The notes beneath the pieces were generated by a model. The model was given only the letters and a program-made list of their open reading frames with translations, was not told where the DNA came from and ran no database searches. A program made the position numbers and the translations under genes. From assembly GCA_965221595.1 (NCBI GenBank), contig OZ244900.1, forward strand, positions 1,190,687 to 1,254,686: 64,000 nucleotides of DNA. The letters are read 5' to 3'. This document shows positions 1-64,000 of this stretch, piece after piece. This DNA is from Vicinamibacterales bacterium (lineage in GTDB: Bacteria; Acidobacteriota; Vicinamibacteria; Vicinamibacterales; UBA8438). Every line of letters starts with the position of its first letter. The first letter of the stretch is position 1.

Positions 1-372
1 GGCGACGCCGTCGATGGACGTAACCGGCGCACCTTCCTGTCCCGGCTCCGGGATGAGGTCGCGGCCGGGCTCCTGCCGGGGCTCGTCGCTGAGCACCGAC
101 GTGACGAAGATCAGGTCGTCCCAGACGATGGGCGAGCTCCAGCCCTGCCCCGCAATCTCCACGTTCCAGACGACGTTCTCGGTCCGGCTCCACGTCTCGG
201 GCAGCGCCGGGTCGTCGGCGACCGCGCCGGCGTGCAAGCCCCTGAACCGCGGCCAGTTGTCGCCGGAGTCCGCCGTCTGGCCTGACGCGCCCGCAGCGGC
301 CAGCGTGACGAGCAGCCACCCGGCCGCGGCGAGCCGGGAGAGTTGCCGGCAGGGGATTGCATTCGACCGCAC
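1..372 (-). CDS. PQQ-like (BamB-type) beta-propeller repeat protein, N-terminal part; the gene runs off the window start
   Basis: Absent from the ORF track because it is open at the window edge. Reverse-strand translation from GTG at 372 gives VRSNAIPCRQLSRLAAAGWLLVTLAAAGASGQTADSGDNWPRFRG...ETWSRTENVVWNVEIAGQGWSSPIVWDDLIFVTS. This is a signal peptide followed by the NWPxFRG / GWSSPIV / IFVTS pattern of secreted PQQ-like propeller proteins. Confidence 0.55.
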   Translation of the reverse strand, partial: MRSNAIPCRQLSRLAAAGWLLVTLAAAGASGQTADSGDNWPRFRGLHAGAVADDPALPETWSRTENVVWNVEIAGQGWSSPIVWDDLIFVTSVLSDEPRQEPGRDLIPEPGQEGAPVTSIDGVA

Positions 373-455
373 GGGCGCCTCCTGGAAGAGAGAAGAGCAG
401 GCAGTGCCGTAGAATAGGCTCCGGTCGGATCGGCGTCAAGGACCGGGAGGACACG

Positions 456-1451
456 ATGAGAATCGTCAGCGCGATCGCTTTTGCGGCAATCCTGGGCGCC
501 GCCGGCTGTGCCGGCGAGCCGGAGCCTGCGGCGCCCGCGGCCGAGCCGGCGGAGGTGGCCGAGTCGCGGGCTTTGGAGGTGGCGGCCACCGTCGCGTTCA
601 CCGAGGGGCCCACCGTCCACGAGGACGGGTCGGTCTACTTCACCGACATCACCAACAACCGCATCTTGCGCATGGCGCCCGACGGCGAGGTGACGACGTT
701 CCGGCAGCCGAGCAACCGGGCGAACGGCCTCATCTTCGACGATCAGTGGCGGCTGCTCGCGTGCGAGGGGAACGACGGTGCCACCGCGGACGCGCGCATC
801 ACCCGCACCGACCTCGAGACGGGCGAGGTCGAGGTGCTCGCCGACCGCTACGAAGGCAGGCTGTTCCACCGGCCCAACGACCTCACGATTGACGGCAGCG
901 GCCGAATCTACTTCACCGACCGGCCCGAGCCGGAGCACGGCGACGAGTACATCGGCGTCCACGGCGTGTACCGCATCGATCCCGACGGATCGATCGAGCG
1001 CATCCTGACCGAGCCGGAGGTCGTGCGGCCGAACGGCATCGTCGTCTCGCCCGACGACGCCACGCTGTACGTCATCGAGACGCAGCAGCGCGAGGGCGGC
1101 GCGCGGCTGATTCGCGCGTTCGACCTGGCTGCGGACGGCACGGCCGGCAACATGCGCGTCTTCCACGACTTCTATCCGGGGCGCAGCGGCGACGGGATGA
1201 CCATCGACAGCGAGGGCAACCTGTACGTGGCGGCCGGCCTCAACCGGCTGCGCGGCACGAGCGAGACGCTGGACACACCGGCAGGTGTCCACGTCTTCGC
1301 GCCCGACGGCGAGTTGCTCGAGCTGATTCGGGTGCCGGAGGACTCGATAACGAACGTCGCGTTCGGCGGCCCGGACCTGCGGACGCTCTACATCACCGCC
1401 GGCAAGACGCTCTTTCGGGTCAGGACCGACATCACGGGCACGCGGCGGTAG
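456..1451 (+). CDS. SMP-30/gluconolactonase/LRE family lipoprotein
   Basis: ATG at 456 preceded by GGGAGG (445-450). N-terminus MRIVSAIAFAAILGAAGC has a lipobox. Body has TEGPTVHEDGSVYFTDITNNRILR...PNGIVVSPDD...LYVAAG...ITNVAFGGPDLRTLYIT, typical six-blade SGL propeller motifs. Confidence 0.85.
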   Translation: MRIVSAIAFAAILGAAGCAGEPEPAAPAAEPAEVAESRALEVAATVAFTEGPTVHEDGSVYFTDITNNRILRMAPDGEVTTFRQPSNRANGLIFDDQWRLLACEGNDGATADARITRTDLETGEVEVLADRYEGRLFHRPNDLTIDGSGRIYFTDRPEPEHGDEYIGVHGVYRIDPDGSIERILTEPEVVRPNGIVVSPDDATLYVIETQQREGGARLIRAFDLAADGTAGNMRVFHDFYPGRSGDGMTIDSEGNLYVAAGLNRLRGTSETLDTPAGVHVFAPDGELLELIRVPEDSITNVAFGGPDLRTLYITAGKTLFRVRTDITGTRR

Positions 1452-1465
1452 CCGTCAGACGCGAC

Positions 1466-2347
1466 TCATCGCACCGTCACCGTCACGTCCTCGTTCGTGA
1501 TGAGGCCCCCGTCGTGGGCCATCACGCGCAGAACGTAGCTGCCGGGCGCCGCGAATGTGGCCGTCACCGGGAACCTGCCGTCCGCCGGCACCGGCGGCGG
1601 CGCCCAGCCCGGCGACCAGGGCGAGTTGCCGCGATAGTCGGTGTACACCTTGAACTGCTCGGGCTCGAACGACACCTCGTCGCCGGCGCCGCGGTAGACG
1701 AACCACGCCACACGCAGCCCCCAGGCGTTGTAGTTGACCGGCGTGCGCGGTGCGGCCGGCTTCGGCTCGGGGACGCCGTCGTCGCTCGCGACGGCGGTCA
1801 GCGACAGCGGCTCGCCTACGCGCACCGAGCGCGCGGCGGCGCCCTCGACGCGCACCGTCGGCGGCCGGTTCTGCCGCTCGATGGCCCGTACGCCGAGCCC
1901 CCCGATGTCCTTCATTCGCAACAGGTCGTCGATGACGTAGTCGGGCCGCAGGCTGGCGTACGCCTTCTCGGTCTTCCCGTGCGCGGTCAGGGTCCACACG
2001 ACTTCCCGCTCGCCGAAGTCGTGCGGCACCTGCACCCGGAAGACGTAGCGGTTGCGCCGCGGGAGGAAGTACGTCGGCTGGCCCTGGTCCACCGGCCCCG
2101 GCTCCAGCCGGTTGTCGGGACCGACGGGAATGTGGAGCATCTCGTCCATGTTGCGGTTCATGTACCCGAACACCAGGTTGAACGTGCCGTCCGGGTTCTG
2201 CTCCCAGCCCTCGAAGGCCGGCGCGACGTTCTGGCCGCGCGAGTAGATGATGGTCTGGCCGCTGGCCGCGGTCAGGCCGGCCAGGCACACTACCGCGACG
2301 CACGCCGCGGCCCGCGTACACTGCTGCTTGTTGCGCGTCGTCCGCAT
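1466..2347 (-). CDS. hypothetical exported protein
   Basis: Start taken at MRTTRNKQQCTRAAACVAVVCLAGLTAASGQ (signal peptide), 4 nt after the stop of the upstream gene, so likely translationally coupled. Coding-like composition; I recognise no family. Confidence 0.55.
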   Translation of the reverse strand: MRTTRNKQQCTRAAACVAVVCLAGLTAASGQTIIYSRGQNVAPAFEGWEQNPDGTFNLVFGYMNRNMDEMLHIPVGPDNRLEPGPVDQGQPTYFLPRRNRYVFRVQVPHDFGEREVVWTLTAHGKTEKAYASLRPDYVIDDLLRMKDIGGLGVRAIERQNRPPTVRVEGAAARSVRVGEPLSLTAVASDDGVPEPKPAAPRTPVNYNAWGLRVAWFVYRGAGDEVSFEPEQFKVYTDYRGNSPWSPGWAPPPVPADGRFPVTATFAAPGSYVLRVMAHDGGLITNEDVTVTVR

Positions 2348-2351
2348 GGCG

Positions 2352-3788
2352 CTACTGCTGGTCCTGCGAGGTTGCGAAGGCCTGCCGGCCACCGCGCGCC
2401 GCCACTTCGGCCTCGAACTGCTCCTCGGTCAGGTAGACCATGCGCGGCAGGTGGTAGAGCATGTCGTCGATCGACCGGTTGCCCCAGCCCTTCCAGTTGC
2501 GCGGGTCGAGCACGCGCGGGTTGCTGGGCGAGTTGTCGTACCACGCCAGCAGGTGCAGTACGGTGCCGGCCGGCAGCAGCGGTGCCGCGTCGTCCTCGTA
2601 GACGTAGACCTTCACCCAGTTGTGGTTGTAGTCCGCGCAGTTGAGCATCTCGCGCGCGTTGTTCGGGTAGATGGCCTCGATGCACATCCGCTTCCCGCTG
2701 GAGTGCAGGTGCGGTTCGAACGTCATCATGATGGCCGGGCGGTCGAGCCGGTGAAAGCCGTCGCGCATGATGTCGTCCTCGCCGGCCGGGATGTCGAGCT
2801 CCAGGTCGAAGGCGCCGGACTGGGCGCCGAACCCCTGCAGGTACTTGGGCTCGTAGCCCCGGGGATGCAGCTTGAACGCCGTGTCGACGCGCACCCGCAC
2901 CTCGCGGCCCACCGAGTGGTAGTGCATCCGGTCGTAGGTCAGCACCGAGTCGGCCGGCAGCCGGATGCCGACCCAGTCGGGGAAGTACGTCGCGTTCTGG
3001 CCGAGCTCGTGCGTGATGTTGAAGTTGCCCATCTGGCCGATGGCGCCGGCCTGGTCGTCCTGCTGTTCCGTCACGGCGGCGATTACCGCGTGGTGGACGA
3101 CGAACAGGTTCAGCTCGGCGCGGCCGGTGTCCCCGGCGGCGGCGTCCGCTGTCGTGGCGGCGGCCGGCTGGATCTCCAGTCCGTCGTCGTCCAGGAGTAC
3201 CTCCTTCACCTCGACGGCCTGCACGTAGCGGTCCTCGGTCAGCCCGGTCGGCGACGGCGGGTTGATGCCGCCGAACCAGTCGGCCGCCACCGCTGCGACC
3301 GTTGCCACCGGCGACTCGACCACCAGGTCGGGCTCGCCGATGGTCCAGCGGCCGGCCGGCCAGCGCCGCGGCGGCGGCAGGTCGGCGGGGTTGCCCCGGG
3401 GGGCGCCCGCGTCGACCCAGCCTCCGATCAACGCAATCTCGTCGTCGGTCAACGACGGGTCGTCCTTGAAGGCCTGGATGCCGATGTTCTTGTCGACGAA
3501 CCAGGGCGGCATCTCGCGCGCCAGCGTGCGCTGCCGGATGGAGCGCGCCCAGGGGCGCACGTCCTGGTAGCTGATGAGCGACATCGGCGCTCCGCCCCCG
3601 GGGCGGTGGCAGCTCTCGCACGACCGCTGCAGGATCGGCGCGATGTCCTTCGTGAACGTTACTTCGTGCTCCGCCTGCGCCGCGGCACCTGCCGGCGCCG
3701 CCACGATCAGGGCGGCCCAAACTCCGGCGGCCCAAACCGCCGCAACCCGCGCGCTCCGCCGCCGATCGATTCCAGCCTCTGTGGTCAT
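2352..3788 (-). CDS. exported CxxCH haem-motif protein with a copper-monooxygenase-like C-terminal half
   Basis: Signal peptide VAAVWAAGVWAALIVAAPAGAAAQA, then VTFTKDIAPILQRSCESCHRPGGGAPMSLISYQDVRPWARSIRQRTLAREMPPWFVD (CxxCH). The C-terminal part has His-rich strands (MHYHSVGREV, FEPHLHSSGKRMC). Start is uncertain (GTG 3821, ATG 3797 or ATG 3788). Confidence 0.5.
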   Translation of the reverse strand: MTTEAGIDRRRSARVAAVWAAGVWAALIVAAPAGAAAQAEHEVTFTKDIAPILQRSCESCHRPGGGAPMSLISYQDVRPWARSIRQRTLAREMPPWFVDKNIGIQAFKDDPSLTDDEIALIGGWVDAGAPRGNPADLPPPRRWPAGRWTIGEPDLVVESPVATVAAVAADWFGGINPPSPTGLTEDRYVQAVEVKEVLLDDDGLEIQPAAATTADAAAGDTGRAELNLFVVHHAVIAAVTEQQDDQAGAIGQMGNFNITHELGQNATYFPDWVGIRLPADSVLTYDRMHYHSVGREVRVRVDTAFKLHPRGYEPKYLQGFGAQSGAFDLELDIPAGEDDIMRDGFHRLDRPAIMMTFEPHLHSSGKRMCIEAIYPNNAREMLNCADYNHNWVKVYVYEDDAAPLLPAGTVLHLLAWYDNSPSNPRVLDPRNWKGWGNRSIDDMLYHLPRMVYLTEEQFEAEVAARGGRQAFATSQDQQ

Positions 3789-3992
3789 CGCTGCCATCTC
3801 CCTGGCTCCGCCTGCCGTCACTCAGGCCGGGTCTAGCCCCGAACCTCCGGCGGCATGCGCCGTACCTGCCGCGCCCGCTATTCTACCGCGCTGCGCGGGC
3901 CCACTGCGAGCCGGCCGCGGCCGGCCCCGCATTGAGCCCGGTGCGCGGGCGGTGATACGCTGGGCACTGCTCCAACCGCAGGAGGATGCCCG

Positions 3993-5774
3993 ATGGCAAT
4001 CGACAAGTGGGACGAGGAAGGGAAGTTCTGGGAAGCCGATCACGGTCTGCTCGACGAGGCGCAGATCGCCAAGCTGGCACGGGCCGACGAGTCCGAACCG
4101 CTGCGGTCGCCGATACCGACGCGCATGATCTCCAACGGCGAGTACATGCCGGTCCCGCAGACGGACGACCAGCGGCGGGTCGAGGCGCGCATCGGCGAGC
4201 TCGCCGACTCGGCCAGCCGCAAGCTCGGCGTCGACCGGCGAACGTTCCTGGCGTCCAGCGGCGGCATGGCCGCGGCGCTCATCGCGATGAACGAGGTGTT
4301 CGGCCGCTTCTTCGACGTCGACCCCGTGGAGATGTTCGAGCCGGCCGCCTACGCCCAGGCCGGCGCGCCCCGCGACCTGTTCGTCTTCGATGACCAGTTG
4401 CACCTGGTCCGCGGATCGAATACGAGCAGCGGGCACGCCCTGCGCGCGGCGGCCCAGGGCCCGACGGCCGGCGACCGGTACGCTCCCGCGCCCGGACGCG
4501 GCGTCGACGAGGGGGGCGCGGCATGGCGCCCGTGGAACCCCGACCTCGTCGGCCTGCCGATGACGCCGTCGAACTTCCAGCTCGTGCAGTTCATCAAGGA
4601 CGTCTACCTCGACAGCCAGGTGACGATCGGCCTGCTGAGCAACGTCACCGCGTTCTCGGCGACGCCGGTGGGGCAGCGGGGCGACCCCGGCATCACGAAC
4701 CGACCGCCGCGCAACTACCGGGAGGCGGAGGCGGCCGAGACCATCACGGCCGCACAGACTGCCGCGGCGCGCAACTTCGTCAACGAGATCTCGGGCTCGC
4801 GCCGGATGATGGCCCACGGCATGCTGTACGTCGGGCGCGGCAACCTCGAGTGGATCCAGCAGCAGATCGACGAGAACCACCCCGATTCCTGGAAGGGCTA
4901 CAACATCTCGAACGCCGCCAAGGTCGACGAGGACCCGAACAGCCTGATGCGGCGCTGGCGGCACGATGACGAGGACGTCGCGTATCCGACGTTCGAACTG
5001 ATCCAGAACGTCTACGACCGCATCCGGGACGAGTATCCGGGCTTCAACAACATCTGCGTCCACAAGGGGCTGGCGCCCGGACCGCCCGACCCGTTGCTGG
5101 GCCATCCGGCCGACCTGCCGAAGGCGGCGCAGGACTGGCCGGGTCTCAAGTTCGTCACGTACCACGCCTGCATCCAGCAGACGACCTGGCACGCGGACTC
5201 GCTGCAGACCATCCGCTCGCGCACGCTGCGCGACGGGGTGCCCGACATCAAGTGGACCACCGAATATGCCCAGCTCGTGGCGCCCTACGCGAACTGCATC
5301 GCCGAGATCGGCACCACCTGGGCCTCGTCCATCGTGACCTTCCCCACAGTGGCGGCGCACATCATGGGGCAGCTCATGCGCTACCTGGGCGAGGACCGCA
5401 TCGTGTTCGGTTCCGACTGCGTCTGGTACGGTTCGCCGCAGTGGCAGATCGATGCGCTCTGGCGCTTCCAGATCCCTGAGCAGTTGCGCGAGGAATTCGG
5501 CTATCCGGAACTGACCGACACGGCGAAGCGCAAGATCCTCGGCCTCAACTCGGCGCAGCTGTACGGCATCACGCCGGTCGAGGGCGCCGAAAAGGACCGC
5601 ATCTACCGACCGGTGCCCGCGGACTACGAGGACCGCATCTCGGACGAGCTGAAGACCATCATGGAGTTCCCGGGCTACACGGCGGACAACATGTCGAAGC
5701 TCAAGGACAAGTACGCGGAGCTCGGTCCGGCGCCGAGCAATACGCGCTACGGCTGGATACGGACGAAGGTCTAG
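3993..5774 (+). CDS. amidohydrolase-family (TIM-barrel metal hydrolase) protein
   Basis: 593 aa, AGGAGGA 7 nt upstream of the ATG. Has an internal Tat-like RRTFLASSGGMAAALIA. Metal-ligand-like motifs FVFDDQLHLV, VTYHACI, VFGSDCVWYGSPQWQID. Confidence 0.65.
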   Translation: MAIDKWDEEGKFWEADHGLLDEAQIAKLARADESEPLRSPIPTRMISNGEYMPVPQTDDQRRVEARIGELADSASRKLGVDRRTFLASSGGMAAALIAMNEVFGRFFDVDPVEMFEPAAYAQAGAPRDLFVFDDQLHLVRGSNTSSGHALRAAAQGPTAGDRYAPAPGRGVDEGGAAWRPWNPDLVGLPMTPSNFQLVQFIKDVYLDSQVTIGLLSNVTAFSATPVGQRGDPGITNRPPRNYREAEAAETITAAQTAAARNFVNEISGSRRMMAHGMLYVGRGNLEWIQQQIDENHPDSWKGYNISNAAKVDEDPNSLMRRWRHDDEDVAYPTFELIQNVYDRIRDEYPGFNNICVHKGLAPGPPDPLLGHPADLPKAAQDWPGLKFVTYHACIQQTTWHADSLQTIRSRTLRDGVPDIKWTTEYAQLVAPYANCIAEIGTTWASSIVTFPTVAAHIMGQLMRYLGEDRIVFGSDCVWYGSPQWQIDALWRFQIPEQLREEFGYPELTDTAKRKILGLNSAQLYGITPVEGAEKDRIYRPVPADYEDRISDELKTIMEFPGYTADNMSKLKDKYAELGPAPSNTRYGWIRTKV

Positions 5775-5796
5775 CCCCCGTCGGGACGGAGATCGG

Positions 5797-6789
5797 ATGC
5801 CCGCGGAGTGGTCGGCCATCGGCGCCGGCCTGTTCTGTCCGGTCGCGGTCTCGCCGGCACCGGGCCGCGTCGTGCTGCTTGCCAGGACCGCCGGAGGCGA
5901 GCTGGTGCGGCGCGAGCGGTCGCCGGACCGCGGCTGGGCGAGGGCTCGCTCGTTGGGCGTCCCGACGGCCCGCAGCGCCGGCGGCGGCATGGACGTGCCG
6001 GTCGACTGGCAGGTGGCGGCCTGCGGAGCGGGACCCGCCGGGGACGCCGCGCAGGACCTGGAGCTGGAGATCGTTGCCCGCAGCCCCGACGGGGACCTCC
6101 TGCATGGGCGGCAGCGCGGTGCCGGCCGCGCCCGCTTCGAGTGTCTGGGTGCGCCGGCCGCCGTGGCGGGCGGGCGCGCCATCCCGATGGGTATCGTGAG
6201 CCCGCCGGCCGTGTGCCGGGGCGCGTCCGACCGGCTCGACGTCTTTGCGGTAGGACCGGGCGGCGAGTTGCTGCACGCCGCGCGGCGCGCCGGGGCGTGG
6301 GAGCCGTTCGATGCGCTGGGCGCGCCGGCGGGGACGCCCCGGAGCGAGGCAGTCGCCGCCTGCTGTTGCGGGTCCGCGCGCATCGCCGTGTTCCGCCGGG
6401 GCGGTGCCGGCGAGCTGCTGCTCAAGTGGTGGGACGGCGCCGCGTGGAGCGGGTATGCGTCGCTCGGCGTGCCGCAGGCGCCGGATCCGTCGTATCCGGC
6501 CGTGCTGGCGCCGGCGCCGCTGAGCGGCCCGCCGGCGGCATGTAGTTGGGGGCCGTCCCGGCTCGACGTGTTCGCTCGCGGCGCCGAGGGCGACCTCGTT
6601 CACACCTGGTGGGACGGCACCGAGTGGAGCAGCTTCGAATCGCGCGGCCTGCCGGTGTCGAACGACCGGGCGGTACCGCTGACCGGCGTCGTCAGCGCCT
6701 GCAGTGCGGGAGAAGGGACATGCGACATCCTGGCCGGCGCGATCGACGGCCGCCTCTATCACGCAGTCTGGAGTAGAGATGCCCAGTAG
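5797..6789 (+). CDS. beta-propeller repeat protein (DUF346 / PLL-tectonin lectin-like repeats)
   Basis: 330 aa with about 6 repeats of the pattern LDVFAxGxxGELxHxxxxxxxWxxxxSLG (for example RLDVFAVGPGGELLHAARRAGAWEPFDALG, RLDVFARGAEGDLVHTWWDGTEWSSFESRG). No signal peptide. Confidence 0.6.
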   Translation: MPAEWSAIGAGLFCPVAVSPAPGRVVLLARTAGGELVRRERSPDRGWARARSLGVPTARSAGGGMDVPVDWQVAACGAGPAGDAAQDLELEIVARSPDGDLLHGRQRGAGRARFECLGAPAAVAGGRAIPMGIVSPPAVCRGASDRLDVFAVGPGGELLHAARRAGAWEPFDALGAPAGTPRSEAVAACCCGSARIAVFRRGGAGELLLKWWDGAAWSGYASLGVPQAPDPSYPAVLAPAPLSGPPAACSWGPSRLDVFARGAEGDLVHTWWDGTEWSSFESRGLPVSNDRAVPLTGVVSACSAGEGTCDILAGAIDGRLYHAVWSRDAQ

Positions 6790-8512
6790 ACGGAAGACCT
6801 CGACGATTCCCCGCGCAGCCGGTGCAGCCTGCCTCTGCCTGGCCCTCGCCGTGCCGCCCACCGTTGCCGTTGCACAGGAGAGCATGGCGTATCAGCCCGT
6901 CACCGACGCCGAGCTGCGGGATCCGCCGCCCGGCGACTGGCTGATGTACAGGCGCACCTACAACGGTTGGGGCTACAGCCCCCTCGACCAGATCACGACC
7001 GCGAACGTCGCCGACCTGCGTCCCGTGTGGGCGTTCGCAACCGGCCTGACCGAAGGGCACGAGTCGCCGCCCATCGTCAACGACGGCGCGATGTTCATCA
7101 CCACGCCGCAGAACAACGTGATTGCGCTCGACGCCCGCACCGGCGACATGAAGTGGCGCTACGTGCGGCGACTGCCGGAGGACCTGCTGCAGATTCACCC
7201 CACCAACCGGGGGGTGGCGCTGTACGGCGACAAGGTGTACATGGCGACGGTCGATTCGTTCGTCGTGGCGCTCGATGCCGAGACCGGCCGCGTCGTGTGG
7301 GAGTCGCCGGCGGGCGACTGGCGGATCGGCTACTACATGACCATGGCGCCGCTGACGGTCAACGGCAAGGTGCTGGTCGGGGTATCCGGCGGTGAGCTCG
7401 GCATCCGCGGCTTCGTTGCCGCGTTCGACGCGGAGACCGGCGCCGAGGTGTGGCGGACGCACACGGTGCCGGCGCCGGGCGAGCCGGGCAACGAGACCTG
7501 GCCGGGCGACACCTGGCAGACCGGGGCGACGCCCGTGTGGGTGACCGGCACCTACGACCCGGAGCTGAACCTGACGTACTGGGGCACCGGGAATGCCGGT
7601 CCCTGGATGGGCGACCAGCGGCCGGGCGACAACCTGTACGCCAACTCGGTGATCGCGCTCGACGCGGACAGCGGCGAGCTCGAGGGCTACCACCAGTACC
7701 ACTGGAACGGCTCGTGGGACTGGGACGAAGTGGCCCCGCCGCTGCTCATCGACATCGACCGGGGCGGACGCACGGCGAAGGGGCTCGTACACCCGGGCCG
7801 CAACGGCTACCTCTGGCTGCTGGAGCAGGAGGCGGATCGCATCGGGTTCATCGACGCCACGGCGTACGTCTACCAGAACGCGTTCACGAGCATCGATCCC
7901 GAGACGGGGCGCCCGCAGTACGACCCGGCGCACAAGCCGCGGACCGGAACGCGCTTGGACTTCTGTCCCTCGATCTGGGGCGGCAAGAACTGGCCGCCGG
8001 CCGCGTTCAGTCCGGTTACCGGCCTGCTGTACTTCTCCGCGAACGACAATCTGTGCGCCTTCATGAATACGCGTGAGGTGGAGTACACCCCCGGCCAGGT
8101 GTTCACGGGCGGATCGTCGCAGATGTACGTGCGGGAGGGTGCGGAGCACATCGGCGAGCTGCAGGCCTGGGACCTCGACGCCGGCGAGCAGGTGTGGACC
8201 CGCGAGTTCGAGTCGCACAACTGGGGCCCGGTGCTCACCACTGCCGGGGGGCTCGTGTTTGCCGGCGGCACCAACGACCGCTACTTCCGCGCGTTCGACG
8301 GGCGGACGGGCGAGACGCTCTGGGAGCAGCGCACCAGCACGGGCGTCATCGGCGTGCCGACGTCCTACCTGGTCGACGGCGTCCAGTACGTGGCTGTGCA
8401 GGCCGGCTGGGGGCTCGACGCCGCGCGGATGCAGAACGCGCTGGACCGCAGCCGCGGCGTCACGACATCCCTCCCCCAGGGTGGCGTGCTGTGGGTATTC
8501 GCCCTGCCGTAG
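6779..8512 (+). CDS. PQQ-dependent dehydrogenase, methanol/ethanol (quinoprotein ADH) family
   Basis: Start at MPSRRKTSTIPRAAGAACLCLALAVPPTVAVAQE (signal peptide). Eight-blade quinoprotein motifs are present: DWLMYRRTYNGWGYSPLDQI, GHESPPIVNDGAMFITTP, ALDAETGRVVWE, YDPELNLTYWGTGNAGPW, NSVIALDADSGEL, WDWDE, FRAFDGRTGETLWE. Confidence 0.85.
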   Translation: MPSRRKTSTIPRAAGAACLCLALAVPPTVAVAQESMAYQPVTDAELRDPPPGDWLMYRRTYNGWGYSPLDQITTANVADLRPVWAFATGLTEGHESPPIVNDGAMFITTPQNNVIALDARTGDMKWRYVRRLPEDLLQIHPTNRGVALYGDKVYMATVDSFVVALDAETGRVVWESPAGDWRIGYYMTMAPLTVNGKVLVGVSGGELGIRGFVAAFDAETGAEVWRTHTVPAPGEPGNETWPGDTWQTGATPVWVTGTYDPELNLTYWGTGNAGPWMGDQRPGDNLYANSVIALDADSGELEGYHQYHWNGSWDWDEVAPPLLIDIDRGGRTAKGLVHPGRNGYLWLLEQEADRIGFIDATAYVYQNAFTSIDPETGRPQYDPAHKPRTGTRLDFCPSIWGGKNWPPAAFSPVTGLLYFSANDNLCAFMNTREVEYTPGQVFTGGSSQMYVREGAEHIGELQAWDLDAGEQVWTREFESHNWGPVLTTAGGLVFAGGTNDRYFRAFDGRTGETLWEQRTSTGVIGVPTSYLVDGVQYVAVQAGWGLDAARMQNALDRSRGVTTSLPQGGVLWVFALP

Positions 8513-8555
8513 CCCGGTGGTTCTGGCGGCCACGAGTTGGAAGGAGGAACAGGTC

Positions 8556-9509
8556 ATGACCTGTCGATGTGCCCGTTGGTTCGGATGCGGCGTGCTGACG
8601 TTGGCCCTGTTGGTTGCGGTCCCTGCCGCCGGCGAGGCAGAGGTCTACCGGCTCTACTATCTCGGCGGGCAATCGAACATGGTCGGTGTGGCCAGCGTGG
8701 ACGAGCTGCCGGATTCCCTGCGCGGGCCGGTACCGGGCGTCATGATTTACGAAGGCGGGACGGGCCCCGACGGCGTGGCACCTGTCCAGGGGCGCGGGCA
8801 GTGGAAGGTGCTCGGGGAGGGTGCCGGTCCGACCTTCGGGCCCGAGATCAGTTTCGGGCAGGAGATCCTCGAACGACATCCTGACCAGAACATTGCGTTG
8901 CTCAAGGTCGCGCGCGGCGGCTCGGCGCTCGACGTGGAGGCGGCGTTCCAGTTCGGGTCGTGGGCTCATGACTACGACGGCGGTGAGGGCCCCGGTCGAG
9001 GCATCAACATCTACGACCACTTCCTGGCCGCGGTCCGCCACGCGACGGCGGTGAGGGACATCGATGGCGACGGCGTGGACGATACCCTGGTGCCCGCCGG
9101 CATCGTGTGGGTGCACGGCGGAACCGAGTCCGGCATGGGCAGCGAAGCTGCAGCGCGGCGCTACGGAGCCAATCTGACACAGTTCATGCATCTGGCGCGG
9201 GCGGCCCTGCGCGTGGACGACCTGCCGGTCGTGCTCAGCGCCGTGGGCGATTCCCGCCAGCCCGAAGTCGTCGCGCGACTCTTTGCCGGGCCCTACGGCT
9301 ACGAGCCCGGGGCCGACGGGAGCGTCTGGAAGCACGGGCCGATCGTCCTCGCCGGTCAACAGGCGTTCGTCGAGGGCGACGGGAACGCGGCGCTGGTGCG
9401 GTCCGAGGGGCTGTCGTACGAAGCCGACGCAATTCACTACAGCGCCGCAGGCCTGGTCGAAATAGGCCGCAGGCTCGCCGTCGCCATGGCCGGTTTGGAG
9501 CGCCGCTAG
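8556..9509 (+). CDS. sialate O-acetylesterase-like (DUF303/SGNH-type) carbohydrate esterase
   Basis: ATG at 8556 with GGAGGA upstream. Signal peptide, then YRLYYLGGQSNMVG (the GQSNM catalytic-serine block of the DUF303 family) and WVHGGTES. Confidence 0.65.
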   Translation: MTCRCARWFGCGVLTLALLVAVPAAGEAEVYRLYYLGGQSNMVGVASVDELPDSLRGPVPGVMIYEGGTGPDGVAPVQGRGQWKVLGEGAGPTFGPEISFGQEILERHPDQNIALLKVARGGSALDVEAAFQFGSWAHDYDGGEGPGRGINIYDHFLAAVRHATAVRDIDGDGVDDTLVPAGIVWVHGGTESGMGSEAAARRYGANLTQFMHLARAALRVDDLPVVLSAVGDSRQPEVVARLFAGPYGYEPGADGSVWKHGPIVLAGQQAFVEGDGNAALVRSEGLSYEADAIHYSAAGLVEIGRRLAVAMAGLERR

Positions 9510-9581
9510 CCCGTCAGGTGTCGCCCGGCGGCTCGGCGTCCGGCCCATACGCCCGACCCGGCCCGGAGCAGGCAACAACGG

Positions 9582-11588
9582 CTAGGGTGCCGCGGGCGTC
9601 CAGGTTCGTGCCTGCCGCTCGGCTTCCGCCACGTCGGCCGGACTCATGCGCCGGGCCAGCGCCGCGCGGGCCTCGACGGCGCGCGTGCGGGCTGCGACGG
9701 ACACCTCGCTTGGGTCCGCCGCCAAGCGTGCGGCGGCGACGCTGTACCACCGGTACGCGGCGATGTCGTCCTGCGCGACGCCGTCTCCCGCCGCGTACAT
9801 CTGCGCCAGGTTGAACTGTGCGATGGGTTGGCCCCGCTCGGCCGCCCGGCGGTACCAGCGCACCGCCTCCGTGTCGTCCTGCTGCACGCCGCGGCCGCCG
9901 CGGTACAGGCTGCCCAGGTTGACCTGGGCTCCAGCGTGGCCGAGCTCCGCGGCAGCCCGGTACAAACGGGCGGCCGCGGTCGCGTCGGCCGGCACGCCGC
10001 GCCCGCGGTCGTGGAGCTGCGCGAGATTGAACTGCGCCTCCGGGTAGTCGGGCTGCAGCGCGAGCGCTTGGCGGAACGCGGCCACCCCGGCCTCGAAACG
10101 GCCGGCCTGCACGTGCACGGCCCCGAGGCTGTTGTGCGTCTGCGCCACGTCCGGCGCGAGCGCCGCAGCGCGCTGCAGCGGTTCCAGTGCCTCCGCCGCG
10201 CGCCCGGCCCGCAGCAGCACGTAGCCGAGCTCGTTCTGAAGCGTCGCCTGGTCCGGCTGCGCATGCGCGAGGTCGCGGTAGTGGTCGATCGTCGCCTCGA
10301 TGCGGCCCTGCGAGAGCAGCGAGACGCCGCGTGCCAGTGCCACCTCGGTCCCCGTCCGGAGCTGCATCACGGCGAAGACGGCGGCCCACACCGTCACGTA
10401 GGCCAGGTTGCGGTGCAGCGGCGTCAGCGCCCGCCCGAGCATCGCCGGATCGAGGCGCCGAAGGGCTGCCGAGCGCGCGGCGCCGTCGATTGCCTTGATC
10501 AGCAGGTTGAGCACCGGCACCGCCAGCAGCTTGTCGTAATGGGTCGGAATGCCGGCGCGCTCCAGCACGCCGAACAGCACGACGATGCTGGCGCCGTAGA
10601 GGATACCGAAGACGAGGCGTCCCAGCTCGGTGCGTGGCGACGTCGACGGATCGTTGAACAGCAGGTGCATGCCCAGGAACGCTGCAATCGGGACCGCCCC
10701 GCCGCCGAGCGAGGCGGGACTGAAGAAATGGCTGCCCGTGAGCGCGAAGTGGACGAGGATGAACGCGTACGTCGTCACGACCGCCGACAGCGTCATCGAC
10801 ACGACGCCGAAGAGGAGCTGCGCCGGCAGACTCGCCGCGAAGATCAGCAGATACATGTAGGGCGGAAAGATCTGCGTGACCGCGATCTCCGGCCCCCAGG
10901 TGATGTCCGTCGCGCCGGTGGCGATCAGGAGCAGGGCGAACAGGCCCAGCGGGAACGATGACGGGTTGAAGATGTGCACCCGGCGCCCGTCCTTCTGCCA
11001 GCGGATGAGGGCCTTCACGGCAAAGCCGACCGCCACCATGACGAACTGCAGGGCGAACCAGTCCGGCTTGAACCACATGAAGAGGTTGATGCTGAAAATG
11101 ATGGGGAAGGGGCCGAAGCCGAGTGTGTAGCGGTCGCGCCGCGACCAGGTGAGCAGCATGTCGAACGCATAGGCGAAGACGAGCTGCGCGGCGATCAGGT
11201 GCGCGGAGTCGTAGACCTCGCGCCAGTACCAGCCCCAGTAGAGATAGACGGAGAGCTGCGCGCACGCCTGGACGTAGTGCTGCCTGCGCAGCACCACGTC
11301 GAGCGCCAGCCGGCGGCCCGTGCGCGCCGCCGCGGCGAAGAGCACGCCGCTCCAGGCCAGGAGCACCCCGGCGGCGCCCAGGACCGCCCACAGCAGCGCC
11401 GGCCGCTGATGGACTGCGTCCAGGGCCGCGAAGGTTGCCAGCGCTATTGTGAACGCCACCGGCCACGCGAGCGCCTGCGCCGGCCGCAGGTCCGTGAGCT
11501 GCGCGGGTCCGGGCGCGGCGTGCGGCGCCGCGATCTGCGAACCTGCCGCATGACGTTTCCGGCCCGCTCGCCGCCTGCGTTGGGACAT
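9582..11588 (-). CDS. polytopic membrane protein fused to C-terminal TPR and Sel1 repeats
   Basis: 668 aa. The N-terminal ~400 aa has roughly 10 hydrophobic segments. The C-terminus has TPR-like units (LGYVLLRAGRAAEALEPLQRAAALAPD) followed by Sel1 units (AARLYRAAAELGHAGAQVNLGSLYRGGRGVQQD, AVRWYRRAAERGQPIAQFNLAQMYAAGDGVAQD). Confidence 0.7.
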   Translation of the reverse strand: MSQRRRRAGRKRHAAGSQIAAPHAAPGPAQLTDLRPAQALAWPVAFTIALATFAALDAVHQRPALLWAVLGAAGVLLAWSGVLFAAAARTGRRLALDVVLRRQHYVQACAQLSVYLYWGWYWREVYDSAHLIAAQLVFAYAFDMLLTWSRRDRYTLGFGPFPIIFSINLFMWFKPDWFALQFVMVAVGFAVKALIRWQKDGRRVHIFNPSSFPLGLFALLLIATGATDITWGPEIAVTQIFPPYMYLLIFAASLPAQLLFGVVSMTLSAVVTTYAFILVHFALTGSHFFSPASLGGGAVPIAAFLGMHLLFNDPSTSPRTELGRLVFGILYGASIVVLFGVLERAGIPTHYDKLLAVPVLNLLIKAIDGAARSAALRRLDPAMLGRALTPLHRNLAYVTVWAAVFAVMQLRTGTEVALARGVSLLSQGRIEATIDHYRDLAHAQPDQATLQNELGYVLLRAGRAAEALEPLQRAAALAPDVAQTHNSLGAVHVQAGRFEAGVAAFRQALALQPDYPEAQFNLAQLHDRGRGVPADATAAARLYRAAAELGHAGAQVNLGSLYRGGRGVQQDDTEAVRWYRRAAERGQPIAQFNLAQMYAAGDGVAQDDIAAYRWYSVAAARLAADPSEVSVAARTRAVEARAALARRMSPADVAEAERQARTWTPAAP

Positions 11589-11742
11589 GGGCTGCCGCGG
11601 ATCTTAGCAGCCCGCGGCAGTGCACCGCGGCCCGGGCCACCGCACGCGGGCCCACGAAACCTGGCATGTTTCCTGCGTCCGCCTCTCTCCGAAAGGCGCC
11701 GTTGTCGAAGGGGGTGCGCTGTCCTATACTGCGGAGGTAGCG

Positions 11743-12126
11743 GTGACTGCCAGTACGGTCGAACAACGATTTACTGCAGTGGAGCACCAGGTGGCAGAAA
11801 ACGCGCTCGGCATCGAAGGGTTGCGTGAAGAAGTCGCGGAACTCGGCCGCCGCCTGGACCGCGGTTTCGAGGCGGTGGAACGACGGTTCGAGGCAATCGA
11901 CCGGCGGTTCGAAGCAATCGACCGACGGTTCGAGGTCATGGACCGGCGGTTCGAGGCCATGGACAGACGCTTCGAAGCGCTGGAGCAGCGGTTCGACCAG
12001 CGACTCGAAGCGTTCGACCAGAAGCTGTCGCGGCAGTTCTTCTGGGTGGTCGGCATCCAGATAACCACCGTGCTTGCCATGACCGGCGCCATCGCCGCCA
12101 TCGCCGCCGCCGCGCTGGGGAGCTGA
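11743..12126 (+). CDS. tail-anchored coiled-coil protein with a heptad (DRRFEAI) tandem repeat
   Basis: GTG at 11743 with GGAGG 5 nt upstream (start uncertain; the ORF opens at 11620). Contains seven consecutive 7-aa units and a C-terminal TM segment FFWVVGIQITTVLAMTGAIAAIAAAALGS. Confidence 0.55.
   Translation: MTASTVEQRFTAVEHQVAENALGIEGLREEVAELGRRLDRGFEAVERRFEAIDRRFEAIDRRFEVMDRRFEAMDRRFEALEQRFDQRLEAFDQKLSRQFFWVVGIQITTVLAMTGAIAAIAAAALGS
11857..12003 (+). repeat. 21-bp coding tandem repeat, 7 units
   Basis: Units such as gaccggcggttcgaagcaatc, gaccgacggttcgaggtcatg and gaccggcggttcgaggccatg, read directly from the sequence. They encode (D/E)R(R/G)FEA(I/M/V/L). Confidence 0.9.
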
Positions 12127-12228
12127 CGCGCACCGGCATGTTGCGTGCCGTGCTGTCCGGCGCGGCCGTCCCTGCCCACTTTTCGACAGCGTCGCGGACC
12201 TGCCGGGACACCTGCGCTGAAAAAGAAA

Positions 12229-12265
12229 AAGGGGATGACCCCGAAGGGCCATCCCCTGAGCGTGT
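12229..12265 (-). terminator. rho-independent terminator of the TonB-dependent receptor gene
   Basis: On the minus strand: GGGGATGGCCCTTCGGGGTCATCCCC hairpin followed by TTTTTCTTTTTC, about 50 nt downstream of the stop at 12314. Confidence 0.8.
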
Positions 12266-12313
12266 CGCGCGGTGCAATGGGACCGAGGCGTCCGGCCCCG
12301 GCGCACCGCGAGG

Positions 12314-15300
12314 CTAGAAGTCCAACTGGAAGGCGAACTTGGCCAGCCGGCCCGCCATCGTGACCTGCGGCGCCAGGTAGCCGGCGCCGGTGCCCGCGGC
12401 GGACCCCCAGCTCGGCGCCTCGCGCGTCACCGCATTCGCGTTGAACAGGTTGAACAGGTCGAACATGGCGCGCAACTGCGTGCCGCCGGCCAGGCGGAAG
12501 ATCTTGGTCAGCCGCAGGTCGAGCTGGCTGAACCGATCGCCGTACCACGAGCCGGGCGGGACGACGTGGGCAATGATCGTCGGATCCTGGGTGAACGTGT
12601 TGCCGGCGAGGTCCTGGGTGAAGGTGACCTCGGCGATCCGCTCGGGTCCGGGCTGGTTCTGCAGCGTGGCCGCTACCTGGACGTCGCCCGGCAGCGTGTA
12701 CGACCCGAGGAACTTAACCTGCGTCAGCCAGTTGTGGTTGGCGTTGCAGTAGGTCTGCGGCGTGAGCCGCGCGGTGGTGAGCCGTTCGTTGAACTGCGAC
12801 TCGGGTACGGCGGTGATCAGGTCGCAGTTGTCGGTGCTCGTGGCCCCCGTGCTCACGCCGCCCTGGATGAGGAAGTTCTCCAGCCGGCCGTCGACGGTGA
12901 TGTCGAAGCCCTGCCAGTTCTGACTCTGGCCGCCGAAGTTGCCGGCCGCCGTGAACTCGTTGTCCGGGATCTGCACGCTCGACGGCCTCAGGTTGTAGAG
13001 GTCGATGGTCTCCGGAATGTTCGAGTTCAGGGCGCGCAGGCCATCCGGCACGCTGGCCGTCCAGACGTCGAAGTCCGCTCCGGAAAGCACCCGGTCGTCC
13101 TCAACGAAGAAGTTGATCCAGGAGCGGCGGAAGTAGCCGACGTCGAGCGACAGGCCCGGTGCGAGCTCCTGCTGGATGCTCGCCGTGATCTCCCAGTTCG
13201 ACTGCCGGTTGCCCCAGCCGTAGCGCCACGCCTCGTCGAAGAACGTGGTGACGAGCGGCTGGCCGAAGGCCAGTACCGTATTGGGCGAGAGCAGCTCGCC
13301 GTTCGGTGTGTTGATGAGCGGATTGCCCTGCACCAGGCCGTCGCCGGCGATGCACGTCGAGCCGTCCCACCCCATCAGCCCCCCGTTGTTGGGGCCGATC
13401 GTGTCAGTCGCGATGCAGCCCGAGTCCAGCCAGGTGCGGGTCTGCGCCCGGTTGTTCAGGCCCGGATTCAGCAGGTTGGCGATGTCGGTGGAGTTGCGCT
13501 TGCCGTAGCGGTGGGCGCCGAACTTGACCGCCGTCCGCCCGTCGCCGCGCACGTCCCACGCCACGCCGACCCGCGGCTGCAGGTCGTGCCAGCCGTTGGC
13601 CTTCTCGCCGGCGATGAACAGGTCCTGCCGCAGCCACGTGTTGATGGGACCCGTACCCTGAATGCCCGCCCCGGCCGCGGCGTCCAGGGTGGCCGGCGTG
13701 ATCTGGTCCGGGTAGCTCGACTCCTCGTAGTCGTAGCGCACGCCAGCATTGATGGTCAGGCGGTCGAGCGTCCACTGTTCCTGGGCGTAGAGGCCCATGT
13801 TGCGGGCCCGGTTGATCTGCCACGCCGGCGTATAGAAGGTCGCCGCCACCGGCCGCGGGCCGGCTGCGATGATGCCGTACCAGTCGCCGTGGTTCGAGTT
13901 GATGGCGTTCTCGCCCAACCACAGGCCGGTCATCCCGAACTTCAGGTTGTGGCTGCCCGTGACGTACGACACGGACCCGCGGATCATATTGGTGTGCTTC
14001 GGGCTGTTGCGCTCCATCGCGCCGGAGAACCAGCGCGACATGTTGCGCAGGGCTGTCGGTCCCGTCAGCGACAGAACGCCCGGCAAGTCGAGATTGGCCG
14101 TCTCGGTCGGGTGCAGGTAGTAGCGCACCGGCAGCACGGAAACACCCGCCTCGAAGAGGAGGCGGTTGGTGTGCGGCCGCGTCCAGGTGGCCTGGTACGC
14201 GTTGGTGCGGATGTCGCCGCCGATTGCGGCGGCCGGCGCGACGAAGATGGACGCCAGCGTGCGCCCCTGCAGCAGATACGGCTGGTCGGTGCTGCTGTTG
14301 GTCCAGTACAGCTTGAACTTGTCGCGCTGCGTGGCCTGGATGGTGAAGTTGATCGACTGCTCGCGGAGCGTCGTCGCGTCGATGGCCGGGCTGGAGGTGT
14401 CGCCCACCAGACCCCAGTTGTTGGGGTCCTGCAGACTCTGCGCCGTCTCCTGGAAGACGCCGCCGGCGACGGTGTCCGCCACCTGCGAAGTGTGCGTCGC
14501 GAAGAACCAGACGCGGTCGCGGACGATGGGCCCGCCGACCACCGGATTGATCGTCCAGATCTCGTCGATCAACGTCGCCGTCAGGTCCGGATTCGCCGCC
14601 AGCAGCCCCTCGTCGTTCGTGATGTTGTCGGCGTTCAGACCCGCGAAGCTGAAGGTCGTGAAGAAGTGGCCGCTCCAGTCGTTGCGGCCCTCGCGCGGGA
14701 TCATGTTGATACGCACGCCGCCCGTTTCGATCTCGGCCGGGCTGGCCGAGTAGTTGTACGCCAGCTCCTCGAAGTTGGAGTCGGGGAAGACGGAGTAGTT
14801 GGCCCCCTGCGTCAGCGAGTCGCCGACGTCCATGCCGTTGATCTCGAGCTGCTGGTCCTCCTGGTTGCCGCCGTGGATGGCCAGCCGCTGCAGCGTCTGA
14901 CCGGAGATGCCGCCCTGGTCCTGCGACAGAGACGTCAGGTAGCTGTCGAAGCCGCCCATCCCCGGCACCAGCAGTGCGTACGACTGGAACGACTTGCCGG
15001 TCGGGATGCTGTCGATGACCTCGCGGTCCATCACCTGGCGCTGCTCGACGTTCTGGATGTCGACGACAGGCGTGGCCCCGGAGACGGTGATGGTCTCCTC
15101 GATGTCGCCGACGCCGAGCTGGATGTCGATGTTGGCAGTGAAGCCGCTGCTCAGCTCCACCCCTTGGCGCAGGATGGTGCCGAACCCCGGCAGGGAGTAC
15201 GTCACGTCGTAGGTGCCCACCTCGAGTGCGACGATCAGGTACTGCCCGTTGCCGTCGGTGATGGCCGTCCGCACCTGCTCGATCAGGGCCGGACTGCGTG

Positions 15301-15448
15301 CCTCCACCGTCACGCCGGGCAGCACCCCGCCCGTGGTGTCGGTGACCGTGCCGCCAATCTGCTGCGCAGCTGCCGGCAGAGGCGCCAGCAGCAGGGCGGC
15401 CAACGCTGCGAGTACAGCGAGGGTTGTGTTACGACTACGCTGGTTCAT
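12314..15448 (-). CDS. TonB-dependent outer-membrane receptor with an N-terminal carboxypeptidase-regulatory-like domain
   Basis: Start at MNQRSRNTTLAVLAALAALLLAPLPAAAQQ (AAGGAG 6 nt upstream). Then IGGTVTDTTGGVLPGVTVEARSP...NGQYLIVALEVGTYDVTYSLPGF (CarboxypepD_reg), a plug region (TITVSGATPVVD), a long beta-barrel, and a C-terminal aromatic residue (AFQLDF). Confidence 0.9.
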   Translation of the reverse strand: MNQRSRNTTLAVLAALAALLLAPLPAAAQQIGGTVTDTTGGVLPGVTVEARSPALIEQVRTAITDGNGQYLIVALEVGTYDVTYSLPGFGTILRQGVELSSGFTANIDIQLGVGDIEETITVSGATPVVDIQNVEQRQVMDREVIDSIPTGKSFQSYALLVPGMGGFDSYLTSLSQDQGGISGQTLQRLAIHGGNQEDQQLEINGMDVGDSLTQGANYSVFPDSNFEELAYNYSASPAEIETGGVRINMIPREGRNDWSGHFFTTFSFAGLNADNITNDEGLLAANPDLTATLIDEIWTINPVVGGPIVRDRVWFFATHTSQVADTVAGGVFQETAQSLQDPNNWGLVGDTSSPAIDATTLREQSINFTIQATQRDKFKLYWTNSSTDQPYLLQGRTLASIFVAPAAAIGGDIRTNAYQATWTRPHTNRLLFEAGVSVLPVRYYLHPTETANLDLPGVLSLTGPTALRNMSRWFSGAMERNSPKHTNMIRGSVSYVTGSHNLKFGMTGLWLGENAINSNHGDWYGIIAAGPRPVAATFYTPAWQINRARNMGLYAQEQWTLDRLTINAGVRYDYEESSYPDQITPATLDAAAGAGIQGTGPINTWLRQDLFIAGEKANGWHDLQPRVGVAWDVRGDGRTAVKFGAHRYGKRNSTDIANLLNPGLNNRAQTRTWLDSGCIATDTIGPNNGGLMGWDGSTCIAGDGLVQGNPLINTPNGELLSPNTVLAFGQPLVTTFFDEAWRYGWGNRQSNWEITASIQQELAPGLSLDVGYFRRSWINFFVEDDRVLSGADFDVWTASVPDGLRALNSNIPETIDLYNLRPSSVQIPDNEFTAAGNFGGQSQNWQGFDITVDGRLENFLIQGGVSTGATSTDNCDLITAVPESQFNERLTTARLTPQTYCNANHNWLTQVKFLGSYTLPGDVQVAATLQNQPGPERIAEVTFTQDLAGNTFTQDPTIIAHVVPPGSWYGDRFSQLDLRLTKIFRLAGGTQLRAMFDLFNLFNANAVTREAPSWGSAAGTGAGYLAPQVTMAGRLAKFAFQLDF

Positions 15449-15626
15449 CCGCATCTCCTTGAAACCACATCTCTTTGTCGAGCCGGTCCACGATGGACAA
15501 GCGGTCAATTCTCTCCCTGGGATCCCCCGCTTGTCAAATCCGTTACGGAACCTTGTCGCATCCGTTTCGGACAATGGCGCCCGTGTTGCGTGTATGATGC
15601 TGCCCGTCAGCGAGAGGAGGACAACC

Positions 15627-16775
15627 GTGGCGATTCACGACAGTCGTTGCGCGCGCCCGAGCCGCCGGGACGCGTTGCGCATGCTCGGCATCGGCGCCGC
15701 CGGCGCCGGACTGGGACTTGCCGGCGGCGGGCGCGCCACCGCGGCTGCCGGCCGCGCGCTGCCCCAGGCGGCGGGCGCGTCACCAGTGACGTTCCCGGCG
15801 GGCGCGATCGTCCGCACCGTGCTGGAGGACCTGTCGCCGGACGTCCTCGCCGACGGCGCGACCCTGTTCCACGAGCACCTGGCCTTCGACTACGCCAGTC
15901 CGCCGGCCGAGCCGCGGGCACCCGGCACACCCGAGCCGCCGCCGCCCACCAACGACGAGATGGTGGACCTGCTGGTCGAGGAGCTGCAGATGGCGGCCTT
16001 CGACGGTGTGAGCTGCATCGTCGACTCGTCGATCGGCCCTCGCACGCCGCAGCAGCTCGAGAACCTGCGCACGATGGCCACTCGTTCCGACGTGCACGTC
16101 GTCCTCGGCGGCAGCTACTTCCTGCAGGCACGCTACCCGGAGGACATCATCGCGATGCCGCAGGCGGAGATCACCGCGCGCATGGTCGCGCAGGCGGCCC
16201 GCGAGCGCTGGGGAGCGCTGGGCGAAGTCGGCAGCTCGTTCCCGGCGATGCACGATGACGAGCGCAAGGTGATTGCCGCGACCGCCCAGGTGCACGTGCA
16301 GACGGGACTGCCCATTTTCACGCATGTCCCGCACGAGAGCTGTCCGACGTGCGCCATCGACCAGCTGGACCTCTACGAGGCGCAGGGGGTCGACATGGCG
16401 CACCTGTGCATCGGCCACCAGTCGACCATCAAGCGCTCGGACGACCCGACCTGGGAAACGCACAAGGAGATCGCCCGGCGCGGCGCGTTCGTCGGCTTCG
16501 ATACGGTGGGGCACCGGATGTCGTCCTCGTTCATTCCGGAGCGCCAGAAGGTGGACATGGTCCTGAACATGATCGAGGCCGGCTACGAGGACCACGTGCT
16601 GCTCTCGGCCGACTTCGCCAACACGACGCAGATCAAGGCCAACTGGGGCAACGGCTTCTCGACCGTGCTCGTCCAGTTCGTGCCGAAACTGCGCTACTTC
16701 GGCGTGCCCGACGAGACCATTCACAAGATCCTGGTCGACAACTCGCGGCGCTGGCTCGCGTACACGCCGGTCTGA
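15627..16775 (+). CDS. phosphotriesterase-family (PTE/PHP) metal hydrolase, Tat-exported
   Basis: GTG at 15627 with GAGGAGG upstream. Twin-arginine signal SRRDALRMLGIGAAGAG. TLFHEHL (the HxH of the PTE family), plus later HVQTGLPIFTHV, HLCIGH and LLSADF. Confidence 0.8.
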   Translation: MAIHDSRCARPSRRDALRMLGIGAAGAGLGLAGGGRATAAAGRALPQAAGASPVTFPAGAIVRTVLEDLSPDVLADGATLFHEHLAFDYASPPAEPRAPGTPEPPPPTNDEMVDLLVEELQMAAFDGVSCIVDSSIGPRTPQQLENLRTMATRSDVHVVLGGSYFLQARYPEDIIAMPQAEITARMVAQAARERWGALGEVGSSFPAMHDDERKVIAATAQVHVQTGLPIFTHVPHESCPTCAIDQLDLYEAQGVDMAHLCIGHQSTIKRSDDPTWETHKEIARRGAFVGFDTVGHRMSSSFIPERQKVDMVLNMIEAGYEDHVLLSADFANTTQIKANWGNGFSTVLVQFVPKLRYFGVPDETIHKILVDNSRRWLAYTPV

Positions 16776-16792
16776 GTCCGGGGAGGATGGCG

Positions 16793-17752
16793 ATGCGTCA
16801 GCGATGGCTTTTGCGGCCGTTCACCGCGGCCGCTGGCCTGGCGTTCCTGCTGTCGGCGCCGGCCGCGGCGCAGGACGCGTTCCGCACCCCGTGGGGCGAT
16901 CCCGACCTGCAGGGCAGTTGGACCAACACCACCACCACGCCGCTGGAGCGGCCGGACGAGCTGGCCGGCCGGGCGCGGCTCACCGCGGAGGAGCGCGCGG
17001 AGCTCGACGCCGAGGCGATCCGCAACGCCGACCGCCCGCCGCCGCCCGGCAGCACCGGGGCGTACAACAACTTCTGGTTCGAGCGCGGCGTGCGCACGGA
17101 GCAGACGTCCTGGATCGTCGACCCGCCGGACGGCCGCCTGCCGCCGATCACGGCCCGGGAACAGGCGCGGATGGACGCGCTGGCGGTCGTACGCGGCGCC
17201 GATGCGTATCCCACGACCTGGGAGGACGTCAATATCTACGAGCGGTGCATCACGCGCGGGATGCCCGGGACGATGATGCCCGGCTTCTACAACCACAACT
17301 ACCTGATCCTGCAGACGCCGAGCTACGTGGTGCTGCGGGCGGAGATGATCCACGACACGCGCGTGATTCCGCTCGACGGCCGCCCGCACGTCGATCCGTC
17401 CATCCACCTGTGGTTGGGCGACTCGCGCGGCTACTGGGAAGGGGACACGCTCGTCGTCGAGACGACCAACCTGACCGACAAGGTGTTCGAGCGGCGCTTC
17501 TCCAACACCGTCTACGGCACCGGCCGCCACATGCGCCTGGTGGAACGCTTCACGCGCGTCGACGCCGACACGATCGACTACCGTTTCACGGTGAGCGACC
17601 CGACGACGTTCGAGCGGCCCTGGACGGCGGCGACGCCGATGGCGGCACTCGACGGACCGCTGTTCGAGTACGCCTGCCATGAAGGCAACTACGCCATCGT
17701 GAACATGCTGAGCGGCGCGCGCGCCCGCGAGCGGGCCGGGGAGCAGCAGTAG
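16793..17752 (+). CDS. conserved exported hypothetical protein, paralogue of 48313..49245
   Basis: Signal peptide MRQRWLLRPFTAAAGLAFLLSAPAAAQ. Shares TPWGDPDLQG, IVDPPDGRLPP, IPLDGRPH, GDSRGYWEGDTLVVETTN and FEYACHEGN blocks with the 48313..49245 product. Confidence 0.65.
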   Translation: MRQRWLLRPFTAAAGLAFLLSAPAAAQDAFRTPWGDPDLQGSWTNTTTTPLERPDELAGRARLTAEERAELDAEAIRNADRPPPPGSTGAYNNFWFERGVRTEQTSWIVDPPDGRLPPITAREQARMDALAVVRGADAYPTTWEDVNIYERCITRGMPGTMMPGFYNHNYLILQTPSYVVLRAEMIHDTRVIPLDGRPHVDPSIHLWLGDSRGYWEGDTLVVETTNLTDKVFERRFSNTVYGTGRHMRLVERFTRVDADTIDYRFTVSDPTTFERPWTAATPMAALDGPLFEYACHEGNYAIVNMLSGARARERAGEQQ

Positions 17753-17764
17753 CCTGACAGCCCG

Positions 17765-18235
17765 TCAGCGGCGGTGCTCGAACGCGTGCTCGACCTGGAC
17801 CGTCTTCATCCCGCGCAGTTCCGTCACATGCGCGCCTGCCAGACGCTCGCCGAACTCGCCGTAGCGCGCCACGACCTCGGGGGGTTGGGGTGGCAGCGGG
17901 AACTGGACGACTACGCCCACCGCGCCGGGCGGCCAGTTGAACGTGCTGATGCGGGCCCAGTAGGCGCCGTCCTGCACGGCGCTCCGCCCCGACTCGATGA
18001 GGTTCGTCGCCGGCCAGTCCGCCACCTCGGTGGTGTGGGCCGCCTCGTGCGTCACGCGGTAGTTGACGTACGCCCCGTTCGGCAGGTTCGTTTCGCCTTC
18101 GAGCCAGAGCTGGCGCCACTCGGAGCGGTGCGCGACGGTCAGCTCCACCGTCTCGGCAGCCGTCCCGCCGCTGCCTGCCGGGCTGCAGGCCACTAGCGCC
18201 AGCAGGAGCACGACGAGCGGCATCCGGTCAGCCAT
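17765..18235 (-). CDS. hypothetical lipoprotein
   Basis: MADRMPLVVLLLALVACSP has a lipobox. I recognise no family. Start is ambiguous (18235 or 18223). Confidence 0.5.
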   Translation of the reverse strand: MADRMPLVVLLLALVACSPAGSGGTAAETVELTVAHRSEWRQLWLEGETNLPNGAYVNYRVTHEAAHTTEVADWPATNLIESGRSAVQDGAYWARISTFNWPPGAVGVVVQFPLPPQPPEVVARYGEFGERLAGAHVTELRGMKTVQVEHAFEHRR

Positions 18236-18803
18236 GACTCCCGGCATTATACGTCCCGGCCGCCGGCCCATCGTGGGCGTGATGGGCTCGCACCAGGACG
18301 CGCACGCCGAGCGCGCGCGGCAGGTCGGCGAGTGGATCGCGCGGCAGGGCTATCACCTGCTGACGGGCGCCGGTGGCGGCGTGATGGGGGCCGTGACGGA
18401 AGCGTTCGCCGCGGTGCCGGACCGGCCGGGGCTCGCGCTGGGCGTCGTGCCCTCGGTGCGCGGGCGGCCCGGCACGCCGCTGCCCGGCTATCCCAACCGC
18501 TGGGTCGAGATTCCGATCCGCGCGCACCTCGACAGCGGCGGCGCGGCCGGCGACGAGCCGACCTCGCGCAACCACGTCAACATCCTGACGTCGACCGTCG
18601 TAATTCTGCTGCCGGGAAGGGCGGGCACGGCCAGCGAAGCCCGGCTGGCGCTGCGCTACGGCCGGCCGTGCGTGGCGTACCTGCGGTCGCCCGCCGAGAT
18701 CCCGGGGCTCCCGGTCGGCATCCCCGTCGAGCCGGACTTTGCCGACGTCGCCGCCTATGTCACGCAACACGCGGCGCCGGCGCCGCCCGCCGACCGACAC
18801 TAG
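18234..18803 (+). CDS. TIGR00725 / LOG-like (SLOG superfamily) Rossmann-fold protein
   Basis: IVGVMGSHQDAHAERARQVGEWIARQGYHLLTGAGGGVMGAVTEAF...ILLPGRAGTASE matches the GxGGGxM and PGGxGTxxE-type motifs of LOG/TIGR00725 proteins. Start is uncertain (18234 or 18282). Confidence 0.6.
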   Translation: MTPGIIRPGRRPIVGVMGSHQDAHAERARQVGEWIARQGYHLLTGAGGGVMGAVTEAFAAVPDRPGLALGVVPSVRGRPGTPLPGYPNRWVEIPIRAHLDSGGAAGDEPTSRNHVNILTSTVVILLPGRAGTASEARLALRYGRPCVAYLRSPAEIPGLPVGIPVEPDFADVAAYVTQHAAPAPPADRH

Positions 18804-18804
18804 C

Positions 18805-20082
18805 CTAGCGCTGACCGAGCTGCCGACGGACGGCGGCCAGCCTGACCGCGGTGACGAATACCGGCATGGCCCGCTCCAGCTCGTCGAGACCCGGGTAGGT
18901 CGGCGCCAGCCGGATGTTGGCGTCGGCGGGGTCGCGCCCGTAGGGAAACGTCGCCCCGGCCGGCGTCAGCTTGACGCCCGCCTCGCCTGCCAGCCGGACC
19001 ACTTCGCGGGCGGTGCCGGGCGGCACGTCGACCGACACGAAGTAGCCTCCGCGCGGCCGCGTCCAGGTGGCGATGCCCGTCAGACCCGCGTCCAGGTGCC
19101 GCTGTACCGCTTCGAACCTGGGCCGCAGGACGGCGGCGTGGCGGCGCATCAGCGCCGCGATGGCGGCGCGGTCGGGCAGGAAGCGGACGTGCCGGAGCTG
19201 GTTCAGCTTGTCCGGGCCGATCGTCTGCACGGCGAGATGCTTCCGGAACGACGTCAGATTGCCGGGCGAGGCCGCGAGGAAGGCCACACCGCCGCCGGCG
19301 CGCGTGATCTTCGACGTCGAGCCGAAAATCACGACGCTGTCCGCCATCCCGGCCTCGCGGCAGCACGCCATGATGTCGAGGAGGGCCGGCGGGTCGTCGT
19401 ACAGGTCGTGCACGGCGTAGGCGTTGTCCCACAGGATGCGGAAGTTCGGCCCCGCCATCGTGCCCAGGCGGGCCAGGCGTCTGACCGCCGTGTCGGAGAA
19501 GGTGTGGCCGGTCGGGTTCTGGTACTTCGGGACGCACCAGATGCCCTTGATCAGCGGATCACCTGCCACCAGCCGCTCCACCTCGTCCATATCGGGGCCG
19601 TCGGCGAGCATCCGCACGTTGATCATCTCGAAGCCGAGCGATTCCGTGATGGTGAAGTGCCGGTCGTAGCCGGGCACCACGCACAGGAACTTGAGCCCCT
19701 CGCCCTCGTGCCGCCAGGCCGTGTCGGGACCCAGCGGCCCCCGCAGCCAGGCGTTCAGCAGATACTGGTACATAAAGGTGAGGCTCGCGTTGCCGCCGGC
19801 GATGACGTCGCCCTCCGGCACGCCGAGCAGCGCGGCCCCCAGACGCTTGGCCGCCGGCAGGCCGTCGAGCCCCCCGTAGTTGCGGACGTCGACGCCGTCG
19901 GGCCCGAGGTAGTCGCCGGCGAGCGTGCCGTCCAGCGCGTCGGCCAGGGCGAGCTGCTCAGGACTCGGCTTGCCGCGGGTCAGATCGAGTCGCAGGCCCT
20001 GCGCCTGCAGCGCCGCGTAGCGCGCGGCGAGCTCGCGCTCCCGCACGGCGAGGTCTTCTCCGGCGAACGGCTGGGTCGGCAC
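18805..20082 (-). CDS. PLP-dependent aminotransferase, class I/II fold
   Basis: Start taken at GTG 20082 (VPTQPFAGEDL), since the upstream gene ends at 20112. NPTGHTFS, WDNAYAVHDL and GSTSKITRAGGGVAF (PLP lysine block). Confidence 0.75.
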   Translation of the reverse strand: MPTQPFAGEDLAVRERELAARYAALQAQGLRLDLTRGKPSPEQLALADALDGTLAGDYLGPDGVDVRNYGGLDGLPAAKRLGAALLGVPEGDVIAGGNASLTFMYQYLLNAWLRGPLGPDTAWRHEGEGLKFLCVVPGYDRHFTITESLGFEMINVRMLADGPDMDEVERLVAGDPLIKGIWCVPKYQNPTGHTFSDTAVRRLARLGTMAGPNFRILWDNAYAVHDLYDDPPALLDIMACCREAGMADSVVIFGSTSKITRAGGGVAFLAASPGNLTSFRKHLAVQTIGPDKLNQLRHVRFLPDRAAIAALMRRHAAVLRPRFEAVQRHLDAGLTGIATWTRPRGGYFVSVDVPPGTAREVVRLAGEAGVKLTPAGATFPYGRDPADANIRLAPTYPGLDELERAMPVFVTAVRLAAVRRQLGQR

Positions 20083-20088
20083 GCGGGG

Positions 20089-20094
20089 ATTATA
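20089..20094 (-). promoter_or_regulatory. perfect TATAAT box 6 nt upstream of the GTG start (possible leaderless transcript)
   Basis: The minus strand reads TATAAT-CCCCGC-GTG, and there is no Shine-Dalgarno between them. No convincing -35, so this is weak. Confidence 0.25.
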
Positions 20095-20111
20095 GTCGCC
20101 GGTCGGCCGGC

Positions 20112-21461
20112 TCAGCCCAGCACCGCCTCGACCGCCTCGGCGAGGATCTCGACGGCGCGGTCCAGCTGCGCATCCGTGATGACGATGGGTGGTGCGAGCA
20201 GGTAGCTGTCGCCCTTCACGCGGCTGAGGAGGCCGCGCTCGAGGGCCGCCCGCAGCACACGCGGGCCGACCTTCGCGCCGGCCGGGAAGGATCGCTTCGC
20301 GGCCCTGTCCTCGACCAGCTCGACGGCGCACATCAGGCCCTTGCCGCGGATGTCGCCCACATGGGGGTGGTCGGCCAGGGCGGCCCGCAGTGCCTCGGCG
20401 AGACGACGCCCCTTGCCGGCTGCCTGCTCGGGAAAGCGCTCGCTCTCGACGATGTCGAGCGTCCGCAGCGCGACGGCGCAGCCCACCGGGTGGGCACTGT
20501 AGGTGAACGCGTGCATCCAGGGCCCGCCGCCGTCCTGCAGCACCTGCATCACCGCGTCGTTGATGCCGATGCCGCCGAACGGGAAGTACCCCGACGTGAT
20601 GGCCTTGGCGAACTGCACGATGTCCGGCTCCACCCCCCAGTGCGCGAGCGCGAAGGGGAGGCCCGTGCGGCCGAAGCCGGTGATCACCTCGTCGGCGACG
20701 AACAGCACGTCGTACTGGTCGCAGATGGCGCGGATGCGGGGAAAGTAGTCATCCTGCGGCACGATTACGCCCCCGGCGCCCTGCACCGGCTCGGCGATGA
20801 ACATCGCCACCGTCTCGGCACCCTCCCGCAGGATGGCCTGCTCCAGCTCGTTCGCCGCCGCCAGCCCCTGGCTGACGCCCGGCGGCGGCTCGTAGCGGTA
20901 GGGGTACGGCGAGGGGATGTGAACGAACCCCGGCACGCGCGGCTCGAACAGCGGCCAGTAGGGCGCGATGCCGGTTGCGCTCATCGCGGCCAGCGTCACG
21001 CCGTGGTAGGCGTCGGTGCGCGAGATGACCTTCGTCTTCTCCGGGCGCCCGCGCAACTTCCAATAGGCGCGGGCCGTTTTGATGCTGCTCTCGGTGGCCT
21101 CGCCGCCGCCGCTCGTGAAGAAGAAGTGGTTGATCGAGGGGTAGCACAGCGCGGCCAGCCGCTCGGCCAGCTCGATGGCGCGGGGATTCGAGTTGCCGCT
21201 GTACGCCGAGCAGTAGGCCAGTGTCTCGGCCTGCGCCCGCATCGCCTCCGCCAGCTCGCGGCGGCCGTGCCCCGCCGTCACGTTCCACAGTCCCGCCAGC
21301 CCGTCGATGCACTCCCGGCCGTCCGCATCGGCCAGCACCGCGCCCTCGCCCCGCACCCAGACCCGCCCCTGCGCATGCAGTTCCGGTTCGTGGAGCGGAT
21401 GGACCAGGTGCTCCCGATCCCGCGCCAGCAGCGCGGTGTTCGTCTCGCGTGTCGCGTTCAT
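20112..21461 (-). CDS. class III (omega) aminotransferase
   Basis: MNATRETNTALLARDREHLVHPL..., GLWNVTAGHGR, FFTSGGGEATESSIKTARAYW, AYHGVT, EPVQGAGGVIVPQ, DEVITGFGRTG, AKAITSGYFP: canonical class III motifs. Confidence 0.9.
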   Translation of the reverse strand: MNATRETNTALLARDREHLVHPLHEPELHAQGRVWVRGEGAVLADADGRECIDGLAGLWNVTAGHGRRELAEAMRAQAETLAYCSAYSGNSNPRAIELAERLAALCYPSINHFFFTSGGGEATESSIKTARAYWKLRGRPEKTKVISRTDAYHGVTLAAMSATGIAPYWPLFEPRVPGFVHIPSPYPYRYEPPPGVSQGLAAANELEQAILREGAETVAMFIAEPVQGAGGVIVPQDDYFPRIRAICDQYDVLFVADEVITGFGRTGLPFALAHWGVEPDIVQFAKAITSGYFPFGGIGINDAVMQVLQDGGGPWMHAFTYSAHPVGCAVALRTLDIVESERFPEQAAGKGRRLAEALRAALADHPHVGDIRGKGLMCAVELVEDRAAKRSFPAGAKVGPRVLRAALERGLLSRVKGDSYLLAPPIVITDAQLDRAVEILAEAVEAVLG

Positions 21462-21559
21462 CCCTCCGACCATATCACCGGCCCGCGCGGGGCGGCCACT
21501 CGACGCGCGCGGCGGACGGGTGCTATATTGCAGCGCTTCGGTTCAACGAAGGGGGAGAG

Positions 21560-22408
21560 ATGCGAGGGACCAGCCTGTTCGCGGCGTTGCTGCTGCTGGC
21601 GGGAACGACCGGCGCACTCGCGCAGGGCGTGACGAAGTACGTCCGCTACGAGCACGCGGGCAGCGTGTCGTACGGCGTCCTCGAGGGCGAGACGATCCAC
21701 ACGCTGCGGGGGGACGTGTTCACGTCGGCGGAGCGCACCGGCGAGACCGTGGCGCTGGACGAGGTGCGCCTGCTCGCGCCGACCGCCCCGAGCAAGGTCA
21801 TCGCGGTCGGGTTCAACTACCGCAGCCACCTGGGCGACACCCCCGAGGCCGAGTATCCCGGCATCTTCTCGAAATACCCCACGTCGGTGATTCCGCACGA
21901 AGGGGTCATCACGTACTACGAGGATGCCACCGACGTGCACTACGAAGGTGAGATGGTGCTCATCATCGGCAGGACGGCGCACAACGTGGCGGAGGCCGAT
22001 GCCCGCGACTACATCTTCGCGGTGGCGCCCGGCAACGACGTGAGCGAGCGGGTCTGGCAGCGCAACGACCTGCAGTGGTTCCGGGCGAAGGGGGCCGATA
22101 CGTTCGGACCGGTCGGCCCGGTGATGGCAGCCGGCGTCGACTACGACGACCTGCTGCTCCAGACGCGCGTCAACGGCGAGGTGCTGCAGTCGCAGCGGAC
22201 GAAGGACCTCATCTTCGACGCCGCGGCCATCGTCAGCTATGTGAGCCGGTATATCACCCTCGAGGCGGGTGACATGATTTTCACCGGGACACCGGGCACG
22301 ACGAGCGCCATTCTCCCCGGCGACGTCGTCGAGATCGAGCTGGAGGGCGTCGGCGTCCTGCGCAACACGGTGGGGCCGCGCGGGCGGATGACCGACCAGC
22401 AGCAATAG
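21560..22408 (+). CDS. fumarylacetoacetate hydrolase (FAH) family protein with a signal peptide
   Basis: MRGTSLFAALLLLAGTTGALAQ, then KVIAVGFNYRSH, HYEGEMVLIIGR, APGNDVSER, FRAKGADTFGPVGP, GDMIFTGTPGT. Confidence 0.8.
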   Translation: MRGTSLFAALLLLAGTTGALAQGVTKYVRYEHAGSVSYGVLEGETIHTLRGDVFTSAERTGETVALDEVRLLAPTAPSKVIAVGFNYRSHLGDTPEAEYPGIFSKYPTSVIPHEGVITYYEDATDVHYEGEMVLIIGRTAHNVAEADARDYIFAVAPGNDVSERVWQRNDLQWFRAKGADTFGPVGPVMAAGVDYDDLLLQTRVNGEVLQSQRTKDLIFDAAAIVSYVSRYITLEAGDMIFTGTPGTTSAILPGDVVEIELEGVGVLRNTVGPRGRMTDQQQ

Positions 22409-22459
22409 CTGCAGTCCGGCCGCTGGGTGCCTATCCGCGGCCGGGCGCGCGCAGCCCCC

Positions 22460-24034
22460 ATGGAAACTCCGCTCACCCCGCTCGAGTTCATGCGCCGCGC
22501 ACGCGCGCTGTACCCGGCGCGCGAGGCGCTGGTGGATGGCGAGGTGCGCCGCACCTACGGGCAGTTCTTCGAGCGCTGCGACCGCTGGTCCGCGGCGCTG
22601 CAGCAGCTGGGCGTCGGGCAGGGCGACCGCGTGGCGTACCTCTCGCCGAACACCGCCGCCAACCTGGAGTCGTTCTACGCCGTCCCGCAGATAGGCGCCG
22701 TGCTGGTGCCCATCAATTACCGGCTCAACGCCGCGGAGGTGCAGTACATCCTGCAACACAGCGGCGCCAGGGTGGTATGCGCGCACGCCGACTACCTCGA
22801 GCTAGTCGAGGGCATCCGCGGCGAGTGTCCCGACCTCGAGCATGCCGTCGCCCTGGAGGGCGCTCGCAGCGGGTGGCACGACTACGAGGCGCTGCTCGCC
22901 GCCGCATCGCCTGCGGCCGTCGAGCGGGCGGAAATCGACGAACGCGACCTGCTGACCATCAACTACACGAGCGGTACCACCTCGCGGCCGAAGGGCGTGA
23001 TGATCACGCACCGGAACGCCTACATGAACGTGGTCGGGACGCTGATCCACCACCCGCTGAGCTGTCGCGACCGGTACCTCTGGACGCTCCCGATGTTCCA
23101 CGCCAACGGCTGGACGTTCGTGTGGGTCGTGACCGCGGTCGGCGGCGCCCACATCTGCCTCCGGCAGGTCGATCCGGCCCGGGCGTTCACGCTGATGCGC
23201 GACGAGGCGGTCACCATGTTGTGCGCGGCGCCGACCGTGCTCATCACGCTGGCGAACGCGCCGGCCGCGGTGCGGGGTGAGGTGCCGCGCGGCGTGAAGG
23301 TGATGACCGCGGGGGCGCCGCCGGCCGCCGCGACCATTCAGCGCGTGGAGGGGGAGTTCGGCTGGGAGCTGATGCACGTCTACGGCCTGACCGAGACGGC
23401 CCCGTTCATCACGGTGTGCGAACCGCTGCCCGAACACGATGCACGCCCGCTCGAGGAGCGCGCCGCCATCAAGGCCCGCCAGGGGGTGGAGCTGGTCACG
23501 TCGGGCGAACTGCGGGTGGTCGACGACGACGGCAACGACGTGCCGCGTGACGGCCAAACGCTGGGCGAGATCGTCGTGCGCGGAAACGTGGTGATGGCGG
23601 GCTACTACAACGATCCGGCTGCCACCGCCGAAGCCATGCGCGGCGGATGGTTCCACAGCGGCGACGCCGCCGTCGTGCACCCGGACGGCTACCTGCAGAT
23701 CCGGGACCGGTTCAAGGACGTCATCATCAGCGGCGGGGAGAACATCTCGTCGATCGAGGTCGAGGGTGTCATGATGCGGCACCCGGCCGTGCAGGAGATT
23801 GCCGTGGTCGGGATGCCCGACGAGAAGTGGGGCGAGAGCCCCCATGCATTCGTCGTGCCGGCGCCGGGGGCGACGGCCACGGCGGGGGAGCTAACCGCCT
23901 TCGCCCGCGAGCAGATGGCCCACTTCAAGGTGCCGCGGGCGTTCGAATTCGTCACGGCGCTGCCCAAGACGGCCACGGGCAAGATCCAGAAGTACGTGCT
24001 GCGCGGCGGCCGGAGCGCCATCTCGACGCAGTAG
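22460..24034 (+). CDS. AMP-dependent acyl-CoA synthetase/ligase
   Basis: METPLTPLEFMRRARALYP...; AMP-binding motifs INYTSGTTSRPKGVMITH, VYGLTET, GWFHSGD, DRFKDVIISGGENIS, LPKTATGKIQK. Confidence 0.9.
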   Translation: METPLTPLEFMRRARALYPAREALVDGEVRRTYGQFFERCDRWSAALQQLGVGQGDRVAYLSPNTAANLESFYAVPQIGAVLVPINYRLNAAEVQYILQHSGARVVCAHADYLELVEGIRGECPDLEHAVALEGARSGWHDYEALLAAASPAAVERAEIDERDLLTINYTSGTTSRPKGVMITHRNAYMNVVGTLIHHPLSCRDRYLWTLPMFHANGWTFVWVVTAVGGAHICLRQVDPARAFTLMRDEAVTMLCAAPTVLITLANAPAAVRGEVPRGVKVMTAGAPPAAATIQRVEGEFGWELMHVYGLTETAPFITVCEPLPEHDARPLEERAAIKARQGVELVTSGELRVVDDDGNDVPRDGQTLGEIVVRGNVVMAGYYNDPAATAEAMRGGWFHSGDAAVVHPDGYLQIRDRFKDVIISGGENISSIEVEGVMMRHPAVQEIAVVGMPDEKWGESPHAFVVPAPGATATAGELTAFAREQMAHFKVPRAFEFVTALPKTATGKIQKYVLRGGRSAISTQ

Positions 24035-24065
24035 GCGGCCCGTCCGGCGCGCGACCCGGCGGGTT

Positions 24066-24578
24066 TCAGAGGATCTCGTACACCCTGTACTCGGCCCGGC
24101 GGGGCTCGTCCCGGCCCACCGCCACGGCAACCAGCCGGTTCAGCCAGCCGTACCGCGCCGAGGCAGTCTCGAACACCGGCGTCGTGCGCACGTGCGGCGG
24201 GCCGCCGGCGGCCCGCCGGGCGATGCCGCGCGACCAGAGCCAGATCAGCTCGCCGTCGCAGGTCTCGAGCGTGGCGCGCAGGTTCAGCTCGCTGGTGCCG
24301 TCCGGGCGGTCGATGCGCCAGACGCCGCCGCCGCCTCGCACGCGTCCGCGCAGCCGCGGCCCGCGGAACACACCGCCCGTCACGGGGAAGATGCGCCGCG
24401 GTGCGGCATCCCGGGCGCCGGCGACATCGAGCGCCAGCTCCATCAGCAGCGTCGAGCGCAACGCCGGGTCGGCCGTTGCCGGGCCGGTCCCCGCCGCCGC
24501 GCCGAGCGACAGCCCGGCCGCGCCCAGGGCGCCGACACGAGCGAACCGCCGGCGGGTGACGGGGTGACCCGGCGCCAC
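24066..24578 (-). CDS. DUF3237 (UPF0311) family protein with a Tat signal
   Basis: GTG start. TRRRFARVGALGAAGLSLGAAAG is a twin-arginine signal. RRIFPVTGGVFRGPRLRGRV...DGTSELNLRATLETCDGELIWLWSRG matches the DUF3237 pattern. Confidence 0.6.
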   Translation of the reverse strand: MAPGHPVTRRRFARVGALGAAGLSLGAAAGTGPATADPALRSTLLMELALDVAGARDAAPRRIFPVTGGVFRGPRLRGRVRGGGGVWRIDRPDGTSELNLRATLETCDGELIWLWSRGIARRAAGGPPHVRTTPVFETASARYGWLNRLVAVAVGRDEPRRAEYRVYEIL

Positions 24579-24590
24579 GGTGCTGCTCCG

Positions 24591-25025
24591 CTACTGGATG
24601 GCGATCAGCTCGACGTCGAAGACAAGCATCCCGAACGGCGCGCGACGGCCGCCGTAGGCCAGCGCCTCGGGAATCCAGAAGCGCCGCTTCTCGCCGACGA
24701 CCATGAGCTGCACGCCCTCGGTCCAGCCGCGAATGACGCCGTTGAGCGGAAACGTCGACGGTTGGCCGCGCGCGACGGAGCTGTCGAACATGCGGCCGTC
24801 GGTGGTCCATCCCGTATAGTGGACCGTCACGTTGCTGGTTGCGGTCGGGTGCACGGACCCCGAGCCGGCCTCGATTACCCTGCTCGCCAGCCCGGACGCC
24901 GAGGTCTCGGCCTCGGCGGGCGGTGCGGCGACATCGTCGGGCGCGGGAATCTGCGCGGCCAGCGCCGCACCGGCGGCGACGAGGAGGACGGGAAGCAGAA
25001 AAGCGTTGCTGATCGGTATCGTCAT
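24591..25025 (-). CDS. FKBP-type peptidyl-prolyl cis-trans isomerase, exported
   Basis: Signal peptide, then VTVHYTGWTTDGRMFDSSVARGQPSTFPLNGVIRGWTEGVQLMVVGEKRRFWIPEALAYG...LVFDVELIAI. Confidence 0.9.
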   Translation of the reverse strand: MTIPISNAFLLPVLLVAAGAALAAQIPAPDDVAAPPAEAETSASGLASRVIEAGSGSVHPTATSNVTVHYTGWTTDGRMFDSSVARGQPSTFPLNGVIRGWTEGVQLMVVGEKRRFWIPEALAYGGRRAPFGMLVFDVELIAIQ

Positions 25026-25083
25026 GCCGCTATGGTATCACCCGGAAAGTAGGATACATTAGGCAGTCGCTCGACATCTCGAC

Positions 25084-26385
25084 ATGCGGATCACCTACAT
25101 CACGGCCGGCGCCGGCGGCATGTACTGCGGGAGCTGCATCCGCGACAACGCGCTGGCCAAGGCCCTGACAGCAGCCGGGCACGAGGTCCTGCTCCTGCCT
25201 CTGTACACGCCCCTGCTGACCGACGACGAGAACGTCAGCGCCGACCGGGTGTTCTACGGGGGCATCAGCGTCTACTTGGAGCAGCACATGTCGCTCTTCC
25301 GGCACACGCCGTGGCTGGTCGACCGGTTGTGGGAGGCGCCCTGGCTGATCCGTGCGCTGGCCGACCGGGCTGTGCAGACGAGCCCCGAGAGCCTGGGAGA
25401 CCTGACGGTTTCGGTGCTGGAGGGCCGCGACGGCCGGCAGTCGAAGGAGATCGAGAAGCTGCTCCACTGGCTGGTGGAGCAGCCGGCGCCGGACGTCGTC
25501 GACATTTCCAACTCGATGCTGATTGCCCTGGCGCGGCCGCTCGGCGAGGCGCTGGGCGCGCCCGTGTGCTGCACGCTGCAGGGCGAGGACATCTTCCTCG
25601 ACCATCTCCCGGAGCCGCATCACAGTCGCGCGCTGGCCCTGATTGCCGAGCATGCGCAGTACGTCGACCGGTTCGTGGCGGTCAGCGACTACTGCGCCGA
25701 GCGGATGAGCCGCTTCGCGGGCATCCCCGGCGCGAAGATCGACGTCGTGCCGCTCGGCATCAACCTCGACGGCTACGAGCCCCGCGCGGCGGCGCGCGAC
25801 AACGGCCTGACCATCGGGCACTTCGGGCGGGTGGCACCGGAGAAGGGGCTGCACCTGCTGTGCGAAGCCTATCGCCGCCTGCGGGAGGCCGGCCGGATCG
25901 AGCGCGGCTCTATCGAGGTGGCCGGCTACCTGTCGCCGGCGCACCAGACATACCTCGACTCCATTCTGAACCAGGCGCGCGAGTGGGGACTGGAGGGCGA
26001 GATCACCTACCACGGCAGGCTGGACCGCGCCGGGAAGCTCGCTTTCCTCGGCCGGCTCGACATGCTCGCGGTGCCGGCGGCCTACGACGATCCGAAGGGT
26101 TTGCCGCTGCTCGAGGCGATGGCGTGCGGGGTGCCCACCGTCGTCCCGCGGCGCGGCACGTACACGGAGTTTGTCGAGCGCACGGGCGGCGGCATGCTCG
26201 TGCCGCCGGACGACGTGGAGGCCCTCGGCGCGGCGCTCGAGCGTCTGGCGACAGACCCCGCGCACCGCGCGGAGCTGGGGCGACAGGGCGCGGTCGGGGT
26301 CCGCGAGCACTACACCGCCGAGGCGATGGCCGCCCGCGCCGTCGACGTCTACCGCAGGGTCAACGCGACCCGCAAGGAGGGCTGA
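25084..26385 (+). CDS. glycosyltransferase family 4 (GT-B fold)
   Basis: 433 aa. C-terminal EKGLHLL...PAAYDDPKGLPLLEAMACGVPTVVPRRG is the E-x7-E type GT4 block. The N-terminus has an unusual GGMYCGSCIRDN motif. Confidence 0.8.
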   Translation: MRITYITAGAGGMYCGSCIRDNALAKALTAAGHEVLLLPLYTPLLTDDENVSADRVFYGGISVYLEQHMSLFRHTPWLVDRLWEAPWLIRALADRAVQTSPESLGDLTVSVLEGRDGRQSKEIEKLLHWLVEQPAPDVVDISNSMLIALARPLGEALGAPVCCTLQGEDIFLDHLPEPHHSRALALIAEHAQYVDRFVAVSDYCAERMSRFAGIPGAKIDVVPLGINLDGYEPRAAARDNGLTIGHFGRVAPEKGLHLLCEAYRRLREAGRIERGSIEVAGYLSPAHQTYLDSILNQAREWGLEGEITYHGRLDRAGKLAFLGRLDMLAVPAAYDDPKGLPLLEAMACGVPTVVPRRGTYTEFVERTGGGMLVPPDDVEALGAALERLATDPAHRAELGRQGAVGVREHYTAEAMAARAVDVYRRVNATRKEG

Positions 26386-26387
26386 CG

Positions 26388-26858
26388 ATGAACAGATGGC
26401 TGCAGGGCGTGCTGGTGCTGGGCTGGATTCCGACGCTGCTGGTGGCCGGCGGCGTGCGCTGGTTCACGCCGGAGCCGGCGGCGGCGCAGGAGCGGACACC
26501 CATCAAGGTGACGCGGATCTACACCGGCGAGGACGGCAAGACCCACGCCGAGGAGCTGGAGGTGCCGCTGATGCAGGCGCGGGCCACGACCGAGCTGTCC
26601 GAGCCCGTGCCGGTCACCAGTGTGCAGTTCCGCCGCAACTCTCCCGACTACTTCATCGACTGGCATACCGCACCCCGCCGGCAGTACGTGATCACCCTGG
26701 CGGGGGAGAGCGAGGTCGAAATCGGGGACGGCACGACGATCCGCCTGCATCCTGGACACATCCTGCTGGCCGAGGACACGACCGGCCAGGGCCACATCTC
26801 GCGCGCCGTCGGCACGGAGGATCGCATCTCCCTCTTTCTGCCGCTCGTCGAGCAGTAG
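26388..26858 (+). CDS. small exported/membrane-anchored cupin-like protein
   Basis: ATG 26388 lies 3 nt after the GT4 stop. N-terminal hydrophobic segment. C-terminal beta-rich IDWHTAPRRQYVITLAGESEVEIGDGTTIRLHPGHILLAEDTTGQGH resembles a cupin barrel. Confidence 0.45.
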   Translation: MNRWLQGVLVLGWIPTLLVAGGVRWFTPEPAAAQERTPIKVTRIYTGEDGKTHAEELEVPLMQARATTELSEPVPVTSVQFRRNSPDYFIDWHTAPRRQYVITLAGESEVEIGDGTTIRLHPGHILLAEDTTGQGHISRAVGTEDRISLFLPLVEQ

Positions 26859-26882
26859 CGGGTCGCCGCCGTCTCCGGGCGT

Positions 26883-27857
26883 TCAGCCGATGCGGAGGAT
26901 CAGGAGCGCGTCGCCGTCGGCGACGGCGACGATGCCGTCGGCGATAGCTGCACCCTGCGCGTTGCCCGGGGTGTCGCGGGTGGCCGTGACGGCGGGCGCG
27001 GCCGGATCGGAGACGTCGACCACCTCGATGCCGTCCGCGCCGACCGGGACCACGAGGGTGGAGCCCTCCGCGGCCACGCGCTGGAACCGGCCGCTCGAGC
27101 GGGCCGGCTGATACGAGCCGGCGAGGCGGGGCGTCGCGGGGTCGGCCACGTCGAGAATCTCGAGACGTCCGCTGCGGGCGTAGACGACGTAGGCGCGATT
27201 GCCGTCCCCGAGCACGACCGACTGCGCGGGTTGCTCGGTCTCGTAGACGCCCTGCTCGACCGGCGCGGCCGGGTCCGACAAATCGAACAGATGCACCCCC
27301 GAGGGCTGGTCGGCGACCAGCACGCGGGAGTCCGCGCCGGCGATGCCCCACTGGTAGCCGGGCGTCTCCTGCGTCTGCAACAGCGCCGGCGCGGCCGCGT
27401 CCGACAGGTCCACGACCTCGAGTCCGGTCATCAGGTTGACGACCAGCGCCACGGTTCCGGAGGTGGTCACGCCGAGTGCCTGGCCGGCGGTCTGATGCGT
27501 GCCCGCCAGGACCGGTGCCCGCGGGTCCGAGACGTCGACGATGTACAGCCCTTCGAGTCCGGCCGTGAGGTAGACGCGGGGCGGGGCGACGTGCAACGCC
27601 CAGATTGGCCCGGGCGCCGTGAACGTCCCCAGCGCGGCCGGCCGCGCCGGCTCGGAGACGTCCACGACCTGGAACGTCTCGCCGCCCGCGACGTAGGCGT
27701 AGTCGCCGGCCAGCTCGACAAGGGCAGCCGGCAGGTCGAGGCTGGCCAGCAACTCGAGGGTCGCGGGCTGCGCCGCGACCGGTCGCGAGCCGGCCGCGCC
27801 GCCGATTGACACGATGAGTGCCGCGAGGCAGACGGCGGCGCAGCGGGTGGTCGGCAT
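26883..27857 (-). CDS. LVIVD-repeat beta-propeller protein, exported
   Basis: Signal peptide plus six repeats ending FQVVDVSEP, LYIVDVSDP, LEVVDLSD, VHLFDLSDP, LEILDVADP, IEVVDVSDP. Confidence 0.8.
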   Translation of the reverse strand: MPTTRCAAVCLAALIVSIGGAAGSRPVAAQPATLELLASLDLPAALVELAGDYAYVAGGETFQVVDVSEPARPAALGTFTAPGPIWALHVAPPRVYLTAGLEGLYIVDVSDPRAPVLAGTHQTAGQALGVTTSGTVALVVNLMTGLEVVDLSDAAAPALLQTQETPGYQWGIAGADSRVLVADQPSGVHLFDLSDPAAPVEQGVYETEQPAQSVVLGDGNRAYVVYARSGRLEILDVADPATPRLAGSYQPARSSGRFQRVAAEGSTLVVPVGADGIEVVDVSDPAAPAVTATRDTPGNAQGAAIADGIVAVADGDALLILRIG

Positions 27858-27871
27858 CGTGCGTCTCCGTC

Positions 27872-29443
27872 TCAGCTGCCGGCCGCCGCGGCGCGCTCGC
27901 GCGCGATCAGCTCGCGCCGCAGGATCTTGCCCGAAGGCACCTTTGGGATGGCGTCGATGAACTCGACGCGCCGCACCTTCTTGTAGGGCGCGACGTGCTC
28001 GGCGACATGCGCCATGATCTCGTCGGCCGTGACGGCGGCGTCCGGCTTCACGACGACGAAGGCCTTGGGCACCTCGCCGGCGTCCTCGTCGGGGCTCGGA
28101 ACGACGGCTGCGTCGGCCACCGCCGGATGCGCCTGCACGACCGCCTCGATCTCGGCCGGCGCCACCTGCAGGCCCTTGTACTTGATGAGCTCCTTCACGC
28201 GGTCGACGACGTACAGGTAGCCGTCCGCGTCGGCCCGGCCGATGTCGCCGGTGCGCAGCCAGCCCGCATCGTCGATCATGGCCCGCGTGGCCTCGGGGTT
28301 GTGCAGATAACCCTTCATGACCTGCGGTCCACGCACCCGAATCTCGCCCAGCTCGCCCGTCGGCGCGTCCTCGCCGGTCGCCAGGTCGACCACGCGGAAG
28401 GTAGTGCCGGGCGCCGCGGGGCCGACCGACGTGATCTTGATTTCCCGATCGCGCGGCGTGAAGTGGGTCACCGGACTCGTCTCGGTCAGGCCGTAGCCCT
28501 GCCGCACCGAGATGTTGTTGCGCGCGGCGCAGGCCCGGGCCACCGACTCGGCCAGCGGCGCGGCTCCCGACAGGACATCGGTCAGCGAGGACAGGTCGTA
28601 GTTGTCCACCGCCGGATGTTTGGCCAGCGCGAGGACGATGGGCGGAACGAGGTAGCCCTTCGTTACTCGATGTTTCTGCACCAGCTCGAGGAACTGCTCG
28701 AGGTCGAAGCGCGGCATCGTGATCACCGTGGCTCCCACGCGGAGCACGCCGCTCATGATCACGACCATGCCGTAGATGTGATAGAAGGGCAGAATGCCGA
28801 TGAAGACTTCCTTCTCCGTGAGCCGCTCCACGGCATCGGTCTGGACGACATTGGCCACCAGGTTGTAGTGGGTGAGCATGACGCCCTTCGGCATGCCGGT
28901 CGTCCCGCTGGAGTAGGGCAGCGCCACCAGATCCTCGCGGGCGTCGATGGACACGTCCGGCGGCGGGTCGGACGCCAGCAGCGCCGCGAACGGCGTGGCG
29001 CCCTCGGCCTCGCCGAACACGAACACTTCCGCGACGGCGGTGCCCTGTGCGGCTTCGCGCGCCTTCTCCAACAGCGGCGGGACCGTCACCAGGAACCTGG
29101 CGTCCGAGTCGACGAGCTGCCGCCGCAGCTCCGCCGGCGTGTAGAGCGGGTTGATAGTCGTGACGACGCCCCCGGCGGTGGCGATGCCGAAGAAGGCGAC
29201 CGCGTACTCCGGCAGGTTGGGGCTGTAGATGGCGAAGACGTCGCCCTTGCCGAATCCGCGCGCCGCAAGTCCCGCCGCCACGGCGCGCGTCGCGCCGCGG
29301 AGCTGCCCGTACGTGAGGGTCCGGTCGGTGGGCCCGTCGATCAGCGCCGGCTTGTCGGGCCAGCGGTCGGCGAGCTCGAACACGTGGTCCTGCAGCGGGA
29401 CCTCCGGGATCTCCACGTCGGGGAACGGACTGCGGTAGATCAT
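27872..29443 (-). CDS. AMP-dependent CoA ligase (4-coumarate/long-chain acyl-CoA ligase-like)
   Basis: LPYSSGTTGMPKGVMLTH, GYGLTETS, GWLRTGD, DRVKELIKYKGLQVAPAE, IPKVPSGKILRR. Confidence 0.9.
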   Translation of the reverse strand: MIYRSPFPDVEIPEVPLQDHVFELADRWPDKPALIDGPTDRTLTYGQLRGATRAVAAGLAARGFGKGDVFAIYSPNLPEYAVAFFGIATAGGVVTTINPLYTPAELRRQLVDSDARFLVTVPPLLEKAREAAQGTAVAEVFVFGEAEGATPFAALLASDPPPDVSIDAREDLVALPYSSGTTGMPKGVMLTHYNLVANVVQTDAVERLTEKEVFIGILPFYHIYGMVVIMSGVLRVGATVITMPRFDLEQFLELVQKHRVTKGYLVPPIVLALAKHPAVDNYDLSSLTDVLSGAAPLAESVARACAARNNISVRQGYGLTETSPVTHFTPRDREIKITSVGPAAPGTTFRVVDLATGEDAPTGELGEIRVRGPQVMKGYLHNPEATRAMIDDAGWLRTGDIGRADADGYLYVVDRVKELIKYKGLQVAPAEIEAVVQAHPAVADAAVVPSPDEDAGEVPKAFVVVKPDAAVTADEIMAHVAEHVAPYKKVRRVEFIDAIPKVPSGKILRRELIARERAAAAGS

Positions 29444-29447
29444 GGCG

Positions 29448-29741
29448 TCAGTTGCCCCGCGGGAAGATGGGCTTGGTCTCGATGACGTCGTAACTGTCGA
29501 ACAGGCCGTGGACGACGTACGGATCCTCTGCGTACGTGCTCCGTGCGGCCTCGAGGTCGTCCGCTTCCACGATGATGAGGCTGCCTCCCATCTCGCCCTT
29601 TTCGTTCAGCAGCGGCCCGCCGTACCGCAGCCGGCCCGCCGCATCCAGCCGGGCCATGTGCTCGAGGTGCGCGGGGCGGTGCTTCTTGCGGTGCTCGAGC
29701 CCGTTCGGGCGGTCGCGTGCGATCAAGGCAAACCAGGGCAT
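29448..29741 (-). CDS. YciI-like small protein
   Basis: 97 aa: MPWFALIARDRPNGLEHRKKHRPAHLEHMARLDAAGRLRYGGPLL...DPYVVHGLF. The stop lies 4 nt before the CoA-ligase start. The listed 408-aa ORF is an upstream shadow extension. Confidence 0.75.
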   Translation of the reverse strand: MPWFALIARDRPNGLEHRKKHRPAHLEHMARLDAAGRLRYGGPLLNEKGEMGGSLIIVEADDLEAARSTYAEDPYVVHGLFDSYDVIETKPIFPRGN

Positions 29742-29812
29742 CGGGATAGTTCTCCTGCGCTTTCGGGCGCGGCGCGGCACGAATATCCGGTGGCCGCGAT
29801 GGTCCCGGCATT

Positions 29813-31165
29813 CTATGCCAGAACCGCGCCGGGCAGCACGCCGTTGGCCAGGATGTCGCGGAGCGCCTCCGCGAGCCGGTCGACCTGCGCTTCCGTGTTG
29901 TAGTGGTGGGTCGACACGCGCACCGTGTTCAGCCCGAGGTCGGTGTGCCGCACCCAGATGTGGTGGCGGCGCCACAACGTGTCGACGACCTCGCGACGGT
30001 CGAAACCCTCGAGCGCGAAGCCGGTGAGGCCGCACGCGAGCTGCGTGTGCACCGAGGTGTGGACGCGCACCTGCGGAATCTCGGCCAGCCGCTCGCGGAG
30101 TCGGCGGGCGAGGGCGCGGACGCGACTTTCGATCCGCTGCCGGCCGATGGTGCTCTGGAAATCCAGGGCCGCCGAGGTCGCCATCAGCAGCGGCCCGGCC
30201 CGCTGGCCGAGCCGGTCGTAGCGCGCGGCGGCGCGTTCCGCCTCGTCCCAGCCCGTGTTGGCCACGGTGGGCCAGAGCCGCGCCTGCGACTGCTGCCGCA
30301 CGTAGAGGAACCCGGTCCCGACCGGTGCGCCCAGCCACTTGTAGGGACTCGACGCGTAGAAGTCGATGCCCAGGTCGTGCATGTCTAGCGTCAGCATGCC
30401 GATGGCGTGGGCACCGTCCACCGCGGTCAGAATCCCGCGCGGCGCGGCCAGCGCCGCCAGCGCCTTCACCGGCAGCATGCAGCCGGTGGGAAACGTCACA
30501 TGGCTGACGCTGATCACCTTGGTGCGCGGGGTGATCGCCTCCTCGAAACGGCCCGCGATGTCCGCCGGATCCGGGGTGGGAACCGGGAAGGGCAGCTCGC
30601 GAACCACGATGCCCCGGCGCCGCGCCAGCAACTTCCATGGCTCGAGGCCCCCGGGATGCTCGTGGAACGAGCACAGCACCTCGTCGCCGGCCGTCAGATC
30701 GAGGCCGTTGGCGATGAAGCTCATGCCCTCGGTGGTGTTGCGCGTCAGCGCGATCTCGGCGGGATCGGCATGGACGAACGCGGCGAATTTTTCCCGCAGC
30801 TCGGTCTGTGCGGCCACGTGCCGCGCGTTCTCCCGGCCCGGGTCGGCGGCCAGCCCCCGATAGCCGTCCACGAGGGTGTAGTAGACCGGCTTCGGCAGCG
30901 GACCGAGGCTGCCGCTGTTCATGTAGGCGAGCTCTTCCGAGGTCAGGAACTCGCCGCGCACCCGCGCCCAGAAGTCGGCCTCGGACAGGTCACCGTCCTG
31001 GGCCGCTGCGACGGCCGCGATGCCGGCCCGCGCCGCGTCCGGCGCGAGCGGGCGCCCGACGGCGGCGCCGGCGGTCGCCGCGGCGGCCGCGCGGAGAAAC
31101 AGGCGGCGGGAGACGCCCGTCGGGGTCCCCGGTTCGCGGCTGGCGTCCATCTCGTCGATCGGCAT
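29813..31165 (-). CDS. class V aminotransferase / cysteine desulfurase-like PLP enzyme with a Tat signal
   Basis: SRRLFLRAAAAATAGAAVG is a twin-arginine signal. AVDGAHAIG and SSPYKWLGAPVGTGFLY (PLP-lysine block). Confidence 0.75.
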   Translation of the reverse strand: MPIDEMDASREPGTPTGVSRRLFLRAAAAATAGAAVGRPLAPDAARAGIAAVAAAQDGDLSEADFWARVRGEFLTSEELAYMNSGSLGPLPKPVYYTLVDGYRGLAADPGRENARHVAAQTELREKFAAFVHADPAEIALTRNTTEGMSFIANGLDLTAGDEVLCSFHEHPGGLEPWKLLARRRGIVVRELPFPVPTPDPADIAGRFEEAITPRTKVISVSHVTFPTGCMLPVKALAALAAPRGILTAVDGAHAIGMLTLDMHDLGIDFYASSPYKWLGAPVGTGFLYVRQQSQARLWPTVANTGWDEAERAAARYDRLGQRAGPLLMATSAALDFQSTIGRQRIESRVRALARRLRERLAEIPQVRVHTSVHTQLACGLTGFALEGFDRREVVDTLWRRHHIWVRHTDLGLNTVRVSTHHYNTEAQVDRLAEALRDILANGVLPGAVLA

Positions 31166-31192
31166 GGAAGCTCCTTGCTTGCAGTGCCCACT

Positions 31193-32524
31193 ATGCGCCG
31201 CCCGGCCGCCCCGGTCAATCCCGCAAGCGCGGGTTCAAGCTATGATGGCGCCTTGTCCGACCGTCACCGCAGCGCGCGGCCGATCGCCGCCTGGTGCCTG
31301 TACGACTGGGCCAACTCGGCGTTCACCACGCTCGTCGTCAGCTTCATCTATTCCGCCTACTTCAGCAACGCCTTCGGCGACGACCCGGGCCACGGCACGG
31401 CTCTCTGGTCTCGAGGCATCACGGTGAGCGCGCTGGCCATCGCCGCGCTGGCGCCCATTGCCGGTGCGCTGGCCGACCGGGGCGGCCGGCGCCGCTACCT
31501 CGTGCTGTGCTCGCTGCTCTGCGTGGTGGCCACGGCGGCGCTGACCTTCGTGACGCCCGGGCAGCCGCATGCCGTCGTCACCGCGCTCGCCCTGTTCGTC
31601 GTGGCCAACGTGGCCTTCGAGATCGGCTTGGTGTTCTACAACGCGTTCCTGCCGGGCCTCGCCGAGCCGGAACGCATCGGGCGCATCTCGGGCTACGCCT
31701 GGGGGCTCGGCTACGGCGGCGGGCTGGCCGCGCTCGTGGTGGCGCTCGTGGTCTTCGTGCCCGAGACGCCGCTGTTCGGCATCAGCACAGCGGAGGGCTT
31801 CAATCTGCGGGCCACGAACCTGCTCGTGGCCGGCTGGTTCCTGGTATTCGCTTTGCCCGCCTTCCTGCGCCTGAAGGACGAGTCCGCCGCGGCCGGCCGG
31901 CTCAGCGTGCGGCGCGCCTTCGCCGACTTGGCGGTCACGCTGCGCCAGTTGCGGCGCTACCGACAGGTGGGGCTCTTCCTGCTGGCACGGCTGTTCTACA
32001 ACGACGGTCTCGTAACGATCTTCGCCTTCGGCGGCATCTACGCGGTGGGCACGTTCGGGTTCAGCTTCGCGGAGCTGGTCACGTTCGGCATCGTCATCAA
32101 CGTCGGCGCCGGGCTGGGGGCGCTGGCCTTCGGGTTCGTCGACGACCGCATCGGCGGCAAGGCGACCGTGGGCGTCAGCGTGGCGGCGCTCGCGGCAGCC
32201 ACCGCGCTGGGTGCGCTGGCGCCGACAGCCGCCTGGTTCTGGGTGGCTGCCATCCTGGTGGGCATCTTCGCCGGCTCGAACCAGTCGGCCAGCCGCTCGC
32301 TGATGGCCCGCTTCGTGCCCCGCAGCCGCGAGTCGGAGTTCTTCGGCTTCTTCGCGTTCTCGGGCAAGGTGACGTCGTTTCTGGGCCCCGCGCTGCTGGG
32401 CGTGTTGAGCGACCTCTACAGCCAGCGCGTCGGCATCGCCAGCCTGCTGGTCTTCTTCCTCCTCGGCGGCGTGCTGCTGTGGCGCGTGGACGAGCGGCAG
32501 GCCATCGCCGCCGCCGCCCGGTGA
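31193..32524 (+). CDS. MFS transporter, UMF1 (Atg22-like) family
   Basis: AAWCLYDWANSAFTTLVVSFIYSAYF is the family N-terminal signature, followed by about 12 TM segments. Start is uncertain (ATG 31193 or TTG 31253). Confidence 0.8.
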   Translation: MRRPAAPVNPASAGSSYDGALSDRHRSARPIAAWCLYDWANSAFTTLVVSFIYSAYFSNAFGDDPGHGTALWSRGITVSALAIAALAPIAGALADRGGRRRYLVLCSLLCVVATAALTFVTPGQPHAVVTALALFVVANVAFEIGLVFYNAFLPGLAEPERIGRISGYAWGLGYGGGLAALVVALVVFVPETPLFGISTAEGFNLRATNLLVAGWFLVFALPAFLRLKDESAAAGRLSVRRAFADLAVTLRQLRRYRQVGLFLLARLFYNDGLVTIFAFGGIYAVGTFGFSFAELVTFGIVINVGAGLGALAFGFVDDRIGGKATVGVSVAALAAATALGALAPTAAWFWVAAILVGIFAGSNQSASRSLMARFVPRSRESEFFGFFAFSGKVTSFLGPALLGVLSDLYSQRVGIASLLVFFLLGGVLLWRVDERQAIAAAAR

Positions 32525-32563
32525 TAGAGTTAGGAAAGAACCTTGCTTGCAGGGGAGGAGCTC

Positions 32564-33331
32564 ATGAAGGCCGTCAACAGCCAGTCGTTCCGCGTGCTGC
32601 TGGTCCTGATCCTGGGCCTGGGTCTCGTGCCCGCGGCGCACGCCCAGGAAACCGAGTGGATGCAGGTCGACATCGTGAACGTCGTGCCCAACCGGCTGGA
32701 CGACTACGTCGAGCTGCAGCTCGAAGAGGTGAATCCCACCTTGCAGCGGGCGGGAGTACCTTGGCGCTCGGTGTGGCGCGTGGCCGAGTTCGGCAACAGC
32801 TACGAGTTGCAGCTCGTGACGCCCATGACCAGTCTGGCGCAGTACGACACCGGCGGACCGCTGGCGCGGGTACTCGAGCCCGACCGGCGCCTGCGCCTCG
32901 TCGACCGCCTGCGGCGCATGACGGTCTCCCGCAAACGCTACGCCATCCGCTACCGACCCGACGTCAGCGTCGAGGCGGACGAGGTGGGCGGGCTGTCGCT
33001 GGCGCGCGTCACCGCCGTGGAGGTCGCGCCCGGCCGCGGCGCGGAGTGGGAACGGTTCATGGCCTCCAGCCTGCCGGCGTTCTCCGGTGCGAACCTCGTC
33101 TTCGGCGTGTACGAGCGGGTGTTCGGTCCGGGACCGGCGTCGTGGCTGATCGTCGAGAACTACGCGAGCTTCGCCCAACTGGAACAGCCCTCGCTGCTGG
33201 TCCGGGCCTTCGGCGAAGAGGCCGACGCCGCCAGTGCGCGCCTGGCCGGCGTCGTGACGTCCATTGAGCGCACGGTGCTACGCTACGACGCCGAGCTCAG
33301 CTACGCGGCCATCCCCGTCAGCCGCCGCTAG
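32564..33331 (+). CDS. hypothetical exported protein
   Basis: GGGGAGGAG upstream of ATG 32564. Signal peptide MKAVNSQSFRVLLVLILGLGLVPAAHAQ. The two halves have similar layout and may be tandem ferredoxin-like domains. Confidence 0.5.
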   Translation: MKAVNSQSFRVLLVLILGLGLVPAAHAQETEWMQVDIVNVVPNRLDDYVELQLEEVNPTLQRAGVPWRSVWRVAEFGNSYELQLVTPMTSLAQYDTGGPLARVLEPDRRLRLVDRLRRMTVSRKRYAIRYRPDVSVEADEVGGLSLARVTAVEVAPGRGAEWERFMASSLPAFSGANLVFGVYERVFGPGPASWLIVENYASFAQLEQPSLLVRAFGEEADAASARLAGVVTSIERTVLRYDAELSYAAIPVSRR

Positions 33332-33342
33332 GATTCCATCCC

Positions 33343-33684
33343 ATGCCATACTCGTTCTATCAGATCGCGCATCTGTTCTCCGTGATGCTGCTGGCCGGCG
33401 TCACGTTCGCGGCGCTGGCCGCGCCCCGGCCCGAGAACCGCCGCCTGGCCCTGATCGGCTCGGGCATCGCCGCCGCGGTGGTGCTCGTGAGCGGATTCGG
33501 GATGCTGGGGCTCGGCCGCTTCGGCTTCCCGGGCTGGGTGTTCGTCAAGATCGCGGCCTGGATCGCGCTGGCCGCGCTCACCGGCCTCGCCTTCCGCCGG
33601 CCGGGGGAGGGCCCGGTCCTGGCCGGCGTCGCCGTCCTGGCCCTGCTGGTCTCGATCGTCGTGGTCGTGTTGAAGCCTTTCTGA
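33343..33684 (+). CDS. small four-TM membrane protein
   Basis: 113 aa, four hydrophobic helices, 11 nt after the preceding stop. Confidence 0.55.
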   Translation: MPYSFYQIAHLFSVMLLAGVTFAALAAPRPENRRLALIGSGIAAAVVLVSGFGMLGLGRFGFPGWVFVKIAAWIALAALTGLAFRRPGEGPVLAGVAVLALLVSIVVVVLKPF

Positions 33685-33727
33685 CGTAGCGCGGTCAGGA
33701 CCGGACCGCGAGCGACTCGCACGTCGG

Positions 33728-34810
33728 CTACAACAGCGCCAGTCCCTTCGCGGCCAGCCGCTGCACCCGCTCGCCGAGCGCGGCGAAGCGGGCGTCGCGC
33801 GTCTGCCCGCGCCGGAAGCGGACGTGGATCTGCTCCAGCACCACGGCCAGCTTGAAGACCCCGAATACGTGATACCAGTGCGCATGCTCGACATCGAAAC
33901 CCGTGAACCGGGCGTAGCGCTCCACGAGCTCGCGGCGCGTGGGTAGTCCCGGCGCGCAGCCCGGCGACGGGCTCAGGCCGCGCCAGGACGGGTCGTCGTC
34001 CGGGTCGTTCCAGCAGTTGAGCAGGTAGCCCAAGTCCATCAGCGGGTCGCCGCGGGTGCACATGTCCCAGTCGAGCACGGCCACGGCGGTGGCCGGATCG
34101 GCCGCGTCCACCAGGACGTTCTCGATCTGGTAGTCGTTGTGCACCAGCGTGGCGGCCTGCTGCGGCGGCAGCCCGCGCCGCAGCCACGCAGCGAGCCGGT
34201 CGACCGCCGGCAGATCACGGCCGGTCGCCGCCCAGCGTGCGGTCCAGCCCGCGAGCTGGCGCGTCACGTAGCCGTCGGGCCGACCGAGGTCGTCGAGGCC
34301 CACGGCCCGCGGCTCCACGCGGTGCAGCGCCGCCAGGCTGTCGACCAGCGTCTGGCCGAGGCGCCTGGCCAGCGCGGCATCGGCCGCGACGTCCGGCGGC
34401 AGCCCGCGGCGAATGACGAAGCCATGCCGGCGTTCCATCACGTGGAAGTCCGCGCCGATGACGGCCGGATCGTCGCACAGCGCATAGCTGGTCGGGGCCA
34501 GGGGGTAGCGGGCGCCGAGCCGGGCCAGCACCCGGTGCTCACGTCGCATGTCGTGCGCCGTCGGCGCCAGCAAGCCCAGCGGCGGCCGCCGCAGCACGTA
34601 CTCGCGATCACCGAACCGCACCAGATACGTCAGGTTGGCGTGGCCACCGCCGAACTGCCAAACCGTCAGGGCGCCGTCGGCGGCGGGCAGCTGCGCGCGC
34701 AGCCAGGGTTCGAGCCGGCCGAGGTCGAGTCCTTCGTCGGGACGGACGTCGATCAGCTCCGAGGGGCGCGGCGGCTGGACGGCCACGGGCCTATAATAGG
34801 CCCCTTCCAC
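33728..34810 (-). CDS. APH-like phosphotransferase (ACAD10/11- and LvaA-type kinase family)
   Basis: GGHANLTYLV, VLRRPP, catalytic HNDYQIENVLV and VLDWDMCTRGDPLMDLG. GTG start at 34810. Confidence 0.8.
   Translation of the reverse strand: MEGAYYRPVAVQPPRPSELIDVRPDEGLDLGRLEPWLRAQLPAADGALTVWQFGGGHANLTYLVRFGDREYVLRRPPLGLLAPTAHDMRREHRVLARLGARYPLAPTSYALCDDPAVIGADFHVMERRHGFVIRRGLPPDVAADAALARRLGQTLVDSLAALHRVEPRAVGLDDLGRPDGYVTRQLAGWTARWAATGRDLPAVDRLAAWLRRGLPPQQAATLVHNDYQIENVLVDAADPATAVAVLDWDMCTRGDPLMDLGYLLNCWNDPDDDPSWRGLSPSPGCAPGLPTRRELVERYARFTGFDVEHAHWYHVFGVFKLAVVLEQIHVRFRRGQTRDARFAALGERVQRLAAKGLALL
34792..34797 (+). promoter_or_regulatory. TATAAT -10 candidate for the MaoC-like gene
   Basis: Perfect TATAAT 36 nt upstream of ATG 34834, in a short low-GC patch (ggcctataataggcc). 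Confidence 0.25.
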
Positions 34811-34833
34811 GGTACCGGCGGCGGGGGTGCACG

Positions 34834-35292
34834 ATGCGAACGGTGCAGGGTCTGAGCGAGCTGGAGGGGCTGGTCGGCAGCGAGCTGGGCACGAGCGGCT
34901 GGCTGCTCATCACGCAGGCAATGGTCGATACGTTCTCGGACGTGACCGGCGACCACCAATGGATCCATCTCGACGCGGAGCGCGCCGCGCGCGAGCTGCC
35001 CGGCGGTCGGCCAATCGTGCAGGGGTTCTTTACCCTGTCGCTGGTCGTGCGGTTCCGCGACGAGATCCTCGACCTCAGGGGCGTGCGGCGCACCATCAAC
35101 TACGGCCTGAACCGGGTGCGCTTCGTCAGTCCGGTGGCGGTCGGTACGCGCGTGCGCGGCACCGAGACACTGCTCGCCGCCGAACGCGTGCAGCCCGACG
35201 CGCTGCGCCTGACCAGCGCATGCGTCGTCACCGCGGAGGGTGCGGACAGGCCGGCCTGCGTTGCGGAGTTCGTCACGCTCGCCTACGCGTGA
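34834..35292 (+). CDS. MaoC-like (R)-specific enoyl-CoA hydratase / hot-dog dehydratase
   Basis: 152 aa. FSDVTGDHQWIHLDAERA...PIVQGFFTLSLV is the MaoC hot-dog signature. Confidence 0.85.
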   Translation: MRTVQGLSELEGLVGSELGTSGWLLITQAMVDTFSDVTGDHQWIHLDAERAARELPGGRPIVQGFFTLSLVVRFRDEILDLRGVRRTINYGLNRVRFVSPVAVGTRVRGTETLLAAERVQPDALRLTSACVVTAEGADRPACVAEFVTLAYA

Positions 35293-35344
35293 GCCGGGCG
35301 CCCGCCGTATTCCTCGCCGCCGCGCGGTCCTGCGCCGAGCGGTC

Positions 35345-36565
<1,221 letters not shown>

Positions 36566-36569
36566 GGCG

Positions 36570-37841
36570 TCACTCCGCGGCCAGGTAGGGGATGGTCTGC
36601 GGCCCCTCGGGCAGGGCGCACAGGCGCGCCGCCGGCCCGGCCCGATCGAGCTGCTCGCGCACGGTCGTCGCGACGTCGTCGACGGGGACGAGGTGCGCCG
36701 CACGCACCGCGTCGGGCGAGAGACCGTCGGCCTTGAGGAAGACCCGCGCGCGCTGCTGGATCTGCGCCTGGATCTGCACCTCCCACTGGTCGTGCCGGTT
36801 GTGGCCCGGCGCGCAGATCATCTCCAGCAGCGCCGCCGGCGAATCGCGTGCCGCGAGGATGTCGCCGTACTCGCCGTGCGCGGGCAGACCTTCCGCGCAC
36901 TCCGCCGCGCACACGATGGCGCCGCCCGGCTTGACGACCTGCGCTGCCGCCGAGAGCCCCTTGACGGTCTGGTACAGGTTCTGGTCGAGGGGATAGCCGC
37001 TGTTGGTGGTCACCACGACGTCGAACGGGGCCGCGAAGGCCTGCATGGCGCTCTGCTTCACGCGCGCGGCCAGGGTGCGGTGGACCGCGAAAATCTCGCC
37101 CGCGGCGACGCTCGTGATCCTCCGGTCGCGATTGATGGCGACATCCACGCTGAAGTGGACGCCGACGTGGGCGGCGATGCGCCGGATGGCCTCGTGGATG
37201 GGGTTGCCCTCGGTCACGCCCCACGTGGCGCGCGGGCTGGCGATCATCTCCGCGTCGTGGAGCCGCATGGTCGTCCGAAAGCCGGCCAGCCCGGGGGCCA
37301 CCAGCTTGGGACCGCCGCTGAAGCCGGCGAAGAAGTGCGGCTCGACGAAGCCGGTGGTGATGCGCACGTCGGCCTCCACCCAGAGCCGGTTGAGCCAGAC
37401 CGGCACGCGCGGCTCGACCTCGCCCAGGTAGACGAGATCCGCCTCGTCGAACGCACTGTGGTTCACCACGCGGTAGCGGTCGACGATGGGTGCGCCGAGC
37501 ATTTCGACCAGCTCGTCGCGATCATTGGCGCGGTGCGTGCCGGTGGCGATGAGGATGACGATGCGCTCGTCGGGCACGTGCGCCAGCTCGCCGAGCAGCA
37601 CCGGCAGCAGCGTGCGGCTGGGCATCGGCCGGGTGATGTCGCATACCGAGACGGCGACCGTCCGGCTGCTGTCGACCAGTGCGGCCAGCGGCGGCGAGCC
37701 CAGCGGCGCCCGCAGCGCCTGCCGGATGGCGGCGACCTCGTCCGGCAGGCCGGCGACGTAGGTGGGTTCGAGGACCGTGGTGCGGTCGTCGGGCAGGTCG
37801 ACCGGCAGCCGGCCCCGGCCGTACGCGAGCTGGACGTTCAC
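36570..37841 (-). CDS. LarA-like (DUF2088) nickel-pincer-dependent racemase/epimerase homologue
   Basis: 423 aa, GTG start. [40 protein letters not shown] and [18 protein letters not shown] match lactate-racemase-family blocks. Confidence 0.75.
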
Positions 37842-37860
37842 GCGGGGATCATAACCCCGG

Positions 37861-37889
37861 CTGAACCCCCACCGGCCGGCGGGGTTCAG
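37861..37889 (-). other. 9-bp perfect stem-loop overlapping the UGSC-A stop codon, in the 44-nt gap before the LarA-like start
   Basis: CTGAACCCC-(11 nt)-GGGGTTCAG. There is no U-tract after it on the mRNA strand, so it is not a classical terminator. Confidence 0.5.
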
Positions 37890-38449
37890 CCCGCGCCGCC
37901 TGTCAGCACGCGCCGGACGCCGGCCCCGGCCGCAACGGCGCGGGCGGCGATCTCATCGGCGCTCAGCGTGCTCAGCGGATGCGTGATGACGACCGGTTCG
38001 AGATCCTCCGCACCGAGCGCCGCCTGCTGGACGCGGGCCTCGCGCAGGAAGGCGTCCGTGACGATGACCGCCGTCGGGATCCCCCGCCCTTCCAGCGCGA
38101 CCGCGTCGTGCAGACTGCACGACGTGCAGGAGCCTCAATCGCCGATGGCCGTGACGACTGCGTCGGTCTCCGAGGCAATGCGGTCGAGCAGTTCGGACGA
38201 CGCCGGACGCGAGAAGCTCGACTTCGCGTAGACCCGGACGGCGTCGAACGTCAGGCCGGCTTGCAGCTCGCTGACGACCCGCCGCAGCAGCTTCGACGCG
38301 TTCCACTTCGTGTTGTCGAGGACGCCGAGGCGCAGGCCGTCCAGCGACGCCGGACGGGGTGCCAGGGCGCGCGGTTCGGCGCTGACCGTGCCCCGCGGGT
38401 CGTACACGATGCGTCCGTCCGGCAGGCGCCGCTCGCTCGCTCCCGGCAT
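37886..38449 (-). CDS. UGSC-motif selenoprotein A (in-frame TGA = Sec at 38135-38137)
   Basis: The track shows an ORF ending ...DAVVTAIGD at TGA 38135-38137. The same frame continues [55 protein letters not shown]... to TGA at 37886. ATG 38449 has GGAGG 7 nt upstream. The paralogue at 47746..48279 has its TGA at the identical aligned position, and a conserved hairpin begins 11 nt after the TGA. Confidence 0.75.
38105..38123 (-). promoter_or_regulatory. candidate bacterial SECIS hairpin for UGSC-A
   Basis: The mRNA reads UGA-11 nt-GUCGUGCA-GUC-UGCACGAC (8-bp stem, G/U-containing loop). The same architecture is present at the paralogous locus. Confidence 0.55.
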
Positions 38450-38552
38450 GGTCGTGCCTCCAGTCTGACGCAAGGCGGCGGCTCGGTGCAATGTCCGCGG
38501 TTTGCTGATACCCTGCCCCGGGGCGCCGGCCGGCGCGGGGGAGGGTTTCTCC

Positions 38553-39664
<1,112 letters not shown>

Positions 39665-39668
<4 letters not shown>

Positions 39669-39961
39669 TCCGCGTCGTGCTGCCGGCGCCGCTGTGCGCC
39701 CTGGCCCGCATCGAGCGCGAGGTGACGCTCCACATCCAGGGCGAGGTCACGCAGCGCGCCGTCATCGACGCCCTGGAGGCCGGCTACCCCGCACTGCGCG
39801 GCACCATCCGCGACTACGCGACGCAGCGCCGCCGCCCGTTCATCCGGTTCTTCGCCTGCGAGCAGGACCTGTCCCACGAGCAGCCCGACGCCCCCCTGCC
39901 GCCAGCCGTCGCCGCCGGCGTCGAGCCGTACCTCGTCGTTGGCGCAATGGCCGGCGGGTAG
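39665..39961 (+). CDS. MoaD/ThiS-like ubiquitin-fold protein ending in Gly-Gly
   Basis: 98 aa, [48 protein letters not shown]...[11 protein letters not shown]-stop. ATGA start/stop overlap with the BNR gene. Confidence 0.6.
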
Positions 39962-40150
39962 CACCGGGAACGGAGCCCGAGGCTCGTCTGCGGGTCACAG
40001 CTCGCAGGTGGTGTCCGTGCCGACGTTGTCGGCCCTCCCGCCAGAGCTGGACCCTCAAGGGTTGCGAATGCACGCAAACCAGCGGGACCGGGCCCAGGCA
40101 TGCACAAGCACACCGCCCGGACAGTTACCTCCGCGCTCGATGGTTCGCGT

Positions 40151-42127
40151 CTACCCGCCCCGTCGGCGCCACAGGACGCTGACGGCCCAGTCGACATCGA
40201 GCCGCTCGCCCCGCCCGGCCGGCGTCGCCGTGTGCGGGCCCAGCCGGATGCCCGCACGCCCGAGCCGCGCCGTCACCTTTGCCAGCGGTGCGCCGGTCAC
40301 GGTCGGCGACGCAGGCGCCTCCGGCAGCGGCTGGCCGTCCGGCCGGACGAAGTGCGCCTCGCCGTCGTCGCCGAGCGTGACCCCGAAGCCTTCTTCGTGC
40401 ACGGCGCGGTGGTGCCGCCGGCACAGGAGCACCAGGTTGTCGAGCGCCGTCGCCCCGCCGTGCGCCCAATGGCGGATGTGGTGACCATCGCAGCGAGTGG
40501 CGGTGCACCCGGGGAAGCGGCAGTGCCGGTCGCGGGCGGCCAGCGCGCGGCGTAGCGCCGGCGAGAGGGTGCGCGTCCGGCGGCCGACACTGAGGATCTG
40601 GCCGCCCGGCCCGTGGTGCAGGGTGACCTTGGCGGCGTCGCAGGCCAGCCGCCGGGCCGTCTCGGCGGAGACGCGGATGCCGCCGGCCTCGTCGAGTGCG
40701 GACTGGCCGCGGGTTGCGGCAGCAGGCGCGGCGGCGGGCGGCTCTGTTGCCGGCACGCCCGTGCATGGTATGGCGTGATGGGTTGTGGGCCTCGCCGTCG
40801 CCGGCTGCGGCGCGTCGAGGCACGCCGGGTTAAGGGTTTGCGTGGTGGCCGACGCTGTCCCCGCCCTGCCCAAGCGAAGTGCGGTGGGGCTGGACGCGGG
40901 CCTCGCCAGCGTTGGCGGCGCGGCGTCGGAGCGCAGCGGGGCAGCGGCTTGCCCGGCAGGCGAGGCCGTCTCGTCGGCGGCCTTGTCCGCGCCCGCGCTG
41001 CACCGCCTGTACGTTCCCGCGGGAACGTACGGCGCCGGTGCCGCAGCTCCGCCGTTCGTGGTCAATGCCGCCTCGTCTTCGTCCTGACCGTTGCGGTCGC
41101 TCGGACACGGCGACGTCCGAATATCGAGTTGGCCGCCTGCCCTGGCGCCCGCGTTGCCGGTACCTTCGCTCGAACGCGGCGGGGTCCGAGTATCGAGTCC
41201 GTCGCTTGCCGTGGTGCCCGTGTCGCCGGGTCCATCGCTCGGACATGGCTCCGTCGCGGCCGCCTCGGGCCGGTCGGCGTCGTCGGCAGTCAGGGTGTCG
41301 GCGTCCACGTGGACGACCGCCTGGTAGCGGTCACCGGCCGTGCCCTTGTCGAGGCCGCCGGCCAGCGCGCACTCGGCCACGGTGCCCAGCGCGTCGGCCC
41401 GCCGCTGCGAGACGCTCGGCGCCATGCCATCTGCGGTGTCCGCGGCGGCCCCGTCTGCATCCACCGGGCTCGGCGCCGCGTCCAGGGCGGCGTCGAGCGC
41501 CCGGCGCAGCACGGCGCCCACCTCGGGCGCCAGCCGGCCGCGGACCACGACCATCCCGTCGTCGTCCACCCAGGTGTCGAGGGCGCGCGAGTCGTGCCGC
41601 TGCCGGTCGTCTGCTGCCTCGGCTGCGCGGTCGACCTGCCGCCAGGAGCGGACGACCTGCTCGACGTGGGCTGCGGTGCCGGCGAGGGCGAGGTCGAGCA
41701 GGGCCTGCTCGGTCTCGGGGGTGGCCACGCGGGTGACGGCTCGTACCTTCGAGTAGGAGACCTGGCCGCGCTGCATGGCGGCGCTCAGGAGCGGCAGGTT
41801 GGCGAGGGCGCGCGCCACGCGGACGTGCTCGCGGGCCGGTCCGGGTGCGAGTCCGATGCGCCAGCTCAGCCAGTGGGCGCAGGAGGCGAAGCCTTCCCAG
41901 GCGGCACGCTCGTCGAACTGGCGGATGAGGACGAGCAGCTCGTAGGTGGCGGCCTGGATGCAGGCGGCGGCCTCGGCGATGCGGTTGCCGAGGGCTTCGT
42001 TGCTCGGCTCGGGCTCGTCGCCCGGCACGGGTGACAGAAGCGCCGGCCCGGGCGGGCTTGTCGCGGTGGCTACCGGGACCGGCAGGGGGGACGACGAGGT
42101 GGGAACGGGGCTGGCAGCAGCAGGCAT
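40151..42127 (-). CDS. DUF222-HNH endonuclease (13E12-repeat-family type selfish-element protein)
   Basis: The N-terminus (LGNRIAEAAACIQAATYELLVLIRQFDERAAWEGFASCAHWLSWRIGL) is the DUF222 pattern. C-terminal HNH: RHCRFPGCTATRCDGHHIRHWAHGGATALDNLVLLCRRHHRAVHE. A low-complexity tandem-repeat insert lies in between. Confidence 0.85.
   Translation of the reverse strand: MPAAASPVPTSSSPLPVPVATATSPPGPALLSPVPGDEPEPSNEALGNRIAEAAACIQAATYELLVLIRQFDERAAWEGFASCAHWLSWRIGLAPGPAREHVRVARALANLPLLSAAMQRGQVSYSKVRAVTRVATPETEQALLDLALAGTAAHVEQVVRSWRQVDRAAEAADDRQRHDSRALDTWVDDDGMVVVRGRLAPEVGAVLRRALDAALDAAPSPVDADGAAADTADGMAPSVSQRRADALGTVAECALAGGLDKGTAGDRYQAVVHVDADTLTADDADRPEAAATEPCPSDGPGDTGTTASDGLDTRTPPRSSEGTGNAGARAGGQLDIRTSPCPSDRNGQDEDEAALTTNGGAAAPAPYVPAGTYRRCSAGADKAADETASPAGQAAAPLRSDAAPPTLARPASSPTALRLGRAGTASATTQTLNPACLDAPQPATARPTTHHAIPCTGVPATEPPAAAPAAATRGQSALDEAGGIRVSAETARRLACDAAKVTLHHGPGGQILSVGRRTRTLSPALRRALAARDRHCRFPGCTATRCDGHHIRHWAHGGATALDNLVLLCRRHHRAVHEEGFGVTLGDDGEAHFVRPDGQPLPEAPASPTVTGAPLAKVTARLGRAGIRLGPHTATPAGRGERLDVDWAVSVLWRRRGG
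41097..41255 (-). repeat. 69-bp coding tandem repeat (about 2.3 units) inside the HNH gene
   Basis: tcgctcggacacggcgacgtccgaatatcgagt... / tcgctcgaacgcggcggggtccgagtatcgagt... / tcgctcggacatgg... They encode the PCPSD...LD(I/T)RT(S/P) units. Confidence 0.8.
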
Positions 42128-42515
42128 ACGTCCATTGTATGCCCCGTTTTCTTAACCGCTTGCACGGCTCCAGGACACCCGATCGGGCCGCGTGGCAGCG
42201 TCGCGCCCTCCCCGGCCGGCGAACGACCGCCAGCGCGCCGTCAGGGCGCTCGAAGGGGCATGTCTGACACGGGTTCGACCGCGGCGCGACGTGCTTCACG
42301 GAAGGCTGTCAAGCAAAAAATGCACGGACGACAGAAAAAGTGACGCCTGCCGTCCCTCCGGCAAGGCGGCATCCAGCATCCGCTGGGACGCGGTGCTCGA
42401 CCTGCCGCTTGATGGCCGGTGGGTAGGAACTGAAACGGAACTCGAGGCTCGTCCGAGCGTATGATGGTCATGCTAGCCCGAAGGGCCGCATTGTCTCCGA
42501 CTGAAGGAGCCGAAG

Positions 42516-44096
42516 ATGCACAGCTCGATTCGCGCAACTGCCGTTTGGTTCGCGGCGCTCAACGTCGCCGGCGCCGGACTGCTGGCACAGGACGGAGGGG
42601 CTACTCGATCCGAAACCGCTGAAGCGGCCGGAACAGAGCAAACGGAGCGCCCGGTCGAGGGGCGCCAAGCTGCCGGGCAGGATGACGTGGCGCGGGACGC
42701 CCGCCTCGACGAGGCTCGAGCCCGGCTCGCTCGGGCGTTGTTGTTGCGCCAGCAAGCCGAACAGGGTGACGCTGCCTCGCAGTTCACGCTTGGACTGCAG
42801 CACCTCACTGGCAACGGTGCCATTGAAGACACCGCGGAAGCCGTCCGCTGGTTCCGTCTGGCCGCCGAGCAAGGCTATGCGGAGGCGCAGGCTGCCCTTG
42901 GGGTCATGTACCTCGATGGTCGAGGAATTGCAGCAGACTCCGACGAAGCCCTGCATTGGTTGCGCCTCGCCGCCGAGCAAGGTGTCGCAACGGCGCAGAA
43001 CGCCGTCGGGTGGATGTACTTCGCCGGATCGGGTGTCCCAAGAGACGCTGCGGAAGCCGCGCGCTGGTACCGCCTCGCCGCTGACCAGGGCTCTGCCGAC
43101 GCGCAGTCGCACCTCGGAATGGCGTACAGCTCGGGGCACGGGGTGCCGCAGGACATCGGGGAGGCCGCGCGCTGGTACCGCCTCGCCGCTGAGCAAGGCC
43201 TCGCGGATGCGCAGTACGCCCTGGGCGACCGGTACTCCGAGGGCCGCGGCGTGCCACAAGACAAAGAGGAGGCTGTGCGCTGGTACCGCTTGGCGGCCGA
43301 ACAGGGTAATGCTGCGGCACAGTATTCCCTCGGACTGATGTACGCCAGCGGCCAGGGTCTCATCGAGGACGCTGCGGAAGCGGCACGCTGGTACCGCTTG
43401 GCGGCCGCGCAAGACGATGATCTCCTCCCGTCCTTTCCGTACGTATTCCTCGCCCGGTTCGGCCTCGCAGTTATGTACGCCAATGGACGTGGCGTCCTTG
43501 AGGACGTCACGGAAGCGCTGCGCTGGTACCGCTTGGCGGTCGCCGACGACCGGCACGAACTGGTTCCCTTTGGATTCTGGCCTGACAAGCTGAACGACAC
43601 TGCGGAGGCCGTGCGTTGGTACCGCTTCGCGGCCGAGCAAGGCCAAGCCTATGGGCAACTGCGCCTCGGGTACATGTACGCCAGAGGCGCTGAAGGTGTC
43701 CCGAGAGACGCCGCGGAAGCCGTGCGGTGGTACCGACTTGCTGCCGAGCAGGGTGACGCGGGGGCGCAGAATAATCTAGGGGCCATGTACGCCAGAGGTG
43801 ACGAAGGTGTTCTCAAGGACGCCGGGGAGGCCGTGCATTGGTACCGTTTGGCGGCCGAGCAGGGCCACGCGGCGGCGCAGTACAACCTCGGCGCCATGTA
43901 CGCCGACGGCTCGGGCGTCCTCAAGGACGCCGTGCTTGCGCATATGTGGTTCAATATCGCCGGCGCGAATGGGTGGGACGACGCACCGGACGCTCGGGAC
44001 AGATTGGAACGTGACATGGCCCTTGCGGACATCAGCCGCGCGACCGAACTAGCCCGAGCCTGCATGGCCTCGGACTACCGGGACTGCGCGCCGTAA
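42516..44096 (+). CDS. Sel1-repeat (SLR) protein, exported
   Basis: AAGGAG upstream and a signal peptide. About 11 units of xEAVRWYRLAAEQGxAxAQxxLGxMYxxGxGVxxD. Confidence 0.9.
   Translation: MHSSIRATAVWFAALNVAGAGLLAQDGGATRSETAEAAGTEQTERPVEGRQAAGQDDVARDARLDEARARLARALLLRQQAEQGDAASQFTLGLQHLTGNGAIEDTAEAVRWFRLAAEQGYAEAQAALGVMYLDGRGIAADSDEALHWLRLAAEQGVATAQNAVGWMYFAGSGVPRDAAEAARWYRLAADQGSADAQSHLGMAYSSGHGVPQDIGEAARWYRLAAEQGLADAQYALGDRYSEGRGVPQDKEEAVRWYRLAAEQGNAAAQYSLGLMYASGQGLIEDAAEAARWYRLAAAQDDDLLPSFPYVFLARFGLAVMYANGRGVLEDVTEALRWYRLAVADDRHELVPFGFWPDKLNDTAEAVRWYRFAAEQGQAYGQLRLGYMYARGAEGVPRDAAEAVRWYRLAAEQGDAGAQNNLGAMYARGDEGVLKDAGEAVHWYRLAAEQGHAAAQYNLGAMYADGSGVLKDAVLAHMWFNIAGANGWDDAPDARDRLERDMALADISRATELARACMASDYRDCAP
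42777..43980 (+). repeat. 108-bp-period Sel1 coding repeats
   Basis: The string gcgctggtaccgc(c/t)t(c/g)gc(c/g)gc recurs at about 108-bp spacing (for example near 43063, 43168, 43276, 43384). Two central units are degenerate. Confidence 0.75.
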
Positions 44097-44130
44097 TCCA
44101 GGGCGCGCTCACCGCCGCACTCCGCCCCCC

Positions 44131-45243
44131 TCACAGCTCGCACGTGCCGTCCGTGCACGCACTGTCTCCGCTCGCCGGAGGGCGGCCGTCGATGGCGCGG
44201 AGGACGGGGGACGTCATGTGGCCCCAGCCGGGCAGGAAGGCGGAGAAGCGGCCGGCTTCGCCGCCGGCGACGAAGAGGTGGATGTCGTCGGGGGCGGGGA
44301 CGACGGGGATGCGGGCGCCCGGCTCGCGGCGGTACCAGCGCGGGAGGTTGCGGTTGTAGACCTTGCCGTAGCGTCCGCCGAAGCTGACCGCGTCCCAGCG
44401 GTTGCCGGCATTCGACCAGAGGTAGCGGCGTACGTCCTGCCGCGTCCAGTGCTGCGCGGCGATGGTGGCCGCGTGCTCGGGGCCGAGGACGACAGCGCAC
44501 GAGCCGCTGCTGACGGCGTTGTTGTGGGCGATGGTGCTCATGGCCGAGGCGATGCTGTCGAGGATGCCCTGCGGGTCGTTGGCCACGTGGTTGGTGACGC
44601 TGTGCGGTCCCTCGGCTGCGATGCAGAACACGGTGCTGTCGTCGGGGCGGTAGCCCTGCTCGACGTGGTACGGCGCCCAGGGGCTGGCCTCCTCGTTCTC
44701 GGCGATGCAGAACGTGTACTTGCCGGGGTGGCCCAGCGTGCTCTTGTCGAGGTCCCCCGGCCAGGCGCCGCCGACGTTGAGCAGCACGAGACGGATCGCG
44801 CGGCCGATGGTGGCGTTGGCCCGGCAGCCGGAGCCGAAGACGTTGGCGCCGGCATTGAGCCCGAGTGCTCCCCGGACGGGGCCGTTCACCACCAGCAGCG
44901 GGGCGGCCATGTGGGTGGTGGCCTGCACGCCGTGCAGGTTGAAGTGGCTGCTCGTGAGCGCCAGCAGCGCGGCGCGGACGAGCGGTGCGTACTCCGGCCG
45001 GCAGCCGGCGAGCACCAGGTTGACCGCGAGCACCTCGCGCGTGAGGTTGCCCCAGCGCGGCGGGATGCGGGCCTCGAGGTGATCGGGGCGGCCGCCGAGC
45101 GCGTCGACCATCGCGGCGACCGACGCCGGCGTGGGCGGCACGACAGGCAGGCCGTCCGTCCAACCCTGCTCGAAGTAGTGCTCGATCAGGTCTGCGGGAT
45201 CGCCACGCGAGGCGCTGCCGGTGTCCGGGTCAGATGCGGGCAT
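44131..45243 (-). CDS. uncharacterised conserved protein ('GLPVVPPTP / AGCRPEY' family), paralogue of the C-terminal domain of 57834..59483
   Basis: 370 aa. Shares TDGLPVVPPTPA, LAGCRPEY, FNLHGVQATT, VNGPVR, GLNAGANVFG, RANATIGRA, NVGGAWPGDLDKSTLGHPGK and PYHVEQG blocks with the other copy. I recognise no named family. Confidence 0.65.
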   Translation of the reverse strand: MPASDPDTGSASRGDPADLIEHYFEQGWTDGLPVVPPTPASVAAMVDALGGRPDHLEARIPPRWGNLTREVLAVNLVLAGCRPEYAPLVRAALLALTSSHFNLHGVQATTHMAAPLLVVNGPVRGALGLNAGANVFGSGCRANATIGRAIRLVLLNVGGAWPGDLDKSTLGHPGKYTFCIAENEEASPWAPYHVEQGYRPDDSTVFCIAAEGPHSVTNHVANDPQGILDSIASAMSTIAHNNAVSSGSCAVVLGPEHAATIAAQHWTRQDVRRYLWSNAGNRWDAVSFGGRYGKVYNRNLPRWYRREPGARIPVVPAPDDIHLFVAGGEAGRFSAFLPGWGHMTSPVLRAIDGRPPASGDSACTDGTCEL

Positions 45244-45589
45244 CCTGCGTGACGCGGTGGATGGGGCCGAGCGCTTTCACGACTGCGGACGCGTTGGACC
45301 CCAGCAGGACCCCGTCGCCGAGGACCAGTGCGCCGGTGAAGCAGGAGCGGTTCGCAAAGCGCACCTGCACGGGGCCGACGTACGGGACGGAGACGTGCCG
45401 GCCCTCGGCCTTGGTCACTTCCCGCTTCTCCAGCTCGGACAGATCGAGCTGCACGGCCACATGCCGGGGGATGCACTGCGTCATCGCCCCCGTGTCGACG
45501 AGCGCCGTGACGCGCAGCGGGTTCAGCGCCGGGTCGCGTGGATTCGACAACGCGACGGTGGTGTGCAGCCGCTCACGCGCCGACATCAC
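45230..45589 (-). CDS. retropepsin-like (clan AA) aspartyl protease domain protein
   Basis: 119 aa with the LVDTGAM active-site motif and a later ALVLGDGVLLG flap/dimer-type block. Overlaps both neighbours by 14-17 nt. Confidence 0.6.
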   Translation of the reverse strand: MMSARERLHTTVALSNPRDPALNPLRVTALVDTGAMTQCIPRHVAVQLDLSELEKREVTKAEGRHVSVPYVGPVQVRFANRSCFTGALVLGDGVLLGSNASAVVKALGPIHRVTQDARI

Positions 45590-47681
45590 CGAATCCCTTG
45601 CCCTGCGCGGCGAGGCGCGCGAGGAGCGGTGCGGGCGCGAGCCGCTCGCCGTGCTCGTCGGCGAGGCGGCTCAGCGCCTCGTGGATGGTCCGCAGGCCCA
45701 CCCGGTCGGCCCAGAACATGGGCCCGCCGCGGTAGCGCGGGAAGCCGTAGCCGTGCATCCAGACGACATCGATGTCGCCGGCGCGCAGCGCGATGCCCTC
45801 GTCGAGGACCTTCGCGCCCTCGTTGACGAGCGGGTAGAGGCAGCGCGGGACGATCTCGTCGTCGCTGACCGCGCGGCGCTCGATGCCGGCCTCCGCCGCC
45901 GCGCTGACGATGAGCTCCTCGACGAGCGGGTCGGGGACCGGCGTGCGGCTGCCCGGCTCGTAGCGGTACCACCCGGCGCCGGTCTTCTGTCCGAAGCGCC
46001 CGCGCTCGCAGATGCGGTCCGCCACCGGGGAGTAGCGCAGATCGGCCGGCCGCGTGGCCGCCTGGCGCTGGCGGATGAACCAGCTGACGTCGTTGCCGGC
46101 CAGGTCCGACATCTGGAACGGTCCCATCGGCAGGCCGAACTCGTAGAGGACCCGGTCGACCTGCTGCGGCAGCGCTCCCTCCTCGAGGAGGAACTCCGCC
46201 TCGCGCAGGTAGGGCGCCAGCAGCCGGTTGCCGACGAAGCCGTCACAGACGCCGACGAGGACGCCCACCTTGCCGAGCCGCCTGGCGAGCTGCATGACCG
46301 TGGCGATGGTGCGCGCCGAGCTGCGCCGGCCGCGCACGTTCTCCATCAGCCGCATGACGTTGGCCGGGCTGAAGAAGTGCGTTCCGATCACCGCCTCGGG
46401 CCGCGCGGTGACTGCGGCGATCGCGTCGACGTCCAGCGTCGACGTGTTCGTGGCCAGCACCGCGTCGGGCTTGCACACGGCGTCGAGGCGGCGGAATACA
46501 TCCTGCTTCAGGTCCATCCGCTCGAAGACCGCCTCGACCACGATGTCGGCGCCGCGCACGTCCGCGTAGTCCGCGCTGCGCGCGATGCGCCCCAGCCGCG
46601 CGTCCATTTCCGCCTGCGCGAGCCGGCCCTTCGACACCGTGGCCGCGTAGTTCTGCGCGACGACGGCGAGCCCCTTGTCGAGCGCCTCGTCCGAGACGTC
46701 GACCACCGTCACCGGGATGCCGGCGTTGGCGAACGTCATGGCGATGCCGCCGCCCATCGTCCCGCAGCCGATGACCGCCGCGCGCTCGATGGGCAGCGCC
46801 GGCGTCTCGCGCGGAACGTCCGGGATCTTGGCGGCCTCGCGCTCCGCGAAGAAGGCGTGCCGCTGCGCCCGCGACTGGTCCGAGGTGCGCAGCCGCTCGA
46901 AGATGCGCCGCTCCGCGGCCATGCCCTCCCCGAACGGTAGCGACACGGCGTTCTCGACCGACTCGACGCAGGCGTACGGGGCGTCGAAGCCGCGCGCGCG
47001 CCGGGCCATCCTGCGGCGGTACGCGGCGAAGAGCCCGGGTTGTGCGCGGGCCTCGGCAACCCGCTCCACGAGCAGCGAGGCACGGCGCAGCGGCGCGCGC
47101 TCGCCGGCGAGCTGCCGGGCGCGCGCGACGGCGGCCGCCAGCAGGTCGCCGTCCACGACCTCGTCGACGATGCCCAGCGCCAGCGCCCGCTCGGCCGGCA
47201 GGAGCTGGCCGCCGACGATGACGTCGAGAGCTGCCTCCACGCCGATCAGCCGCGGCAGGCGCTGGGTGCCGCCCGCGCCCGGCACGATGCCCAGGGTCAC
47301 TTCCGGCAGGCCGAGCCGGGTGCCCGCCGCGGCGAAACGGACGTGGCAGGCCAGCGCCACCTCGAGCCCGCCGCCCGCGGCCACGCCGTGAATGGCCGCG
47401 ACCACCGGCTTGCGCGAGGCTTCCAGCTCGGCGAGCACCGCGGGCAGCGACGCCGCGCCGGGCGGCGGCGGGGCGTCGAACTCGCGGATGTCGGCGCCGG
47501 CGCAGAACAGGCGGCCGGCGCCTGCAACGACGAGGGCCGCCACGCCGTCGTCAGCCAGCGCCTCCATGACCCGGTCGCCCAGCGCGGCGCGCATGGCGAA
47601 GCTCAGGCCGTTGACCGGGGAGTTCGTCAGGCGCAGCAGCGCGACATCGTCATGGCGTTCCAACTCGACGGAGCCCGGCAT
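45573..47681 (-). CDS. bifunctional enoyl-CoA hydratase / 3-hydroxyacyl-CoA dehydrogenase (FadB/FadJ-like)
   Basis: 702 aa. N-terminal crotonase part (FCAGADIREF, AAIHGVAAGGGLEVALAC), then the 3HCDH Rossmann part (AAVIGCGTMGGGIAMTFA) and a C-terminal 3HCDH_C domain. Confidence 0.9.
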   Translation of the reverse strand: MPGSVELERHDDVALLRLTNSPVNGLSFAMRAALGDRVMEALADDGVAALVVAGAGRLFCAGADIREFDAPPPPGAASLPAVLAELEASRKPVVAAIHGVAAGGGLEVALACHVRFAAAGTRLGLPEVTLGIVPGAGGTQRLPRLIGVEAALDVIVGGQLLPAERALALGIVDEVVDGDLLAAAVARARQLAGERAPLRRASLLVERVAEARAQPGLFAAYRRRMARRARGFDAPYACVESVENAVSLPFGEGMAAERRIFERLRTSDQSRAQRHAFFAEREAAKIPDVPRETPALPIERAAVIGCGTMGGGIAMTFANAGIPVTVVDVSDEALDKGLAVVAQNYAATVSKGRLAQAEMDARLGRIARSADYADVRGADIVVEAVFERMDLKQDVFRRLDAVCKPDAVLATNTSTLDVDAIAAVTARPEAVIGTHFFSPANVMRLMENVRGRRSSARTIATVMQLARRLGKVGVLVGVCDGFVGNRLLAPYLREAEFLLEEGALPQQVDRVLYEFGLPMGPFQMSDLAGNDVSWFIRQRQAATRPADLRYSPVADRICERGRFGQKTGAGWYRYEPGSRTPVPDPLVEELIVSAAAEAGIERRAVSDDEIVPRCLYPLVNEGAKVLDEGIALRAGDIDVVWMHGYGFPRYRGGPMFWADRVGLRTIHEALSRLADEHGERLAPAPLLARLAAQGKGFGDVGA

Positions 47682-47745
47682 GAGCGCGCGTTGCCTCCGG
47701 TGCAGGTGGCGGCCCGCGGCGCTGGAAATGCGCCGCAGGGCCGGC

Positions 47746-48279
47746 TCAGTGGGTGATCGCGTCCAGGATCGCGTCGAGCGCCGCGCGGGCCTTCGCGCGC
47801 ATCTCTTCGTCCGTGGCGTCCTGAATCGGATGCGGCACGTAGACGGCGCGGCTGGCGACGCCCGGCATCCCGAGCGCCGCGGACTGCCGCTCGGCCGCGC
47901 CGACGAATTCCGACGAGGCCACCATCACGGTCGGGATGCCCTGCGCCTCGTAGTCGACCAGGTCGTGCACACTGCACGACGTGCACGACCCTCAATCGGC
48001 GAGCGCCTGGATGACGACCCGGCAGCGCTCGGCCACCTCCGCGCGCAGGTCGGGCGGCGCCGGCTTGGTGAAGGTCGGCTTGCGCAGGCGCACGATCTCG
48101 ACGCCGGGCAGCCGGCCGGCCAGCAGGCGCTCGAGCTCGTCGCAGAACACGTCGCCGCGCGGCTTCGAGATGTCGACGATCCCCAGCGGACCGCCGATCC
48201 CGCCCGCCCGCGCGGCAAGCGGCCTGCGGATTGGCTCGCGCTCGTCCGTCGGGTCGAGGATGACCATCGAGTCCGGCAT
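47746..48279 (-). CDS. UGSC-motif selenoprotein B (in-frame TGA = Sec at 47992-47994)
   Basis: The ORF 47992..48279 ends ...RVVIQALAD at TGA. The same frame continues GSCTSCSVHDLVDYEAQGIPTVMVASSEFVGAAERQSAALGMPG...HPIQD... to the stop at 47746 (the track lists that part as a separate ORF, 47746..47970). ATG 48279 has GGGGGA 6 nt upstream. Confidence 0.75.
47962..47980 (-). promoter_or_regulatory. candidate bacterial SECIS hairpin for UGSC-B
   Basis: The mRNA reads UGA-11 nt-GUCGUGCA-GUG-UGCACGAC. An alternative 9-bp stem is GUCGUGCAC/GUGCACGAC with a 10-nt loop. Confidence 0.55.
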
Positions 48280-48312
48280 GCTTCGTCCCCCGCCTGCTGG
48301 AAATCCGCGTCC

Positions 48313-49245
48313 CTACTGGAAGTCCGCGCCCGTCATCAACTTGAGGTTGCGGCCGTTCCCCTCGTGGCAGGCGTACTCGTACAGGATGTGATCGGCCGGC
48401 GCCCGTTTCAGCCCTTCGTAGCGCAGTGTCCAGGGCTGCGTGAATACGTTCGGATCCTCGATGGTGGCTTGGTAGTTGATCGTGTTCGCGTCCACCGGGA
48501 TGAAGCGCTCCACCACGCGCAGTGCGCCGCTGTGGAAGATGCCGTGCCCGCTGTTGATCGAACTGGCCGGCGCGCCCTCGGGCGGCGCCCCGTGCCCCAC
48601 GGGCCACGTATTGTCGGTGAAGTTCGTCACCTCCACCACCAGCGTGTCGCCCTCCCAGCGGCCCCGCGAGTCGCCCATCCCGAGCCGGATGCCCGCCGGC
48701 AGGTGCGGGCGCCCGTCGAGCGGGATGTACCGCGAGTGGTGGTTCCACTCGTAGAGGATGATGACCGCGCCCGGCACCTGCAGGATCTGGTAGGTGTTGT
48801 AGCCCACCGGCAGGTGTGCGCGCGGCAGCGCGGCGGGCAGGCACTTGACGCGCGGGTCGAGAAACGCCAGCTCGTCCTGCCGGTCCATGATCTCTTCGCG
48901 CCGTTCGGCGGCCCATTCCTGCAGGGGCACGCGGCCGTCGGGCGGGTCGATGATCATCGGCGTCCGCACGCGCTCGCGCGGGCCCGCCGGCGCCTCGCCG
49001 TCGGGGCGGAAGAAGCGCGTGAAGGTGTAGTTGTGGCCCGTGTACTGCGTGTCGCCCCACGGTTCCAGCCGCGGCGTCTCCAGCGGCTGCGACGCCCCCG
49101 GCAGGTAGTGCCCGCGCAGGTCGGGGTCGCCCCACGGCGTGCGGGGCGGCGTGTAGTCGCTCTCTTGCGCGGCGAGCGGGGCCGGGGACGCGAGGGTTGC
49201 GCACAGCGCCAGCGCGGCGAGCGGTACGAGCGGCTGTCTGGTCAC
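48313..49245 (-). CDS. conserved exported hypothetical protein, paralogue of 16793..17752
   Basis: Signal peptide MTRQPLVPLAALALCATLASPAPLAAQ. Shared blocks: TPWGDPDLRG, IIDPPDGRVPL, IPLDGRPH, GDSRGRWEGDTLVVEVTN, YEYACHEGN. Confidence 0.65.
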   Translation of the reverse strand: MTRQPLVPLAALALCATLASPAPLAAQESDYTPPRTPWGDPDLRGHYLPGASQPLETPRLEPWGDTQYTGHNYTFTRFFRPDGEAPAGPRERVRTPMIIDPPDGRVPLQEWAAERREEIMDRQDELAFLDPRVKCLPAALPRAHLPVGYNTYQILQVPGAVIILYEWNHHSRYIPLDGRPHLPAGIRLGMGDSRGRWEGDTLVVEVTNFTDNTWPVGHGAPPEGAPASSINSGHGIFHSGALRVVERFIPVDANTINYQATIEDPNVFTQPWTLRYEGLKRAPADHILYEYACHEGNGRNLKLMTGADFQ

Positions 49246-49484
49246 GGTCGGCCTCCTGCTGAACGGCAGCGTCAGCGTGGAGAATATGCCGCCGGCGGAT
49301 CCGCGTCAAACGGCCCTGCGCCGGCGCATGATACGCTGCAGGCGCGGATGCGTCGAGCGACCTGCCCACCTCCGTTCGGCCTGCTCCCGAGCCCGGGCGA
49401 GGCTTCGACCTGCCGGCGTCGCAGACCCACCGTAGCAGGGCCGCCTGCCGGCGCGAGACCATCGATCGCAGGCCGCCCGTAACC

Positions 49485-50927
49485 ATGGCGACGGGCGAGG
49501 CGCCGCAGTCCGCCGGACGGGAGCCGCGGGTGAACGTCCCGCGGTTCGCCGCGGCGGTGCTGGTCGGCGCGGTCGTCTGGTTCGTCCCCGAGCCGGCGGG
49601 CGTGCAGCCGCGGGCGTGGCAACTGCTCGCCGTCTTCGTAGCCATGATGGTGGGCATCGTGCTGCGGCCCCTGCCGATGGGCGCGGTCGCGTTCGTAGCC
49701 GCCGCGTTCGCGGTGCTCTCCGGGACGCTGACGATTGCGGAGGCGACGGCCGGCTTCGGCAACACCGTCGTGTGGCTGGTGGTCGCCGCCTTCTTCATTG
49801 CCACCGCCTTCGTGAAGACCGGGCTCGGGACGCGTATCGCCTGCCACTTCCTGCGCGTGCTGGGCAGGCGCAGCCTGGGGCTGGCGTACGGGTTCATCGC
49901 GGCCGACCTGGTGCTGGCGCCGGCCATTCCCAGCAACACGGCCCGTGCGGGCGGCGTACTCTACCCGGTCCTCAGGTCGCTCTGCGTCTCGCTGGGCAGC
50001 GACGTCGCGCGCGGCACCGAGCGCCGCATCGCGGCCTTCCTAACGCTGACCAGCTACCAGGGCGTGGTGGTGACCAGCGCCATGTTCCTGACGGCAATGG
50101 CGGCCAACCCGCTCGTGGCGGAGCTGGCTGGACAGCAGGGCGTGGTGCTCTCCTGGCCCCTGTGGGCGCTGGCGGCGTCGGTGCCGGGCGTTCTGAGTCT
50201 GCTGCTCGTGCCCCTGCTGATCTACCGCCTGTATCCCCCGCAGATCACGCACACCCCGACGGCACCTGCGCTGGCGCGCCGGCGGCTCGCGGAACTGGGT
50301 GCGATGAAACGGGACGAGTGGATCCTGCTGGTGGTGTTCGTCGGCCTGCTGAGCCTCTGGATCTTCGGCGGCGCGCTCGGCATCAGCGCCACGACGACGG
50401 CACTGGCCGGGGTGGCGGCCATGCTGGCCACGGGAGCGCTGGCCTGGAGCGACCTGCTGGAGGAGCGCAGCGGCTGGGACACGCTCATCTGGTTTGCCGT
50501 GCTGGTGATGATGGCCAGCCAGCTCGGGGAGCTGGGCCTGCTCGAGTGGTTCACCGACCGGGTGTCGGGTGTGCTCGCGACCGGACACTGGCTCCCGGCG
50601 TTCCTGAGCCTGAGCCTGATCTATTTCTACGTGCACTACTTCTTCGCGTCCAACACCGCCCATGTCAGCGCCCTGTACGCGCCGTTCCTGGCGCTGGCCC
50701 TGGCGGTCGGGACGCCGCCCGTCCTGGCCGCCCTCGTGCTGGCCTTCTTCAGCAACCTGTTCGCCTCGCTGACGCACTACGGCACGGCGGCCGCGCCCAT
50801 TCTCTTCGGGGCCGGGAACGTCGACATCGGTACCTGGTGGCGGCTGGGAGCGCTGGTCGGCCTGCTGCACATCGCCATCTGGCTGGGCGCCGGCAGCCTC
50901 TGGTGGCGCCTGCTGGGGCTGTGGTGA
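49485..50927 (+). CDS. DASS-family (SLC13-like) anion/dicarboxylate transporter
   Basis: 480 aa, polytopic. The PSNTARAGG hairpin (SNT) motif is followed by a second half with a matching repeat. Resembles 2-oxoglutarate/malate or tartrate-type DASS carriers. Confidence 0.8.
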   Translation: MATGEAPQSAGREPRVNVPRFAAAVLVGAVVWFVPEPAGVQPRAWQLLAVFVAMMVGIVLRPLPMGAVAFVAAAFAVLSGTLTIAEATAGFGNTVVWLVVAAFFIATAFVKTGLGTRIACHFLRVLGRRSLGLAYGFIAADLVLAPAIPSNTARAGGVLYPVLRSLCVSLGSDVARGTERRIAAFLTLTSYQGVVVTSAMFLTAMAANPLVAELAGQQGVVLSWPLWALAASVPGVLSLLLVPLLIYRLYPPQITHTPTAPALARRRLAELGAMKRDEWILLVVFVGLLSLWIFGGALGISATTTALAGVAAMLATGALAWSDLLEERSGWDTLIWFAVLVMMASQLGELGLLEWFTDRVSGVLATGHWLPAFLSLSLIYFYVHYFFASNTAHVSALYAPFLALALAVGTPPVLAALVLAFFSNLFASLTHYGTAAAPILFGAGNVDIGTWWRLGALVGLLHIAIWLGAGSLWWRLLGLW

Positions 50928-50967
50928 CGGCGCGCCGTGCGGGTGGCGGCGCTCAGAGCGTCTCCTC

Positions 50968-52068
50968 TCAGCGGCGCGCTCCGGCGGCCGTCGCGACGAG
51001 CCGGGCCGCGACCGTCGAAAGGCCCAGGCGGTGATCGGCGGGGTCGATCCAGCGGCCGGCGCGCTCGCGGACCTGCGCCGGGCGCGCCTTGAGGCGCACG
51101 TAGACGGGCTCGACGTCGAGGTCATAGTGGGTGAAGCCGTGACGGAAGACGTCCGCGGCGCGAACCTGGTCGACCAGCCCCGCGTCGATGCCTGTCTGGT
51201 CCAGGAACCCGGCCACGGTCTGGTCGGCGGCGCGTTCGGGCGGTGACCACAGGCCGCCCCAGATGCCGCGCGGTGGGCGCCGCTCGACGAGGCAGGCGCC
51301 GGCGGGATCGACGAGCACGAAGAAGCGGCTACGCTCGAGGCGGCGCGGGCGGCGGGGCGCCCGTTGCGGGTAGCGCGCCGGGTCGCCCGCAGCGCGGGCC
51401 GCGCAGTCCTCCCGGACCGGGCAGTCGCCGCAGCGCGGGCGCGTCCGGCGGCAGACCGTTGCGCCCAGATCCATGATGGCCTGCGTGTAGTCCCCTGCCC
51501 GGTCCGCAGGCGTATGGGCTTCCGCCAGACGCCACAACGCGCCGAGCGTGGCCGCAGACGACACCGGCCCGGCGACCCGATGCCGGCGGGCCAGCACGCG
51601 CTTGACGTTGGCGTCGAGAATCGCGGCGCGCGTGCCGTAGCCCTGGGCGACAATCGCCGCCGCGGTGGAGCGCCCGATGCCGGGCAGCGTTCGCAACGCG
51701 GTCGCATCGTTCGGCACGACGCCGGCGTGCTCCCGTACGACGATGCCCGCGGCGCGGTGCAGGTTGCGCGCCCGGGCGTAGTAGCCCAGGCCGCTCCACA
51801 GGTGCAGCACCTCGTCCATGTCGGCGCGCGCCAGGGTCTCCACGTCGGGAAACCGCGCGATGAAGCGCTCGAAGTAGCGGACGACCGTAGCTGCCTGGGT
51901 CTGCTGCAGCATGACTTCCGCAACCCAGACGCGGTAGGGCGTGCGCGCCTGCTGCCAGGGCAGGTCCTTGCGGCCGTCGGCGTCCCACCAGGCGAGCAGG
52001 CGGCGTGCGAAGGCGTCTTGCGAGACCTGCTCCCCGGCGGCGTTGCGGAGCGGCTTGGCTGCGTTCAT
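50968..52068 (-). CDS. mutY: A/G-specific adenine DNA glycosylase
   Basis: LPWQQARTPYRVWVAEVMLQQTQAATV, GLGYYARARNL, LPGIGRSTAAAI, DANVKRVL, the Fe-S cluster CxxxxxxCxxCxxxxxC (CRRTRPRCGDCPVREDC), and a C-terminal NUDIX-like domain. Confidence 0.9.
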   Translation of the reverse strand: MNAAKPLRNAAGEQVSQDAFARRLLAWWDADGRKDLPWQQARTPYRVWVAEVMLQQTQAATVVRYFERFIARFPDVETLARADMDEVLHLWSGLGYYARARNLHRAAGIVVREHAGVVPNDATALRTLPGIGRSTAAAIVAQGYGTRAAILDANVKRVLARRHRVAGPVSSAATLGALWRLAEAHTPADRAGDYTQAIMDLGATVCRRTRPRCGDCPVREDCAARAAGDPARYPQRAPRRPRRLERSRFFVLVDPAGACLVERRPPRGIWGGLWSPPERAADQTVAGFLDQTGIDAGLVDQVRAADVFRHGFTHYDLDVEPVYVRLKARPAQVRERAGRWIDPADHRLGLSTVAARLVATAAGARR

Positions 52069-52134
52069 GCGCCGGTCCTGCCGGTGCCCGGGTGGCGGTT
52101 GGCGACGGGGTCTCGACCCATGCGCCAACCGAGC

Positions 52135-53028
52135 CTATTGGCCGCGGACCTGTTGGCCGAGACGCGCCTCGCAGACCTTGACCATGGCGCTCTTCGGCTC
52201 GTCCCCGAAGCCCATCGCGATGGCCGCCCGGTAGGTCGACACCATGGCCTCGACCAGCGGCAGCGTGGCATCGAGTCTGGCCGCCGCCTCCTCGATGTTG
52301 ACCAGGTCCTTGCAGGCCGCGCGCAGCGGGAAGTCGCCCTCGAAGCGGCGTTCGAGAATGCGCGGGAGGAAGTGTTCGCCCGCGAAGCTGCGCGCGCTGC
52401 CCGTCGTGAGCACCGCGGCGAGCTGCGCGGGTTGCAGGCCGGCCTTCACGGCGAACGGCAGGACTTCGCACAGCGCGGCGATGTTGATGTCGTAGACGAT
52501 GTTGTTGACGGCCTTCATGAGCTGTCCCGCGCCGACCTTGCCGCAGTGCACGACGAACTCGCCCATGACGTCGAGGCAGGGCCGCGCCCGCGCGAACAGC
52601 TCGTCGCTGCCGCCGAACATCATGGTGAGCGTGCCGCGCTCGGCGCGCAGCGGCATCCCCGAGACGGGGCAGTCGGCGTAGGCCAGCCCGGCCTCTCCGC
52701 ACCGCCCGGCCAGCCGCAGGGCGGCGCCGCGGTTCATCGTGGTCGTGTCGACGACCGCCGGGCACTGCCCGCCCCGGGCCGCCCCGCGCTCGCCGAAGAG
52801 CACTGCCTCGACCTCGGTGTCGGACGGCAGGCAGAGGAAGACCAGGTCGGCGCGCGCGGCGAGATCGGCCGGATTGGCGGCCACGCCGGCGCCGTCGGCC
52901 GCGAGCGGTTCTGCCGCCTGTCGGCGGACGTCGTGCACCAGCAGCGGCACGCCGGCCTGCAGCAGGTTGCGGGCCATGCCATGCCCCATGCGGCCGAGCC
53001 CGATGAATCCGACCGTCTGCTTGTCCAC
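52135..53028 (-). CDS. NAD(P)-dependent 3-hydroxyisobutyrate/6-phosphogluconate dehydrogenase-family oxidoreductase
   Basis: GTG 53028 with GGAGG 6 nt upstream. VGFIGLGRMGHGMARNL, DCPVSG, GAGQLMKAVNN. The 801-aa ORF listed in the track is a shadow extension. Confidence 0.85.
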   Translation of the reverse strand: MDKQTVGFIGLGRMGHGMARNLLQAGVPLLVHDVRRQAAEPLAADGAGVAANPADLAARADLVFLCLPSDTEVEAVLFGERGAARGGQCPAVVDTTTMNRGAALRLAGRCGEAGLAYADCPVSGMPLRAERGTLTMMFGGSDELFARARPCLDVMGEFVVHCGKVGAGQLMKAVNNIVYDINIAALCEVLPFAVKAGLQPAQLAAVLTTGSARSFAGEHFLPRILERRFEGDFPLRAACKDLVNIEEAAARLDATLPLVEAMVSTYRAAIAMGFGDEPKSAMVKVCEARLGQQVRGQ

Positions 53029-53268
53029 GGGCGCCTCCGGCTGCTCGTCCCGACGTTCGCGGCGCGCCCGCCCGCCTGCGCTGCCGGCATGGCCAGCCGG
53101 TCGTCGCCTACGGCTCCGCTTGGCGCCCGACCGGATCCTACCAGGGCCGCTGCGAACCGCGGAGCGCCATGCGGCGCGGTCCCCGTATCCATCGCTATCG
53201 CTTGTATGATGGGGCGGTTTCGGCGCGAGTAATCGGCCTGCACGACGCGCGACCACGAGGAGGACGCG

Positions 53269-54258
53269 ATGCGACAGTCGAGCGTTGCCTGGATTGTGCT
53301 GTTGGCGGTGGCCGGCCTCGCCGCCGGCGCGGACGCGCACGCGCAGCAGGAGCGGGACGGGGCCAATGCCGTGCTGCCGTGGGCCTACGTGCTCAACGAC
53401 CCGGTCGCGGACACCGAGGCGCCCGATCCCCACGAAGTGGTCACGGTGCCGGACTCCGACGTGCTGATGCGGCGGTCGGCCATTGCCATCGCCAACGGCC
53501 CCCCCGACTGGCATCCCGACCGCCATCCGCCGATGCCGGAGGTCGTGGCCCGCGGCGGCGGCCCGGGCGTGGCGGCCTGCGGCTACTGCCACCTGCCGAA
53601 CGGCCAGGGCAAGCCGGAAAACGCCGGCGTCGCCGGCCAGCCGTACGAGTACATCGTGCAGCAGATGACCGACTGGCGGAACGGCCTGCGCAAGCCCGGT
53701 GAGCCGCGCATGGGGCCGACGTCCTTCATGGAGCGGATCGGTCTGGCTGCCACCGACGCGGAGGCGCGCGTCGCCGCCGAGTACTTCTCGTCGATCGACT
53801 TCAAGCCGTGGGTGCGCGTCGTGGAGACCGACACGGTGCCTGTGACGCGCTTCGCGGGTTGGATCCACGAGGTGGTCGAGGGCGGCGGCACGGAGCCCAT
53901 CGGCACGCGCGTGGTCGAGACGCCCGAGAACCTCGCGCTCACCAAGCTGCGCGACGACGCGTCCGGCTTCATCGCCTACGTGCCGACGGGCGCGGTGGCG
54001 CGCGGTCGCGAGATCGTGATGACGGGCGGCGCCAACTCCGTCGCGTGCACGGTCTGCCACGGGGACGACCTGCGCGGCATCGGTCCGGTGCCCGCGCTGG
54101 CCGGCCGTTCGCCGAGCTACATGGCGCGGCAGCTCCACGACCTGCAGACCGGCGCCCGCAACGGCGCGTGGTCCGATCTGATGGACGCCGCGGTAGCGAA
54201 CCTCACGGTGGAGGACATCGTCGACATCGTGGCCTACACGGCGAGCCTGGACCCGTAG
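53269..54258 (+). CDS. exported dihaem c-type cytochrome
   Basis: Signal peptide and two CxxCH motifs (ACGYCHLPNG and ACTVCHGDDLRG). Confidence 0.85.
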   Translation: MRQSSVAWIVLLAVAGLAAGADAHAQQERDGANAVLPWAYVLNDPVADTEAPDPHEVVTVPDSDVLMRRSAIAIANGPPDWHPDRHPPMPEVVARGGGPGVAACGYCHLPNGQGKPENAGVAGQPYEYIVQQMTDWRNGLRKPGEPRMGPTSFMERIGLAATDAEARVAAEYFSSIDFKPWVRVVETDTVPVTRFAGWIHEVVEGGGTEPIGTRVVETPENLALTKLRDDASGFIAYVPTGAVARGREIVMTGGANSVACTVCHGDDLRGIGPVPALAGRSPSYMARQLHDLQTGARNGAWSDLMDAAVANLTVEDIVDIVAYTASLDP

Positions 54259-54324
54259 GAGTTGGTCGCGGGACCGGGTTTCCTTGCGCCACGGAGGACA
54301 AACGACGGATCGTTTTCGTCGAAG

Positions 54325-54834
54325 ATGAAACGGCACGCGAGCCTCGTCCCGCTGTCGCGCGACCACCACTTCGGGCTCGTCATGGCCCGGCGGCTCATCC
54401 TGGGCCGGGCGACCAACCCGCGCGCCGACTGGCCTGCGGACCGGGCGCGGCAGTTGCGACGGCTCATCGACTTCTTCGAGGCCGACCTGCGGGTGCACTT
54501 CGAGATCGAGGAGGCGCACGTCTTTCCGGCCGCCGGGCAACGGCTGGCCGGCGGCGACCGTGAGGTGGCGTCACTGCTCGCGGACCACGAGGCCATGCGT
54601 GCGATGATTCGCGGCTTCGAGGCCGATCCCGCCGCGGCTCTCGACGAGCGCCTGCCCGCGTTCGGCTACCTGCTCGCGGCCCACATCCACAGAGAGGAGC
54701 GCGGCTTCTTCGAGCGCCTGCAGGCGGCGTGTGCGCCGGCCGAGTTGGACGCGCTGGGCGACCGCGTCGCACGGGCGCGCGCGGCGGCCGGTCCTGCCTG
54801 CCTGCAACGCGCGCCCGGCGCACCTCGGCGGTAG
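54325..54834 (+). CDS. hemerythrin HHE cation-binding domain protein
   Basis: LSRDHHFGL, HFEIEEAHVFP, LLADHEAM and HIHREERGFF are His/Glu di-iron ligand patterns. Confidence 0.75.
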   Translation: MKRHASLVPLSRDHHFGLVMARRLILGRATNPRADWPADRARQLRRLIDFFEADLRVHFEIEEAHVFPAAGQRLAGGDREVASLLADHEAMRAMIRGFEADPAAALDERLPAFGYLLAAHIHREERGFFERLQAACAPAELDALGDRVARARAAAGPACLQRAPGAPRR

Positions 54835-54861
54835 CGGCGCGGGTCGTGACCCTCGCGCGTC

Positions 54862-55266
54862 TCAGTCGCCGGGCGCCTCGTCCTTTCCCCGTTGTCCCGC
54901 GGCCGCCACCTGCCGCGTGACTTCGCCGGCGAAGCGGTCGGCCGCCTGGAGCCATGCCCGCAGTTCGATGGCGGTCGGGTTGATCTCGTAGGGATGGTGG
55001 TGGCAGGCGCGGCTCAAGTCCGACCAGGCTGCAGCGGTTGCCTGTGCCAGATCCGTGTTGTCGAAGTACACCCGGAGGCACAGCAGTTGCGCGTGCGTGC
55101 TGCAGCGTTCCAGGCCCGGTTCCCGGAGCTGCCAGTACAGCCGGAGTGTCTCCTCGATGGCCTGCCGCCCGAGGACCGCGGCCGTCCGCTGCCACCCGGC
55201 GGTGCGGGCCGTATCCCCGCCGGTCACGAGGCGGTTTGCCACCGAGAGAAGTTCGGACGGTCGCAT
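54862..55266 (-). CDS. small all-alpha protein with a HEPN-like Rx4H motif (candidate partner/effector of the upstream ATPase)
   Basis: 134 aa from ATG 55266, 4 nt after the ATPase TAG. Helical composition, and SRACHHHPYE gives R-x4-H. The HEPN assignment is inference only. Confidence 0.4.
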   Translation of the reverse strand: MRPSELLSVANRLVTGGDTARTAGWQRTAAVLGRQAIEETLRLYWQLREPGLERCSTHAQLLCLRVYFDNTDLAQATAAAWSDLSRACHHHPYEINPTAIELRAWLQAADRFAGEVTRQVAAAGQRGKDEAPGD

Positions 55267-55270
55267 GCGG

Positions 55271-57766
55271 CTACCGGAGGCCGCGTGCCCGGTCCGCCAC
55301 ACGGGCGGTTCCTTCGATCAACGCTGCCAGCTGGTCGACCGTCGTGCCTGCGTGCGTACCTCGGTTCGCCTCGGCTATGGCGTCGCCCGCCCAGCGTCCC
55401 CACCGCTCGTTGGCGCGGTGCATGACGTCTCCGGCACGGTCGCGATCGTCGAACATGGCCAGGGCCAGTTTCTGGAGCAACGTTCGCGCAGAGAGAAGCG
55501 CCGCCTCCACGTCGGCGTGCCGTTCGCCGCGACCGAGACGCCGCCGCCGTACCGTTTCGGTGCAGGCTGCCTCGATCGACAGGCGGCAGAAGAGCGGTAC
55601 CGCACGTGCGGCAGCGTCAGGGGGGATGTCGTCGGTCAACGTCAGGGCGCGCGCATCGTCGAGGTACTGCTTGATCGGGTCGCGGGTCGGTGTGCACTCG
55701 ACTGCCGAACCCGCGCGTCGGTTGACCTCGATCACCGTCGCGGCGACTTGCAGCCGCCGCACGGACTCCGGCAGGCGCTCGTCGTGCGTGAAGACGACGA
55801 CCTGGCGTTTGCGGGCCGTTCTCTCTAGCACCCGCGCCAAGCCGTCGACCTTGCCCGGGTCCATGGCCTGCACGGGATCGTCGATGATCACGAATCCGAA
55901 TGGCGAATCCTGCAGCAGCACGCGCGGCAGGAAGAGGCTCAGCGCGAGCGAGTGGAGCTCGCCCTGGCTCATCACGCCGAGCGCCTGGCCCTCGGCCCAG
56001 TCTACGCTGACGTCCAGAAGCAGGCGACGCGTCGTCGCGCTGCCGGCGAGTGCGAGGCTGTCGAGTGCAACGGCGCTGTTCTGGCGCAGCTCGTTCCAGA
56101 CAGCGGCTGCCACGTCGGCGATGGGACGGAAGCGCGCCGCCCGGATCCGGCCGGTTTCCGTGTCGAGCCACGTCTCCGCGGCGCGCAATGCGCGAGCCGC
56201 CGTGCTCGCCGCCGCGGCGGACCGCGCGCCGGGCAGCCATTCGCGCAAGGCCCTCGCGGCAGGTCGCCAGATGTTCTCGCGGCGCTCCAGCTCGCGGGTG
56301 GCTGCGGCACGCACGGCTTCGGAGGCAGCGACCAGATCGGGGTGGGTCTCTTCGACGTGCGCCGCGAGGGCCGCCGCGGGAGCACCGGCCGGCAGGTCAT
56401 GCCATCGGGCCCAGACTGCTGACAGGGGTGCCGTGTCGACTCCCTCCACGTCGCGGCGTCGCAGCACGGCCGGCGGTGCGGCCAACAGCTCCCGCGCTGT
56501 GTGCCGAGCCGTGTCCAGTTCCTGCCGCGCCCGCACTGCATCGGATGCCTCTTCGCGCAGTCGTGCCGCGAAGGCCTCCGTTCGGACGCGCCAGGCGCCG
56601 TCCAGTGCGCCCTCGCCGCAGACCGGGCAAGGTCGATCGCCGTGCGCGGCGTGCAACGCCAGCGACCGGTCGAGCAGGTCTGCAACCTCCCGGGCGCGGT
56701 CCGCGTCCGTCTCGGCCACACCTTCGACCGCGTCGAGCGCCGCACGAAGGTGTGCCGCCGCTGACTGCGCTTCAGCCGCATCCGGCGGTCGCAGCGAGGC
56801 CAGCTCGCGCAGCAGGGCGATGTCGCCGGCGCCCTTTGAATCGTCCCCGCCCTCCAGGACCGTCTCCACCCGATCGAGGTCCCAACGGTTCGCCTTGGGC
56901 GACTCGATCAGCCGGGCACATTCGCGCGCCCGCTCGTCGTCTACAGGTTGGAGGGAAGCCAGCAGTTTCGATCGCTTCGCTTCCACCTCCCGGCAGTGCT
57001 TCTCCCGTTCCAGTTTGAGATCACGGAGGTGCTTCCGCGCGGCCACGAGTACATCGAGGCCAAGGGCAGCGGACATCAGGTCGTAGAGGGCGGACGGTTT
57101 GTAGTCCGGAATCGATCCGAGTTCGTTGTAGGGCAGGAACGGGCGGTAGGTCGACAGCGCCTCGTCCCAGCCGAGCGACGCGAGACCATCGCCGCGACCT
57201 GCGCCGAGCAGGGTAGGCCCTCCGGCATCCAGGTCTCCGCTGCCCTCGGGCCATTCGCGACGTGCAACGCGCGGCGCCCGCTCGCCGTCGATCGTGAAGC
57301 TCGCTTCGATTTCGACGGCCCCATCCCAGTGCAGATTGCGCCAGCCCTGCTTCCAGACGGCCGACCTGGTCGCCCAACGACGGTTCTGGCCAGTCAACAG
57401 CAGCTCGAGGGCCTCGGCGAAGCTGGACTTGCCGCTGCCGTTACGTCCGATCACGAGGGTGAGCCCAGGCCCGGGCGCAACGGCAAGCGTTGCGCGCGCA
57501 CCGATACCGCGGAATCCCTGGACCGAAATCGAGTGCAGGTATGCCTTCGCGGAGGTTCGAGGCGACCGTGCATGCACCTTGCCGATCGAGTCGCTCACGG
57601 CGTCGGTCGGGGCTGGCGCGTCCTCGGCCAGTGCCCGCTCCAGGGCTTCCCTTCCGTCCAGAGCCGCCAGTACGAGCAACCCGACCTCGACGGCGAGATC
57701 GTCGTCCGCGTCCAATCGCGCACGGACTTGCTCTATCAGGATGGCGCTACCCGACATGTGTTCCAC
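55271..57766 (-). CDS. Rad50/SbcC/RecF-like ABC (SMC-type) ATPase with a coiled-coil CxxC hook
   Basis: 831 aa. ISVQGFRGI...LTLVIGRNGSGKSSFAEALELLLTG (Walker A); long Ala/Arg/Glu-rich coiled coil with GDRPCPVCGEG near its centre; MSQGELHSLALSLFL (signature); FGFVIIDDPVQAMD (Walker B/D-loop); VVVFTHDERL (H-loop). Confidence 0.8.
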   Translation of the reverse strand: MEHMSGSAILIEQVRARLDADDDLAVEVGLLVLAALDGREALERALAEDAPAPTDAVSDSIGKVHARSPRTSAKAYLHSISVQGFRGIGARATLAVAPGPGLTLVIGRNGSGKSSFAEALELLLTGQNRRWATRSAVWKQGWRNLHWDGAVEIEASFTIDGERAPRVARREWPEGSGDLDAGGPTLLGAGRGDGLASLGWDEALSTYRPFLPYNELGSIPDYKPSALYDLMSAALGLDVLVAARKHLRDLKLEREKHCREVEAKRSKLLASLQPVDDERARECARLIESPKANRWDLDRVETVLEGGDDSKGAGDIALLRELASLRPPDAAEAQSAAAHLRAALDAVEGVAETDADRAREVADLLDRSLALHAAHGDRPCPVCGEGALDGAWRVRTEAFAARLREEASDAVRARQELDTARHTARELLAAPPAVLRRRDVEGVDTAPLSAVWARWHDLPAGAPAAALAAHVEETHPDLVAASEAVRAAATRELERRENIWRPAARALREWLPGARSAAAASTAARALRAAETWLDTETGRIRAARFRPIADVAAAVWNELRQNSAVALDSLALAGSATTRRLLLDVSVDWAEGQALGVMSQGELHSLALSLFLPRVLLQDSPFGFVIIDDPVQAMDPGKVDGLARVLERTARKRQVVVFTHDERLPESVRRLQVAATVIEVNRRAGSAVECTPTRDPIKQYLDDARALTLTDDIPPDAAARAVPLFCRLSIEAACTETVRRRRLGRGERHADVEAALLSARTLLQKLALAMFDDRDRAGDVMHRANERWGRWAGDAIAEANRGTHAGTTVDQLAALIEGTARVADRARGLR

Positions 57767-57833
57767 TCGGCGGCGGGTCTCCGCCGCTTCTCGCGTCGCT
57801 GCGTGGGTGCCGGCACGCGTGTGAGTCCGGACC

Positions 57834-59483
57834 CTACCGTGCGACGACCCGCGTGACCGCCTTCGAACCCGCGCCGCCGGTGGCCCAGCCGCCGACGGCG
57901 GCCGAGAACTTGCCGGCGGTGCCGCCGGCCACCATGATCAGGATGTGCTCGGGGCGGGCGAACTTGGGGAACGGGCGGTCGAGAGCCGCCGGGGTCGGGC
58001 GGCCGGTTTCGTCCAGCCAGTCCTGCGGCAGCGCCCGCGGCACGGTGCCCTTCTGGCACTCGTCGTTGGGGAGCACGTCGCGCAGCGGGCGGGCGGTGAC
58101 TTCCTGGATGCGGGCGCGCAGGTCGTCCTTGCTGTAGCCGTCCCGTTCGAACGTGCGCGCGTGCTCGGGGGACACCACCAGCAGCGCCTGATCCATCCCG
58201 TGCAGCTTCACGTGAGCAATCGACTCCAGCGCCAGTCCCATCGTCGCGCCGAGCGACCGGGCGTTGCGCGATAGCTGGTCGCGGATGGCGCGCGGCGCCT
58301 CGGCGGCAAAGACGGTCACCGTGCTCTGCTCGCGGTCGAATCCGCGCTCGACGTGCAGCGGTTCCCAGCCGCTCAGTTCCTCCCGCTCCCCGATGCAGGC
58401 CCCGAGCTTGCCGGGCTGCCCCAGCGTCGACATGTCGACCTCGCCGGGGCGGCCGCCACCGACGTTGCGGACCAGGAGCTGCAGGGCGCGTCCGATCGTG
58501 GCGTTGGCGCGTGAGCCCTGGCCGAAGACGTTGCCGCCGCAGTTGAGGCCGATCTCGTTGCGGATGGGGCCGTTGACGATGATCAGCGGCCCGACGAAAT
58601 AGGTGGTCGCCAGCACGCCGTGCAGGTTGAACGCGTCGGTGCAGGCGGCCTCGACGGCCGCGATGACGACGGGCAGGTACTCGGGCCTGCAGCCGGCCAT
58701 CACGGCGCTGATGGCGACCTTCTCGACGGTGGCCGGGGCCAGATTGGGCGGGACGTGCGCGACCACGTCGGTGGCGGGCCGCGACGTGCCCTCCAGCATG
58801 CGGAGCACCCGCGCGGGGGTCGGCGGCACGACCGGCAGGCCGTCGGTCAGCCCGCGCTCGTCGAGGAACTCGAACTCGTCCAGGTCGGGGCCGGCCGGGA
58901 CGCGGACGCGGCGCGAAGCGAGGCGCTCCGTACCCCGCCGAACTGCCAGCCGCCGCGCAACGTCGGGATCGTGCACCCGTGATGCGCAGCCCGGGCGCTG
59001 TGCCGGCAACGATTCGCCGGCCAGCTCGACCGCGGGTGCCGGCGCACCGCAGCGCTTGGCGGCCTGTGCCACCAGCACCAGGAACTCCGCCTGCGACCAG
59101 CCCTCCATGCTCGCGAGCACCACGCCGTCCGGCGCCGTCAGCACCAGGGCCGGCACGGCGTCGAAGCCGTACTCCTCCGAAACGAGCAGCTCCGCGTCGA
59201 GCGCGCGGGGCAGCGAGAGTCCGTGGCGCTCTGCGAAGGCTGCGGTCAGCGCCGCGTCGTCCTGCGACACGCCCTGCACGCGCAGGCCGGCGGCGGACAG
59301 CGCGCTGTGAACCCGCTCGACGAGCGGGGCGGTCAGGTCGCAGGTCGCGCAGTCGTGCTTGAAAAAGAACAGCAGCGTCGCGGGCGCACCCGAGCGCTCG
59401 GGTCCGAACTCGCACGGATTGCCAGAGGCATCGCGCAGGGCGAACGCCGGGGCCTTCGTTCCGGCGGTGGGCAGCGTCGACAT
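57834..59483 (-). CDS. fusion protein: N-terminal thioredoxin-fold (AhpC/TSA-redoxin-like, CxxC) domain plus a C-terminal 'GLPVVPPTP / AGCRPEY' family domain
   Basis: Start at MSTLPTAGTKAPAFALRDASGNPCEF...LLFFFKHDCATCDL (redoxin with CATC). After a ~60-aa linker: LTDGLPVVPPTPARV, MAGCRPEY, FNLHGVLATT, VNGPIR, RANATIGRA, STLGQPGK (paralogue of 44131..45243). The 638-aa listed ORF extends upstream as a shadow. Confidence 0.7.
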   Translation of the reverse strand: MSTLPTAGTKAPAFALRDASGNPCEFGPERSGAPATLLFFFKHDCATCDLTAPLVERVHSALSAAGLRVQGVSQDDAALTAAFAERHGLSLPRALDAELLVSEEYGFDAVPALVLTAPDGVVLASMEGWSQAEFLVLVAQAAKRCGAPAPAVELAGESLPAQRPGCASRVHDPDVARRLAVRRGTERLASRRVRVPAGPDLDEFEFLDERGLTDGLPVVPPTPARVLRMLEGTSRPATDVVAHVPPNLAPATVEKVAISAVMAGCRPEYLPVVIAAVEAACTDAFNLHGVLATTYFVGPLIIVNGPIRNEIGLNCGGNVFGQGSRANATIGRALQLLVRNVGGGRPGEVDMSTLGQPGKLGACIGEREELSGWEPLHVERGFDREQSTVTVFAAEAPRAIRDQLSRNARSLGATMGLALESIAHVKLHGMDQALLVVSPEHARTFERDGYSKDDLRARIQEVTARPLRDVLPNDECQKGTVPRALPQDWLDETGRPTPAALDRPFPKFARPEHILIMVAGGTAGKFSAAVGGWATGGAGSKAVTRVVAR

Positions 59484-59508
59484 GGCGCCGCCCAGTATAG
59501 GCCGCGCG

Positions 59509-60642
59509 TCAGCAGAACGCCCGCACCAGATCGACGAGTACGTCGCGGCAGACCAGCACCGAGTCGATTCGCACGAACTCCTCCGAACCGTGGAGGCCTG
59601 CCCCGGCCGGGCCGAACAGGACCGCCGGCGTGCCGGCGCGGCCGAGGATGGCGGCGTCGGTCCAGAAGGACATGCCGGTCGGGGCGGCGTCCAGGCCGCG
59701 GGCTTCCAGCGTCTGCGCCAGGCTGCGGCAGACCGGATGCCCGTCGGCAATCTCGTGGGGCGGGCGAGTCATCAGCTGGTGGGCGGAGGCTTCGAACTCG
59801 GTGTCGTCCCGGCCGAGGGCGTCGAGAGCGGCGCGGACCTCCGTCAGGCCCGCGTCCGGGGGCTCGCCGATCAGCGTCCGCCGTTCGAAGCGAAGGACGC
59901 AGCGGTCGGGGTAGATGCTGTGGGACTGCCCGCCCTGGATGGTGGAGGCGTGCAGCGAGGCGCTGCCGAGCAGCGGGTGCCGCCGGCCGCCCTGCAGGGT
60001 CGCATCGAGCGCTTCGAGGCGCCCCAGTACGCGGCCCATGTGGGCGATGGCGTCGCGACCCTCCGCCGGTCGGCTGCCGTGCGCAGCGCGTCCGCGCGTC
60101 TCGACTTCGACCCACTCGAAGCCCTTGTGCGCCGTGGCCACCCGCAGATCCGTCGGCTCGGTCACGACGGCGCCGTCGGCCCTGTGCCCGGCGACCAGCC
60201 GTTGGGCGCCGGCGCTGGCGTGCTCCTCGTCGGCCACCGCCGCCACGACGAGCCGTCCGGCCGGCAGACCGCCGCGCCGCGCGACCGCGGCGGCCGCGTC
60301 CACCATGGCCGCGACGCCACTCTTCATGTCCTGGCTGCCGCGCCCGTACAGCCGGCCGTCGCGCTCGACGGGATCGAACGGCGCGGCCATGCCGTCGACG
60401 CCAACCGTGTCGGTGTGCCCGCAGAGCAGCAGCGTGCGGCCCGGCGACCGGCCCTCGATGACCCCGACGACGTTCGGCCGCCCGGGCGCAACGTCGGTCA
60501 ACTCGACGTCGACCCCGGCCGCCCGCAGCTCGGCCCCGACACGCTCGGCAACGCCGGCCTCGCCGGCGCCGCCGGGCGCCAGCGACGGGTTGACCGAATC
60601 GATGGCGACGAGGTCGCGCAGCAGTCGGATGACGGCGTCCAA
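59509..60642 (-). CDS. M20-family metallopeptidase/deacylase (ArgE/DapE/ACY1/CPG2-like)
   Basis: LLRDLVAIDSVNP, LLLCGHTDTV, AVADEEHAS, and a dimerisation domain. 25 nt upstream of the thioredoxin-fusion gene. Confidence 0.85.
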   Translation of the reverse strand: MDAVIRLLRDLVAIDSVNPSLAPGGAGEAGVAERVGAELRAAGVDVELTDVAPGRPNVVGVIEGRSPGRTLLLCGHTDTVGVDGMAAPFDPVERDGRLYGRGSQDMKSGVAAMVDAAAAVARRGGLPAGRLVVAAVADEEHASAGAQRLVAGHRADGAVVTEPTDLRVATAHKGFEWVEVETRGRAAHGSRPAEGRDAIAHMGRVLGRLEALDATLQGGRRHPLLGSASLHASTIQGGQSHSIYPDRCVLRFERRTLIGEPPDAGLTEVRAALDALGRDDTEFEASAHQLMTRPPHEIADGHPVCRSLAQTLEARGLDAAPTGMSFWTDAAILGRAGTPAVLFGPAGAGLHGSEEFVRIDSVLVCRDVLVDLVRAFC

Positions 60643-60777
60643 GGTGTGCGTGCAGCGTACCGGAACCGACAGCGGGATCCAATGCTTCGTCGTCCGCGCT
60701 CAGCGCTCGTGCATGCAGGGGCATGGATCCGGTGGCTCGGCGTCCTTCGGCGTGGCTCGCGCGACCGTTGTTCACTC

Positions 60778-60804
60778 TTGACGGAGCAGCTGCGAGCATA
60801 CAAT
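60778..60804 (+). promoter_or_regulatory. sigma70-like promoter candidate for the hicB-like gene
   Basis: TTGACG (60778-60783) and TACAAT (60799-60804) in the lowest-GC patch of the region. The spacer is only 15 nt, so this is tentative. AAGGAGA lies at 60824-60830, 9 nt before ATG 60840. Confidence 0.35.
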
Positions 60805-60839
60805 GATACGAAGAACTGGAAAGAAGGAGAATTATTCGA

Positions 60840-61469
60840 ATGAATTTCATACTGCGCGGCGCGGCGCTCTCAATCACGCGGGCCGACATCCTGGCGGCAA
60901 CGCGCGATGTTCCGCCGGCTCCTATCGATGGCCGCAACAAGTACTTCGTCGAACTCCACGGACGGAGCTTTCCGATCAAGCAGGTCCTGCGGCTGGTAAC
61001 CGGCCTGCCGCCCTTGGGCTTCACGGCCCAGGACGCGCATCGGATCCTCTCGAGGCTCGGCTTCGACATCGTCGAGTACCACGGACCCGCGCCGGCAGCT
61101 GCCGGCGCTCCGCCTCGTGCGGCCGGGAAGACTGGCTCGCTGCTTGATCGAGTGCTGCGTCGTCCTCGAGGTGATCGAGAGGGGCCGCCTCGTGCGGCTG
61201 GCGATCCTGACCCGTTGCTCGATCCGGACGCCGGGCATCAGGACGACGGCGAAGTCCTGAGGCTGCTGGTTGTGTTCCAGACGGACGAGGACGGCTGGGA
61301 GGTGGCAAGCTGCCCGACGCTCCCCGGGTGCCACAGCCAGGGGCGGACGAGGGAGGAGGCGCTCGACAACGTCCAGGAAGCGATCAAAGGCTATCTGGCG
61401 AGTCTGCGGGAGCACGAGGCGGCGCAGCCGGCATCGTCCGAATTTCAGATCATCGAAGTGCGGGCGTAG
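60840..61469 (+). CDS. hicB: HicB-family antitoxin with an extra N-terminal domain
   Basis: The C-terminal 70 aa (RLLVVFQTDEDGWEVASCPTLPGCHSQGRTREEALDNVQEAIKGYL) match the HicB/UPF0150 fold signature. It is preceded by a Pro/Ala/Gly/Arg-rich linker and a ~80-aa N-terminal domain (NKYFVELHGRSFPIKQVLRLVTG...AHRILSRLGFDIVEY). Confidence 0.7.
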   Translation: MNFILRGAALSITRADILAATRDVPPAPIDGRNKYFVELHGRSFPIKQVLRLVTGLPPLGFTAQDAHRILSRLGFDIVEYHGPAPAAAGAPPRAAGKTGSLLDRVLRRPRGDREGPPRAAGDPDPLLDPDAGHQDDGEVLRLLVVFQTDEDGWEVASCPTLPGCHSQGRTREEALDNVQEAIKGYLASLREHEAAQPASSEFQIIEVRA

Positions 61470-61474
61470 CTGTC

Positions 61475-61948
61475 GTGCGGCTCCCTGTTCTCTCCGGAGA
61501 CGACTTCGTGACAATAGTCGGGCGGATCGGATTTTCCCTCGATCGCACGGAAGGCAGCCACATCATCCTGATCGGGCCGACCGGCCGCCGACTCACGGTA
61601 CCGAGGCACCGGAAGCTGGGCCGCGGTCTTCTAAGAGCGCTCATCCGCGATACCGGCTTGACACGGGCAAAGTTTCTAGACGTTGCGAGTGGGGAGGTCA
61701 CGGCCATGAGCGGCATGGAGAGATCCGCTTTGGACTATTGGGTGTACGAGCACTGGACCGCGGAGCAAAAGGCCGTGGTCCACGCAGGGCACTGCGGGTT
61801 CTGCAAGCACGGCCAAGGTACCGACAAGCGGAAGCCGCGCGGCGATGCCAACGGGAAGTGGCACGGCCCGTATCCCACCGCCGCTGCTGCCGACGCCGCT
61901 GCGCGAGGAACTGGGCGACCGGCTCGCCGATGCCACCGGTGCATGTAG
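61475..61948 (+). CDS. hicA: HicA-family mRNA interferase toxin fused in frame to a C-terminal zinc-ribbon-like domain
   Basis: GTG 6 nt after the hicB stop. LPVLSGDDFVTIVGRIGFSLDRTEGSHIILIGPTGRRLTVPRHRKLGRGLLRALIRDTGL is the HicA/YcfA pattern. There is no stop before MSGMERSALDYWVYEHW...HAGHCGFCKHGQG...GKWHGPY...RRCHRCM. An internal GGGGAGG lies 9 nt before that ATG (61706). Confidence 0.65.
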   Translation: MRLPVLSGDDFVTIVGRIGFSLDRTEGSHIILIGPTGRRLTVPRHRKLGRGLLRALIRDTGLTRAKFLDVASGEVTAMSGMERSALDYWVYEHWTAEQKAVVHAGHCGFCKHGQGTDKRKPRGDANGKWHGPYPTAAAADAAARGTGRPARRCHRCM

Positions 61949-62145
61949 TCTGGCCGCGGGTGCGCGTCGGGCACCCGCGCCACGCAGAGACGCAGTGCGG
62001 GCATCGAGAAATCTGAATCCATCTCCTGCGGCAGCGGCCCCTGGTCGTCCGCTCAGTCGGCGTGTGCGGCTCCCATGGTTCGCGGCACGAGCAGAGCGGT
62101 TGCTAGAATGGCAGCGGCGCACTTCCGCGCCGACGACAGGATTCG

Positions 62146-63243
62146 ATGCGAGGATTGCTCATGACACGTCTGCTGCTGTTGCTCGCCATGGCCGGACTGC
62201 TCGCCGGCCTCCCGTGGCTGGTCGACCCGTCGGTCTCGGCCGTTGCACGCGGGCAATCGACGTCTGTTCCGGACGGTCCCGCCTATCGGTTCGAGGAGCT
62301 CGCCGACGGCGTCCACTTCGCCATCGGCACGGGCGCGATGACCGTCTTCAGCAACTCGCTGGTCATCATCAACGACGACCACGTGATGCTGGTGGACACC
62401 AGCGTCACTCCCGCCGCGGCGCGCACGCTGGTGGCGCAGATCCAGGCCGAGCTGACGTCCAAGCCGATTCGCTACGTGTTCAACTCGCACTACCACTTCG
62501 ACCACGCACACGGCAACCAGATTTTCGGCGACGACGTCGAGGTGATCGGGCACGACTACGTCCGGCGGATGCACCTCAGCAACGTGCTGGAGCAGCGCAC
62601 GAACCGGTCGTTCGATGCGGCCGTGCCGGGGCAGATCGCGCGGCTCGAACAGCAGGTCGCCGCGGCCGACGGACCTGAGCGGGAGGGGCTCGAGACCGAC
62701 CTCCGCATTGCCCGCGCCCACCAGACCGCACTGCGCGAGACCGTGGTGACGCCGCCCAACCTCACCTACAGCGACACGATGACCATCCACAAGGGCGGGC
62801 GCGAGGTGCAGCTCCACTTCGTGGGGCGCGGGCACACGGGCGGCGACACCATCGTCCTGCTGCCCGCCGAGCGCATCGCGTTCACGGGCGACTTCCTGGT
62901 CGGGTCGCCGGGTGCGCCGCGCCTCGCGTACATGGGCGACGCGTTCATCGACGAGTGGCCGGCGAGCCTCGGCCGCCTCAAGGAGCTGGACTTCGACGTC
63001 ATCGTTCCGGGTCACGGCGAGCCGTTCCGCGAGCGCGAGCAGATCGACCTGTACCAGCGCTACCTCCGGGACCTGTGGGCGCAGGTCGCGGACCTGCGCG
63101 CCGAGGGGCTGTCGGCCGAGGACGCCGCCGGTCGCGTGGACATGAGCGCGTTCGAGGCGGAGTACGGCAGCCGCGTCCGCAACGTGGACCCGCGCGCCGT
63201 GGTGCGTATCTACGAGCTGCTGCAGATCCAGATGCCGCTCTAG
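62146..63243 (+). CDS. MBL-fold metallo-hydrolase, exported
   Basis: Signal peptide, HxHxDH motif (NSHYHFDHAHGN), then GHTGGD and PGHG. Confidence 0.85.
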   Translation: MRGLLMTRLLLLLAMAGLLAGLPWLVDPSVSAVARGQSTSVPDGPAYRFEELADGVHFAIGTGAMTVFSNSLVIINDDHVMLVDTSVTPAAARTLVAQIQAELTSKPIRYVFNSHYHFDHAHGNQIFGDDVEVIGHDYVRRMHLSNVLEQRTNRSFDAAVPGQIARLEQQVAAADGPEREGLETDLRIARAHQTALRETVVTPPNLTYSDTMTIHKGGREVQLHFVGRGHTGGDTIVLLPAERIAFTGDFLVGSPGAPRLAYMGDAFIDEWPASLGRLKELDFDVIVPGHGEPFREREQIDLYQRYLRDLWAQVADLRAEGLSAEDAAGRVDMSAFEAEYGSRVRNVDPRAVVRIYELLQIQMPL

Positions 63244-63270
63244 CTCCGGCTCCGCTGCACGGACTCCTCG

Positions 63271-64000
63271 ATGAACGTCGTATCGACCCGCATCGCAGTG
63301 CTGGCGGTCGTCGGCCTCTGGGGCTGCGCGCCGCCGCCCACCCGGGACGTTGCGCCCGACCTCGAGCCGGCGCCGCGCGCGGCGCCGATCAACATCGCGC
63401 ACCGCGGGGCGTCCGCCTACGCCCCGGAGCACACCCTGCCGGCGTACCGGCTGGCGTTGGAGATGGGGGCGGACTACGTGGAGCAGGACCTGCAGCTCAC
63501 GCGGGACGGCCGGCTGGTCTGCCTCCACGATACGACCCTCGAGCGGACGACCGACGTCGAGGAGGTGTTCCCGGACCGTAGCGTGACGGTCGAGACGGCC
63601 GACGGGCCGCGGCGCGTGTGGCCGGTGGCCGCGTTCACGCTCGACGAGGTCAGGCAGCTCGACGCGGGGTCGTGGTTCAGCGCGGAATTCGCGGGGGCCC
63701 GCGTCCCCACGCTGCAGGAGGCCATCGACCTGGTGCAGGGCAACGCGGGTCTCTACATGGAGACGAAGGACCCGGAGACCTACGACGCGCTGGGACTGGC
63801 CATGGAGGCGGAGCTGGTGCGCGTGCTCGCAGCCAATGGCCTCGACTCGGCGGTCGCCCGCGCGGCCACGCCCGTCTTCGTACAGTCGTTCAGCCCCGCG
63901 AGCCTGCGGCGCATGCGCGATCTGGCGGGCGAGACCTACCCCCTGGTGCAGCTCGTCGGAGGGCCGGGGACGCGCGGCCTGCTGACCGACGAGGGCCTGG
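63271..64000 (+). CDS. glycerophosphodiester phosphodiesterase lipoprotein (partial; runs off the window end)
   Basis: Absent from the ORF track because it is open-ended. [19 protein letters not shown] has a lipobox. [20 protein letters not shown] and [19 protein letters not shown] are GDPD catalytic motifs. Confidence 0.8.

Follow-up and report, generated by a model that had tools for sequence, protein, structure and literature searches.

Two genes on the minus strand of the 64,000-nucleotide stretch of DNA analysed here (the window) are each divided by a single in-frame TGA, and both belong, as ordinary members, to the already known UGSC family of selenoproteins and are not novel. The overall explanation favoured here, to which we give a probability of about 0.8, is that both encode UGSC selenoproteins decoded with selenocysteine (Sec) by means of a SECIS element, and that the UGSC protein serves as redox partner of a conserved 370-residue protein without a named family (unk370). 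The UGSC finding itself is already known, since the family has been described since 2008; the analysis of its pairing with unk370 is the new part.

Two divided genes of the UGSC family

The first gene (copy A) occupies positions 38449 to 37886 of the minus strand and comprises 187 codons, from an ATG at 38449 to a terminal TGA ending at 37886; its single internal TGA, at 38137 to 38135, is codon 105 and aligns with a Cys of full-length homologues. The second (copy B) extends from an ATG at 48279 to the end of the frame at 47746, also on the minus strand, with 177 codons and a frame broken only by the TGA at 47994 to 47992, which is codon 96. The initial annotation had described copy A as one reading frame interrupted solely by the TGA at 38135–38137, and this proved correct, as did the positions given for the gene; the strand, however, required correction, because the feature lies on the minus strand, and a plus-strand reading of the same coordinates was rejected after giving a meaningless translation. 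It had also reported a second gene at 47746–48279 with a TGA between the same flanks, and the minus-strand translations of both junctions do share the form D-[TGA]-GSCTSCS.HD, that of copy B reading VVIQALAD, the stop and then GSCTSCSVHDLVDYEAQGIPT. A ribosome-binding site (GGAGG) lies 7 nt ahead of the ATG of copy A, a Shine-Dalgarno-like sequence (GGGGGA) lies upstream of copy B, and scans for promoters and terminators around copy A gave no match. The two copies are paralogues with 33% protein identity, and B-type genes with the TGA were found in 27 related loci.

A scan of the whole window for in-frame TGA codons with at least 50 stop-free codons on each side and a GC3 above 0.85 returned exactly two sites, those of copies A and B. 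The window has a G+C content of 71%, and TGA is the terminator of 12 of its 28 long, high-GC3 open reading frames and also of both UGSC genes, so the code is not reassigned genome-wide. Automatic gene callers cut the two genes into products of 104 and 60 residues (copy A) and 95 and 74 residues (copy B); the annotation should instead show each as a single selenoprotein gene that continues through the TGA.

The proposal that copy A is a UGSC-motif selenoprotein was borne out by profile searches with the TGA translated, in which both copies matched a dedicated family in each of two databases. With U replaced by C, copy A scored 147.7 bits and copy B 155.9 bits against the NCBIfam model NF041046, “UGSC family (seleno)protein” (cut-off 125), and the respective scores against Pfam PF24696 (UGSC) were 197.1 and 148.9 bits (cut-off 25). 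The U/C-G-S-C motif is present at the conserved column in both copies and aligns with the D-C-G-S-C of full-length homologues. The family was described in 2008 as the “UGSC-containing protein” of the Global Ocean Sampling selenoproteome (Zhang & Gladyshev, PMC2398784), where it was called a “likely Trx-like fold” of unspecified redox role and where a fusion to a domain termed “Unknown_1” was already recorded; it ranks among the most abundant predicted selenoprotein families of aquatic metagenomes and has gone without an assigned function ever since its description (PMC2398784, PMC13188914). A 2026 review places it among selenoproteins with largely uncharacterised functions (PMC13188914), and the remark in the initial annotation that the function of such proteins is unknown agrees with both sources. 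Copies A and B show no essential difference from the described family: at ∼180 residues they have its usual length, and they share its U-G-S-C motif and its alternation of Sec and Cys. The 2008 fusion with an unnamed domain recurs in relatives found here, and the window’s lineage carries two paralogues. Sec forms have the motif UGSCTSC[S/C]xHD, whereas Cys forms have CGSC[C/T]S[A/C/G]CxRD.

Decoding of the in-frame UGA

The UGA of both UGSC genes almost certainly encodes Sec, as judged from comparative sequence evidence; the codon would be read as Sec during translation, so that a complete UGSC selenoprotein would be made from each gene. The window was placed in the Vicinamibacterales (Acidobacteriota) by a scan of one genome per species. 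The closest database proteins to copy A are 104-residue fragments that end at the TGA (98% identity for P0001 and 83% for P0082), and full-length homologues recovered by protein search at 50–60% identity are single polypeptides with Cys at the aligned column. TGA occupies this column in all 112 of the UGSC genes closest to copy A, a set that combines the window with the 80 best loci and four loci from metagenomes and that spans Vicinamibacterales, Nitrospinota, Chloroflexota, Entotheonella and some Alphaproteobacteria. A search for Cys-containing orthologues at this column, which had been proposed as a check, did find them: a second scan with Cys-form queries returned 80 proteobacterial loci, with TGC in 73 and TGT in seven.

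Shortly past the UGA, and within the codons for C-T-S-C-S-x-H-D, both genes contain a hairpin of the SECIS type, namely CGUCGUGCA-GUC-UGCACGACG in copy A (38104 to 38124, minus strand; nt 14–34 counted from the U of UGA) and GUCGUGCA-GUG-UGCACGAC in copy B (47961 to 47981, minus strand). Despite a protein identity of 33%, the two copies hardly differ here at the DNA level, and the form common to both is (C)GUCGUGCA-GUN-UGCACGAC(G), starting 11–13 nt past the UGA. On the sequence and comparative evidence, this hairpin, with G23 and U24 in its loop, would be the bacterial SECIS element for SelB and Sec-tRNA(Sec). Among 60 unique 42-mers, the stem starts at nt 14–16, the loop is G23 U24 N25 in every one, and pairs 16–32, 17–31, 19–29, 20–28 and 21–27 are invariant, while pair 18–30 is GC in 56, GU in three and AU in one. 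The stem is almost invariant and compensatory changes are few (the one AU at pair 18–30 and one change at pair 15–33); covariation is therefore sparse, and the evidence for a constraint on the RNA comes mainly from frozen synonymous sites. Synonymous divergence (dS) in the first 12 codons after the UGA is 0.26 in copy A and 0.12 in copy B, compared with 0.82 and 0.62, respectively, further on. In 70 unique sequences, the Ser codon at position 6, inside the stem, is TCG in all but one, whereas the Ser codon at position 3, outside the core stem, varies freely (TCC in 35, TCG in 28, TCA in five and TCT in two); codon 8 is AGT in 60 and TGT in 10, and its third base is always U although GC3 is ∼90%. 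The mean minimum free energy of the hairpin is −13.9 kcal/mol in 70 unique Sec forms versus −7.0 kcal/mol in 76 unique Cys forms. The frozen synonymous sites, the codon bias at positions 6 and 8 and the contrast in folding energy show a constraint on the RNA itself.

The hairpin resembles the SECIS element of Escherichia coli fdhF, whose sequence, as used here, matched fdhF at 100% identity in a search of 5,420 E. coli records. Counted from the U of UGA, nt 23–30 (GUCUGCAC) and nt 35–40 of copy A are identical to those of fdhF, and in both systems the hairpin lies inside the coding sequence shortly past the UGA and carries G23 and U24 in its apical loop, the nucleotides that SelB would contact. 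The UGSC loop has three nucleotides and the fdhF loop four, and the UGSC stem is perfect, lacking the bulged U17 of fdhF. Searches of Rfam gave no match, either at gathering thresholds over the whole window or at E ≤10 around the TGA.

Evidence for Sec machinery was obtained from related genomes. The SelA motif GDKLLGGPQAG, back-translated with a bias to G+C, was used to scan genomes for SelA, the selenocysteine synthase, and a Vicinamibacterales SelA recovered by that scan served as the second query. SelA in four loci scored 515–538 bits against TIGR00474 (cut-off 268), and selA was present in at least 17 related Vicinamibacterales assemblies that also carry the UGSC TGA gene, matched by accession; among them are CBDAUL01 (L007/L296), which has a copy A with 83% identity to that of the window, CBDCCO01 (L010/L298) and OZ242279 (L024/L285). 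No tRNA was found within the 64-kb window, and no tRNA-Sec in the window, in 40 UGSC loci or in 80 selA loci. In the loci around selA of the relatives, SelB, SelD and tRNA-Sec were not found beside it; in three relatives the neighbours of selA were purH, a PQQ dehydrogenase, an asparagine synthase and a histidine kinase, and SelB was not adjacent. Since this evidence comes from the genomes of relatives, readthrough by a near-cognate or suppressor tRNA that inserts Trp, Cys or Gly at the UGA deserves consideration, and one homologue (P0003) is indeed written with W at the column, probably because the gene caller translated TGA as Trp. Insertion of a standard amino acid is nevertheless very improbable: the pairing of the column with Cys in homologues is the signature of Sec, the spacing of the hairpin and its G23/U24 loop are as in SelB-dependent SECIS elements, SelA accompanies the gene in at least 17 related genomes, and UGSC is a recognised selenoprotein family (PMC2398784).

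The sequence downstream of the UGA also behaves as coding sequence. The initial annotation had considered that orthologues might terminate at this codon with no conserved sequence beyond it; instead, all 112 genes keep the TGA, and beyond it the frame is conserved and stays open, with no stop within the 45 codons examined in any of them. Relative to the window copies, dN/dS downstream of the TGA is 0.20 for A-type and 0.15 for B-type genes (upstream, 0.38 and 0.21), so that the downstream codons are under purifying selection at a dN/dS of ∼0.2. The GSCTSC immediately after the TGA has a dN of 0 and lies upstream of any possible restart codon, and re-initiation after termination therefore cannot explain the conservation. 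That the TGAs are ordinary stops, leaving pseudogenes or two separate short polypeptides from each gene, is accordingly close to negligible as an explanation, for although it would fit the split products of the gene callers and the use of TGA as a normal stop elsewhere in the window, it is contradicted by the recurrence of TGA at one column across several phyla, by the conservation of GSCTSC, by the stop-free downstream frame under selection and by the existence of the Cys homologues as single polypeptides.

A conserved 370-residue partner candidate

The proposed catalytic partner of UGSC, unk370, is encoded at 45243 to 44131 on the minus strand of the window. It has no match in Pfam, in NCBIfam or among PDB sequences, and its counterpart is encoded by the gene immediately upstream of UGSC, in the same orientation, at 77 of 80 Sec loci and at 76 of 80 Cys loci (153/160 in total), from Acidobacteriota to Proteobacteria. 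The protein is far more conserved than UGSC, with 73–88% identity among the 120 best of >7,800 homologues and ∼65% identity between phyla, and it belongs to a superfamily, lacking a model in Pfam and NCBIfam, for which a profile search of 1.84 billion representatives recovered 5,791 relatives. The “Unknown_1” domain recorded in fusion with UGSC in 2008 (PMC2398784) is likely the same protein.

Fusions were surveyed in those of the top 150 unk370 relatives that are 400 residues or longer, 67 in number. Forty-two of them were fused to UGSC, in both orders, several being cut at the Sec codon or starting after it; the remaining identified partners were AhpC-TSA/Redoxin (five), FeThRed_B, the catalytic chain of ferredoxin-thioredoxin reductase (two), and Pyr_redox_2, a pyridine-nucleotide disulfide oxidoreductase domain (one). 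Every domain identified on the long relatives is thus a thiol/disulfide redox module, and those replacing UGSC in other lineages are peroxiredoxin-like, FTR-like or of the flavoprotein disulfide reductase type. The fusions were seen in the wider superfamily only; no in-frame unk370-UGSC fusion was present in the 164 fetched loci, where long open frames were rejected as candidate fusions and regarded as chance products of high G+C. Within unk370 itself, Cys81 is invariant across the superfamily (140/144), and orthologues located beside UGSC carry a C-terminal pair, C363-x4-C368, conserved in 64 of 65 and 64 of 64 sequences.

The arrangement in the window departs from the compact one seen in relatives. 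In two related loci (L001 and L002) the order is a 310-residue protein, UGSC-B, a FadB-like gene, a small clan AA protease-like open reading frame, unk370, UGSC-A, LarA and acyl-CoA dehydrogenase, with ∼460 nt between unk370 and UGSC-A; the corresponding distance is ∼5.7 kb in the window and in a further locus (L004). In the window this interval (38450 to 44130) holds a BNR/Sortilin-like gene, a 98-residue open reading frame, a DUF222-HNH gene and a Sel1-repeat gene, and in L004 the same DUF222-HNH, 98-residue and BNR genes recur together with two unannotated open reading frames. Directly upstream of copy B is the gene for the 310-residue protein (48313 to 49245, minus strand), which has no family match and a hydrophobic N-terminus that appears, by eye, signal-peptide-like, and directly downstream is a FadB/FadJ-like enoyl-CoA hydratase/3-hydroxyacyl-CoA dehydrogenase (45573 to 47681, minus strand). 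Directly downstream of copy A is a homologue of the LarA-type nickel-pincer 2-hydroxyacid racemase (36570 to 37841, minus strand; NF033504, 501.5 bits, cut-off 460), followed in the same direction by an acyl-CoA dehydrogenase (35345 to 36565, minus strand). The LarA family is represented in 60–63 of the 80 Sec loci and lies directly downstream of the A-type gene in 41.

Predicted fold and proposed redox chemistry

When a Cys-form homologue was modelled with AlphaFold2 (pLDDT 88.5), the model consisted of five consecutive beta-alpha units, with the U/C position where strand 3 ends and helix 3 begins, and its best structural matches in the PDB, all weak (TM ≤0.5), were lumazine synthase, flavodoxin and FMN reductase. 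UGSC is accordingly modelled as a small alpha/beta protein of predicted flavodoxin-like fold, in contrast to the Trx-like fold suggested in the literature; a thioredoxin fold was not supported, as none occurred among the top 50 structural matches and no Trx-type Pfam match was obtained. Neither UGSC nor unk370 had a meaningful match in searches of PDB sequences.

Two kinds of known system invite comparison. The selenoproteins GrdB, GrdF and PrdB of the glycine, sarcosine, betaine and D-proline reductases share a UxxC motif with UGSC, and they act as subunits or partners of another protein that is catalytic, as UGSC probably does; UGSC is much shorter, however, and its proposed partner shows no relationship to GrdE and PrdA, which are pyruvoyl proteins. 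Homology to GrdB or PrdB was not supported, since none of 117 UGSC members matched PF07355 at E ≤5, and the sole GrdF signal, between residues 93–162 of copy B and 347–409 of GrdF (NCBIfam E 0.009; 14.7 bits against a cut-off of 800), is a lead only. Dedicated redoxins are the partners of some reductases, as thioredoxin or NrdH is of ribonucleotide reductase, which has a C-terminal Cys pair. UGSC resembles these in being a small U/CxxC protein with the motif at the N-terminus of a helix and a gene that adjoins, or is joined to, that of a larger enzyme, and unk370 likewise combines a C-terminal Cys-x4-Cys tail with an invariant internal Cys; the folds differ, and there is no sequence relationship.

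The near-constant adjacency, the fusions and the alternative redox domains make it probable that UGSC is a dedicated selenol/thiol redox partner of unk370, a role to which gene order and domain fusions are what point. UGSC may possibly reduce unk370 by acting through the C-terminal Cys tail: electrons would pass from a disulfide reductase or another reductant to the U-x-x-C of UGSC, from there to the C-x4-C tail of unk370, and then by way of the invariant Cys81 to the substrate. The near-obligate pairing, the fusions in two orders and the replacement of UGSC by other redox modules together offer a testable route to its function.

Two other roles for UGSC were weighed against that of a dedicated partner, and both appear unlikely, to a similar degree. 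According to the first, UGSC is a general, free-standing thiol/selenol oxidoreductase whose adjacency to unk370 has no functional meaning. This would agree with the unspecified redox role and Trx-like fold proposed for the family (PMC2398784), as well as with the situation in the window, where copy A is ∼5.7 kb from unk370 and copy B stands beside other genes with no unk370 of its own; it is at odds, however, with an adjacency that extends from Acidobacteriota to Proteobacteria and is kept in 153 of 160 loci, with 42 natural fusions in both orders, with the substitution of other redox domains for UGSC in relatives and with a predicted fold that is flavodoxin-like rather than thioredoxin-like.

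According to the second, the U/C-x-x-C-x-x-C cluster is the ligand site of a metal or an Fe-S centre, and UGSC would be the metallo-subunit of a two-subunit enzyme (comparable to the small subunit in class I hydro-lyases) and not a dithiol exchanger. Three conserved Cys/Sec residues are indeed closely spaced, UGSC and unk370 together amount to ∼555 residues, similar to a single-chain class I fumarase, and the best Foldseek match to a model of unk370 (pLDDT 79) is 5l2r, a class I 4Fe-4S fumarate hydratase, albeit a weak one (E 4.4e-5, probability 0.97, TM-score 0.24, rmsd 17 Å). Against a metallo-subunit stand that low TM-score, the lack of any Fumerase Pfam match to unk370 even at E ≤5, and the location of the third Cys, which differs by one residue from Sec to Cys forms; moreover, the domains that replace UGSC are all thiol/disulfide modules (AhpC-TSA, Redoxin, Pyr_redox_2 and FeThRed_B), although FeThRed_B also has a 4Fe-4S cluster.

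Returning to the dedicated redox partnership, a more specific version of it can be put forward tentatively, in which UGSC and unk370 might constitute a widespread two-component selenol/thiol-dependent enzyme, with Cys81 recycled by UGSC or by a fused redox module, that acts on a di- or tricarboxylic or hydroxy acid feeding CoA-dependent catabolism. If true, this would represent a new class of redox enzyme and would provide a function for an environmentally abundant selenoprotein family. The nature of the substrate is weakly suggested by the genes nearby, in that di/tricarboxylate transporters, CoA-transferase, LarA racemase and beta-oxidation-type enzymes hint at a carboxylic or hydroxy acid. 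In Vicinamibacterales the neighbours include the LarA-type racemase, acyl-CoA dehydrogenase, a MaoC dehydratase, the FadB-like enzyme and a DASS-type carboxylate transporter; in Proteobacteria, as judged by eye from cluster representatives, they include a LysR regulator, a CaiB-type CoA-transferase and a Bug/TctC binding protein.

Sequence of the UGSC motif and stop codon usage

Alignment of the UGSC proteins revealed two versions of the motif, UGSCTSC[S/C]xHD in the Sec forms, in which TGA occupies the U column, and CGSC[C/T]S[A/C/G]CxRD in the Cys forms, which carry TGC or TGT there. The two differ within codons 5-10 after the U/C column, where the third Cys is displaced by one position and the Sec forms have His (CAC) in place of the Arg (CGC) of the Cys forms. 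This His codon pairs within the putative SECIS hairpin, inside the codons just after the UGA; the shifted Cys and the hairpin-paired His codon therefore suggest that the SECIS may shape the protein sequence of UGSC. One database homologue, P0003, shows Trp in the Sec position (AIGDWGSC), most likely the result of a gene caller having read TGA as Trp.

Across the whole window, the 28 long, high-GC3 open reading frames end in TAG (16) more often than in TGA (12), and none ends in TAA, an unusual pattern for a genome of 71% G+C.

The 370-residue protein and its neighbors

The 370-residue protein (44131-45243, - strand), the proposed redox partner of UGSC, is very strongly conserved, with identities of 73-88% among the 120 best of >7,800 homologues, and its wider superfamily comprises 5,791 representative clusters. 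It had no match in Pfam, NCBIfam, or PDB sequences; Cys81 is invariant, and the C-terminus carries a CxDGxCxL tail. In L004, the contig of the closest relative, the gene is seemingly broken into open reading frames of 246 and 136 residues (2465-3581); because the coverage of this contig is only ∼3.6x, the split is probably an assembly frameshift.

A small open reading frame (45230-45589, - strand) spans the gap between the FadB-like gene and the 370-residue gene, overlapping one end of each. It matches the clan AA aspartic protease model TIGR03698 (63.2 bits; cut-off, 57.35) and is kept at the same position in the related loci L001 and L002. Directly downstream of UGSC copy A lies a LarA homologue (36570-37841, - strand) that exceeds the lactate racemase equivalog cut-off; among its annotated neighbors, no gene for the nickel-pincer cofactor (larB, larC, or larE) was apparent.

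In the Cys-form loci of Achromobacter (L095-L117), two further kinds of gene were identified by eye from sequence: in 15 loci, one resembling thioredoxin reductase lies ∼2.6 kb downstream of UGSC; in 11 others, UGSC is directly followed by a gene for a glutathione S-transferase.

The ∼5.7 kb separating UGSC copy A from the 370-residue gene

In most relatives UGSC copy A is adjacent to the 370-residue gene, whereas here ∼5.7 kb (38450-44130) separates the two. This stretch, which looks like an insertion, holds a BNR/Sortilin-like gene (38553-39668, + strand), a 98-residue open reading frame (39665-39961, + strand), a DUF222-HNH endonuclease gene (40151-42127, - strand), and a gene for a Sel1 protein with nine repeats (42516-44096, + strand); at least the first three are shared with L004. 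The stop codon of the BNR gene lies within the 98-residue frame, whose product, which had no Pfam or NCBIfam match at E ≤ 0.01, ends in Gly-Gly and by eye resembles a ThiS/MoaD-type sulfur-carrier protein.

Follow-up and report, generated by a model that had tools for sequence, protein, structure and literature searches.

Pairing of UGSC selenoproteins with an unannotated protein family at a Vicinamibacterales locus and across prokaryotes

Within a 64-kb stretch of a Vicinamibacterales genome (the window, meaning the whole of the DNA analysed), five closely spaced minus-strand genes include one for a selenoprotein of the UGSC family, raising the question of which genes belong with the selenoprotein and what reaction such a system might carry out. 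The family, named 'UGSC-containing protein' by Zhang and Gladyshev (PMC2398784), has been treated in the literature as standing alone, with no known function and a 'likely Trx-like fold' (PMC2398784, PMC13188914), and was still given as uncharacterised in 2026 (PMC13188914). A first-pass annotation had proposed that the five genes are an operon and possibly a new redox module, and that the selenoprotein among them (UGSC-B) and a 370-aa protein (p370) encoded at the end of the string could form a reductase acting on an acyl-CoA-derived or hydroxy/amino-acid substrate.

Composition and conservation of the five-gene string

The ORF list of the window returned the five genes with the coordinates and spacings that the annotation had given, namely, in gene order, a 33-nt gap, a 64-nt gap, a 17-nt overlap and a 14-nt overlap (Table 1). 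All five ORFs have GC3 of ~0.90–0.95, typical of real genes in this genome of 71% GC. They are probably co-transcribed, as spacing and the promoter and terminator scans fit a single unit: the only promoter-like sites of the string region lie just upstream of its first gene (two sigma-70-like matches vs. 0.4 expected), and no minus-strand terminator-like site was found inside the string, giving weak but consistent support for co-transcription.

Table 1. Features of the window discussed in the text, in minus-strand order
Feature	Coordinates	Strand	Remarks
M20 peptidase/amidohydrolase	59509..60642	-	25 nt upstream of Trx-p370
Trx-p370	57834..59483	-	AhpC/TSA-Redoxin domain plus p370-family domain; candidate catalytic subunit, module 2
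Two sigma-70-like promoter matches	49281..49356	-	just upstream of first gene of string; consensus matches only
310-aa exported hypothetical	48313..49245	-	signal-peptide-like N-terminus; no family match; 11/80 loci
UGSC-B selenoprotein	47746..48279	-	in-frame TGA 47992-47994; SECIS-like hairpin 47962-47980
FadB/FadJ-like bifunctional enoyl-CoA hydratase / 3-hydroxyacyl-CoA dehydrogenase	45573..47681	-	702 aa; domain matches
Clan AA (DTG) aspartic-protease-like protein	45230..45589	-	119 aa; TIGR03698
p370	44131..45243	-	370 aa; GLPVVPPTP and AGCRPEY motifs; candidate catalytic subunit, module 1
Inserted block between p370 and UGSC-A	38502..44096	.	three genes
Sel1-repeat protein	42516-44096	+	within inserted block
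DUF222-HNH endonuclease	40151-42127	-	within inserted block
BNR/Sortilin-repeat protein	38502-39668	+	within inserted block
UGSC-A selenoprotein	37886..38449	-	Sec TGA 38135-38137; SECIS-like hairpin 38105-38123
LarA-like (nickel-pincer lactate racemase family)	36570..37841	-	44 nt downstream of UGSC-A
Acyl-CoA dehydrogenase	35345..36703	-	downstream of LarA-like gene

Conservation as a five-gene module was not borne out. Among 80 orthologous loci the complete order was kept by the 11 nearest Vicinamibacterales relatives alone. The exported protein, which matched no Pfam or NCBIfam family, occurs in 11 of the 80 loci, in the closest relatives alone, and the DTG protease gene lies between the FadB-like gene and p370, sporadically, in 11. 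In 35 of the 80 the FadB-like gene stands upstream of p370 at no more than 700 nt; it is missing from 28 loci whose upstream flank extends 5 kb or more, and outside Acidobacteria it was not found beside the p370/UGSC pair in the neighbourhoods examined. The string is a lineage-specific arrangement that places UGSC-B, a member of a second module, and the FadB-like gene upstream of the p370 of the first.

The two enzyme-like products of the string were scored against family models. The 702-aa protein has the FadB/FadJ architecture (Pfam ECH_1, 4.8e-33; 3HCDH_N, 9.7e-62; 3HCDH, 1.9e-39) and falls under the equivalog cut-offs (499 vs. 869 bits for FadJ, 472 vs. 870 for FadB), with no FadA thiolase gene adjacent; as judged by these scores it is a bifunctional enzyme related to FadB/FadJ and not an equivalog member. 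The 119-aa protein passes the clan AA aspartic protease model TIGR03698 (63.2 bits, cut-off 57.35), carries the catalytic D-T/S-G motif as LVDTGAM, and scores just under the cut-offs of the Pfam retropepsin-like models. A second copy of the DTG protease gene follows UGSC-A in two loci (L003 and L004).

Pairing of UGSC with the p370 family

A UGSC gene comes next after p370 in 79 of the 80 orthologous loci, and this gene is of the UGSC-A type, not UGSC-B (median gap 105 nt in relatives); UGSC-B orthologues come straight after Trx-p370 in relatives, at distances of 55 nt upwards. p370 has UGSC-A as its cognate partner, contrary to the proposed pairing with UGSC-B, and Trx-p370 has UGSC-B. The window holds two modules, p370/UGSC-A and Trx-p370/UGSC-B, both split by insertions that part each p370-type gene from its cognate UGSC. 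In some relatives a BNR or HNH gene occupies the same intergenic site between p370 and UGSC-A that holds the three-gene block here.

Within Vicinamibacterales the best-kept third gene of module 1 is the LarA-like gene (Pfam Lar_N 1.6e-60, LarA_C 3e-29), which comes after UGSC-A in 69 of 79 loci, within 300 nt in 43 of those. The mechanical ORF start of the acyl-CoA dehydrogenase overlaps the LarA-like gene, so its true start is probably further downstream. At module 2, the order of M20 gene then Trx-p370 recurs in relatives (L019, L023 and L044).

The pairing extends far beyond this genome, as the annotation's link between UGSC and the family with the GLPVVPPTP and AGCRPEY motifs would have it. 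When 80 phylogenetically diverse loci were inspected, UGSC was adjacent or fused to a p370-family gene in ~71 of the 77 evaluable, paired loci being found in Proteobacteria, Binatia, Rokubacteria, Dehalococcoidia, Acidimicrobiales, Bacillaceae and one haloarchaeon; in the reverse test, with UGSC genes located by DNA motif, p370 was alongside in 101 of 101 evaluable cases. Fusions are frequent, with the Pfam UGSC domain present in 38 of 107 p370-family representatives, and they occur in both domain orders; fusion ORFs break off exactly at the Sec codon, and full-length ORFs are seen for Cys forms, which have a CGSC motif. Some loci hold several tandem paralogous pairs (three each in L126 and L129). 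Cultured strains carry both forms, Sec in Robertmurraya sp. 2P01SA and Neobacillus bataviensis LMG 21833 and Cys in Natrialba asiatica DSM 12278. The durable unit is the p370 and UGSC pair, near-obligate genomic partners that are often a single polypeptide. The annotation's further claim that no described system has this composition needs qualifying, since UGSC joined to a conserved domain of unknown kind, 'Unknown_1', had been recorded by 2008 (PMC2398784); this domain may or may not be p370.

Both UGSC genes of the window are true members of the family. Against PF24696 (cut-off 25) UGSC-B reaches 148.9 bits and against NF041046 (cut-off 125) 155.9, and the latter model was matched at E ≤ 1 by all 21 aligned UGSC sequences, UGSC-A among them. 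In both proteins the Sec codon sits in the motif D-U-G-S-C-T-S-C; the TGA is kept in 122 of 122 orthologues (79 of 79 for UGSC-A, 43 of 43 for UGSC-B) and is found in 68 of 74 diverse UGSC genes. The UGA is followed at 15–33 nt by a conserved 7-bp hairpin that shows one compensatory and one wobble change; no Rfam family reached threshold for it, and Sec-insertion machinery genes are not in the 64-kb window. Gene callers routinely split or truncate UGSC genes at the UGA.

The p370 family and likeness to known systems

No Pfam or NCBIfam model matched p370. Its homologues number more than 7800 and the family comprises 5250 clusters at 50% identity. Its members share the motifs WTDGLPVVPPT, NxVxAGCxPEY, FGxGxRANATIGRA, GKYxxCIAENE, GPEHA and VAGGxGxxS. 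Gly80, Asn143, Arg148 and Glu182 are invariant, and Cys81 (>90% conserved) and Cys179 are near-invariant, each being lost in some subfamilies. The AF2 model of p370 (pLDDT 87) puts Cys81 in a loop between two helices. The natural UGSC-p370 fusion P0275 was modelled confidently by AF2 (pLDDT 93.7, pTM 0.94) as a single compact assembly, and its UGSC domain resembles flavodoxin-like folds; on this model UGSC is a flavodoxin-like domain with Sec in a U-x-x-C motif.

Trx-p370 is 42% identical to p370, and, as the annotation had noticed, its p370-family domain is fused to a CxxC thioredoxin-fold domain: the N-terminal part matches AhpC-TSA (46.1 bits, cut-off 26) and Redoxin (37.9, cut-off 26.6), and its CATC motif is kept in the orthologue P0143. 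Some of its ~8000 homologues carry the annotation 'TlpA disulfide reductase family protein'. Fusions in the p370 family involve AhpC/TSA-Redoxin domains in four cases, NifU in one, FeThRed_B (the ferredoxin:thioredoxin reductase catalytic chain) in two and Pyr_redox_2 (thioredoxin-reductase-like) in one, and the last two kinds strengthen the link with thiol/selenol redox chemistry.

Profile searches detected no sequence relative of known function for p370. In Foldseek the model's best PDB fold matches were class I Fe-S fumarate hydratases (with E 1e-5, a probability of 0.99 and TM only ~0.25), together with the M. jannaschii alpha subunit and, weakly, the [4Fe-4S] cysteine desulfidase CyuA. 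The likeness to the class I fumarate hydratase / L-tartrate dehydratase alpha subunit is echoed by the di- and tricarboxylate-related gene context of many p370 members, but p370 has neither profile similarity to these hydro-lyases (hhalign probability <1% for both FumA and TtdA) nor their conserved three-cysteine cluster site.

The analogy with glycine and proline reductases, drawn by the annotation, gained from weak but recurrent matches of UGSC members to the GrdB, GrdF, GrdH and PrdB models. Component B of the Stickland reductases (GrdB/GrdF/GrdH with GrdE; PrdB with PrdA) resembles the UGSC/p370 pair in having a Sec subunit and a separate substrate-binding subunit, and its selenoprotein B shares with UGSC the Sec motif U-x-x-C(-x-x-C). 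We scored UGSC sequences against five selenoprotein B models (TIGR01917, TIGR01918, TIGR04483, NF040794 and NF040795): TIGR01917 was matched by 12 of 21 (best E 6e-6), and the GrdF, GrdH and PrdB models were also matched weakly, with the alignments on the Sec region. These matches are local (~60–70 residues around Sec), not full length, and scores are ~12–30 bits for UGSC sequences overall and 12–15 for UGSC-B, far under the cut-offs of 600–800, and UGSC is only ~175 residues long; by these scores the relation to GrdB/PrdB is distant similarity, not membership. In further contrast to Stickland systems, p370 shows no sequence relationship with GrdE, with PrdA or with the N-terminal region of GrdB (GrdE and PrdA models gave no match at E ≤ 1), the annotated neighbourhoods revealed no GrdE- or PrdA-type gene, and GrdA-, GrdC- and GrdD-like genes accompany no UGSC/p370 pair. 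Stickland reductases belong to fermenters, whereas the pair is hosted mostly by Acidobacteria, Proteobacteria, Chloroflexota and Rokubacteria of soil, freshwater and groundwater.

The fusions imply a thioredoxin-type electron supply for UGSC/p370, a likeness to glycine reductase, whose electrons come from thioredoxin-type systems. ArsC of the low-molecular-weight-phosphatase type offers another parallel: it runs a thioredoxin-recycled cysteine relay on a flavodoxin-like scaffold, and UGSC too would place a redox-active residue on a flavodoxin-like domain, with regeneration by thioredoxin implied by the fusions to thioredoxin, thioredoxin reductase and ferredoxin:thioredoxin reductase. UGSC has no sequence similarity to ArsC, however, and needs a separate 350-residue partner.

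Candidate function

We consider it somewhat better than an even bet that the window carries two copies of a widespread thioredoxin-recycled two-component selenoenzyme acting on an organic-acid or acyl substrate. In such an enzyme p370 would bind a small carboxylate or acyl substrate through Asn143, Arg148, Glu182, Cys81 and Cys179, and the UGSC selenolate would attack the substrate or take up an oxidising equivalent. A selenenyl-sulfide would then arise with the cysteine of the UxxC motif or with a p370 cysteine, and a donor of the thioredoxin type, the fused Trx domain in the case of module 2, would reduce it again. Because Cys81 and Cys179 are each lost in some subfamilies, the selenol's cysteine partner is ambiguous. 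The genes around the pair hint at a step in organic-acid or hydroxy/enoyl-acyl catabolism: in Vicinamibacterales the pair's neighbours are LarA-like, FadB-like, ACAD and MaoC genes, and elsewhere TctC, TRAP and DASS transporters, MmgE/PrpD, CoA-transferase III and amidohydrolases. Beyond the two genes these neighbourhoods are heterogeneous, so no single substrate can be named; of the proposed reductase on an acyl-CoA-derived substrate, the UGSC/p370 link held and the acyl-CoA substrate was not established.

We think it unlikely that the five genes of the string serve one pathway, with UGSC-B and p370 reducing an acyl-CoA-derived intermediate from the FadB-like enzyme and the exported and DTG proteins as integral parts. 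The tight spacing on a single strand, the promoter-like sites only before the first gene, the survival of the entire string in the 11 closest relatives, the 35 loci with the FadB-like gene near p370 and two loci (L058 and L061) with UGSC-B directly upstream of p370 would all suit such a pathway, but it sits poorly with the confinement of the exported and DTG genes to 11 loci each, the 28 amply flanked loci and the pairs outside Acidobacteria that do without a FadB-like neighbour, and the direct Trx-p370 to UGSC-B and p370 to UGSC-A orders in relatives. Quite unlikely, too, is a general antioxidant or protein-thiol repair role, of the peroxiredoxin, methionine-sulfoxide-reductase or disulfide-isomerase kind, in place of a catabolic one. 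Orphan prokaryotic selenoproteins are mostly assumed to be redox-protective (PMC13188914), some p370 members are fused to AhpC/TSA-Redoxin domains, an HSP20 gene lies beside one locus and two operonic neighbours have DSBA domains. Against this, the pair is typically found inside substrate-inducible catabolic operons with transporters (TctC, DctM, DASS, ABC), regulators (LysR, GntR, MarR, PrpR) and metabolic enzymes, tandem paralogous pairs are the pattern of substrate-diversified enzymes, and the conserved Arg, Asn, Glu and Lys motifs of the 350-residue p370 suggest small-molecule binding.

The fold matches raise the idea that p370 is an Fe-S hydro-lyase akin to class I fumarate/tartrate dehydratases, with Cys81, Cys179 and the UGSC Sec ligating the cluster and UGSC serving as a cluster-binding or cluster-protecting subunit that does not redox-cycle. 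Two near-invariant p370 cysteines with one invariant UGSC Sec/Cys, the [4Fe-4S] fumarate hydratase, M. jannaschii and weak CyuA matches, and neighbours that handle di- and tricarboxylates accord with it; we nonetheless regard it as improbable, as TM-scores reach only ~0.25, Pfam Fumerase is unmatched and hhalign gave no support, whole subfamilies without Cys81 or Cys179 still keep UGSC, and the thioredoxin-fold, thioredoxin-reductase and FTR fusions point to disulfide exchange. The distant similarity of UGSC to the selenoprotein B family, whose partners GrdE and PrdA derive a pyruvoyl group from a cysteine residue, brings up p370 as a pyruvoyl proenzyme of that kind: p370 would cleave itself between the invariant Gly80 and the highly conserved Cys81, the resulting pyruvoyl group would bind an amine substrate, and the UGSC selenol would displace it in the manner of glycine and proline reductase, amines or amino acids being what the recurrent amidohydrolase and amidase neighbours could release. 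This strikes us as highly improbable, given that p370 matched neither the GrdE nor the PrdA model even at E ≤ 1, that no pyruvoyl group can form in subfamilies where residue 81 is Gly or Ala, and that the AF2 model has Cys81 in its interhelical loop, not at the strand junction where pyruvoyl enzymes are expected to self-cleave.

Returning to the thioredoxin-recycled two-component selenoenzyme, a protein family known as stand-alone is here the near-obligate partner of one unannotated family, and the assumption that UGSC has a Trx fold is corrected, by the AF2 model, to a flavodoxin-like one. With UGSC almost always beside or fused to one defined ~350-residue family, the orphan becomes a testable enzyme system: the pairing defines two proteins for co-expression, the thioredoxin-system fusions name the likely electron donor, and the natural Cys-type fusions can be expressed without Sec machinery. 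The p370 family, at its size, deserves a Pfam or NCBIfam model. More tentatively, and at somewhat less than even odds in our judgement, p370 and UGSC may constitute a new class of cofactor-free Sec-dependent reductase with selenoether/selenenyl-sulfide chemistry of the Stickland type outside fermenters, p370 being an undescribed catalytic fold with thousands of substrate-diverse subfamilies. If so, such chemistry would operate in soil, freshwater and groundwater bacteria that do not ferment and in some archaea, on organic-acid or amino-acid-derived substrates with specificity differing by p370 subfamily and with thioredoxin, thioredoxin reductase or ferredoxin:thioredoxin reductase as the donor, and a selenoprotein family that ranks among the most abundant orphans in aquatic metagenomes would have a function.

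Gene pairs and inserted genes in the window

The first-pass annotation had read five consecutive minus-strand genes as one operon, and ORF calls, translation and family scans confirmed all five with their spacings, namely, gaps of 33 and 64 nt followed by overlaps of 17 and 14 nt (see table). Third-position GC was very high in each of these ORFs, as in real genes of this genome (the window has 71% GC, and its nearest relatives are metagenome-assembled genomes of Vicinamibacterales, Acidobacteriota). UGSC-B, one of two small UGSC selenoproteins in the window, scored above cut-off for PF24696 and NF041046 in family scans; the FadB-like protein has an enoyl-CoA hydratase plus 3-hydroxyacyl-CoA dehydrogenase architecture that scored below the FadB/FadJ equivalog cut-offs; and the 119-aa protein belongs to the clan AA aspartic proteases, its DTG motif being present. 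A promoter/terminator scan placed promoter-like sites solely 5' of the first gene of the string and no minus-strand terminator-like site inside it. Divergent from the string is a di-/tricarboxylate transporter gene of the DASS family (Na_sulph_symp/CitMHS). The 370-aa protein (p370, a name also used here for its family) has a paralogue in the window, Trx-p370, with an N-terminal AhpC/TSA-Redoxin domain bearing CATC and a C-terminal domain 42% identical to p370.

Coordinates of features in the window and, where a locus handle is given, in fetched relatives
Feature	Position	Strand	Remarks
Acyl-CoA dehydrogenase ORF	35345-36703	-	mechanical start
LarA-like	36570-37841	-	44 nt 3' of UGSC-A
UGSC-A	37886-38449	-	tblastn; Sec codon 38135-38137
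Conserved segment at UGA, UGSC-A	38105-38137		
Block between p370 and UGSC-A	38502-44096		
p370, 370 aa	44131-45243	-	ORF call; no family found in family scans
DTG protease-like, 119 aa	45230-45589	-	ORF call; TIGR03698
FadB-like, 702 aa	45573-47681	-	ORF call; family scans
UGSC-B	47746-48279	-	ORF call as 47992-48279 + 47746-47970; single-frame translation across TGA
Conserved segment at UGA, UGSC-B	47962-47994		
Exported protein, 310 aa	48313-49245	-	ORF call; no family found in family scans
DASS-family transporter	49485-50927	+	
SMC_N/AAA_23/AAA_21 ATPase, 831 aa	55271-57766	-	directly 3' of Trx-p370
Trx-p370	57834-59483	-	
M20 peptidase/amidohydrolase	59509-60642	-	25 nt 5' of Trx-p370
Extra DTG protease-like copy, L003	14870-15130		3' of UGSC-A
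Extra DTG protease-like copy, L004	12559-12819		3' of UGSC-A
DUF6282, L155	7935-8831		directly 3' of UGSC-p370 fusion
DUF6282, L124	6015-6845		directly 3' of UGSC-p370 fusion

We located relatives of all window genes in each of 80 genomic loci encoding p370 orthologues. An orthologue of UGSC-A, the second UGSC gene of the window, lay 3' of p370 on the same strand in 79 of the 80 (median gap 105 nt), including contigs of Chloroflexota, Dehalococcoidia, Tectomicrobia and Desulfobacteraceae with no other genes in common with the window, while UGSC-B is found in relatives 3' of Trx-p370, in some genomes at a gap of just 55-105 nt. Judged from this gene order, the ancestral units are p370→UGSC-A and Trx-p370→UGSC-B, both of them split in the window, the former by a 5.6-kb block and the latter by ~9.5 kb; the earlier pairing of p370 with UGSC-B was thus mistaken. 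Nor did the five genes hold up as a functional unit, since members of the string other than the p370/UGSC link proved much less conserved across the 80 loci: the FadB-like gene was within 700 nt 5' of p370 in 35 and absent from 28 despite at least 5 kb of 5' flank, and the DTG protease and exported-protein genes were each present in 11. The best-conserved third gene is instead the LarA-like gene (nickel-pincer cofactor racemase family), which lies outside the interval first described and occurs 3' of UGSC-A in 69 of 79 loci, 43 of them within 300 nt. The acyl-CoA dehydrogenase ORF overlaps it by 134 nt, its start probably being called too far upstream.

The block between p370 and UGSC-A holds unrelated BNR/Sortilin-repeat, DUF222-HNH endonuclease and Sel1-repeat genes. 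The same intervening site is occupied by a BNR gene in relatives L007, L009 and L034 and by an HNH gene in L052, and a BNR gene sits just 3' of UGSC-A in L017, L018, L021, L024 and L026; on this pattern of gene content, the site looks like a recurrent insertion hotspot beside the selenoprotein gene. The 831-aa ATPase occupies the place where relatives have UGSC-B, and one of the domain families that it matches is AAA_21, 'putative AbiEii toxin'; a defence or mobile gene may have been inserted here. The DTG protease-like gene is sporadic, with a second, 55-60% identical copy right after UGSC-A in some relatives, and in its behaviour resembles a mobile or accessory gene that has entered the neighbourhood more than once.

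Breadth of the UGSC-p370 partnership

A word-indexed search returned more than 7800 p370 homologues, the top ones 74-88% identical across phyla and all annotated 'hypothetical', and exhaustive search resolved the family into 5250 clusters at 50% identity. Three UGSC-containing architectures were seen among the best 150 representatives: proteins of ~460 aa with p370 ahead of the N-terminal half of UGSC, ending '...AIGD' at the residue preceding Sec, and therefore products of ORFs cut at the UGA; proteins of ~410-450 aa with the post-Sec half of UGSC ahead of p370; and full-length UGSC-p370 fusions of ~530-570 aa with CGSC. Gene callers stop at the UGA, leaving UGSC as two ORFs or the fusions truncated (L084-L086, L089-L091, L094 and L095), so that public protein sets contain many artefactual fragments of ~95, ~75, ~415 and ~460 aa. 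By Pfam scan of 107 representatives, p370 was fused to UGSC in 38, to AhpC/TSA-Redoxin in four, to the ferredoxin:thioredoxin reductase catalytic chain (FeThRed_B) in two, and to a thioredoxin-reductase-like flavoprotein (Pyr_redox_2) and a NifU-like domain in one each.

The co-occurrence test called for by the first-pass annotation was positive in both directions. Among 80 loci chosen for taxonomic diversity, 77 were evaluable and ~71 of these had a UGSC domain directly beside or fused to p370, spanning Beta-, Gamma-, Alpha- and Deltaproteobacteria, Binatia, Rokubacteria/Methylomirabilota, Dehalococcoidia, Acidimicrobiales, Bacillaceae and one haloarchaeon, with two or three tandem pairs at several loci. 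One contig labelled 'Candidatus Nitrosocosmicus' (DASRWT010000003.1; L170/L180) is almost certainly mis-binned; its fetched stretch is 73% GC, and the Sec UGSC-p370 pair on it is of bacterial type. For the reverse test, genomes were scanned independently of p370 for DNA encoding D-U-G-S-C-T-S-W. All 123 matches were UGSC genes, and each of the 101 with enough flank to evaluate had p370 nearby (95 directly 3', five directly 5', and one on the opposite strand). Because the forward and reverse tests agree, we consider the partnership essentially obligate both ways.

Selenocysteine, folds and distant relatives

UGSC-B has 177 residues with a single in-frame TGA, within ALAD-U-GSCTSCSVHD. This codon is kept in 79 of 79 UGSC-A and 43 of 43 UGSC-B orthologues, and in 68 of 74 UGSC genes of a diverse set, the remainder having Cys. 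Scanned against Rfam, the window matched no RNA family at gathering thresholds, SECIS families included, and contained no tRNA genes, so SECIS was assessed by folding and alignment. The ~30 nt 3' of the UGA (ACGTCGTGCAGTNTGCACGAC) are near-identical between UGSC-A and UGSC-B and across phyla (L001-L080), synonymous sites included, a strong constraint at the RNA level; a 7-bp hairpin 15-33 nt 3' of the UGA, with one compensatory and one wobble change, has the position expected of a bacterial SECIS.

An alignment of 83 sequences, 45 full-length fusions among them, was used to model P0275, a UGSC-p370 fusion that is naturally of the Cys type. With pLDDT 93.7 and pTM 0.94 over 561 residues, the model indicates one confidently packed assembly. 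By Foldseek its UGSC domain matched only generic flavodoxin-like three-layer folds, a prediction that contradicts the 'likely Trx-like fold' assumed in a 2008 paper (PMC2398784). Comparison of UGSC with PDB chains, as single sequence and as profile, gave chance matches only. Twelve of 21 diverse UGSC proteins matched the glycine reductase selenoprotein B model (best E 6e-6), and several also matched the GrdF, GrdH, PrdB and general selenoprotein B models, with UGSC-B residues 93-162 aligning to GrdF model positions 347-409. Because these matches recur around the Sec region, UGSC is distantly related to the part of Stickland selenoprotein B that carries Sec, although the likeness is local to that region and the scores fall far below membership thresholds.

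For p370 itself, neither Pfam nor NCBIfam gave a family at E ≤ 1 in sets of 107 and 29 diverse members, and its sequence had only chance matches to PDB chains (E ~0.9). The best PDB matches of its AlphaFold2 model (pLDDT 87, pTM 0.89) by Foldseek were class I [4Fe-4S] fumarate hydratases and the M. jannaschii alpha subunit, with E ~1e-5 and probability 0.99 but TM only ~0.25. Homology to fumarase was rejected, since E. coli FumA and TtdA, compared with the p370 profile by hhalign, gave probability <1%; given the low TM and the null hhalign result, we keep the likeness as a weak lead, a hydro-lyase-like resemblance between folds as modelled. Gly80, Asn143, Arg148 and Glu182 are invariant in the 107 diverse members; Cys81 and Cys179 are >90% conserved, each being replaced in some subfamilies that retain UGSC.

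Gene context and proposed function

In Vicinamibacterales the pair is found with LarA-like, acyl-CoA dehydrogenase, MaoC-dehydratase and FadB-like genes. Outside that order, the genes directly alongside on the same strand vary: TctC receptors (8 of 52 operonic neighbours), DUF6282 (PF19799; 4 of 52), MmgE/PrpD and luciferase-like oxidoreductases (3 of 52 each), as well as family III CoA-transferases, amidohydrolases/amidases, and DctM, DASS and ABC transporters, with LysR, GntR or MarR regulators at some loci. On an unrelated metagenomic contig (L087), a DASS-family transporter is directly 3' of the UGSC-p370 fusion. The cultured Robertmurraya sp. 2P01SA has the order PrpR-type activator, enoyl-CoA hydratase, MmgE/PrpD, UGSC-p370 fusion (Sec), DctM, DUF6282, NAD-binding protein and Ldh_2 dehydrogenase. 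Neobacillus bataviensis has a UGSC-p370 gene as well, and Cys-type fusions occur in Natrialba asiatica and Sphingomonas. DUF6282 lies directly 3' of the fusion in distant lineages, Bacillaceae and a haloarchaeon among them, and may act as an additional component or as the pathway's next enzyme. The M20 peptidase/amidohydrolase gene of the window keeps its order with Trx-p370 in L019, L023 and L044, and in unrelated bacteria too the module is flanked by genes for an amidase, an Amidohydro_2 protein or a hydantoinase; such neighbours hint at substrates derived from amides or amino acids. Across diverse loci, an enrichment analysis of operonic neighbours yielded no single consistent third partner, and we therefore rejected naming any one substrate.

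This context marks the system as one for organic-acid catabolism that is inducible by substrate and has many subfamilies of differing substrate specificity, and it does not look like that of a general stress system. The best-supported model for p370/UGSC is a thioredoxin-recycled selenol/thiol reductase, because the Sec partner is obligate, UGSC resembles selenoprotein B, a UxxC motif is present, and disulfide-reductase modules of three kinds have been fused independently; p370 would bind substrate, and the UGSC selenolate would carry out a redox or nucleophilic step. The analysis establishes the partnership, the fusions, the Sec coding and the folds as modelled, and we infer the redox cycle, its electron donor and, above all, the substrate. 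Of the first-pass interpretation, then, the five-gene unit and the UGSC-B pairing fell away, but the UGSC-p370 link stands, as do the proposed tie to thiol/selenol redox chemistry, in view of the independent fusions, and the analogy to Stickland glycine and proline reductases, in view of the selenoprotein B matches.

UGSC is already a known family in Pfam and NCBIfam (PMC1976440, PMC2398784), still uncharacterised in reviews of 2022 and 2026 (the latter PMC13188914). A 'UGSC/Unknown_1' fusion appears in the 2008 GOS paper (PMC2398784), and 'Unknown_1' is probably the p370 family. We found no literature description of p370 as a family, of its obligate pairing with UGSC, of its Trx, TrxR and FTR fusions, or of a relation of UGSC to selenoprotein B. 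We rate the system among the selenoprotein-B-type, thioredoxin-linked reductases, with p370 as a candidate catalytic subunit family new to curated libraries.
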